This document shows positions 1 through 37,680 of a stretch of 37,680 nt of DNA, in pieces (the stretch's first letter is position 1; each line of letters starts with the position of its first letter). The notes under the pieces are model-generated. The model searched no databases. It worked only from the letters and a program-made list of their open reading frames with translations, and had not been told where the DNA came from. The DNA comes from a virus (Duplodnaviria > Caudoviricetes), in the IMG/VR virus record IMGVR_UViG_3300030330_004683, positions 1 through 37,680 of that record; one strand, 5' to 3'. A program made the position numbers and the translations under genes.

Positions 1-183
1 GATGGTAATCCAGCTACACCCGATATGAGGTTTATGCCAGATGACATTCTCAAGAAGAAGATGCTTGATACTTTCGTAGATATCAACGATGTCTTTGTTG
101 TAGTGGATGACAGGCAAAAGGTTGTTGATATGTGGAGGAATCTCGGTCTTAACACTTTCCAAGTAGCACCTGGTGACTTCTAA
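1..183 (+). CDS. C-terminal end of HAD-family polynucleotide 3'-phosphatase (T4 PseT/PNK phosphatase-domain-like), truncated by window edge
   Basis: Frame 1, not in ORF track: ...PDDILKKKMLDTFVDINDVFVVVDDRQKVVDMWRNLGLNTFQVAPGDF*. DDRxxVVxMWRxxGxxxxQVAxGDF is the characteristic PNK phosphatase C-terminus. Confidence 0.85.
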   Translation, partial: DGNPATPDMRFMPDDILKKKMLDTFVDINDVFVVVDDRQKVVDMWRNLGLNTFQVAPGDF

Positions 184-200
184 AAAAGTCCAGAAAGTGC

Positions 201-230
201 TTGACATATATAGTATTTTATTAGTAGCTT
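201..230 (+). promoter_or_regulatory. Early sigma70-type promoter P1
   Basis: TTGACA(201-206)-18 nt-TAGCTT(225-230), followed by SD AGGAG and ATG at 257. Confidence 0.75.
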
Positions 231-256
231 TGGCTGTAATTAAAAGGAGAAAATAA

Positions 257-625
257 ATGAGTTCAAGAATAGATTATGTAGATGCTCTCGGAAATCTAAT
301 GCAGGGTATCAAAGATGATTACGCTGGTTGGGGTAGTAACCCTAACGATTTAAGTGATTCACAAAAAGATATCAGGCTTAAAATGATTGATGACTTCAAC
401 AAAAACTTAGATGTTAAGAGTGGTAGGAAGTTTGATAAGATTATCGCTAAAGGTTCTGTTTGGGGTTTCATCGCTAAAGACGATGGAGTTCATAAAGGTA
501 TCCCTCACAAGATGGGAGATGTATTTAAGGCAGCTGGTTGGTCTGCTCCTGCTAAGTGGGCTAGAGGTTCTATCTTTAGTGATAAGAAGTTTTACTCTTG
601 GACAGGTCCTAACTACCTTATATAA
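257..625 (+). CDS. Conserved T4-like phage early hypothetical protein
   Basis: Strong SD. GRKFDKI..SVWGF..GDVFKAAGWSAPAKWARG..WTGPNYL pattern recalled from large myophages. Confidence 0.75.
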   Translation: MSSRIDYVDALGNLMQGIKDDYAGWGSNPNDLSDSQKDIRLKMIDDFNKNLDVKSGRKFDKIIAKGSVWGFIAKDDGVHKGIPHKMGDVFKAAGWSAPAKWARGSIFSDKKFYSWTGPNYLI

Positions 626-858
626 TGAGAGGTCAAGAACTAATAGATTATATCATCGATAGGTTCGATGGCAGTATAGTCCAAGATAACAAATGGCGTG
701 TCAATGGTTCAAACGGAAATCATTACTGGGTTGAATGGCATCCCTTTCACAAACATTATAGTTGTGGTTGTAAAGGATATGCTTTCAGAAGAACCTGTAG
801 ACATATCAAAGATTTAAGTAATACATTCAAGAAAAATATTTTTGCAAATAATGCTTGA
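625..858 (+). CDS. SWIM zinc-finger protein
   Basis: VNGSNGNHYWV...YSCGCKGYAFRRTCRHI fits CxC-x8-CxH SWIM motif. TAATG-coupled to upstream gene. Confidence 0.8.
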   Translation: MRGQELIDYIIDRFDGSIVQDNKWRVNGSNGNHYWVEWHPFHKHYSCGCKGYAFRRTCRHIKDLSNTFKKNIFANNA

Positions 859-883
859 CTTGTATTGTTTTTATTCGTAGCTT
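855..883 (+). promoter_or_regulatory. Early sigma70-type promoter P2
   Basis: TTGACT(855-860)-17 nt-TAGCTT(878-883), SD AAGGAG before ATG at 907. Confidence 0.75.
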
Positions 884-906
884 TAGGTGTAAGATAAAGG
901 AGATAT

Positions 907-1236
907 ATGAGTAATTTAAGTAAAGATTTGATTTTAGACGGCTATTGGGTTAATAAAAAAAGTGGTACTATCCACTTCGTTTCTGAGGATTTTGATTGGT
1001 CTGGTAAGAAAAAATTATGGGCTCAAAGTATGAACCTTAGATATACTAGAGATTATTTCTTCAAAGAAAGAGATGGTAGTCTTGATAGGTTCTTAAAGAA
1101 CTACGAGTTCATTTGTGATGGTGCTGGTATTCCAATGGATTTCTATCATCATGTCTTAACTAATAAAGTTTTAAAAGACAGGTTGAAATACGGCGTGATT
1201 AGTAAAGAAGAATTTTTCGGTAGAGTTTTTAATTAA
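907..1236 (+). CDS. Hypothetical protein
   Basis: ORF with SD AAGGAG behind promoter P2. Confidence 0.7.
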   Translation: MSNLSKDLILDGYWVNKKSGTIHFVSEDFDWSGKKKLWAQSMNLRYTRDYFFKERDGSLDRFLKNYEFICDGAGIPMDFYHHVLTNKVLKDRLKYGVISKEEFFGRVFN

Positions 1237-1251
1237 TAAAAGGGAGTGTAA

Positions 1252-1533
1252 ATGACTTACGTTTATGAAACAGTAATGGGTGGTAAGAATCTCGTAGTAG
1301 AGTATTGCTTCTCATCAATAGACAACTGTATTAAGGTTGTGGAGATGACAGCTGATGGTAAGTTCCATAGGTTTAATTGGATGAACGAAGTAGGGCAGAA
1401 GAAATTGATGTCAGGATTAAAGAGTGACTACAATGCGGTTGGTTCGTTTGTTGACTCGGTTAGTATGGCGTCTTACGATTCTGAAATAGACTTGGACAGA
1501 GATGTTCCAAGTCCTGACTCATTCGGTTGCTGA
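1252..1533 (+). CDS. Hypothetical protein
   Basis: ORF with SD GGGAG. Confidence 0.7.
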   Translation: MTYVYETVMGGKNLVVEYCFSSIDNCIKVVEMTADGKFHRFNWMNEVGQKKLMSGLKSDYNAVGSFVDSVSMASYDSEIDLDRDVPSPDSFGC

Positions 1534-1544
1534 TTTGAGAAGGT

Positions 1545-1601
1545 GGGTTAGACTATCGTTGTTGGTTCTCGTAATAATGACCGACAACTGTAGTCTATCC
1601 C
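1545..1601 (+). other. Long intergenic stem-loop
   Basis: GGG/CCC, TAGACTA(1549-55)/TAGTCTA(1591-97), GTTGTTGGTT(1558-67)/GACCGACAAC(1579-88) with G-U pairs. Confidence 0.7.
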
Positions 1602-1637
1602 TTATGAAAAAAAGCCAAAAAAAATATAAAAAAGTGC

Positions 1638-1666
1638 TTGTATCTTATGTATTTAATCAGTAGCTT
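1638..1666 (+). promoter_or_regulatory. Early sigma70-type promoter P3, near-duplicate of the P1 promoter/RBS cassette
   Basis: TTGTAT-17 nt-TAGCTT. AAAGTGCTTG at 194 and 1631. AGTAGCTTTRGCTGTAATTAAARGGAGAAA(A)TAAATG at 223-259 and 1659-1694. Confidence 0.75.
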
Positions 1667-1691
1667 TAGCTGTAATTAAAGGGAGAAATAA

Positions 1692-1880
1692 ATGAAAGTA
1701 AAGAGTTTTTTTGAAGATGGTTTTATGTGGAGTAAAATAGACAAAGATCCAGATGAGGTCGATGTCATTACTGACCATCTACCAGAACCCAAATGTGGTA
1801 TGGATGAGTTAGTAGAAAAATTGGCTGATGAAGAAGCAGCCTATTGGGAAATGAAAGCGGAGATACATTATGGATTATAA
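1692..1880 (+). CDS. Small acidic hypothetical protein
   Basis: SD GGGAG, behind P3. Confidence 0.7.
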   Translation: MKVKSFFEDGFMWSKIDKDPDEVDVITDHLPEPKCGMDELVEKLADEEAAYWEMKAEIHYGL

Positions 1881-2061
1881 AAAAATCCTACTTAAGTTAG
1901 AACTGATTGAGGCTGAACTTGATGACGCCACAAATCAGATGCCTGAATACAACGCCAACTCAGATGCTCGTGTATCTATTGATGGTGCGAAGTATGAGTT
2001 GTATACATTAAAAGATGATATAGAAAGGGCTATACTTGACGAAAACAAGTCTGATAAGTAG
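1870..2061 (+). CDS. Small helical hypothetical protein
   Basis: SD GGAG, overlaps upstream stop. Confidence 0.7.
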   Translation: MDYKKILLKLELIEAELDDATNQMPEYNANSDARVSIDGAKYELYTLKDDIERAILDENKSDK

Positions 2062-2587
2062 TAGTTGTAAAAAGTGTTCTACTGAGATGGATTCATCACG
2101 AGTCCATCTTGGTTATGACACCTGTATTAAATGTTCTGATACTGAGAAGTATTCAGCCCATGTCGTGTATCCACACAAGACAGGTGCGATTGTCCAACCT
2201 GTCCAAGAGGATACTAAAAGGAATATTCAGAGATTAGACCGAAGGTCTTCTAATGGTGGTCGTGTTGCTAAAGGTATCTTTGCTGATAATAGCTGGGATA
2301 GGTGGCTAGAAAGTTATTATGCTAATATATATAATAAACAACCAGCGAAAAAAATCTCTCTAAAAAAAATTCAAAATTTCTCTCATATGGAATCTAAAAC
2401 CCTCTACCACGAAATAGTAAGAATCTTCATCAACGAAGGTTACCATCAAGCAGTAGACGAAGTTAACAAGTTATATTCCCAAGATAAAATTTCACTAATA
2501 CAAAAAGCAAAAATGATTGACAACCTAGCAGAGTTAGGTATGTTAAATCGTAAAGAAAAAAAGTTATTTAAGAAAAAAGATTCATAA
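2036..2587 (+). CDS. Protein with N-terminal DksA/TraR-like C4 zinc finger
   Basis: CKKC...SRVHLGYDTCIKC has CxxC-x(~16)-CxxC with central Arg as in DksA/TraR fingers. Start codon uncertain (TTG). Confidence 0.55.
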   Translation: MTKTSLISSSCKKCSTEMDSSRVHLGYDTCIKCSDTEKYSAHVVYPHKTGAIVQPVQEDTKRNIQRLDRRSSNGGRVAKGIFADNSWDRWLESYYANIYNKQPAKKISLKKIQNFSHMESKTLYHEIVRIFINEGYHQAVDEVNKLYSQDKISLIQKAKMIDNLAELGMLNRKEKKLFKKKDS

Positions 2588-2653
2588 GACAGCGCCAATT
2601 CTTTAGTCCTCAAATAGTCAATGACTTAAAAGAAGAGGCGCTGTCTTTAGTTT
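2586..2653 (+). terminator. Long hairpin followed by T-rich tract, probable terminator/insulator ending the early block
   Basis: Perfect 11-bp inverted repeat AAGACAGCGCC(2586-96)/GGCGCTGTCTT(2637-47), inner TTCTTT/AAAGAA and AGTC/GACT pairing, then TAGTTTT. Confidence 0.55.
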
Positions 2654-2654
2654 T

Positions 2655-2663
2655 ATATTTATT
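2655..2663 (+). promoter_or_regulatory. Candidate phage late promoter (ATATTTAT)
   Basis: Same motif recurs upstream of several late operons. Confidence 0.5.
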
Positions 2664-2684
2664 AATAATAGGAAAGGAAACCTT

Positions 2685-3263
2685 ATGTCACTAAATAAAC
2701 TACACTTTTTATTAGGTGTTTTAGTAACCTCGTTGTCTGTTGTTATTTATATGGAAACAACTGAATATGAGTTACCTGAACTACCAACCAAGACAGAAAC
2801 CATAGTTCGTATGGTTAATGTTCCATTCACACCAAGTGACTACACAGCACAAGCAGAAGAGATTAAATCTTCTTTGAATAAATCTAAGCTTAAACATATA
2901 CTTATCTATATAGAAGCTCTCTGTTGGGAGTATGGGGTTGATTATGAAATGGTTAAAGCCGTGATACAAACTGAATCTGATTGGAATCATAAAGCTGTTT
3001 CCACAAGTGGAGCAATAGGTTTGATGCAAGTATTACCATCAACAGCAAGGTCAGAGTTCAACACACCAAAACAAGACCTGTTTGACCCGTATGTAAATGT
3101 CACTGTTGGTATTAAATATCTATCTAAACTTAACGATAGATTTGATGATTTGGAATCTACACTTACAGCATATAGTCATGGTCCTACTGCTACTAAAAAA
3201 TACTCACCCACTTATGTTAATAATAACTTTTATGTTAAACGAGTATTTAAGAATCTAAAATGA
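2685..3263 (+). CDS. Lytic transglycosylase (SLT/GH23 family) with N-terminal membrane anchor
   Basis: AVIQTES (catalytic Glu), AVS..GAIGLMQV, LFDPYVNV..G..YL, AYSHG (variant of AYNxG). Hydrophobic N-terminus. Confidence 0.9.
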   Translation: MSLNKLHFLLGVLVTSLSVVIYMETTEYELPELPTKTETIVRMVNVPFTPSDYTAQAEEIKSSLNKSKLKHILIYIEALCWEYGVDYEMVKAVIQTESDWNHKAVSTSGAIGLMQVLPSTARSEFNTPKQDLFDPYVNVTVGIKYLSKLNDRFDDLESTLTAYSHGPTATKKYSPTYVNNNFYVKRVFKNLK

Positions 3264-3913
3264 ACATTGCTACAATAGCTGGTCACTTGGCATTCGGTCT
3301 TATTGCCTTTTCCTTTTTGGTTAAGGACATATTATATCTACGAATACTATCTATACTTGCTAGTTTGTTCTCAGTATTTTACAACTACACCATACCAGCA
3401 GAACCGATGTGGTTGGCTATCAATTGGAACTTTATATTCATAGCCGTTAACCTTTATCATGTCGCTGTTCTTATATATGAAAAGAGACCTGTTAAAATGT
3501 CTCCTAAAGAAAAAGAATTATACGAAACTATGTTTCGTGGTTTATCACCAGTAGAGTTTCTGAAGATTACTAAGATTGCTAAATGGAAACAATTTAAATC
3601 TCCTTTACCAATAATCAAACAAGGTAAACCAGTAAAAGATTTAATTCTTATCTATAACGGATTAGTAGATGTTATAGTTAATGATAAGAAAGTAGCCGAA
3701 CTAAAAGATGGTCAATTCGTAGGAGAGATGTCTTTCCTCACAGAGAAACCAGCAACAGCAACTTGTAAGGTAGAACATAACGCTGAATGTTTAGTTTGGA
3801 ATCAAAAAGACTTTAAGGATTTGTTAAAACGAAATCCCTCTTTATACTTCACAATACAATCGCTCTTAAGTGAGCAAGTATCAAATAACTTAGTTACAAG
3901 TTCTCAAAAATAA
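3260..3913 (+). CDS. Popeye-type membrane protein: 3 TM helices plus cyclic-nucleotide-binding domain
   Basis: GHLAF..SFLVKDILYLRIL..WNFIFIAVNLYH TM region, then LYETMF..LSPVEF, IIKQG, L.LIYNG.V.V, L.DGQFVGEMSFL..ATAT (CNBD phosphate-binding cassette). Confidence 0.85.
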   Translation: MNIATIAGHLAFGLIAFSFLVKDILYLRILSILASLFSVFYNYTIPAEPMWLAINWNFIFIAVNLYHVAVLIYEKRPVKMSPKEKELYETMFRGLSPVEFLKITKIAKWKQFKSPLPIIKQGKPVKDLILIYNGLVDVIVNDKKVAELKDGQFVGEMSFLTEKPATATCKVEHNAECLVWNQKDFKDLLKRNPSLYFTIQSLLSEQVSNNLVTSSQK

Positions 3914-3916
3914 TGC

Positions 3917-3945
3917 TTGTTTTAATGGTTATTTGTTCGTATATT
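3917..3945 (+). promoter_or_regulatory. Early sigma70-type promoter P4
   Basis: AATAATGCTTG context shared with P2. TTGTTT-17 nt-TATATT. Confidence 0.6.
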
Positions 3946-3951
3946 ATATTG

Positions 3952-4055
3952 GATAATTAAATAGGTTATATTCGTTCTCAAAGAAATTTGAATCTCAATT
4001 TAAGAGGTTCTCAAGGGGCATGGTTCTTTCTTCCTTTCTTCCACGCCCCTAAACT
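3952..4055 (+). ncRNA. Candidate structured small RNA or 5' leader with two hairpins
   Basis: GAATCTC(3990-96)/GAGGTTC(4004-10). AGGGGCATGG(4014-23)/CCACGCCCCT(4041-50) enclosing a 17-nt pure pyrimidine loop. Confidence 0.4.
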
Positions 4056-4080
4056 TTAAAACATAAACTAAGAGGTTATA

Positions 4081-4329
4081 ATGAAAAAGAAAATAAAAGT
4101 ACAGAAAATAGATCTTTCACAATTCATGTTAGATAAAGATGACGAAAAGCAATTGAAGTCTTTAGATAAATTATCACCATTAAGTGAAAATTACAAGAAT
4201 AACAAAAGAGTTAATCTTGAATATTTTAACGAAGATGAGTTAGATGATGTAGCTGTTGATGACTATTCAGACTGTGTAGGTCGTGAAGATGTAGAAACAC
4301 TCGGTGATATTGGAATGGATGTATATTAA
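4081..4329 (+). CDS. Hypothetical protein, basic N-terminus and acidic C-terminus
   Basis: SD GAGG, ORF track. Confidence 0.7.
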   Translation: MKKKIKVQKIDLSQFMLDKDDEKQLKSLDKLSPLSENYKNNKRVNLEYFNEDELDDVAVDDYSDCVGREDVETLGDIGMDVY

Positions 4330-4393
4330 AAATTTAAAATCTTAATACTTAAATATAAGTGATTTGGTTAACTGACAGACTATTTATGAATAT

Positions 4394-4723
4394 ATGGAAC
4401 AGAAAGAAAACAACGAACAAATCATTAAAGTATTATCTTTCATACTGAGTAAGTTAGATACGTTAGAGATTGAGCAATCTAAACATAAAGAAATGTTTTA
4501 CAAGGTTCGTAAGAATCTTACAGATGCTAATGATTTAATAAATCAAATACTCGATGTGTTGGAGATAGAGAATCCAGAGTTGTATAATAAGACTATGGAA
4601 CAATATCAAAACGGACATGTGAAAGATTTGGTTTCTACGTTAGACAAACATATAGCAGAACTTGATGAACTAAGTGACGATGATGTTCTTGACTTATTAA
4701 CTCAAATAGTAGGAGAATCTTAA
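4394..4723 (+). CDS. Helical hypothetical protein
   Basis: ORF preceded by CTATTTATG late-like motif (4380-88). Confidence 0.7.
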   Translation: MEQKENNEQIIKVLSFILSKLDTLEIEQSKHKEMFYKVRKNLTDANDLINQILDVLEIENPELYNKTMEQYQNGHVKDLVSTLDKHIAELDELSDDDVLDLLTQIVGES

Positions 4724-4866
4724 TGAATAGTGAAATGATACTCTTTTTAGAGGATTTAAAAGCTTTACTGTTAGAAATAGATACACACCATGAAGAAGAC
4801 CAAAACGAGATACTTATAGAAGTAATAGATTTAATAGATGATAAAATCATTGAATTAGAGTCTTAA
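4723..4866 (+). CDS. 47-aa acidic helical protein (not in ORF track)
   Basis: SD AGGAG, TAATG-coupled. MNSEMILFLEDLKALLLEIDTHHEEDQNEILIEVIDLIDDKIIELES* fills the gap exactly. Confidence 0.75.
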   Translation: MNSEMILFLEDLKALLLEIDTHHEEDQNEILIEVIDLIDDKIIELES

Positions 4867-5157
4867 TTGTTACATTTAATTATTACAATCGTACTAGGAA
4901 TTGTTGCTATCTTTTTTGGGATAGTGACTTTTTACGCATTACGCCGTATCAATGAATACGAAAGCATCATACTAAACATAAACAATACTATAGAAACAAT
5001 AAAACTTCAACTTAAAACCATAGATGATAAAGGTACATTTGAATCAGATGACGAGGTTGGTTTTTTCTTTCAAGAGATAAAACAACTTGGTAATGACTTA
5101 GACAATTTATTTGAAACCGAGGTTGAAGAAAATGAAAAAAAGAAAAAAGAAAAGTAA
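4867..5157 (+). CDS. Single-TM coiled-coil protein
   Basis: Hydrophobic N-terminal helix. D.KGTFESDDEVGFFF motif. Confidence 0.7.
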   Translation: MLHLIITIVLGIVAIFFGIVTFYALRRINEYESIILNINNTIETIKLQLKTIDDKGTFESDDEVGFFFQEIKQLGNDLDNLFETEVEENEKKKKEK

Positions 5158-5839
5158 AGTTTATTTTGGTACACCAGTACATGATGCTATCGTAAGATAC
5201 AACAAGTGTGATAATCCTATAGAACGAAACAAAATTTATACTGAAGAGATACATGCTGCATTTCTTAAGTTAGCAGAAAATATAATTAATACTTTTAAGT
5301 TTAGTTATTTTAGTTATGGGTTTAGAGACTTACAAGAAGAAGTAGTTTCTAACCTCGTTATCAACATGCATAAATTTGATGAGACTAAAGGAAGTAAAGC
5401 ATTTAGTTATTTCTCTGTGGTAGCAAAGAACTATCTTATCCTAAATAATAATGCTAATTATAAGAAAATGAAAATTCATGATGATATTGATGTTTTATAT
5501 GACCAAGGTAATGAAGACGAAAAGATAAAAAAGAATCCATCCAATGATGTATTTAAAAAAACAATCGATTACTTTGATGAAAACATAGAAAGACTTTTCC
5601 CGAAAGACCAAGATAGAGAGATTGCTGAGTCTATATTATATCTTTGTAAGAATAAAGATAGTATAGATAACTTTAATAAGAAAGCAATCTATATAATGAT
5701 TCGTGAGATGACAGATGTTAAAACATCTAAAATAACTCAGATTACGAATACATTCCGTAAAATATATCCTAAAATTCAAGAAGAAGTGCTTACAAGAGGT
5801 CACATAGATAACCTAAGATATACAGGTTCTTTGGTGTAA
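5132..5839 (+). CDS. Phage RNA polymerase sigma factor (late, gp55-like)
   Basis: VYF..AIVRYN..FLKLAENIINTFKF..DLQEEVV..MHKFDETKGSKAFSYFSVVAKN, sigma region-2-like FD..KG..F.YF. ATG at 5132 has SD GAGG. Confidence 0.75.
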   Translation: MKKRKKKSKVYFGTPVHDAIVRYNKCDNPIERNKIYTEEIHAAFLKLAENIINTFKFSYFSYGFRDLQEEVVSNLVINMHKFDETKGSKAFSYFSVVAKNYLILNNNANYKKMKIHDDIDVLYDQGNEDEKIKKNPSNDVFKKTIDYFDENIERLFPKDQDREIAESILYLCKNKDSIDNFNKKAIYIMIREMTDVKTSKITQITNTFRKIYPKIQEEVLTRGHIDNLRYTGSLV

Positions 5840-5854
5840 TATTGTAACCATACT

Positions 5855-5863
5855 ATATTTATA
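5855..5863 (+). promoter_or_regulatory. Candidate phage late promoter ATATTTATA
   Basis: Heads the long baseplate operon, 3 nt before ATG at 5867. Confidence 0.6.
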
Positions 5864-5866
5864 TGT

Positions 5867-6280
5867 ATGGAAAAAGATTTTAAGATATTCGGTGATAAAA
5901 ACTTCTCGGACTTATCTCAAGAGATATACGAGAATAACAAGTTAAAGAAAACTCAAATCGACTTGTTAATTCAAGAGGTACATGGTTACATACAAGGTAT
6001 CGAGGATATTGCTATTGTAGGTCCTATTATCAAGGAACTGATGGATGTCGGTATCAAGAATGATGATAACCTTGTTAAACTAGCCACTCTATATCAAAGG
6101 ATAATGTCTAAACAAACTGTAGATGAAAGTGATGTTGGTTTGTTAACTGAAGAAGAAAAAGAACAACTCATGGCTTCTCTTGAAGATGTAGCAGAAGACT
6201 TACAAAAGAAGAGGGATGATATAGCTGATAAAGATCCTGTAGATATGACCGAGATAAGACAGAAGTATGGTAGTTCATAA
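5867..6280 (+). CDS. Conserved helical phage protein
   Basis: ORF track. KNDDNLVKLA..QR motif. Function unknown. Confidence 0.65.
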   Translation: MEKDFKIFGDKNFSDLSQEIYENNKLKKTQIDLLIQEVHGYIQGIEDIAIVGPIIKELMDVGIKNDDNLVKLATLYQRIMSKQTVDESDVGLLTEEEKEQLMASLEDVAEDLQKKRDDIADKDPVDMTEIRQKYGSS

Positions 6281-7569
6281 TGGCAAATCGATTTTTAGAC
6301 GAAATAACTTCGAAATCAATAAATTTTAATTTAGGATTTGTTGATAGTATTTTTGTTAATAATACGGATAACATCAAACAATCAGAAGAAGGTTCTTCAA
6401 CCCAAATGGTTGTAATAAAATCATTGAGTGATGATAGCTCTATGCCAACTACGTCAAGAACTTTACCACCATCAAGACCTTTATTAAGGGGTATAAGTGA
6501 TTCTATTACTCGTGGTGATATAGTTTTATGGACTGAAATAAGAAAAAAATATTATTATATAGGACCTTTAAATACATTTAATAACCCAAACTTTTCAAAC
6601 GCACCTTTCTATAAAAATACTTTAGAAGGTAGAGATTCAGCTACTTCTAATTTAACCAATAGTCAAGGTTATGGTCAAGACTTTCCATATCTCAAAAACG
6701 TAAAATTAGAAAAAACAAAAAATGATGTTTTAGATTTTTATTCAGATGATGCTATTTATGAAATATCAAAAGTTTCTGATTTGTTGTTTGAAGGAAGGCA
6801 TGGTAATTCTATAAGAATAGGATCTAGAGGGATATTTCCAAATCTGATAATAGATAACGGTAGTGTTGGACCAACAGAAGATGTCAGGTTTGGTTCTACA
6901 TTAGCAATGTTATCAAATGGTTCTATATCACAGAATTTTAATTTACCTGATACATTTAGATTATCTATGGACACAATAAAAGAGAATGGGGAATCAGTTA
7001 CTCCTTTTAGGTTAAATGTTGGGAATGATAATGATGAAGTTTCTTTTAATTATGACTATGGAAAAGAGGATGCTGACGTAACCACTAAAAATGATTTAAA
7101 TCAAATCATAATGTTTTCTGATAGAATAACTTTTGATGCTAGGAATTCTTTAGGTGGAGATTTTACTGTATCAGCAAATAATAATATAAACTTTGGTGCT
7201 AAAAAGAATTTTACTTTAAATAACGAAGGTTACTCAGTTATTAATTCTAATAATATTTATTTAGGAGAGAAAGCAAAGAATAAAGCTGAACCTATAGTAT
7301 TAGGAGAACAACTGAGAATATTATTAGAACAAGTATTGAACATATTAAGTAATGCCCATGCTCTCGTACAAGGTGTTCCATTACCATTAGTGGATGCGAC
7401 TGGAGCTCCTTTAAATGTAGCATCAGGACCATTAGTTAATTCTGTACAAAGTTTGACAGAGATAATACAATCGTTAGAAGAAAGACAACAAGATGATAAT
7501 GGAGTTTATCAAGATGGCGTAACACCATTTTTAAGTAAACATCATTTCATAGAAACGAATAGGAGTTAA
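6280..7569 (+). CDS. Baseplate central spike (gp5/gpV-like) protein
   Basis: N-terminal OB-like region (YYYIGPLN), EGRHGNSIRIGS, beta-helix-like stretch, IYLG...EPIVLGE. Lies just before gp25. Confidence 0.55.
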   Translation: MANRFLDEITSKSINFNLGFVDSIFVNNTDNIKQSEEGSSTQMVVIKSLSDDSSMPTTSRTLPPSRPLLRGISDSITRGDIVLWTEIRKKYYYIGPLNTFNNPNFSNAPFYKNTLEGRDSATSNLTNSQGYGQDFPYLKNVKLEKTKNDVLDFYSDDAIYEISKVSDLLFEGRHGNSIRIGSRGIFPNLIIDNGSVGPTEDVRFGSTLAMLSNGSISQNFNLPDTFRLSMDTIKENGESVTPFRLNVGNDNDEVSFNYDYGKEDADVTTKNDLNQIIMFSDRITFDARNSLGGDFTVSANNNINFGAKKNFTLNNEGYSVINSNNIYLGEKAKNKAEPIVLGEQLRILLEQVLNILSNAHALVQGVPLPLVDATGAPLNVASGPLVNSVQSLTEIIQSLEERQQDDNGVYQDGVTPFLSKHHFIETNRS

Positions 7570-7570
7570 A

Positions 7571-7987
7571 ATGAAGGTTAATATATTTAAGAAGTTAATA
7601 AGAGAAGTAGTAAGAGAAGAGTTAGATTATAAATTTTCTGTACTTGAAAAAAAGTTAGATGAAGTGTTAGTTAGCTCTAGTTCTAATAGTATAGTTGAAG
7701 ATAGAGCGCCACAACCTACCGCATCTCCATCTCCAAAAGTGCCAGCACCAGCCGCCGTGAAACCTAATCCGGCAGCTCCGATTACAAAAGACTCTATTCT
7801 AAATGATATTTTAGCTGAAACTGCTCATAGTGGTGAATGGAAAAATATAGAAAAGGAAGCAGAAGTCCAATCTGTGACAGATAACACTCAAGGACTTCCT
7901 GACTTTTTATCAAATGCTATAAACAAAGATTATTCAGCAGTAATGAATAAGTTAGAAGAAAAGGATCAGTTTAAGAATGGGGCTTAA
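7571..7987 (+). CDS. Conserved phage late protein
   Basis: MKVNIFKKLIREVVREEL N-terminus, Pro/Ala linker, LNDILAET and A.NKDYSAVM motifs. Confidence 0.65.
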   Translation: MKVNIFKKLIREVVREELDYKFSVLEKKLDEVLVSSSSNSIVEDRAPQPTASPSPKVPAPAAVKPNPAAPITKDSILNDILAETAHSGEWKNIEKEAEVQSVTDNTQGLPDFLSNAINKDYSAVMNKLEEKDQFKNGA

Positions 7988-8363
7988 GAGCGACATATAT
8001 CAAGCATTTGAGAAAAACTTAGGTAAAGATTTTGTTAATGCTAGTAAAGAATCTAAACAAAAGGTAGATGACTTAGCAGAAGATTTAAGAAATGCTATAA
8101 TAGATTTTATCGTCAAACAAGATTTTAATATTACAGAGATGGAAGCACCTTATAACATTTTGCCTGGTAAAATAAATACCTTAGTCAATGGTGGTGTGGT
8201 AGCAGGTCCTGGTGCTCCTGTCGTAGCAGCTGCTGGTGTATCTACGGCACCTGTAACTGGTGTTGTACAGATAAGTGAGACATCAAATAAGGTTGGGTTA
8301 CCTACTGTAAATACTAATGTTAGAAAATCTAAAGTTAAGTTAATAAATGTTAAGGAAGCATAA
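7977..8363 (+). CDS. Small baseplate-associated protein (possible spike tip)
   Basis: Position between spike and gp25. G/A/V/P-rich beta segment. Confidence 0.45.
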   Translation: MGLKSDIYQAFEKNLGKDFVNASKESKQKVDDLAEDLRNAIIDFIVKQDFNITEMEAPYNILPGKINTLVNGGVVAGPGAPVVAAAGVSTAPVTGVVQISETSNKVGLPTVNTNVRKSKVKLINVKEA

Positions 8364-8830
8364 TGGCAATACTTGATAGAAGAAAAGATAGATTTGTAGA
8401 AGACCAAGATACAAGAGTCTCCGTAGGAATAGAGTTTCCTTTTGGTAGAGTTGGTGGTGGTGATGGATATTTTAAATCCACAAAGACTACTGTGGAGTCT
8501 ATAAAAAATAATATCAAACTTCTTTTACAAACTCATAGAGGTGAAAGAGTATTTCAACCAAACTTAGGTATGGATTTGAGGTCACTTATCTTTGAGCCAC
8601 TAACCGAAGATATTACGATACAAATAGAAAATAACATCGTTGATGTTTTCAGTAGATGGTTACCTTTTGTAGATTTAAGAAACATCCAAGTAGATAGAAA
8701 AGATGATTTGAATCAAGTGAATATTAATATAGATTTTAACATAAGAAGAGCACCAAATAATTTAGAAAGTGTTCAAGTTACATTTGATGGTGTAGGTGCT
8801 GGAAGCAGTACAAGTAATGGAGCATACTAA
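8363..8830 (+). CDS. Baseplate wedge subunit gp25-like (GPW/gp25)
   Basis: IKNNIKLLLQTHRGERVFQPNLGMDLRSLIFEP..WLPFV signature. Confidence 0.92.
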   Translation: MAILDRRKDRFVEDQDTRVSVGIEFPFGRVGGGDGYFKSTKTTVESIKNNIKLLLQTHRGERVFQPNLGMDLRSLIFEPLTEDITIQIENNIVDVFSRWLPFVDLRNIQVDRKDDLNQVNINIDFNIRRAPNNLESVQVTFDGVGAGSSTSNGAY

Positions 8831-10743
8831 TGGCATATACAGAAAAACAAAAAATAAAACCAACGAATGTACAATATACAAGTAAAGATTTTAGTTCTAT
8901 AAAAGCTGATTTGATAGAGTATACTAAATCTTATTTTCCTGATACATACAAAGACTTTAACGAAACATCACCTGGTATGATGTTAATAGAGTTATCAAGT
9001 TATGTGGGTGATGTACTTTCATATTACATAGATTATAACTACAAAGAAAATCTGTTAGCAACAGCAACAGAGAAAAGAAATGTTCGTAGATTGGCTGAGT
9101 TTCTTGGGTATAAAACTCCAAACAAAACTCCATCGGTTGTTAAACTAAAAGTAGAAACAACAATAAATGCTGATGGTACAACTGGTGAACCACTTTATGG
9201 AGAAGCTCCATCTTCTATAGATAGTGGATTACAGATTGCTTCAAATGTAGATTCCGAAGTTATTTTTGAGACAACAGATGAGATTGACTTTACAGCAAGT
9301 GGTTCGGGTGATCCTGAAATAAGTGCTCCGATACTTAATAGTGATGGTGAAGCTAGTTCTTATACTTTAACACGAAACGTAAGAGCTATATCTGGTAAAA
9401 CAAAAACTAAAACTTTTAACATTACATCTCCTACTAAGTTTTTAGAACTAGACTTAGGTGAAGATGATTTGATTGAAGTAATGAGTTGTGTGGATGGTGC
9501 TGGTCAAACATGGTATGAAGTTGATTATTTAGCACAAGATAAGATTTTAAAACAAACTCATTACACAGACGACCCGACAAGAACAAGTGCTTATGACCAA
9601 GGCAATGCTACTGATGATACATCTCCTATACCAATCCCTTATGTTGCTGAATATATCAAATCTACTAAAAAGTTCACGACTAAGTTTGACGAAGATACTC
9701 AAACGTATAAAGCTTGTTTTGGTAATGGATTATTTAGATTCAGTAACTCTGGTTCAAATGTTGATCCTGTAGAACAAGCTGGTGTGACAATTAATGGAGT
9801 TAATCTTGCTGATGTTCCAAGTGCTTTAGGAGTTGTAACAGGTAACAATCCAAACTTAGGTGAAACACCATCTAATACATCTTTAACATTTACTTACAGA
9901 GTTGGTGGTGGAGCTGAATCTAATATTCAAGCTGGAGAACTTAGTGTTGTTAATAACCCACCAGCAGGTGTAACCATAACTGTATCAAATGAAGAACCGA
10001 GTGCTGGTGGTACGGATGGTCAAACAGTAGATGAGATTAGGTCAAATGCTAGTTCGTTTTTTGCTTCTCAACTTCGTTGTGTTACCAAAGAAGATTATCA
10101 ATCAAGAATATTAGCTCTTCCACAAAAGTTTGGTAGTATTGCTAAATGTATTGTAGAGAGAATGGATGGTGGTGCTCTTTTAGTTCATACTCTTTCTTAT
10201 AATCAAAACAAACAACTCGTACAAACACCACAACTTGTTTTACAAAACATTGGAACTTATATTAATCAGTTTAGAATGATTAACGACCAAGTTGGATTTG
10301 GATTTACATTAAACGACACATTGTTTTCTGGTTATGTAATAAACTTTGGAGTTCGTTTTGTCGTAAATTATGATAGACGCTCAAATCCTACTGAAGTTAA
10401 ATTAAATGTAATTCAAGTAATAAAAGATTTCTTTAAGATAGAAAAGATGCAGTTTAGACAATCAATAAATCTAAATGATTTACAATATAATATCTTAGGA
10501 TTAGATGGTGTAATCGGTATTAAAGAACTAAAACTATTTCAAGATGGAAATAATGAATATGCTAGTGGTAGACAACTTTATTATTATAAGGGAGATGGTG
10601 AGGTTATTGGAACTGATAGTAACTATGGATTTAAATATAACTTTGATAATGCTTTACGAGATGGTGTAATAAGACCATCAGTTTCTTCAGCAGTATTTGA
10701 GTTAAAAAATCCTAACCAAGATATATATGGAAAAGTGATATAA
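8830..10743 (+). CDS. Baseplate wedge subunit gp6-like (baseplate J family)
   Basis: YTSKDFSSIK..YFP..YKDFNETSPGMMLIELSSYVGDVLSYY, FGNG, YRVGGGAESN, GGTDG..DEIR..QLRCVTKEDY. Confidence 0.9.
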   Translation: MAYTEKQKIKPTNVQYTSKDFSSIKADLIEYTKSYFPDTYKDFNETSPGMMLIELSSYVGDVLSYYIDYNYKENLLATATEKRNVRRLAEFLGYKTPNKTPSVVKLKVETTINADGTTGEPLYGEAPSSIDSGLQIASNVDSEVIFETTDEIDFTASGSGDPEISAPILNSDGEASSYTLTRNVRAISGKTKTKTFNITSPTKFLELDLGEDDLIEVMSCVDGAGQTWYEVDYLAQDKILKQTHYTDDPTRTSAYDQGNATDDTSPIPIPYVAEYIKSTKKFTTKFDEDTQTYKACFGNGLFRFSNSGSNVDPVEQAGVTINGVNLADVPSALGVVTGNNPNLGETPSNTSLTFTYRVGGGAESNIQAGELSVVNNPPAGVTITVSNEEPSAGGTDGQTVDEIRSNASSFFASQLRCVTKEDYQSRILALPQKFGSIAKCIVERMDGGALLVHTLSYNQNKQLVQTPQLVLQNIGTYINQFRMINDQVGFGFTLNDTLFSGYVINFGVRFVVNYDRRSNPTEVKLNVIQVIKDFFKIEKMQFRQSINLNDLQYNILGLDGVIGIKELKLFQDGNNEYASGRQLYYYKGDGEVIGTDSNYGFKYNFDNALRDGVIRPSVSSAVFELKNPNQDIYGKVI

Positions 10744-11837
10744 TGCATAAATATTTTTTTACAACTAAAGATGCCTTTATTAGTAGTGGTTCAAATCAAA
10801 CTACAGGCGAAGATTTTAAAGACAAGAACACAGGACAAGATGAAATTCTTGAGTTAAAGAAAGTTTTTTTTGACAGAACATTTTCTCATCCAACTCGTGT
10901 TCTTCTTCAATTTGATACGAATGAAATAGAAAATTATATTAGTTCATCTGTATTACCTAGTGATTATAAAGTCAATCTAAGATTATATGAAACAGAAGGT
11001 ACAAGTGGATTAACTGAAGAATATAAAGTAGCTGCGTATCCATTATCACAAGAATGGGATGAAGGTGTTGGTAAAGAAATAGACAATCCAAAAACAACAG
11101 ATGGTTGTAGTTGGAAGTTTAGAAAAAACAGAGAAGGTGCTTCTGAAATAAGTTGGACAACTCCTGGTGGAACATATATTGCGGGTGATGAAGTAAGTCA
11201 ATCTTTTTCATCAGAATCACCTGATATCAATATGGATATAACCACCATAGCTAATAAGTGGTTTGGTGGAACAAATACAAATTATGGATTATTAATTAGA
11301 TTATCTGGTAGTAGAGAAACATCAAGTGGTAGTTTTGAAGACATTAAATTTTTCTCAAGACAAACTAATACGATATATTCCCCTAAGATAGAATTAAAGT
11401 GGGATGATCATTTACCAGCAACTGGTTCAAATACAGGTAGTTTAAATGAATTAGACATTAGTGGTGGTGTTGAAAATTATTTATATCCAATACATTTTAA
11501 AGAAGCATATAAAGAAAACGAAACCGTTAAGTTTAGATTTGGTGCTCGTAAACGATACATACAAAAATCATTTACAACTTCAGTTCAAACTGTGAGTGGT
11601 AGTTTTATACCACATGGTTCAGGTTCTTATTCTATCATAGATATGGCAACAAACGAATCCGTTGTTCCATTTAGTGCTTACACAACAATGAGTTGTGATA
11701 CGACTTCTAATTATTTTAAACAAGACCTAAATGCTTTTGAACCTAATCGTGCTTATAAGATTTTGATTAAGGTCAATCATAATGATGGTCAGGAGATAAT
11801 CTACGATAACGATTTTGAATTTATATTGAGGACTTAG
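10743..11837 (+). CDS. Virion structural protein with DNRLRE/CBM96-like beta-sandwich
   Basis: KDAFI..NTGQDEILEL..RVLLQFD..LRLY..WDEG..SW..GG..DIT..W..NYGLL..FFSR..PKIELKW pattern. Confidence 0.6.
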   Translation: MHKYFFTTKDAFISSGSNQTTGEDFKDKNTGQDEILELKKVFFDRTFSHPTRVLLQFDTNEIENYISSSVLPSDYKVNLRLYETEGTSGLTEEYKVAAYPLSQEWDEGVGKEIDNPKTTDGCSWKFRKNREGASEISWTTPGGTYIAGDEVSQSFSSESPDINMDITTIANKWFGGTNTNYGLLIRLSGSRETSSGSFEDIKFFSRQTNTIYSPKIELKWDDHLPATGSNTGSLNELDISGGVENYLYPIHFKEAYKENETVKFRFGARKRYIQKSFTTSVQTVSGSFIPHGSGSYSIIDMATNESVVPFSAYTTMSCDTTSNYFKQDLNAFEPNRAYKILIKVNHNDGQEIIYDNDFEFILRT

Positions 11838-11838
11838 A

Positions 11839-13740
11839 ATGGCTAACTATGGAACAAGTCAATCAACAGAAGGACAAAGTAGTAATCTCGTTGTAGATAA
11901 TCCTATTGTAGAAGTAGATTTACAAGCAACATCAAACGACAAGTTTTACTTTTTAAATAGTCCCGATGAGCAATATATAGGACCTTATCATCGTCACGAA
12001 GATGGGACTTTAATGATTGGTGCTGGAGTTCTTGGTGTTAATCATGAGTTAAAACCTGATGAAATAATATTTGAAGAAATATCAGATGAAAATGTACTAC
12101 AAACTCGTGAAAGAGTTAGTGATATTTTTTACAAGTTATGGTTTCAATCTAACACTCTTTCTGAACAAGATATACTTTCAATGCAAACTACCATTCGTGA
12201 TGGTATAAAACAAACAGGTAGAGGAGAAGACGAACCTCTTGTATTTTATAAGAAAGATAGAAACACTTTAGAAAGTAGAAAAGATTTACAAGGTGAAGTA
12301 TTTAATCAAATATGTCAGTACATTTTTGACAATGGTATTGTTGATTTAGATGGTTTATTTTCTATTGAACAAGAAAATGGTGCTCCTGAAAATAATCAAG
12401 ATGTAATTAATTATAAAATAAATTTTGATAATGGTAGATTTAAAATAAATGTTGCTAAAAAAGTTGGTGAAAGTTTTACAGATGTTTTAAATCTTAGTCA
12501 GCTAACAAAACCTAAAACAAGTACAAGAGTTAATCCTGAAAAAGCTCGTGATGTTTTAGATACAAATATTTTTGAGTTGTTACCAAACCAAACAACTCGT
12601 CAAGATACGATAAATAGTTTCTTTAATCAGTTTAACGAACTGATAGGACCTAAACCAGCATTTGATGATGTAGATGGTGATGGTGCTGGTGAAGTTGCTA
12701 TCAACTATGACCAAGACGAACAAAATCGTATTAGTTATGAAAACAGACCTACTGCTTATATAACAAGATTAGATAAACAAGCAGAAGGTGATACTAATAA
12801 TCAAGGTAAGACACTTGAGTCAATGAGAAACAAACTCAACACTTATCTTGGAGATACTGATAATGTTATTGATACTTTAGAAGATAACAGACCTGAATAT
12901 GAAAATATATCAGAGGGATTTCTTAAAATCAGAAAACCAAATCAGGCAATAATATTGAGGTCACCAAATAATAATCAGTTAGAGTTCCAACGAGTAAATC
13001 CCACTACAGGTAAACCAAGTTATTTAGAAGATGGTTTTACCATAACAATGTGGGTTAAGTTTGTAAGTAAGACATCTGAAGGAACTCTTTTTAACTTTGG
13101 TAATCCATTAAATAGTAACTCAATGAACTCTTCTAATGCTCAAGGGTTTAGATTAGATACTAAAGTAAATCAGTATGATGGGAAATATTATAGATACATT
13201 AGGTTGGTAGTTCGTGATTGGACAAATAGTAGTGATGCTGGTGGAAGGGTGTATCGTATAAGAGATAATCATTTCGGAACAGAAGGTTTAAACAGATTTG
13301 ACCATAGAAGTTTTGGTAGTAATGTAACAAACTATCCAGAAGTTCATAGAGCATTTCCACAGATATCTACCGACAACTTAGATGAATGGTATTTTATTTG
13401 TGCTACATTTAATCCGAATATAGTAGAACCAAACTATGATAATACTCCATCAACATTCAGACGAGATACACAATATTGGTTAAATCATAAAAATCAAAAT
13501 GGAGACTTAGTTTCCAATAGTGGTCTTGGTGCTAAGTGTAAAGTAGAAATAATAAGTCGGACAAGTTTATTACAAGCTCGTGGATATAGAGTTAGACCTT
13601 TAACTGTAAATACTCAGTTAGAAGTTGTATCTTCTTTTACATATGAATTTATTGAAGATCCTATTGAGGGTGAAACAGATTCACCACCACCATCTAATCC
13701 ACCTGTTGCTAATTTTCAATATGAATACATTGAGGTATAA
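11839..13740 (+). CDS. Virion structural protein with LamG-like domain
   Basis: GFTITMWVKF...EWYFICATF LamG-like motifs. N-terminal YIGPYHRH..GTLMIGA..H His motif. Confidence 0.6.
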   Translation: MANYGTSQSTEGQSSNLVVDNPIVEVDLQATSNDKFYFLNSPDEQYIGPYHRHEDGTLMIGAGVLGVNHELKPDEIIFEEISDENVLQTRERVSDIFYKLWFQSNTLSEQDILSMQTTIRDGIKQTGRGEDEPLVFYKKDRNTLESRKDLQGEVFNQICQYIFDNGIVDLDGLFSIEQENGAPENNQDVINYKINFDNGRFKINVAKKVGESFTDVLNLSQLTKPKTSTRVNPEKARDVLDTNIFELLPNQTTRQDTINSFFNQFNELIGPKPAFDDVDGDGAGEVAINYDQDEQNRISYENRPTAYITRLDKQAEGDTNNQGKTLESMRNKLNTYLGDTDNVIDTLEDNRPEYENISEGFLKIRKPNQAIILRSPNNNQLEFQRVNPTTGKPSYLEDGFTITMWVKFVSKTSEGTLFNFGNPLNSNSMNSSNAQGFRLDTKVNQYDGKYYRYIRLVVRDWTNSSDAGGRVYRIRDNHFGTEGLNRFDHRSFGSNVTNYPEVHRAFPQISTDNLDEWYFICATFNPNIVEPNYDNTPSTFRRDTQYWLNHKNQNGDLVSNSGLGAKCKVEIISRTSLLQARGYRVRPLTVNTQLEVVSSFTYEFIEDPIEGETDSPPPSNPPVANFQYEYIEV

Positions 13741-13742
13741 AT

Positions 13743-14357
13743 ATGAGTAAGACAATTCAATTTACAGATAACTCTTCCAACGCTTCTACATGGCTTTGGG
13801 AATTTGGAGATGGTAATACATCTACACAACAAAATCCAGTACATACTTTTGAAACATTTGGGAGTTACATGGTTCGCTTAACAATAACTGATGGTATGGG
13901 AAACTCGGATGAGACACATCAGTTTATTCAAATAACTGATACAAGTGATTCTGTAGATGATTTAGATTCAAACCTACCTCCTGATCCTCCTGAACTAGAC
14001 GAAGAACAAGAAGAACAACAAGAGGAACAACAAGAAGAACAACAAACTTATTCAGAACCAATGCCATCAAGTCCACCTACTGGATACAATCCTCAAATGG
14101 GTATGTTTCAAACTGATGCTTTAAGTCCTGAAGGTCAATGGATATGGAGTGGATTTGGTTGGGTTGAGAATGGTAACTATGTTCTACCTGAAACTACCAC
14201 AGATGATGAAACTGATAATAACAATACCGAAGAAAGCGAAGATACAAGTGAAAACACTGGTGACGATAACGAAGACACTGGCGGTGATGATGGATATGGA
14301 GATGGTGATGGTGATGGTGATACGGGTGGTGGAAGACCTGGTGATATACAACCCTAA
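13743..14357 (+). CDS. PKD-domain protein with acidic low-complexity tail
   Basis: IQFTDNS..WLWEFGDGNTSTQQNPVHTF..GSYMVRLTIT..GNSD canonical PKD. Confidence 0.85.
   Translation: MSKTIQFTDNSSNASTWLWEFGDGNTSTQQNPVHTFETFGSYMVRLTITDGMGNSDETHQFIQITDTSDSVDDLDSNLPPDPPELDEEQEEQQEEQQEEQQTYSEPMPSSPPTGYNPQMGMFQTDALSPEGQWIWSGFGWVENGNYVLPETTTDDETDNNNTEESEDTSENTGDDNEDTGGDDGYGDGDGDGDTGGGRPGDIQP
14001..14045 (+). repeat. In-frame GAA/CAA tandem repeat (EEQQ)
   Basis: gaagaacaa gaagaacaacaa gaggaacaacaa gaagaacaacaa. Confidence 0.8.
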
Positions 14358-16441
14358 TGGCTATTTTTACAAAAGCAGAAGACTTGTTCTCATCAACAGA
14401 ACAATCTGTTGGTGGTAATCCAACCGAAGGTGGAAATGGAAACGAATCCGTTAGGATATTTCAACCTGATAGAGGATTGGATGTCTTAATACCAAATGTT
14501 GGTTACTTGAATAGAGAAGAGGGTGACTTTTCTACTGGTGTCATAGAAGATAATGATGGTAGAAAAGCTCTTGGAACTATAACTTTAAACAATAGAGACT
14601 TTTGGGAAAATAGTAACTATAATGAAGATACCTTTGGTCCTTACTTAACAGGTCTTAGAGAAGTCGTTGATGGTCAAGAAGTGGTTGATGTTCAGATGTA
14701 TAGTCAAACTTATAATGGTAATGTTACAAGAAGAATCGTTGTTAATGATAGAAGAAGTTCTTCTCCTACTTTTAGATTTTCTATAGATGCTATACCATTT
14801 GTTATAAATCCAAATAACGATGAGATTGTTAGAGTAGATAGATATTACGATAGAAATATTGATGTTGAAAAATATAACTTAGCTACTGAAGGGAAAATAA
14901 ACTATTATATTTATCCAAGAGGTGATGGTAGAACTCCAGCAGGTAACATAGATACTTACGGATACAAAGGATTAAAAACTCAAGGTGGTAGAAATAGATT
15001 TGATGTTTATGCTGAAGAGTCAGGACCTGATGCTAAAGGTTATAGTATCTTTCGTTTGGATTGGGGTGATGGAACTCCGTTAGAACATACAAGAAGACCA
15101 AAGATATTAGAAGGAACTACTTTATTAGAACACATTTATAAGAAGCCAGGATTCTATACTATTAAAGGTGTGGTTATGGCATTTGACGGTTTCAATATCG
15201 GTGGTTGGGAAAAGTTTGAGACTACTATATTGATAAATGCTTCTGATAGTTATGATGTTAATCTATACAATGATAGGAACTTTGCTACAATAGGTGGTAT
15301 AAGTCCTGATTCTGTATTAGTGAAATCAGCAACAGATATCGTTGGAGTTAATCCTTTAACATTAGATGATAGTAAAGCTTCTTCAGAATCAATAGAAAAT
15401 ATAAACTTGTTTGACCGATTAAACCTTTTTAACTTTTTATCAAAAGTAGATTCTAATATTGTTGATAAGTTTAGTTCAGATATGTTACCTTATAGTATAG
15501 ATATATTTGATGAGCCTGAAGAAACATTAATAGAAGGTTTTATATTTGGTTGTTTAGATCCACAAGGAGCTAATTATCAACCTGATTCAGATTCAGATTT
15601 ATCTGGTGGAAGAACTCTTTGTGAGTATGATTTACAAATAAACTTTGATGCTCAATCTTCTGGTAATAATAAAATTACTATTTATTTTGTAAATCAAGAA
15701 AGTCTTGATTCTATTTTAGAATATCCACCTGAAGATGAACCCGATTATTTTTATGATGGTGATGATGGCTTTGATGGAGATTGGGCATTTCAAAATGAAA
15801 ATTATAGTGCTCAATTAAATCCTAGTAGAACTCCTGGTAGACGACAAGCTATAATAAATGCTATTGGTTCATCTTGGATTGATGCTAATCAGTTAGAGGG
15901 TTTTGCTTATGAAAAACATACTATTTATACAAATCCAAGTAGTGGTCAAAATAATATTGCTACTATAAATCGTGATACACTTCTTCAAGCTTCAAGAATT
16001 TTGATAAAGGGAGAACCAGTAAATACATCACAAAATTATGATAATGCTGAAATAAACTTTAGTATAGAATCACCATCTGATGTTGGTGGATTATCAAGAA
16101 ATCCAATATCATTAGATGGTAGTAATCTAAGTGTTAAAGTTGTAAAATCTTATCAAGCTGTAGTAAATCCAAATTTATCTTATAGTAATTTATATGCTCC
16201 TATTCCTAATTATGTACGATTAGGTACTCAGTTTGAATATAATGGTTCTACTCCAGCTTCTTCTAATTATAATATAGATAGTCTTAAAATGAGTACATTG
16301 TTTGAATTAAATCCTAGTGATTTACAAAATGTAGGTTCTACTGTTTCTGGTGGTATAAACGGACTACACACCATTAATCTTAGTGTTTTTGTAGAGGGTG
16401 ATGGTGGAAGTGAAGATGGTATTGGAGGAGGAAGACCATAA
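14357..16441 (+). CDS. Virion structural protein with PKD-like domain
   Basis: LDWGDG...LEHIYKKPGFYTIK. GCLDPQGANY..C.Y module. Acidic. Confidence 0.6.
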   Translation: MAIFTKAEDLFSSTEQSVGGNPTEGGNGNESVRIFQPDRGLDVLIPNVGYLNREEGDFSTGVIEDNDGRKALGTITLNNRDFWENSNYNEDTFGPYLTGLREVVDGQEVVDVQMYSQTYNGNVTRRIVVNDRRSSSPTFRFSIDAIPFVINPNNDEIVRVDRYYDRNIDVEKYNLATEGKINYYIYPRGDGRTPAGNIDTYGYKGLKTQGGRNRFDVYAEESGPDAKGYSIFRLDWGDGTPLEHTRRPKILEGTTLLEHIYKKPGFYTIKGVVMAFDGFNIGGWEKFETTILINASDSYDVNLYNDRNFATIGGISPDSVLVKSATDIVGVNPLTLDDSKASSESIENINLFDRLNLFNFLSKVDSNIVDKFSSDMLPYSIDIFDEPEETLIEGFIFGCLDPQGANYQPDSDSDLSGGRTLCEYDLQINFDAQSSGNNKITIYFVNQESLDSILEYPPEDEPDYFYDGDDGFDGDWAFQNENYSAQLNPSRTPGRRQAIINAIGSSWIDANQLEGFAYEKHTIYTNPSSGQNNIATINRDTLLQASRILIKGEPVNTSQNYDNAEINFSIESPSDVGGLSRNPISLDGSNLSVKVVKSYQAVVNPNLSYSNLYAPIPNYVRLGTQFEYNGSTPASSNYNIDSLKMSTLFELNPSDLQNVGSTVSGGINGLHTINLSVFVEGDGGSEDGIGGGRP

Positions 16442-17088
16442 TGAATAAGATACATAACGGAATCATTGATGTAGAAAAAAGAAACTCTCTTAAAGATAGT
16501 GGTTTAAATAATTTTGATTTAGGAACTACTAAAATGTATAGAGGAGTCAAACCAATGTTTGAGCAGTTAGGTTTCACAAGTCCAAACTTTAACAATCCAA
16601 GTCAACAAGTTTATTGGAATAATATAATACCAACAGACTTTGATTATTTTAACTTATCTGGTATAGAAGTACAACAAGTAGAAACAGATGGAGATGTCGG
16701 AGTAACAGAAGGTGCTAAAGTATCAAGAGAATCTTTTAGAAAGATAGTTATAGATGAAGATGTAGAACAGATTTGGGATAACGGACATTATTATCCTGTC
16801 CTACCAAAGATAGATGTGTTTGGTCAGTTTGAAGATGAAGTTGACGTAACTTTATATGGTGGAGAAAATCCACCAGTAACAAACTTAGATGAAACCGATG
16901 ATGATTTAATACTTCATTTAGATTTAGGTGATTCCAATACAGATAATATAATAGATAAAACAGATGTGAATAAGATAGATTACAATCAAGATTTTGAACT
17001 AAAGTTAGATGATGATTTAAGATTATTTAAATCAACTATTGATGTACCAGATCCAATAGAGAAAAATAATTTGGAGCAACCATTCTAA
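16441..17088 (+). CDS. Structural protein, paralog of the C-terminus of the next gene
   Basis: DLGTTKMYRGVKPMFEQLG vs NLGQTRMFNKPKDIYDFIG. Ends EQPF vs RQAF. Confidence 0.6.
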   Translation: MNKIHNGIIDVEKRNSLKDSGLNNFDLGTTKMYRGVKPMFEQLGFTSPNFNNPSQQVYWNNIIPTDFDYFNLSGIEVQQVETDGDVGVTEGAKVSRESFRKIVIDEDVEQIWDNGHYYPVLPKIDVFGQFEDEVDVTLYGGENPPVTNLDETDDDLILHLDLGDSNTDNIIDKTDVNKIDYNQDFELKLDDDLRLFKSTIDVPDPIEKNNLEQPF

Positions 17089-19709
17089 TGTCATACGATA
17101 AAAAAAATAATTACCCAAGTGTAAAAACGCCAGGTATTTATCCTGATGAAGATGATAGGAAATTAGGTTTAGATACCGATGACTTAAACGAGCTTTCTCT
17201 TGGAAATTGGAACTCTATTTTTAAAGGTAATAAACTATTTCTATCAGGTGACTTATTAGAAAGTATTAAAACTCGTAGTGGTATTGAAGTAAAGTTTAGA
17301 ACTTCTCCACCAAGAGAAGGAACAAGAGTTCTTGTTTGGAGATATCAAAGGAACACCGAAAGCACAGCTTACACTAATGCTATTTTAAAAGCTCAAGGTC
17401 CTATTATTGAATATCTTAGTGAAGTGGAAGATATAACAGACCATGGTAATAGAGATACTGAGGCTGTGAAAAAAAGTAGACTGATTAGAACAAGAGCTGT
17501 TTATGACCAATTTTATGGTGCTACTCTCCCAAATCCATCAATATCAGCTTTAGATGTGCAATCTACTAGTTTATTTAACGCTGGTGCTGGTTTGTATGAT
17601 AGAAATGGTGATACAATTTCAATACGACCTCAGTCAAATCACGAAGAGTCATTTACTGATAAAGCTATCACATTTGAAGATGGTAGAGCTATCATACAAG
17701 AAAGAGAAGGTGGTGATATTGTATTAACTTTAGATGAGAATACGAGAGATAAGTTAGAACAATATCATGTTTTTGAACGAGAACTAACCACTACCGAAAA
17801 AATTAATTGGGGTGATGGTAGACCTGAAAGAGGAAATGATAAAGACTTTACACATGAGCTTATAGCCATGGTTGATTTTGATATACAAGCTTTAACGATA
17901 GCTTCTGATACGTTAGAAGAGTTTGAAAGTCAATCTTGGGATTTTCTAAAACCTAATGATGAGGATACTACCGGTAACTTAACTCAAGAATATATGAATA
18001 ACTATCCACAATCTAATGCTGGTTTTATAACCTTAAGGGGATTAGAAAAAAATCTTTTTGATGGTCCTGATAAAACTAGTATTAATCATCCTTTTAGTCC
18101 AACAACAGTAACAGGAACACAAGGAGAAGATTTATATAATAACCATCCACCAGAAGGTGACTTTGCTTTTGAAGATGGTGATTACAATGGTGGGTTTGGT
18201 TACTATCATTCTGAAGCTGATTTTGGTGTGAATATAGGTGCTGTAAAATGGGTGCCATTTTATAGAACTGATGTAAAGCTAGGAGCAGATTTTTGGCCAC
18301 AAGAACTTAGATTTAACACAGAACAAACTTTAGAAATGGGTAACTATAATTTATTACCACAAGAATCTGAACAAACTTCGGATGAACCTGTTAGAGAAAG
18401 TTTAGATTCAAATATAGTTGATGCTTGGGATGACCATTTTTCTTTTATTGGGTATCCTGATTTTAAGTTTAGTATTGGAATAGACGATTCTGAATATGTA
18501 GAAACTTTAGATACATTTGATACACCTGTAGATTTTGTTGTTAATGTAAAAACAGATAACGGTAATGATTTATTATATTATGACTCAAATGAGTTACCAT
18601 ATCAAGATACTTCTTATCCTATAAAAGTAAATCTTGATGTAGATTTGTATTACGACTATGGTTTTGAAAACGAAAGACAAACACTAGATCAACAAGAAGT
18701 TATCGCTGCTTTTTCTGGCGATGGCGAATCACTTAGAGATTATTTAAGAGATATAATAAGAGTGCCTTACTATGCTCAAAATCCAAAAGAGTGTTATTAC
18801 AAATATCAAGTAATACAATGGGGAGATGAAAAAAGATTATTAACTGATGAACAAATAGAAAGTTCTTACTTTTTTAGTTTTTATGATTCTGAAGATTATC
18901 CTAAACCAGAAGATTATTTTTATAAAAAATATCAACAATCTCAAGACATAGAAGCAATACCTATACAAAGAGAAGGAGCAAGAGTTGATGGTCAATATAA
19001 CGGAGTACCAAATATTACTAATCATGTGTATAACACGCCTGGTATAAAAAAGATAAAAATAATCGTATATCGTTATACGCCAGATGCTGCTTTTATTTTA
19101 CAAACTTATCTGATAACAAAAAATATTGTTGTTGGTGATGGTGTATTAAAGTCACAAGATTTTTCTGTATTTGGTGGTGGTGATTTTAACTACATCCCTA
19201 TTACAGATAATCAAGCAATAATAGGTGGTGTTGATGATGATTCTAAATATAATAACTCTGTAGAAAAATTAGTTAAAGAAGATTTGTTTTTAAAAGAAGA
19301 TTATTTAGATAGAACATCTGCTAGAGATTATATAGATAAATTTAATAGTGGTCTTTTAGGAGAATCACCAAGTCAGTTAAACTTAGGTCAAACAAGAATG
19401 TTCAATAAACCTAAAGACATTTATGATTTCATTGGTGGTAACAGATTAGAGTGGATAAGTGAAGGTTCTGGTAGTTTACCACTCAATAGTTTGGCTACCG
19501 ACATATTTATAAATAATGACGATTGTATAGTTGATTTAAACCCGTCTAACTCTGATTACTCAGTTTTGAATAACCAAGTTGGATTATCTGGCGTAGGAAT
19601 ATTAGTTGGAGATTATGAACTAAGTCAGCCAGAAGGTGGAAGTGTAACTAAACAAGGAATAATGGAAATACCTGATTTAGATAATACAAACGATAGACAA
19701 GCATTTTAA
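17088..19709 (+). CDS. Large acidic virion structural protein with PKD-like domain
   Basis: IQWGD...NHVYNTPGIKKIK. TAATG-coupled within baseplate operon. Confidence 0.6.
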   Translation: MSYDKKNNYPSVKTPGIYPDEDDRKLGLDTDDLNELSLGNWNSIFKGNKLFLSGDLLESIKTRSGIEVKFRTSPPREGTRVLVWRYQRNTESTAYTNAILKAQGPIIEYLSEVEDITDHGNRDTEAVKKSRLIRTRAVYDQFYGATLPNPSISALDVQSTSLFNAGAGLYDRNGDTISIRPQSNHEESFTDKAITFEDGRAIIQEREGGDIVLTLDENTRDKLEQYHVFERELTTTEKINWGDGRPERGNDKDFTHELIAMVDFDIQALTIASDTLEEFESQSWDFLKPNDEDTTGNLTQEYMNNYPQSNAGFITLRGLEKNLFDGPDKTSINHPFSPTTVTGTQGEDLYNNHPPEGDFAFEDGDYNGGFGYYHSEADFGVNIGAVKWVPFYRTDVKLGADFWPQELRFNTEQTLEMGNYNLLPQESEQTSDEPVRESLDSNIVDAWDDHFSFIGYPDFKFSIGIDDSEYVETLDTFDTPVDFVVNVKTDNGNDLLYYDSNELPYQDTSYPIKVNLDVDLYYDYGFENERQTLDQQEVIAAFSGDGESLRDYLRDIIRVPYYAQNPKECYYKYQVIQWGDEKRLLTDEQIESSYFFSFYDSEDYPKPEDYFYKKYQQSQDIEAIPIQREGARVDGQYNGVPNITNHVYNTPGIKKIKIIVYRYTPDAAFILQTYLITKNIVVGDGVLKSQDFSVFGGGDFNYIPITDNQAIIGGVDDDSKYNNSVEKLVKEDLFLKEDYLDRTSARDYIDKFNSGLLGESPSQLNLGQTRMFNKPKDIYDFIGGNRLEWISEGSGSLPLNSLATDIFINNDDCIVDLNPSNSDYSVLNNQVGLSGVGILVGDYELSQPEGGSVTKQGIMEIPDLDNTNDRQAF

Positions 19710-22700
19710 TGGAAATATTACAACCATATAACAACACTACTTTACAATTGATATCAGATGAATCACAATATCAATTTAATTCTAACGATTTAATAGATGG
19801 TATAATAAAACTATCTGTATTTTCTGATGTTGGTTCTTATTTAGATGGCGAAGACTTACAACAAGATATTGATTTCTATGTAAAGAACGATGACTTATTT
19901 ATTAAACCAAATGAATATTTAGATAGAAATGGTTTTGCTGAAGGTAATTATAATGTTCAGTATGATTTCTTAAAAAGATTAGATACAAGTAATTTTCACA
20001 TAGCTGAAATATCTCCAAGTAGAAAAGAGGTGAGGTTAAATATAGTTAGTTCTGAAATAGACGATGATACTCAAGATATCATTGTTAATTTTATGCAAGG
20101 TGAAAATGATAACTATCAGTTTAACTCTCACTTAGAAATATCACAAGGTCGTTTAATACCAATCAATGGATTTGCTTTTGATAATGTTACAGGTAACAAA
20201 AGAACTTTAATAATAAAACTAAACGAAGCATTACCATCTAATGTAGTTGTTCTATCAACTGATTTTAACATATCAAACAAATTTTTATCATCACAAACAG
20301 AAACAATATTTTTTATTGACAGAGAAGGTCTTGCTGTAAGTGGTTTAGGTTTAGAAATAGATCAAGGATATTTAACAACACCTACAGCAATAGATGATTC
20401 TTATTCTAACTATAATTCTATAACATCTTCTGTTAGTGAAAATTTAGTAGAAGAAATTACTCGTCAACAAAAAGACCTTAATTTAAATATAGATTATGAA
20501 ACATTTAGTGGTCATGTATTTTTTGGTTCAGCAAAATCTAAACTTCAAGGGTTTAAAAATAAAGCTGTCAAATTAGAAGGTTTATATTCTGATTTAAGTT
20601 CATCACTTGCATTTTCAAGTAGTTTAAAAATAGTAGAAAGAAGAAAACATTTATTTAAAGAAATAAGAAAAGTAGAAGATGAGTTTACTCATTATGAACA
20701 TTTTATGTATAATGATGGTCAAACGTATTCTACATCTTCTGCACCTGGTGTTAGTAATAATTTAGCTGGAACAAAATATACAAATTTAGTAGATAATGAT
20801 TTTACTACATTACAAGACCATGAAGGTTTTGATAGAGTTTATAAAAAAACAGAAAACGGAACTATACATCTATTTACAGATGTTTACAATGTAGAGCAAC
20901 CACCTTTTTATAGTTCAGATGATAATTTTTACTTATCTTTTATTTTACGAGGTGCTGGAACAGTTAGTGAATATGATTTAAACTTTGCTTCAGGAGGTTT
21001 TGCTAACGAGAGATATGATAAATCAGGTGGAGGCGAAGTTGGAAACTATGGCTACTTTAACGATAGGCAAATACCATTTAATGCTTGGAGTGGTTCAATA
21101 TTAGCTAATCCAGAAACAACAGGTTCTAATTATCAAAGATATATATTTAAAGCAAAACAACATTTTTTTAGACCTGTTAAGAGTGGTAATTTTGCTTTAA
21201 TAAATGGTCTTGAAGATTATAGTAGCACCTCTACATCTTGGGAAATATTATCTGGTTCAAATCCAATATCTGCTTCTACAAGTGGTTCTATAGGTGATGG
21301 GTTTGCTTATGGTTTCTTTGATTTAACTGGTGTTTATAATCCTTTTGTTTTTCCAAATCAAATTCAAGATGATGGTACATTAGGAATGGATGATTTTGTT
21401 ACAGGTTCGATATTACCACAAGGTGATTTATTTCCATTATTTACTGGAGCACAAGGTAGTAAAGAAGCATTTTTTACAGATGTAGTTGTATCAAAAAATA
21501 ATCCAACTAACATACATCCTTTCTCAAAGATTTATAGACCACCAAGTGGAAGTTATGCTGGTTCATCGGAATGGAATAGTTGGTATAATACAATGGAAAC
21601 CATTGCCGAAGATTATGATAATGATAATATCCATTCTCTTGTAAATAACTTACCAGAGTTTTTAAGAACTGGTAACGAACATAAAGTTCTTCGTGATTTT
21701 GTAAACATGTTGGGCGAACAATTTGATTTACTAAGAAGTTATATTGACAACTACCACAACATTTATAAACTTGGATATAAGAATCCAAATGCTATGCCAG
21801 ATAATCTTTTACCTGTTATTGGAAAATCACTTGGATTTGATTTAAGAAACCCTCTTTCAGGTAGTTTAGATGATTACTTAGAATCAACTCGTGGAGATGA
21901 GGTTGGAGATAAAAAAGCTATCGGTGCTCTTTGGACAAAAATATTAAACAACTTAGTTTATATTTACAAAACAAGAGGAACTCAAGAGGGGATAAATACT
22001 ATATTGAGTTTATATGGATACGATCCTACTTCATTTACATTAACTGAATATGGTGGTTCAAGAGAAGAACATAATCCAAGTGTTGTAACTAATAATGCTG
22101 CTAATGATTTAGATAATGGACTAAAAAATGTAACAGGTAATGTTTCTTTTAAAGAAAAAACTGAAAAATTTAACACAATGAATTTTTCTAAAAAAGAAAA
22201 TAAGTTAGCATTAGATTGGTATTCGAATGATGCTGAACCTAATGGTGTTGAATTTGTAATGAAAACTACAAAAACTAATAATGAACAAAAAGTTTTAAGG
22301 TCAAGTGGCTCAAATGGAACGGGAGATAATTGGGATGTTAGGATAGTACCATCTGCTTCTTCTGATACTGTTGGTAAAGTAGAGTTTAGATTAAATAGTA
22401 GTGTTGGTTCTGCTGGTGCTATAGGTAATAATGCTGTTACAATGTCTACTGATTATATTGACAATATAAATGATAATAAGTTTTTTAATATCATGTTACA
22501 AAAAGATATAGTCACACAATCAACTGAATTAACTCAATCTTATAGTTTATTTGTTGGTAGACAAGATGGTGATGCTTTAAAAGATGTTCAGCATATATCT
22601 ATGTCAACAGCTAATGTAAATGCTAACAAAAACTTTATGACAGCATCAGGTCAAACAAGTAGTAACTTTATAGTCGGCGATGAGATGACAGGTTCTATAG

Positions 22701-24316
22701 GTGAGGTTAGAGCTTGGGATAGTGTCATAAGTATGTCAAAATTTAAACAACACATTTTAAATTATAAGAGTGTTGTTGGTGGAACAGCAACTGCTCCAAG
22801 AGATAACTTGGTCTATCATTTTCCATTGGATGAAGGTAAAAATGCTACAACTATAAAAGATATTTCTTCACCAAATAAAGTTAAAAATTTTAATAAACCA
22901 TTATCTTCACAACCAAATTTAAGTGCAGTAACGAGTAGTGTTTCTACTGTTAAGAATTTTTCTTTTCAAGTCAGAGGAACTGATGCTATAAAAAGTGATA
23001 GACAATATTACATAGGTTCTGGTATGAGATACTTAGGTGAGTTAAGTCCTGATACAAGAACTATAGGATTACCTTATAATCCACAAGAAAATCAAGAGAT
23101 AATAAATAAGATAGGTAAGTCATATTCTTATGTAGATGCAATTGATGCTATTGTAATAAATGCTATGTCTGATTTTGTATTAGATGATTATATAGATGAT
23201 TATGATAATAATGGTATTTACGATGACCTATTAACATTAAGAAAACAACTTATTGAAGAAAGACTTATTTCAACGGATGTTGTAAAAAACTTATCTTCTG
23301 TAGAATCAAGAGTAGATAATCCTGAGTTTATTGCTTCTTTAGAAGAAAATTTAGCAGCTAGAACAAAGTTAGAATTTTCTTATGAAGTTAAGAATGATAC
23401 TTTATTTAGGTCAAGAATTAAAAGAGCTTCTTTACAAACACAACTAAATCCAAATCAAGCGATAGGTTCGGCTAGTTTGTTAGAGCCATCAGTTAGTATA
23501 AACTTCAACGAAAATAAACACGAAAAATCTATTGATGTTCTTACAGACGAGGTGAGTATAAGTGGATTATTAAATCAAAACAAATATGAAAAGTCTATTG
23601 ATGTTCTTACAGATGAAGTAACTATAACATCTACTGTTAATGATAAAGTTCATACAAATGAATCTGCTCCATTAGATATTATTAATTTATCAGATTCATC
23701 AAATCAAACTGTTCTTACTTTAAAACCAAGCAACTTTACTGATTTGTTATTAGGTTCTAAAAATGAGTTTTATAAGAATCATGGAAAGAGTGAAGAACAA
23801 ACTTTCTTTAAATCAAGTAATCAAGGTGCTAATGGTGATTACAATACATACAAATATGAAAGTAGATTTTTCTTTAGAGCCATAGGAGATATAGAAGAAT
23901 TTTTTCCAACAAGTGGTTCATATAAAAATAGAACTGGTACAAATGCTAAACAACCTTTTAATCATCATGATAACTTTAGGCATTTTGGAAATCGTTATTA
24001 TGTAGATAGTGGAAGTGGATATACCTATTCATCTTTTTTTGGTAGTGATGATGCTACTGTAGATGGTAGGATGGTAGGTAGAACACTTTTCTTTAAAACA
24101 GATTCGGATGGAAATATCACATATCCAATTAATCATTTCTTTAAAGTAGGAACAAGTAAAGATGGTTTAACAAATTTAATTTACAAAGGAACACAGAATG
24201 ATGGTACTAATCCACCACAATTTGATCCTGAATTAGATGTTTCACCTACAATTCCAGCATATGTGATTAATGTGGGTGGTTCGGATACTGATAAGAAGTT
24301 AAAAGTAATAAGGTAA
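19709..24316 (+). CDS. Large baseplate wedge protein (gp7/tail protein I-like segment plus LamG)
   Basis: LVNNLPEFL..FVNMLGEQFD..IYKTRGT.EGI..ILSLYG wedge motif. MTGSIGEVRAWD..NLVYHFPLDEG LamG motif. Confidence 0.65.
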   Translation: MEILQPYNNTTLQLISDESQYQFNSNDLIDGIIKLSVFSDVGSYLDGEDLQQDIDFYVKNDDLFIKPNEYLDRNGFAEGNYNVQYDFLKRLDTSNFHIAEISPSRKEVRLNIVSSEIDDDTQDIIVNFMQGENDNYQFNSHLEISQGRLIPINGFAFDNVTGNKRTLIIKLNEALPSNVVVLSTDFNISNKFLSSQTETIFFIDREGLAVSGLGLEIDQGYLTTPTAIDDSYSNYNSITSSVSENLVEEITRQQKDLNLNIDYETFSGHVFFGSAKSKLQGFKNKAVKLEGLYSDLSSSLAFSSSLKIVERRKHLFKEIRKVEDEFTHYEHFMYNDGQTYSTSSAPGVSNNLAGTKYTNLVDNDFTTLQDHEGFDRVYKKTENGTIHLFTDVYNVEQPPFYSSDDNFYLSFILRGAGTVSEYDLNFASGGFANERYDKSGGGEVGNYGYFNDRQIPFNAWSGSILANPETTGSNYQRYIFKAKQHFFRPVKSGNFALINGLEDYSSTSTSWEILSGSNPISASTSGSIGDGFAYGFFDLTGVYNPFVFPNQIQDDGTLGMDDFVTGSILPQGDLFPLFTGAQGSKEAFFTDVVVSKNNPTNIHPFSKIYRPPSGSYAGSSEWNSWYNTMETIAEDYDNDNIHSLVNNLPEFLRTGNEHKVLRDFVNMLGEQFDLLRSYIDNYHNIYKLGYKNPNAMPDNLLPVIGKSLGFDLRNPLSGSLDDYLESTRGDEVGDKKAIGALWTKILNNLVYIYKTRGTQEGINTILSLYGYDPTSFTLTEYGGSREEHNPSVVTNNAANDLDNGLKNVTGNVSFKEKTEKFNTMNFSKKENKLALDWYSNDAEPNGVEFVMKTTKTNNEQKVLRSSGSNGTGDNWDVRIVPSASSDTVGKVEFRLNSSVGSAGAIGNNAVTMSTDYIDNINDNKFFNIMLQKDIVTQSTELTQSYSLFVGRQDGDALKDVQHISMSTANVNANKNFMTASGQTSSNFIVGDEMTGSIGEVRAWDSVISMSKFKQHILNYKSVVGGTATAPRDNLVYHFPLDEGKNATTIKDISSPNKVKNFNKPLSSQPNLSAVTSSVSTVKNFSFQVRGTDAIKSDRQYYIGSGMRYLGELSPDTRTIGLPYNPQENQEIINKIGKSYSYVDAIDAIVINAMSDFVLDDYIDDYDNNGIYDDLLTLRKQLIEERLISTDVVKNLSSVESRVDNPEFIASLEENLAARTKLEFSYEVKNDTLFRSRIKRASLQTQLNPNQAIGSASLLEPSVSINFNENKHEKSIDVLTDEVSISGLLNQNKYEKSIDVLTDEVTITSTVNDKVHTNESAPLDIINLSDSSNQTVLTLKPSNFTDLLLGSKNEFYKNHGKSEEQTFFKSSNQGANGDYNTYKYESRFFFRAIGDIEEFFPTSGSYKNRTGTNAKQPFNHHDNFRHFGNRYYVDSGSGYTYSSFFGSDDATVDGRMVGRTLFFKTDSDGNITYPINHFFKVGTSKDGLTNLIYKGTQNDGTNPPQFDPELDVSPTIPAYVINVGGSDTDKKLKVIR
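23507..23625 (+). repeat. 66-nt-period (22 aa) internal duplication
   Basis: NENKHEKSIDVLTDEVSI / NQNKYEKSIDVLTDEVTI. TCTATTGATGTTCTTACAGA at 23528 and 23594. Confidence 0.85.
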
Positions 24317-24330
24317 AATATTTTTTGGAT

Positions 24331-24339
24331 ATATTTATA
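24331..24339 (+). promoter_or_regulatory. Candidate phage late promoter ATATTTATA
   Basis: Intergenic, upstream of ATG at 24372. Confidence 0.6.
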
Positions 24340-24371
24340 GATGAGTAATATTATAACATAAGGAATTACAA

Positions 24372-25040
24372 ATGGGAATTTTAGATAATGATACAGTAAT
24401 AGTTGATGCCATTCTAACTAAAGTAGGTCGTCAGAAGTTAGCAAATGGACAACCATTAGGCGTTACACAATATGCTTTCGGAGATACAGGAGTTGATTAT
24501 ACACTTTATAATGCTTCTCATCCGAGCGGTTCAGATTCATATGGAAGTGCTATAACATCTCTTCCAATGTTAGAAGCTGTACCAGATGATAATGTATTTT
24601 TAAGATTTAAATTATATGGAGATGGTGAAAGAAATGTTCAGAACTTTTCTTTTATTACCATAACAAGCGGAACTTCTGTTACTATATCTAAGATTGCTGG
24701 ACAGACTGAAAGTAATTCTATTACAATAGTTCCAAAAGTTTTTCCAAATGTCGATGGAGCTACTTTTGATTATAAAGTTTTAGATATGAGAGGGTTAACT
24801 GCTGAATCACTTGGAGGTGGTGCTTTAAGTATAAATGATGGTTTTGATATTAATAATCTACCACCATTTGACCATCCTAATCCTATTAGTGCTGATATAA
24901 TAGGTGCTGGTAATATTACTATTAATGCTCAACCACAACAGATAACTTCACAGAGGTCTATTGGTATCGAAGTATCAAAAGATGGTGCTGCTTCAGCATT
25001 TGTTACTGTAACAATAGAAGCCAATAACACAACAGCGTAG
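24372..25040 (+). CDS. Baseplate/tail-fibre attachment protein (resembles N-terminal half of tail-collar fibre domain)
   Basis: DAILTKVGRQKLANG..VTQYAFGD..VDY.LY. Confidence 0.55.
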   Translation: MGILDNDTVIVDAILTKVGRQKLANGQPLGVTQYAFGDTGVDYTLYNASHPSGSDSYGSAITSLPMLEAVPDDNVFLRFKLYGDGERNVQNFSFITITSGTSVTISKIAGQTESNSITIVPKVFPNVDGATFDYKVLDMRGLTAESLGGGALSINDGFDINNLPPFDHPNPISADIIGAGNITINAQPQQITSQRSIGIEVSKDGAASAFVTVTIEANNTTA

Positions 25041-25050
25041 GATATGAACC

Positions 25051-26109
25051 ATGATGAAAATATTTAATATACCAGAAGATACTATAACAACACAGATTAC
25101 TGTGACCAACGGATTTTTTGATGGTGGTGTTGGAACACTTGGTGGTTCTAACTTAACAACCTCTTCGTTATCTACCACACAGAAATCTTATTACTATAAT
25201 TTACAATATAGTTCGAAAGACCATTTTAGTGCTACTTATGGTCATATCGGTGGTAGTGGTAGTGCTGTAGAATCTGCTACTACAGAGGGAACAACTCAAG
25301 CCATTTACAAACAATTTTTTAATTTTACAGAACCAAATGCTTCTAATATAAGAGATGGTTCTGGTTGGTCAATGGTCGATGGAACTGATGGTTCAAATGC
25401 TGTAACTCAAAATGATGTGTATATTCTAACAGCAGAGAGATTACAGATGAAAGATAGATTAAATCCTGGTACTTGGACAATAACTATTTCTGGCTCTACA
25501 ACTGCTGGTCTTGGTAAAAATTTAGAATTGACAGATGATAGTAAAACTGTAGATGCTGAGTTTGCTCCGTTTGGTCCAAGATACAATATTGTATCTGGTT
25601 CTGCTGGTTCAGTTCAAACTGCTTACACTTCTAAAACTTATGGATTCTTTTATCCTGATGCTGGTGTATTAGTTCTTAGTGCTAATGCTTTATCATCAAG
25701 TTTACCTGGTATTCCAAGTTTTAAAACAGCAGCTGGTGGGACTGCTACTGCTGGTAATGGATTTGCTTCTGATACACGAGTGGTCGCTGCTGCTGATAAT
25801 GCTTGGAAATTAGTAAGAGGAATACAAGAAGGTTCAGTAACACTTCGTTCTGAAGAACAACAATATGTTTATGATTATTTTTGTAGAGCTAAATCAAGTG
25901 AGTTTAATCTTTCACAGAACTTAACTTTTTGGAGTGGTTCAGATTATACTATCAGACATAGTGATATGGTAACTAATCCACAAACTTTTATTAGTGAAGT
26001 TGGATTGTATGATTCTCAAAACTCATTAGTTGCTGTTGGTAGATTAAGTTCACCAATAAATAAAAACTTTAGTTCTGAAGCAATCGTCAAGGTTCGTTTG
26101 ACTTACTAA
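25051..26109 (+). CDS. Baseplate/tail structural protein
   Basis: LTDDS..YGFFYPDAGVLVL. C-terminal PQTFISEVGLYDSQNSLVAVGRLSSPINK..VRLTY. Confidence 0.6.
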   Translation: MMKIFNIPEDTITTQITVTNGFFDGGVGTLGGSNLTTSSLSTTQKSYYYNLQYSSKDHFSATYGHIGGSGSAVESATTEGTTQAIYKQFFNFTEPNASNIRDGSGWSMVDGTDGSNAVTQNDVYILTAERLQMKDRLNPGTWTITISGSTTAGLGKNLELTDDSKTVDAEFAPFGPRYNIVSGSAGSVQTAYTSKTYGFFYPDAGVLVLSANALSSSLPGIPSFKTAAGGTATAGNGFASDTRVVAAADNAWKLVRGIQEGSVTLRSEEQQYVYDYFCRAKSSEFNLSQNLTFWSGSDYTIRHSDMVTNPQTFISEVGLYDSQNSLVAVGRLSSPINKNFSSEAIVKVRLTY

Positions 26110-26118
26110 TGTCATGGA

Positions 26119-26931
26119 ATGTTTAAACAATTTACATCTGAAAATCAGAACACTTACGAGTATAAGGCACATAAGTCATTTACTTTAAGTCAAGCAGATG
26201 TCACAAGACATCAGTTTTTAAATAACTCAACTAACGAAGTATCTAAAAGTTATTACGATTTTTCTCGTATAAACTTTTATCTTAGTGGTTCTAGTGATGA
26301 TAGATATGCTGACCAATTTAATATAGGAAACGATGGTTCTGGTAGAGATACTTTTTTAACAAAGTTTTATGATACTGGTTCAATAATTTTTATTCCACAG
26401 AATAAGTTTGACGAGGGAATAAAAAGAGGAACTTTTCAGTTAGTAGATAACGAGACAAGTGCTATTATTGTAGATGATTCAAATGGTAATTTATACTCTA
26501 CAAATGCTACATTTTCACAATCGGTGTCGGCACTATCATCATCCGACAACTATGTAGGAAATATTTTTTATGATGTGGGTGTGGTTACTCTTACGGAAAC
26601 AGCATCATTTAATGGTTCAGATAATTACACAGATGTTACGAGTGGAGATTACACAATTACATACAAAGGAACGACTGTTATTAATACTTATGAATGGACT
26701 TGTGACACTCAACCAAATGAGTTAAACGATACGACTAATGCGACTGTTTTTCATTCAAACGGGTTAGGTCAGTTAAAAGATAATTTAACAGGTAGTAACT
26801 TTCCAACCTATGTATCAGAGATTGGATTATACGATGACCAAAAAAATTTAGTAGGTTATGCTAAATTATCTAAAGCAATACCCAAGAGTCAAGTTATGCC
26901 AATGAAATTTTTATTAAGATTAGATTATTAA
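26119..26931 (+). CDS. Baseplate/tail structural protein, paralog of upstream gene
   Basis: IVDDSNGNL..VGNIFYDVGVVTL. PTYVSEIGLYDDQKNLVGYAKLSKAIPK..LRLDY. Confidence 0.6.
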   Translation: MFKQFTSENQNTYEYKAHKSFTLSQADVTRHQFLNNSTNEVSKSYYDFSRINFYLSGSSDDRYADQFNIGNDGSGRDTFLTKFYDTGSIIFIPQNKFDEGIKRGTFQLVDNETSAIIVDDSNGNLYSTNATFSQSVSALSSSDNYVGNIFYDVGVVTLTETASFNGSDNYTDVTSGDYTITYKGTTVINTYEWTCDTQPNELNDTTNATVFHSNGLGQLKDNLTGSNFPTYVSEIGLYDDQKNLVGYAKLSKAIPKSQVMPMKFLLRLDY

Positions 26932-26932
26932 C

Positions 26933-26941
26933 ATACTTATA
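26933..26941 (+). promoter_or_regulatory. Candidate late promoter variant ATACTTATA
   Basis: One mismatch to ATATTTATA. Heads the envelope cassette. Confidence 0.45.
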
Positions 26942-26957
26942 TTATAGGAGAAATAAC

Positions 26958-27170
26958 ATGAAAAGTACATTGTTATCAATAGTATTATCTTGTTTCATAT
27001 GTGGAGTTGTTCCACAAGAATGGAATATTCATATGGCTAATTATGAATATGCCGATGAGATTAAGAAGAAGAAAAAGAAAAAAGGTAAAAAAGTTAAGGG
27101 TAAAGAAAAGGGTAAAAAAGGTTCATGGGGAATCTTTAAAGCTAAATGGAAAAAAAAGAAAGTGGGTTAA
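26958..27170 (+). CDS. Small protein with signal-like N-terminus and extremely Lys-rich tail
   Basis: SD AGGAG. IKKKKKKKGKKVKGKEKGKK..KWKKKK. Confidence 0.7.
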   Translation: MKSTLLSIVLSCFICGVVPQEWNIHMANYEYADEIKKKKKKKGKKVKGKEKGKKGSWGIFKAKWKKKKVG

Positions 27171-27173
27171 ATT

Positions 27174-27488
27174 ATGAATAATCCTTTTACACAATTTGTT
27201 AGTTGGACTGTACAGAAAGGTGCATTAGACCATTGGACATCTTATCATATAGCAGCTGGTCTGTTTATTGCTAAGGTAGCACAATGGTTAGGTGCTAGTG
27301 ACTTATGGGCAGTTCTTTGGGTTTTAATCATCGGAATCGCTTGGGAAATCTTTGAATACTTCGTAGAAGGTACAGAGGAAACTTATGGTACTGTTGAGAA
27401 GTGGGCTTGGAACACAGCATCCGATATCGTAGTTGAAGTTGGAGCAGCTTGGTGGATGGTTTTACCTGCTGGTTCATTAATAGGTTAG
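27174..27488 (+). CDS. Small membrane protein, VanZ/membrane metal-hydrolase-like
   Basis: D.W..YH..AG, TM, GIAWEIFE, NTASDIV conserved polar residues within helices. Confidence 0.55.
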   Translation: MNNPFTQFVSWTVQKGALDHWTSYHIAAGLFIAKVAQWLGASDLWAVLWVLIIGIAWEIFEYFVEGTEETYGTVEKWAWNTASDIVVEVGAAWWMVLPAGSLIG

Positions 27489-27497
27489 GAAAATAAA

Positions 27498-27782
27498 ATG
27501 GCACAATTTACAGAAGCACAAGCTCAATCATCATCTTTAGAATCTTGTCATAAAGAGTTTACCGATGGTGACTTTGCTTATTGGGTATTGAGAGTATCGG
27601 GTTCAGATGGACAACATCATCAGTTTGTTGACCACGACTTAGAAGAAAATGCTAGTATATCTGATATTAAATCTAAATTGATTGGACATTTAACTGAATC
27701 ACAATTTTATGTAGCACCAACACCACCTGTGATAAGTTCCTCAGTTGAGTTTGGTTCAAATGTCGGAGATAAACTAGGTTAA
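27498..27782 (+). CDS. Hypothetical protein
   Basis: SD AGGA, ORF track. Confidence 0.65.
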   Translation: MAQFTEAQAQSSSLESCHKEFTDGDFAYWVLRVSGSDGQHHQFVDHDLEENASISDIKSKLIGHLTESQFYVAPTPPVISSSVEFGSNVGDKLG

Positions 27783-27798
27783 TTTATAGGAGAGTGAA

Positions 27799-29097
27799 AT
27801 GTTAAAGAAGTTATTAGTAGGGTTGTTATTAACATCTTCTGTATTAGCTGAAAACGAAATATGGAAGTTTTTAAAATATTCTACAGCATATGGTAGTTTT
27901 AGTTTAAATGCACCACGATATCAAGATGATAGATTTGCTATTGTAGGTGGATTATCTACTGGTGTTCTTGAGGTCGAGAGAACCGAAAGAGAACTAAAAC
28001 CTGATTTTCAAACTTCTTTTGGACTTCGTAAGATAGGTCGTTTTCAATATGAACCAAAAAGAGGTGTTAAGTCAGCTGGTAAGGGTGGAACTTGGTACGA
28101 TGGTTCAGAACAGAACTCTAACGAAAGTGCTACATTCGGACCTGTTAAAGGTTGGGAGTATCTAATCAAATGGTCAGAAGGTAGACAATGGGGTAATGAT
28201 TACGAAAACCAAGAGTTTTGGTTAAGATACATCGGTGAATATCTAATGGCTAAGATTGGTTGGACAGAGTTAGGTCTTGAAGATATTAGTTATGGACAAG
28301 GTGATATCAGAATACATCTTACACCTGAAGCACTTGGAAACAAACTACACTTTTCTGTGGGTGTTAAACACAGACAACATCCTGTATACGGATTCGATGC
28401 TATGATTCTTGATACCACTTGGTATAAGGGGCAGTGGTGGAACTTTGCTGAAGATGCTTTTGGTATCGATGATAACCAATGGTTTGATCCGACAATGCAG
28501 AATCCTGATACATCGACAGGATGGCATAGTCAACAATTATATGAGATAGATCCTGTTACTGGTCAACTTAGACCAATAGAAGGTGATGGACCTTTTTGGA
28601 ATGGTAGAGGTGAGTATTGGGGACATGATTGGTTGTGGAGAGATGCTAGTGGAAAGATATTTGCTTACACAGACAGAGAGTATTTTATCTACCACTTCCC
28701 ACGAGAGTTAGAAAGATACATTGGTGGTAAGAAAAAAGACTTAGGATATCAGAGTGAAACATCTTTGGTATTAGGTATTGATTTTTATCACTACGATGAG
28801 AATTGGTGGATACATACATGGGGTAATTGGTTACCCATACATTATGGACACACCGACCATGCTTATCATAACGCTGCTCATTATCAAACTCATTTAGAGG
28901 AAGGTAAAGAAGCTAGTGATTTTATGTTCATGGAGCCGATGTGGCATGATTGGAATGACTATGACTTTGGTGCTATCTTTGGTGTAAAGATAAAAGATAA
29001 CTTAGGTGTATTTACTGAGGGTAGATACTTATATTATTGGGAACGACCAGCATACGACATTAAGTTTGGTATGAACTATCAGTTTGTAGGTTGGTAA
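27799..29097 (+). CDS. Secreted protein, predicted outer-membrane beta-barrel
   Basis: Sec signal MLKKLLVGLLLTSSVLA. Aromatic-rich amphipathic strands (DFGAIFGVKI, LGVFTEGRYL). Terminal YDIKFGMNYQF beta-signal-like strand. Confidence 0.65.
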   Translation: MLKKLLVGLLLTSSVLAENEIWKFLKYSTAYGSFSLNAPRYQDDRFAIVGGLSTGVLEVERTERELKPDFQTSFGLRKIGRFQYEPKRGVKSAGKGGTWYDGSEQNSNESATFGPVKGWEYLIKWSEGRQWGNDYENQEFWLRYIGEYLMAKIGWTELGLEDISYGQGDIRIHLTPEALGNKLHFSVGVKHRQHPVYGFDAMILDTTWYKGQWWNFAEDAFGIDDNQWFDPTMQNPDTSTGWHSQQLYEIDPVTGQLRPIEGDGPFWNGRGEYWGHDWLWRDASGKIFAYTDREYFIYHFPRELERYIGGKKKDLGYQSETSLVLGIDFYHYDENWWIHTWGNWLPIHYGHTDHAYHNAAHYQTHLEEGKEASDFMFMEPMWHDWNDYDFGAIFGVKIKDNLGVFTEGRYLYYWERPAYDIKFGMNYQFVGW

Positions 29098-29110
29098 ATA
29101 GGAGAAAACA

Positions 29111-29161
29111 ATGAAGAAATGTGATTGTTGTGATTGCTGTAATTGTGGGTGTGGATGTTAG
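29111..29161 (+). CDS. 16-aa Cys-rich micropeptide MKKCDCCDCCNCGCGC (not in ORF track)
   Basis: SD AGGAG (29100-04) optimally spaced to ATG at 29111. Stop TAG 29159-61 lies 1 nt before the next ATG. Confidence 0.7.
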   Translation: MKKCDCCDCCNCGCGC

Positions 29162-29162
29162 A

Positions 29163-29729
29163 ATGAAGAGATTGTTATTATTAGTAGGATTGTTGTTTTG
29201 GAGTTGTGAAGATGACAGAACAGAAGAACCATTAGTAGAGAACATTCAGATGTGGGTTAATGGTACAGAGATTATAGCTCGTGAATACTACGAGAGTATC
29301 ACTACATACGGAGCATCTGAAGTACAAGAAGATGGTTCTGTAAAGAAGATATTCGTACTACACTTTCAGAGAGAAGATGGTAGGATTACACCTGAAAAGG
29401 AACATTACGCTTTGATTATGTATGACAATGCTGGTCAAGATAATGGACAACCAATAGATGAAAAACTATACTTAGGTGGTACACAAATGGATTCATTACT
29501 ACTACAAACTACAAGTGGTAGAATCACATTAGAGATTGTAGGTCTATCTGATTACACAGAGTTCTCACAAGCATCAATCGATAAGTATGAAGATGGTTTG
29601 GTAAGTGGTATGGCTGATGGATACTTCTTCAATCCATACAGAGACGAAATGCAACATGGTATAATAATATTTGATAACTTGGAAGTAGGAACAGATCCTG
29701 AGGCTACTTTCTATCAAGGAATATATTAG
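29163..29729 (+). CDS. Lipoprotein
   Basis: True start ATG at 29163: MKRLLLLVGLLFWS-C-EDD lipobox with acidic residues after Cys. Confidence 0.8.
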   Translation: MKRLLLLVGLLFWSCEDDRTEEPLVENIQMWVNGTEIIAREYYESITTYGASEVQEDGSVKKIFVLHFQREDGRITPEKEHYALIMYDNAGQDNGQPIDEKLYLGGTQMDSLLLQTTSGRITLEIVGLSDYTEFSQASIDKYEDGLVSGMADGYFFNPYRDEMQHGIIIFDNLEVGTDPEATFYQGIY

Positions 29730-30388
29730 TGAATGGTGATATCAAAATAGGAAAGTTACTTTGTGATGAGGACATCATTACGAAGAGACAACTAAACAAA
29801 GCCTTACAAAAACAGGTTAAGGGAGACAAACGTACTCTCGGAGAGATACTTGTTGATTTAGGTTTTTGTGATTTTGATGAGATTACCAATGCTCTTTTAA
29901 ATAATGATTCTGATACAAAGAAACATGAAGAGAAACAACAAGAGATTGTACCTGATGTCAAAGACATTCCTCCTGTTGAGCCAGAACCTATAGTAGAAGA
30001 ACCAAAGAAAGAAGAACCAATAGAACTATCTGAAGAAAAAGTTATGGGTACAAAATTTACAATGTCACTACAGACATTGGGTGCTTTAATTGCTGTGATA
30101 GCTAGTGGTATCGGTGGTTACTATATGTTACTACAAGAGATAGAAGAAGCAAAACAATTACCAGAACCACCATCTATCGAATCTATATTTGGTGATGAGT
30201 ATCCATCTAAACCTGATGGACATAACTGGCCTCGTTCATACGAACAATACAAAACACAAGTTGGTGGACTACAAAAAGATATGGATGATGTATTCGATAT
30301 CATTGATGAGTATGAAGAGAAGATTGAAGAATTAGAAAAATTAGTATCCAACCTTAGAGTAGAGGTTGCTAAGAAGAAAGATAAATAG
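29729..30388 (+). CDS. MshEN-domain (c-di-GMP-receptor-like) single-TM coiled-coil protein
   Basis: KIGKLLCDEDIITKRQLNKALQKQ and (R)TLGEILVDLGFCDFDEITNALL match the tandem RLGxxLLxxGLIxxxxLxxxLxxQ motif. Pro/Glu linker, TM, C-terminal coiled coil. Confidence 0.8.
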   Translation: MNGDIKIGKLLCDEDIITKRQLNKALQKQVKGDKRTLGEILVDLGFCDFDEITNALLNNDSDTKKHEEKQQEIVPDVKDIPPVEPEPIVEEPKKEEPIELSEEKVMGTKFTMSLQTLGALIAVIASGIGGYYMLLQEIEEAKQLPEPPSIESIFGDEYPSKPDGHNWPRSYEQYKTQVGGLQKDMDDVFDIIDEYEEKIEELEKLVSNLRVEVAKKKDK

Positions 30389-30397
30389 GAGTTATTT

Positions 30398-30772
30398 ATG
30401 AGATATTTATTGTGGTTATTTTTAATCCTTTCTGTATCACTCGGACAGATAAACGATAAGAATTTCAAAGAGAAGGTAAATGGTGGAATGGTTGTCGTAA
30501 TAGTTACTGCTGAGTGGCAAGAACAAGACTTTGATGAGGATATTCTAAAGGGTGTAAAAGGATATCAAGATTGTAAGATTATCAGAGTCAAGAGTGAAGA
30601 TGCTCCAAAGGTTGTAAAGAAACTTAGATTCAGAAACTTTCCATCATTAGCTCTATTTTACGATGGTTCTAAAAAGAAAACTTGGAAAGCTGATATGGAT
30701 GGGGAGTTAGATATTGATAATCGTGACATTAAAGGTTCTATAGATGATGTCCTAGCAGAAGATGTATTCTAA
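30398..30772 (+). CDS. Secreted thioredoxin-fold protein lacking CXXC
   Basis: Signal peptide. INDKNFKEKV..MVVVIVTAEWQEQD (WCxxC replaced), cis-Pro motif RNFPSLALFYDG. Confidence 0.75.
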   Translation: MRYLLWLFLILSVSLGQINDKNFKEKVNGGMVVVIVTAEWQEQDFDEDILKGVKGYQDCKIIRVKSEDAPKVVKKLRFRNFPSLALFYDGSKKKTWKADMDGELDIDNRDIKGSIDDVLAEDVF

Positions 30773-30792
30773 TGATACACCTTGTTTAATTT

Positions 30793-30808
30793 TGTTACAT
30801 GTGTAACA
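30793..30808. promoter_or_regulatory. Palindrome TGTTACA-TG-TGTAACA, candidate enhancer (UAS) for a sigma54 activator
   Basis: Perfect 7-bp inverted repeat that fits TGT-N10-ACA, about 100 bp upstream of the -24 box. Confidence 0.5.
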
Positions 30809-30813
30809 TTTTG

Positions 30814-30843
30814 AAAACCTCACTTTTTAGTGGGGTTTTTTTT
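30814..30843 (+). terminator. Rho-independent terminator
   Basis: AAAACCTCACT-TTTT-AGTGGGGTTTT stem followed by T run. Confidence 0.85.
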
Positions 30844-30902
30844 GCACTCCTCTAACTTCAACAATAATACAAAATAAAAAAAAATTTAAAAAAACGGGTA
30901 CT

Positions 30903-30919
30903 TTGGTACACTTCTTGTA
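30903..30919 (+). promoter_or_regulatory. sigma54 (RpoN) -24/-12 promoter
   Basis: TTGGTAC-ACTTC-TTGTA vs consensus TGGYAC-N5-TTGCW. Exact GG-N10-G spacing with C-to-T at -12. Confidence 0.65.
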
Positions 30920-30954
30920 TTATATAGGTAACAACATTAATACGGAGAACCGAA

Positions 30955-31626
30955 ATGTATAAAACAATAAAAGAAATCTTGAATAAAATATTCAAGACAC
31001 TTAAAAAAAGAAATGGAAACTCACTCGCTGAATTTGCTGTTACCACAGCTATGATGGCAACTCTTGCTACAACAGCTGCTCCACGATTTGCTAGTATTGG
31101 TGAGTCTGCTAAAGAAAAGAAGACTATGGCAAACATAGATAGAATTATAGCAGCTGCTAACAATCACTATATGGAATCATTAGAACAAGAAGGTCGTGGT
31201 AGATTTCCAGGACAAATAAAGTATAATGTTCCAGTAGGTGGTGTAGATTTAGGAGAAGGACAATTAACTGTAGATGCTTTGGAGGCATTTCAAGATAACA
31301 TTTTACCTGGTCTAACATCTGCTGACGATGATATAGGTTCATACTTTGTATATGCTTTTGCTTTATCATCTGATGACCAAGATGCTGTAGAACAAGGAAT
31401 ATTAGTATCAGGATCTAATGCTGGATATGATACAGATGCTCCTTTTGTAGCTGATGAACTTAGATTTCAGTTTTCTCGTGCTCTTGTAGATTCACCTTAC
31501 CAAGATGGTGCATATGTGATATTAGTAATACCTGGTAGTGGAACAGGAACACTTGCTGAACCACCAGCGTTAGTTGTAGCTGATATGGAGAATCCAGCTA
31601 AACTACATAAAACTTTAGTACCTTAA
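30955..31626 (+). CDS. Atypical type IV pilin/pseudopilin
   Basis: Basic leader KKRNG|NSLAEFAVTTAMMATLATTAAPRF: G-1, E+5, P+22, but Asn at +1. Confidence 0.8.
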   Translation: MYKTIKEILNKIFKTLKKRNGNSLAEFAVTTAMMATLATTAAPRFASIGESAKEKKTMANIDRIIAAANNHYMESLEQEGRGRFPGQIKYNVPVGGVDLGEGQLTVDALEAFQDNILPGLTSADDDIGSYFVYAFALSSDDQDAVEQGILVSGSNAGYDTDAPFVADELRFQFSRALVDSPYQDGAYVILVIPGSGTGTLAEPPALVVADMENPAKLHKTLVP

Positions 31627-31656
31627 TCTTAACTTCATAACATGAAAGGCAATATA

Positions 31657-32100
31657 ATGAAGAATAACAAAAACGGGTTTACCTTAATAGAACTTATTAT
31701 GGTAATGATAATATTAGGAGTATTATCTGCTGTCGCTATACCAAGATACTTAGAGACGATTGAAAATGCTGAAGAAGCAGCTGAAGATGCTGTCATAAGT
31801 AATATTGGAGTGGCTTTAGAAAACTATGCTATTCACAAGTTAGTGAAAAGTGGTAGAGGAATATGGCCAGATAATCCTTTTGATGCTCTAAAAGAAAAAC
31901 CACAATCATATACTAACGATGGAACAAACGCTGATTCTGATAACGAATGGACATTCGTAGTAGGAACACCATCTTATATCACTCATCAAAGAGCTGATAA
32001 TAAGAGATTTAAATGGGAGTATGATGCTGGAATCAACACAGGAACAGACGCTGACACTACAGGCTTTTTAGGTAGTAGAGAAAGTCTGTTAAGTGAATAA
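31657..32100 (+). CDS. Type IV pilin (MshA-like)
   Basis: MKNNKNG|FTLIELIMVMIILGVLSAVAIPRY class III signal. ATG at 31657 has SD AAAGG (alternative start 31642). Confidence 0.92.
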   Translation: MKNNKNGFTLIELIMVMIILGVLSAVAIPRYLETIENAEEAAEDAVISNIGVALENYAIHKLVKSGRGIWPDNPFDALKEKPQSYTNDGTNADSDNEWTFVVGTPSYITHQRADNKRFKWEYDAGINTGTDADTTGFLGSRESLLSE

Positions 32101-32560
32101 TAAAGGATTCACTATGATTGAGTTGATTTTGGTGATGATAATCATTGGAATACTAGCGGCTATCTCAGTACCAAGATTCACACAAATTGTCCGACAATCT
32201 GAAGCAGCATCTGAACAAGGTGTTCTCGTAAATTTAGTTGCTGCTTTAGATACTTATAGTCAAGAACAATTCATTGAGGATGGTGTATTAAGTTGGCCTG
32301 TTAATCCTTTTGATGCTCTAAACAAAGTACCACCATCATATGATAAAACTCAATCTACACTCATGAGTGAGATGGATGATAGTGATTGGATTTTTACAGG
32401 TGAAGCAAGTAATGATTATAAAAACTCAATCGTTCATCGTAGAAAAGAAGACAGTCTAGCAGTATGGACTTATAATCCAACAACGGGTGAGATTGGATAT
32501 TCTAATCCACCATACAAGCCAAATCAGATTGTGTATAGACCTGATTTACAAGGACAATAA
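32093..32560 (+). CDS. Type IV pilin
   Basis: MNNKG|FTMIELILVMIIIGILAAISVPRF. Confidence 0.92.
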   Translation: MNNKGFTMIELILVMIIIGILAAISVPRFTQIVRQSEAASEQGVLVNLVAALDTYSQEQFIEDGVLSWPVNPFDALNKVPPSYDKTQSTLMSEMDDSDWIFTGEASNDYKNSIVHRRKEDSLAVWTYNPTTGEIGYSNPPYKPNQIVYRPDLQGQ

Positions 32561-33001
32561 ATGACAACACTAAAAAAGAAACTACAAAAAGGGTTTTCTT
32601 TAGTTGAGTTAGTAATGGTTATGGTCATCTTGGGTATTTTAGCATCTGTTGCTGTACCTAAGATGACTAATGTACTTAGTCAAGCATCTGAAAGAGCAGA
32701 GAAATCAACAGTAGACCAAATGTGGGCTGGATGTGAATCTTATGCTAACGATAAACTAATAGAACAAGGAACAGAGACATGGCCGTTTAATCCTTTAACG
32801 ACATTTGGTAGAACTCGTAATACTAAAATCACACTTGATTTAGGAGTACCTGATGAAAGAAATGAATGGCAGTTTAGTCTCATAGATGCTGGAGAACCAG
32901 CAGTATTTCACATGAGAACTGATTATGAAATATATTATTATACTTATGATAGTCTTCAGTTTGAACTTGCTGAAGAGCCAGTCAGATACATCGCCCCTTG
33001 A
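32561..33001 (+). CDS. Type IV pilin
   Basis: KKKLQKG|FSLVELVMVMVILGILASVAVPKM. Confidence 0.92.
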   Translation: MTTLKKKLQKGFSLVELVMVMVILGILASVAVPKMTNVLSQASERAEKSTVDQMWAGCESYANDKLIEQGTETWPFNPLTTFGRTRNTKITLDLGVPDERNEWQFSLIDAGEPAVFHMRTDYEIYYYTYDSLQFELAEEPVRYIAP

Positions 33002-33548
33002 TATTAGACAAACATCAGAATCTAAAAGAGATGTTGTTTATGGACAAGATTGTGATGATACAGAATATCGTAATGAATGGGGAACACCTAATTGGAAAAA
33101 CTATGGTAAGTGGTTATCCGAATGTGACTCAATTCAATCAGTAACTTTAGATAAAGAGTTTGCTGAAAGGCAAAAAAAACAACAAAGAGAAAAAGCCATA
33201 CAAGATAGTATAGAAGCATTAGAATATGAAAATATAGATTTAGATGTGGATGCTATGTGGGAAAATACGGTATGGGAAGAAATTCAAGATGTTACAGATG
33301 TATATGGTGAAGTAGAACAAATCACAGCAGTTGCTGGTGTTCGTGGAGCAGAAGCTGAAGACGAAGCATTAGAACATCTTTATTATAGAAAGTCCATGAA
33401 AAAACTAGCATTAGAAGATTTACAAAAAGCTTATGGTAAGTTAAAAATCAAAAGAGACGAACTTATCAAGGTTAATCCCAATCATCCAAAACTTAAAAAG
33501 ATAGATAATCTAATATCTCAGTTAGAATATAAAATGAAAAAAGTTTAA
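32925..33548 (+). CDS. Secreted helical protein
   Basis: Signal peptide MKYIIILMIVFSLNLLKS|Q, two Cys, ITAVAGVRGAE motif. Overlaps last pilin by 77 nt. Confidence 0.65.
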   Translation: MKYIIILMIVFSLNLLKSQSDTSPLDIRQTSESKRDVVYGQDCDDTEYRNEWGTPNWKNYGKWLSECDSIQSVTLDKEFAERQKKQQREKAIQDSIEALEYENIDLDVDAMWENTVWEEIQDVTDVYGEVEQITAVAGVRGAEAEDEALEHLYYRKSMKKLALEDLQKAYGKLKIKRDELIKVNPNHPKLKKIDNLISQLEYKMKKV

Positions 33549-33571
33549 CATCTGTCTTTCCACTTTACGTT

Positions 33572-33580
33572 ATATTTATA
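33572..33580 (+). promoter_or_regulatory. Candidate phage late promoter ATATTTATA
   Basis: 6 nt before ATG at 33587, no SD. Confidence 0.6.
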
Positions 33581-33586
33581 AATGTA

Positions 33587-33931
33587 ATGGTACATCTAAA
33601 AGACATATTCAACGAACTCATAGAAGACAACACCTGTGTCAATTGTGGAAATATCGTAGATGAAAATTTACGAAAGTGGTTTAAAGACCGATGGGTAAAT
33701 ATCGGTAAGAAAGATAAATCAGGTAAACACCCACCATGTGGTACAAGTGGTAAGAAGAGAGGATACGCTAAATGTGTTCCAGCTTCTAAAGCATCTCGTA
33801 TGACTAAAAAAGAAAAAGAATCTGCTACTCGTAGAAAACGAGCGGCTCAGAATAAAGCTGGTAGAGGTGGTAAGGCATCACCAGGACAAGGTAAGGCACC
33901 AATAAGAGTTTCTACCAAACCAAAGAAGTAA
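33587..33931 (+). CDS. Basic phage protein (DUF5872-like)
   Basis: LRKWFKDRWVNIG..PCG..YAKCVPASKA..MT..EK..ATRRKR module recalled from large phages. Family name from memory. Confidence 0.6.
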   Translation: MVHLKDIFNELIEDNTCVNCGNIVDENLRKWFKDRWVNIGKKDKSGKHPPCGTSGKKRGYAKCVPASKASRMTKKEKESATRRKRAAQNKAGRGGKASPGQGKAPIRVSTKPKK

Positions 33932-35514
33932 TGTCTATACCTTGTGGATATAAGAAGAATACGGAAACTGTAGCACAATACAGAAAAAGGTGTGGTGGAA
34001 GACCATTGGGTATGATTATGAAAAATGTAGGTGAGAGTAAAGACGAAATTAAAGTTTTACAAAACTTTCTTACAAAACATACAAAATCTGCTAAGAAAGC
34101 CTCTTCTATGATTAAGAAATATTATAAGAAAGTCAAAAAACAATTCAAAGGAGATTCTACAAGAGATGTAGCGATGGCTATTGTAGGCTATGATGCTTTA
34201 GGAGAAAATAAAGATTTGTTCAAAATGTACACACAGGCTATGAAAATGTTGCCTGGTTCTCCTAAACAAAAAGAACTTATAAAGAAAATTAGTTCTTTAC
34301 GAAAAAAATTAAAGATGGATGAAGCTCCAAGAAAACCTCGTAAGAAAGGTCAACATAGGAACTCACCAAATCATTCAGATTTGTATACGGATGAGAATCC
34401 AAAAGGTACAATAAAAGGATTGAAGTTTGCTACTGTACAAGATGCTGAGAAATCAGTATCCAAAATAAAGAATAGTGGTAAGTCTCATGCTCATAAAATA
34501 CAGGCAGCTGTTGCTATGGAACAAAGAGCTAGAGAGATGGGTAAGTCATCTCAGGCTGCTGTGTATAGAAGATATATAAATAAGATGAAAAAGAAGACCA
34601 AAAAGAAAAACGAAGGGTGGTCTGATAAATATAAGAAAAGTATTGATTGTAATAATCCGAAAGGATTTAGTCAGAAGGCACATTGTGCTGGAAGAAAAAA
34701 AAGAGAATCGGTAATGGAACATACTTGTCACGATTGTGGTCAACCAATAGATATAAACGAAGCTGGATTTAAGTTTGTTATTAGAAACAAGAAGAAGGTA
34801 AAGAAACTTATCTGTCCACCTGGTACAAAAGCTAAAGGTAGAAAAAAGTGTGTAAGAATGACTGGCGCTGAAAGAGTTAGAAGAGCCAAAGGTTTAAAAG
34901 TAACTCGTAGAAAAGCAAAAGCTAAAATAGCAAAAACTCTACGAAAGAGGGCAAAGAGTATGAAGAAAAGACAAAGTATGATTGGAGAATCTTTAAAGTT
35001 AGAAGAGTTGGTTGGTAAACCAATTACAGAAGCTCAGTTTGATGAAGCAGCTGGTAAGAAAGATGCTTGTTATCACAAGGTCAAAGCTCGTTATGATGTA
35101 TGGCCGTCAGCTTATGCTAGTGGTGCTCTTGTAAAGTGTCGTAAAGTCGGTGCTAAGAATTGGGGTAATAAATCTAAAAAAGAAAATGTATCAGAATCAT
35201 ATGATATATGGATGGAAGATGGTTCTTGGGGATATACATTAGATGGTATTGTTGAAGCTGAATATCAAGGTAGAAAAGTAAAACTTGGAAAACCAATGCA
35301 AGGTGATTCTAAAAAGTTTAAAGTATATGTGAAGAACGACAAAGGAAATGTTGTTAAAGTTAATTTTGGACATGGTGGTTCTTCAGCAAAAGGTAAGACT
35401 ATGAGAATCCGTAAATCTAATCCTAAAGCTAGAGCTAACTTTAGGGCACGCCACAATTGTGATAATCCAGGACCAAGATGGAAAGCTCGTTATTGGAGTT
35501 GTAAAAAATGGTAA
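33931..35514 (+). CDS. Very basic multi-module phage protein
   Basis: Concatenated small modules: HSDLYTDENPKGTI.., WSDKYKKSIDCNNPKGFSQKAHC, KDACYHKVKARYDVWPSAYASG, AEYQGRKVKL..FRARHNC..YWSCKKW. Confidence 0.75.
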   Translation: MSIPCGYKKNTETVAQYRKRCGGRPLGMIMKNVGESKDEIKVLQNFLTKHTKSAKKASSMIKKYYKKVKKQFKGDSTRDVAMAIVGYDALGENKDLFKMYTQAMKMLPGSPKQKELIKKISSLRKKLKMDEAPRKPRKKGQHRNSPNHSDLYTDENPKGTIKGLKFATVQDAEKSVSKIKNSGKSHAHKIQAAVAMEQRAREMGKSSQAAVYRRYINKMKKKTKKKNEGWSDKYKKSIDCNNPKGFSQKAHCAGRKKRESVMEHTCHDCGQPIDINEAGFKFVIRNKKKVKKLICPPGTKAKGRKKCVRMTGAERVRRAKGLKVTRRKAKAKIAKTLRKRAKSMKKRQSMIGESLKLEELVGKPITEAQFDEAAGKKDACYHKVKARYDVWPSAYASGALVKCRKVGAKNWGNKSKKENVSESYDIWMEDGSWGYTLDGIVEAEYQGRKVKLGKPMQGDSKKFKVYVKNDKGNVVKVNFGHGGSSAKGKTMRIRKSNPKARANFRARHNCDNPGPRWKARYWSCKKW

Positions 35515-36254
35515 AATTAAAAGACCTATTAACAGAAGGTGTTTTAGACCAAGGCATACTCAAAGCAGTATTTCTTGCTGGAGGACCTGGTAGTGGTAAA
35601 TCATTTGTTGCTGGTGAGATATTTGGAATACCAAAGAAAGTAAATGTATCAGCTTATGGATTGAAACTTGTAAATCAAGACAAAGAATTGGTTCGTATGT
35701 TAAACAAATATGGATTTGGTACGGACTTGGATGATATGCCAGAAGAACTATTTAGACAACTTACAGATCCTGATTACGAAGATTATAGTGGATTAAGAGG
35801 TAGAGCTAAAGAACTTACCAAACAAAGACAGAAGATGTATATGGATGGTAGGTTGGGTATGATAATAGATGGTACAGGTCATAAATATCAAAAGATAGTA
35901 AAACGAAAAAAAGAATTAGAAGATATAGGTTATGATTGTTACATGGTATTCATTCATACTGATTTAGATGTAGCACAAAAAAGAAACATGGAAAGACCAA
36001 GAAAACTTAATCCTGAAATTGTAGAAACTGGATGGAATGAAGTTCAAAAAAATAAAATATACTTTCAAGGTCTTTTTGGAAATGCTAACTTTATGATGAT
36101 AGATAACTCAAATACCTTAAGTCCAAAACAGGCAACCAAAAAATTTAACATGTTGGTTAAAAAAGGTATCGGTTCTTTTATTAAAAAACCAGTTAAAAAC
36201 TACCGAGGTAAAAAATGGGTAGAAAGACAACTTATACTTAAGGGATTAAAATGA
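35508..36254 (+). CDS. P-loop kinase (zeta-toxin/AAA_33-like)
   Basis: AVFLAGGPGSGKS Walker A, LVNQD, MIIDGTG, MVFIHT..VAQKRN..R lid. Confidence 0.8.
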   Translation: MVKLKDLLTEGVLDQGILKAVFLAGGPGSGKSFVAGEIFGIPKKVNVSAYGLKLVNQDKELVRMLNKYGFGTDLDDMPEELFRQLTDPDYEDYSGLRGRAKELTKQRQKMYMDGRLGMIIDGTGHKYQKIVKRKKELEDIGYDCYMVFIHTDLDVAQKRNMERPRKLNPEIVETGWNEVQKNKIYFQGLFGNANFMMIDNSNTLSPKQATKKFNMLVKKGIGSFIKKPVKNYRGKKWVERQLILKGLK

Positions 36255-36682
36255 TAAGTCTTATAAAATTATTAGAACAGAAATATAAAGAATGTCCACC
36301 ATCTACACAAGATTTAGAATTAAATACAAAGAACAGAGATGCTACTGTTAGAGATTATAATTACGGTCCTCTTAATGTGGATGAACCAGGTGACTATTGG
36401 GAAAAAGTTGCTGACAAATGGAACACTACTGTAGAAGCAGCTAAAACATCTTTATGTGCTAATTGTACAGCATTTGATATTTCACCAAGAATGTTAGAAT
36501 GTATGCCAGGTGAAACATCAGATGATGATGGAGTCTTGGGATATTGTTGGATGCATCATTTTAAGTGTCACTCTGCTAGAGCTTGTCATACATGGGCAAA
36601 AGGTGGTCCTATAAAAGACGATAAGATTTCTTACATTTGGGGTAAGAAAGCATTTGGTGGAAAAGACAAAAAAGATGATTAA
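36251..36682 (+). CDS. Cys-rich metal-binding protein (HiPIP-like Cys spacing)
   Basis: CANCTAF...GYCWMHHFKCHSARACHTW. Confidence 0.55.
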   Translation: MISLIKLLEQKYKECPPSTQDLELNTKNRDATVRDYNYGPLNVDEPGDYWEKVADKWNTTVEAAKTSLCANCTAFDISPRMLECMPGETSDDDGVLGYCWMHHFKCHSARACHTWAKGGPIKDDKISYIWGKKAFGGKDKKDD

Positions 36683-37238
36683 ACTTTTAGATTTAATTAC
36701 TGAAAAAATTATCTTGGATATTAAACCAGGAGATGTTATATTAGCTGGTAGATTTAAAAACAAAAAGGTTGTTGTTAAATCCATAGGAAAAGATGAACAT
36801 GGAATGCCAACAATAAACGGAAAAAAGGTTGTGAATTTTAGAATACCACCAAAGAATGAAATAAGAGAAAGAATTGATTTTCTTGATACAGCAGAACAAC
36901 TTGTAAAGAAAGCTGGATTAAAATCAAAGGTTGTCATAACCAAAAGAAAAGATACAAAAGCTGATTATAATGTAGATAATGATACTATTTATATAAACCC
37001 GACATCAGATGTTAAAGATTTCTTAGTTACAGTATTTCACGAAATAGACCATGCTAAAGATGCTCAAAAGTTCGGAAAGAAAAAGTACAAAGATAGATAT
37101 GAGATGGAGATGAATAAGGCAGTTGCTAGGGGTGGAGACGCTCATGATGATAATTACTTTGAAAAGAAAGCAGAAAGATATGGTCGTAAAGCAGCTAAAG
37201 ACTTTCTAAGGATTAATAAGAAGAATATTTATAAGTGA
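36675..37238 (+). CDS. Protein with C-terminal HEXXH zinc-metallopeptidase-like domain
   Basis: ADY..DTIYIN..TVFHEIDHAKD..NYFEKKA. Probable start ATG at 36675 (MIKLLDLITE). Confidence 0.7.
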   Translation: MIKLLDLITEKIILDIKPGDVILAGRFKNKKVVVKSIGKDEHGMPTINGKKVVNFRIPPKNEIRERIDFLDTAEQLVKKAGLKSKVVITKRKDTKADYNVDNDTIYINPTSDVKDFLVTVFHEIDHAKDAQKFGKKKYKDRYEMEMNKAVARGGDAHDDNYFEKKAERYGRKAAKDFLRINKKNIYK

Positions 37239-37680
37239 AAAAATTAGGTTTGGATGCCTCAACAACTACAGTAGGATATGCTTTTGTTGATGGTAAAGAA
37301 GTTATAGACTTAGGGTTTATCCCTATTCAAAAAGAAAAGTCTATCAGAGATAAAGTTCAATTAACAATGGATACCATAACGGAGTTAGACCCGTTTGACC
37401 AAGTTGAACAAATCTACATAGAAGATAGTCTTTCTGGTTTTAGTCGTGGTAGAACATCACAACAGACAATCATTAAACTCGCAAAGTTCAATGCAGTATT
37501 GGTATATTGTTTAGAGTTTGCTTACGGAGAGATAGTAGATGGTATCAATCCAATGACAGCAAGAAAACATCTCTTTGGTAAGGCTCGTAAACAAGGAGTT
37601 ACTGCAAAAGATTTTGTAAAAAAAGAAATAAATTGCTTGTATAATTTAGAAGAATATGTTAAATTAACTAAGACAGGATT
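37235..37680 (+). CDS. RuvC-like Holliday junction resolvase, truncated by window edge (not in ORF track)
   Basis: GTG start. MKKLGLDASTTTVGYA..IYIEDSL..TIIKLAKFN..INPMTARKHLFGK..AK. Preceded by ATATTTATA at 37225-33. Confidence 0.85.
   Translation, partial: MKKLGLDASTTTVGYAFVDGKEVIDLGFIPIQKEKSIRDKVQLTMDTITELDPFDQVEQIYIEDSLSGFSRGRTSQQTIIKLAKFNAVLVYCLEFAYGEIVDGINPMTARKHLFGKARKQGVTAKDFVKKEINCLYNLEEYVKLTKTG

Follow-up and report, generated by a model that had tools for sequence, protein, structure and literature searches.

A phage-encoded type IV pilin has been described in F10-like prophages of Pseudomonas aeruginosa, in which the P-FimU protein is reported to enter the pilus and to block adsorption (Sztanko et al., PMC12952977). 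The same source places P-PilA genes in Xylella prophages and in virulent phages that include Aeromonas phages, Vibrio phage 033B, and the Synechococcus phages ACG-2014f and S-CAM7 (PMC12952977, Table S3); in the available portion, one accession is listed for each phage and the function of these genes is untested (PMC12952977). On the regulatory side, σ54 acts with PilR to drive pilA in P. aeruginosa and other bacteria, as described in the accessible sections of PMC6058289, and the accessible text of PMC13558084 does not mention pili. Single phage pilins (P-FimU, P-PilA) are thus already published; a literature search whose scope included few subscription papers found neither a multi-pilin cassette with its own σ54 control nor a pilin cassette in a Marinimicrobia phage.

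The DNA analyzed here, called the window, is a stretch of 37,680 bases that comprises a whole virus record, and it carries four pilin genes (P1-P4) and a fifth gene (X) behind a putative σ54-type promoter (Table 1). An earlier note, made from the letters of the window, had described 30955..33548 as a cassette of four tandem pilins situated between phage baseplate and late genes. The four pilins stand, at 30,955-33,001, but the fifth open reading frame (ORF) in that interval is not a pilin, and, although the pilin genes do begin at 30955, the module itself starts upstream, at ~30773. The placement also needed correction, as the baseplate genes lie ~20 kb away; the direct neighbors of the cassette are a gene for a membrane protein with an MshEN motif, a thioredoxin-like gene and genes of unknown function. 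The GC content of the cassette (0.34-0.36) is the same as that of its flanks.

Table 1. Positions of the pilin genes, gene X and the predicted control elements in the window.
Feature	Position	Strand	Description
Boxes	30773, 30793, 30802 (30773..30808)	+	Three TG(T/A)(T/A)(A/T)CA-type boxes, predicted enhancer sites for the host σ54 activator
Hairpin and T run	30813..30843	+	Predicted terminator of the upstream operon; -14.8 kcal/mol, z -5.3
σ54-type -24/-12 promoter motif	30904..30918	+	GG-N10-GT; predicted start near 30930
P1	30955-31626	+	223 aa pilin, atypical G↓NSLAE signal, phage-specific clade
P2	31642-32100	+	152 aa type IV prepilin, G↓FTLIE; of the four, nearest to host pilins
P3	32093-32560	+	155 aa type IV prepilin, G↓FTMIE; clusters with MED-G177-type host-array pilins
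P4	32561-33001	+	146 aa type IV prepilin, G↓FSLVE; phage-specific lineage, predicted pilin fold
X	32925-33548	+	Non-pilin protein of 207 aa with a hydrophobic N-terminus (predicted export signal)
ATATTTATA motif	33572..33580	+	Predicted phage late-type promoter, restarts transcription after the module

A PHROGs scan of 47 plus-strand ORFs found baseplate wedge subunits (8363-10743), a late sigma factor (5111-5839) and a Holliday junction resolvase in the window, and a T4-type gp23 capsid protein is encoded in three of five related viral records of 120-132 kb each. The tail genes of the window lie at 10,743-24,316. The contig is viral, as had been assumed, and on these sequence marks (baseplate wedge, late sigma factor, and gp23 in relatives) the phage is a large T4-like myovirus.

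Each of P1-P4 has a short basic leader that ends in Gly and a Glu at +5, which bears out the observation that four consecutive, co-oriented genes carry class III-type signals. P2-P4 score above the curated cut-offs of both PF07963 (30.4-34.8 bits, cut-off 21.2) and TIGR02532 (31.7-33.3 bits, cut-off 16.3), whereas P1 matches neither, so the check with these two profiles identified only P2-P4. When the P1 family profile was aligned to that of P2-P4, 63 columns of the N-terminal helix were matched (E 6.7e-6), and PF07963 occurs in 46% of the members of the Atlas neighbors of P1. Residue +1 is Phe in P2-P4, in keeping with the hydrophobic +1 residue of type IV pilins, whereas P1 has Asn; among 65 viral P1 proteins this position is Asn in 56 and Gln in 9, and the host P1 homologs have Asn as well. 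The P1 helix is also weakly hydrophobic (mean hydropathy 1.19, versus 2.7-2.9). Pro22 is found in 183 of 183 distinct viral pilins, a set for which Glu5 was a criterion of selection. In addition, P2-P4 match PHROG 3433 across the N-terminus, and the best NCBIfam match is GspG, under its cut-off.

The predicted model of P4, built from a 138-row alignment (pLDDT 89.7), has a helix at residues 3-58 and four strands. When it was compared with 48,161 chains, the best six matches were all type IV pilins, with middling Z scores of 4.3-5.2 and an rmsd of 3.5-4.2 over 93-112 residues; the top match, an MSHA pilin (Z 5.2), was tied with other pilins. Foldseek returned nothing for this model at E<=0.001, though ranks 1-4 were pilins. 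P4 is therefore predicted to combine a long N-terminal helix containing Pro22 with a β-sheet head, as in type IV pilins. The P1 model is poor (pLDDT 58), and a fold search from it gave no match at E<=0.001. The signals, helices and predicted fold support the view that the subunits retain features required for co-assembly.

When an alignment of P1 was used as query, 28 loci were recovered from the genome collection, 11 of them Marinimicrobia or Neomarinimicrobiota by title, 15 from bacteria with no such title and 2 with other labels, whereas a single P1 sequence as query gave no match there. In the bacterial loci, P1 homologs stand first in the pilin array of a pilus operon. For example, the co-oriented operon of MED-G177 (G006), whose drawn relatives include the Neomarinimicrobiota genome G008, begins with genes for a response regulator, prepilin peptidase, PilB with MshEN, a σ54 activator, PilC and an Mrr protein; continues with at least 13 pilins, a LamG protein, an AAA/PilM protein, PilO and a secretin; and ends with a CHASE2 cyclase, an FG-GAP protein, a TPR protein and, last, a homolog of X. 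An ExeA-like AAA protein is also part of the host operon. X, in which no class III signal was found, shares 50% identity over 103 aa with this last gene, has a homolog in five of the five host genomes tested, and lies no more than 1.5 kb behind the pilins in 48 of the 51 viral loci with enough downstream sequence. Assignments of X as FabG or XopF were dismissed (NCBIfam E 0.002-0.07, far under the cut-offs), and an Atlas search for X gave nothing usable. A 2.7-kb genome contig (L040) nests among phages in both of the trees described below and bears a phage-only neighbor gene; it resembles a piece of phage DNA that was placed by binning with a host-phylum genome, and gives a weak further hint of the host. 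Homology and this one co-binned contig suggest that the host is likely a member of SAR406/Marinimicrobia, and that P1-P4 and X, together with the promoter motif and the boxes, likely derive from the Marinimicrobia pilus operon.

The phage appears to have taken up one end of this operon. The 47 plus-strand ORFs scanned in the window gave no match to PilB, PilC, PilD or secretin domains, in agreement with the earlier note, which had reported no PilB/PilC/PilD/PilQ gene. A check of the rest of the genome, which it had proposed, gave the same result, since in five related viral records (120-132 kb, 66-72% complete) PilB, PilC, the PilD N-terminal domain, secretin and RpoN were not found over cut-off, nor was a tyrosine integrase; as these records are partial, the missing machinery is not proof of absence. 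Weak PF00437 matches in the related records are explained by an ORF for a ~390-aa AAA protein that lies beside a vWA-like gene. The same protein accounts for weak PF00158 matches in four of the five records and was rejected as a phage-encoded σ54 activator; the GAFTGA motif is absent from both of the two proteins that were inspected. The neighboring MshEN-motif gene was left out of the module because its match to host PilB is weak (E 0.008) and because it is retained in phages in which the site is empty.

The control region of the cassette resembles that of the host operon. The predicted terminator hairpin, which a pattern scan for terminators did not call, separates the upstream operon from the cassette promoter. 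This promoter was called with the σ54-type consensus TGGYAY-N5-TTGY, which has only two matches in the whole window, one of them at 30,904-30,918. Among distinct regions of at least 200 bases, 52 of 61 from viruses and 52 of 56 from bacteria have the motif in the 200 bases that precede the P1 signal, compared with 1.7% and 4.6% of random windows; in the 9 of 61 viral regions without a strict motif, it is degenerate at -24 or -12 in five and apparently replaced in four. The -12 dinucleotide is GT, not the canonical GC, in 51/53 viral and 16/49 bacterial promoters, and 51/53 phage promoters have TGGTAC and TTGTA, whereas those of hosts mostly have TGGCAC and TTGC. Two or more boxes precede the promoter in 50/53 viral and 30/49 bacterial regions (0.8% and 0.2% of shuffles), a motif that was picked after the sequences had been viewed; the boxes lie 80-180 bases upstream, with a phage peak at 100-180. 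RpoN is encoded in 5/5 host genomes and, with upstream boxes and an activator in the host operon, the requisites of an enhancer-dependent promoter are predicted to be present. An AT-rich, -10-like stretch behind the σ54-type element means that another polymerase form could contribute, and a σ70 scan gave 17 sites (22.5 expected), none at the cassette start. Five of the nine plus-strand matches to ATATTTAT lie no more than 45 bases upstream of a gene start, and none of the plus-strand matches in the window to the late-type motif stands before the pilins.

The cassette is a widespread movable module. In viral contigs, an alignment query gave 143 matches, from which 80 loci were retained, and P1 alone as query retrieved 2,849 protein clusters, host copies included. 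Cassettes consist of P1 and P4, of P1-P2-P3-P4, or of a set with another third pilin, so that P1- and P4-type genes are the pair common to two-gene and four-gene cassettes. Their neighbors vary; in L002-L004, for example, the cassette directly follows the late sigma gene. An independent marker gene (27,799-29,097) identified 45 viral loci, in 27 of which the thioredoxin-like gene that precedes the cassette is present, with P1 next to it in 13 of the 27. In three phages (L156, L157 and L166) the site is empty, with the thioredoxin-like gene leading straight into a homolog of the gene at 33,587, and in the two of these that were read the thioredoxin-like stop codon overlaps the next start. When the 16 records of at least 40 kb from the 45 marker loci were searched over their whole length, a pilin was found in 9 (completeness 21-72%). 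This survey of related phages, which had been suggested, thus found the module at this site, at other positions, or the site empty, which argues that the window is not a chimera. A chimeric junction at ~30.8 or ~33.55 kb had been named as what could overturn the proposal, but contigs from independent runs cross from X into the following gene, differing from the window no more than once, and also from the promoter into P1. Among the runs, X2 may be the sample from which the window came; the interval 30,772-30,812 is not spanned by a single piece among the listed contigs, and the same adjacency recurs in other viral contigs. A chimera is therefore ruled out by spanning contigs, shared adjacency and clean empty sites. 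In one of four metatranscriptomes, five near-identical contigs tile 31,084-32,668, which places the cassette in an RNA library and is not proof of transcription. In run X15 little is covered besides the pilin genes, but genes cannot be ranked by contig cover; the high depth of this run at 30,840-31,073 reflects other P1-type sequences, from hosts or other phages. In runs X17 and X19, pieces of flanking genes are present too.

A quick tree of 108 P1 proteins places the window P1 in a clade of 47 rows, 46 viral plus L040 (SH-aLRT 100, stem 1.18), and another viral group lies around the host gene of L041; the starred branches of this tree force at least three changes, so that capture or exchange occurred more than once. 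In a tree of 138 shorter pilins, the deep forks of which are unsure because few columns were available, P2 and P3 cluster with host pilins of the MED-G177 type (97, 99), and P4 falls in a clade of 49 rows, 48 viral plus L040 (SH-aLRT 100). The phylogeny against host pilins that had been called for thus separates phage-specific lineages, P1 and P4, from P2 and P3, which fall with host pilins. The best head-domain identity to a host protein is 38% for P1, 60% for P2, 49% for P3 and 32% for P4; as a mature protein, P2 is 64-70% identical to host pilins, and in 301 genomes of the host phylum no match to the P4 head exceeds 38% identity, the contig of L040 excepted. All four pilin genes are under purifying selection, with median dN/dS across nine four-gene cassettes of 0.17 (P1), 0.06 (P2), 0.10 (P3) and 0.12 (P4), dS being close to saturation in some pairs. 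No positive selection was seen in the heads, where dN/dS past residue 60 is 0.07-0.22.

The presence of phage pilins, X and a host-style promoter, with no pilus-building genes found, suggests that infected cells likely build re-coated pili. We lean, at a little better than even, toward a model in which phage subunits are built into pili by the host machinery and mask a candidate receptor against rival phages. Transcription of the cassette would fall to the RNA polymerase of the host, acting with RpoN and with the activator whose gene lies between pilB and pilC, so that phage pilins would be produced whenever the host makes its own. The leaders of P1-P4 would be cut by host PilD, and the conserved N-terminal helices would co-polymerize through host PilB/PilC and secretin, placing the diverged heads of P1 and P4 where they could hide the receptor surfaces of the shaft or take their place; the likely role of P2, P3 and X is to keep assembly functional. 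The benefit would be superinfection exclusion during the lytic cycle, with adsorption of competing pilus-binding phages probably blocked. Masking is favored because P1 and P4, the subunits common to both cassette sizes, have diverged. Counted against re-coating is that shaft pilins must outnumber existing host subunits within one infection, whereas a prophage tip pilin is made continuously. The idea in the earlier note, that the phage feeds its own subunits into the host pilus, is upheld as to the viral contig, the machinery not found and the retained co-assembly features; processing, incorporation and the type of benefit are predictions.

Purifying selection and the host-like P2 fit maintenance of the pilus equally well as masking, so it is possible, if unlikely, that the module maintains or boosts pili after host gene shut-off, keeping infected cells on particles, aggregated or able to take up DNA; a gain in burst size or in access to new hosts is credited at the same low level. 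Four intact pilins, X and host-matched regulation exceed what masking needs, selection is strong, P2 is near host pilins, and the best structural match of P4 is the MSHA pilin (Z 5.2, tied with others); yet simple maintenance would not require P1 and P4 to be as far from all sampled host pilins as they are (32-38% head identity), and no gene was found, in the window or in the partial related records, for the motors that would limit pilus activity. Among receptor swap, jamming and altered adhesion, the effects that had been put forward, jamming looks least likely. That phage pilins abolish pili, as dominant-negative subunits or through feedback repression of host pilin genes, could be read from the weakly hydrophobic P1 helix and its Asn at +1, from the pilin-level feedback on pilA in Pseudomonas described in the accessible part of PMC6058289, and from the truncated phage PilA proteins proposed as inhibitors in the available part of PMC12952977; but the host’s own P1 homologs have the same N-terminus, no truncation is seen in the phage pilins, whose heads are conserved, and a single inhibitor gene would be enough, so we consider jamming improbable.

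We give still less weight, and only a slight chance, to a role outside the shaft (a secretion pseudopilus, membrane plug, lysis timing or virion part) or to a neutral passenger. The sub-threshold GspG match and the ExeA-like protein of the host operon would suit a role outside the shaft, and some relatives lack the module at this site, but all four genes are under purifying selection, the module is kept with its promoter at several genome positions, and the late-type motif is absent before the pilins. A more speculative proposal, rated above jamming but below maintenance, is a phage-specified shaft in which P1 and P4, as major subunits produced through a captured σ54 enhancer, form a new filament that excludes rivals and also sticks SAR406 cells to particles or fresh hosts; if true, widespread lytic ocean phages would program a surface organelle that acts on particle colonization in the ocean interior. 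The cassette gives these ocean phages a likely host, singles out pili as a surface under contest in uncultured SAR406, and is an example of a phage that apparently plugs into σ54 enhancer control.

Set beside the described systems, the locus differs in composition and control. Relative to a Marinimicrobia type IV/MSHA-like operon, the phage keeps only the end that holds the pilin array, and the last gene; no gene for the peptidase, ATPase, platform, activator or secretin was found in the phage records. Like the PilR/σ54 control of pilA, as described in the accessible sections of PMC6058289, the cassette places a pilin gene behind a σ54-type promoter with an enhancer-binding activator; unlike PilR, the Marinimicrobia activator lies inside the operon and had no Response_reg match, and here a copy of the control region is on a phage. 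The P-PilA genes resemble this cassette in that major-pilin-like genes occur in phages, large virulent marine ones included, PHROG 3433 is common to P2-P4 and P-PilA, and P2 has a weak match (32.5%) to Vibrio phage 033B. The sequence families differ, however: P1 had no match in 50,697 phage records, and the available part of PMC12952977 describes no captured regulatory region for P-PilA. Like P-FimU, as that source describes it, the module encodes type IV pilus subunits with divergent heads on a conserved helix, has no machinery of its own in the records searched and would rely on host peptidase and assembly. P-FimU, however, is a single minor tip pilin of a prophage with a predicted -35/-10 promoter, whereas here there are four pilins related to the host main array, and P1-P4 match that array and not a FimU-like tip pilin; host downstream minor-type pilins had no head-domain match to P1-P4. 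In addition, this module has accessory gene X, a σ54-type promoter and enhancer-like boxes, features known here from sequence, and is carried by a large T4-like phage; no integrase was found in the five partial records of related phages. If the subunits are built into host pili as proposed, the replacement of pilus parts by phages would extend from a single tip pilin of Pseudomonas prophages to a multi-subunit, host-regulated module in abundant ocean phages.

Beside the site where the pilin module is inserted, related phages keep the gene for an MshEN-motif membrane protein whether the module is present or absent, and in the window its product scores 43.8 bits against NCBIfam NF053729, above the cut-off of 38. 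A homologue of the window's Popeye/cNMP-binding gene lies directly upstream of the module in several relatives (L016, L031, L038, L182 and L183), and the products of the host pilus operon include a CHASE2 cyclase.

The make-up of the cassette varies among phage groups, as indicated by the third pilin of phage locus L022 and the L072/L107/L110 group, which is unlike the others and, by eye, similar to the first host gene past the pilin array. A 141-aa protein adjoins X, the non-pilin last gene, in many phage cassettes (63 loci matched), and is absent from the window and from bona fide host loci. The sigma-54-type promoter preceding P1, the first pilin gene (window 30904-30920 and the viral loci compared), is less varied in phages than in hosts, and in many phages, across separately acquired P1 groups too, it makes up an inverted repeat, GTACA-N5-TGTAC.

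Among other phage genes, the P-loop protein of the window is strongly conserved in L022 (89%), and a vWA-like/AAA ATPase pair accounts for weak PF00158 and PF00437 matches in related phage records.

Coordinates of features in the window and in phage (L002, L022, L278, L279) and host (L046, L056) loci
Feature	Position	Remark
Membrane protein, N-terminal MshEN-type c-di-GMP-binding motif	window 29729-30388	NF053729
Popeye/cNMP-binding domain protein	window 3260-3913	phage-encoded
Zeta-toxin/AAA_33 family kinase-like P-loop protein	window 35508-36254	
141-aa protein, N-terminal membrane segment	L002:6331-6756 (approx.)	between P4 and X
Different third pilin	L022:11132-11575	also L072/L107/L110 group
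vWA-like gene and AAA ATPase pair	L278:46-2991; L279:20-2575	related phage records
Very long tandem pilin arrays	L056:9956-20618; L046:9956-17626	host genomes
Mrr-type restriction endonuclease gene	L046:8763-9773; L056:8737-9747	between pilC and first pilin

Insertion of the Mrr-type gene is seen in MED-G177-type hosts. The host arrays hold 19 (L056) and 13 (L046) pilins within the loci, with P1 genes duplicated and a sigma-54-type promoter before each copy; together, the length of these arrays and the separately promoted P1 duplicates suggest surface variation in SAR406.
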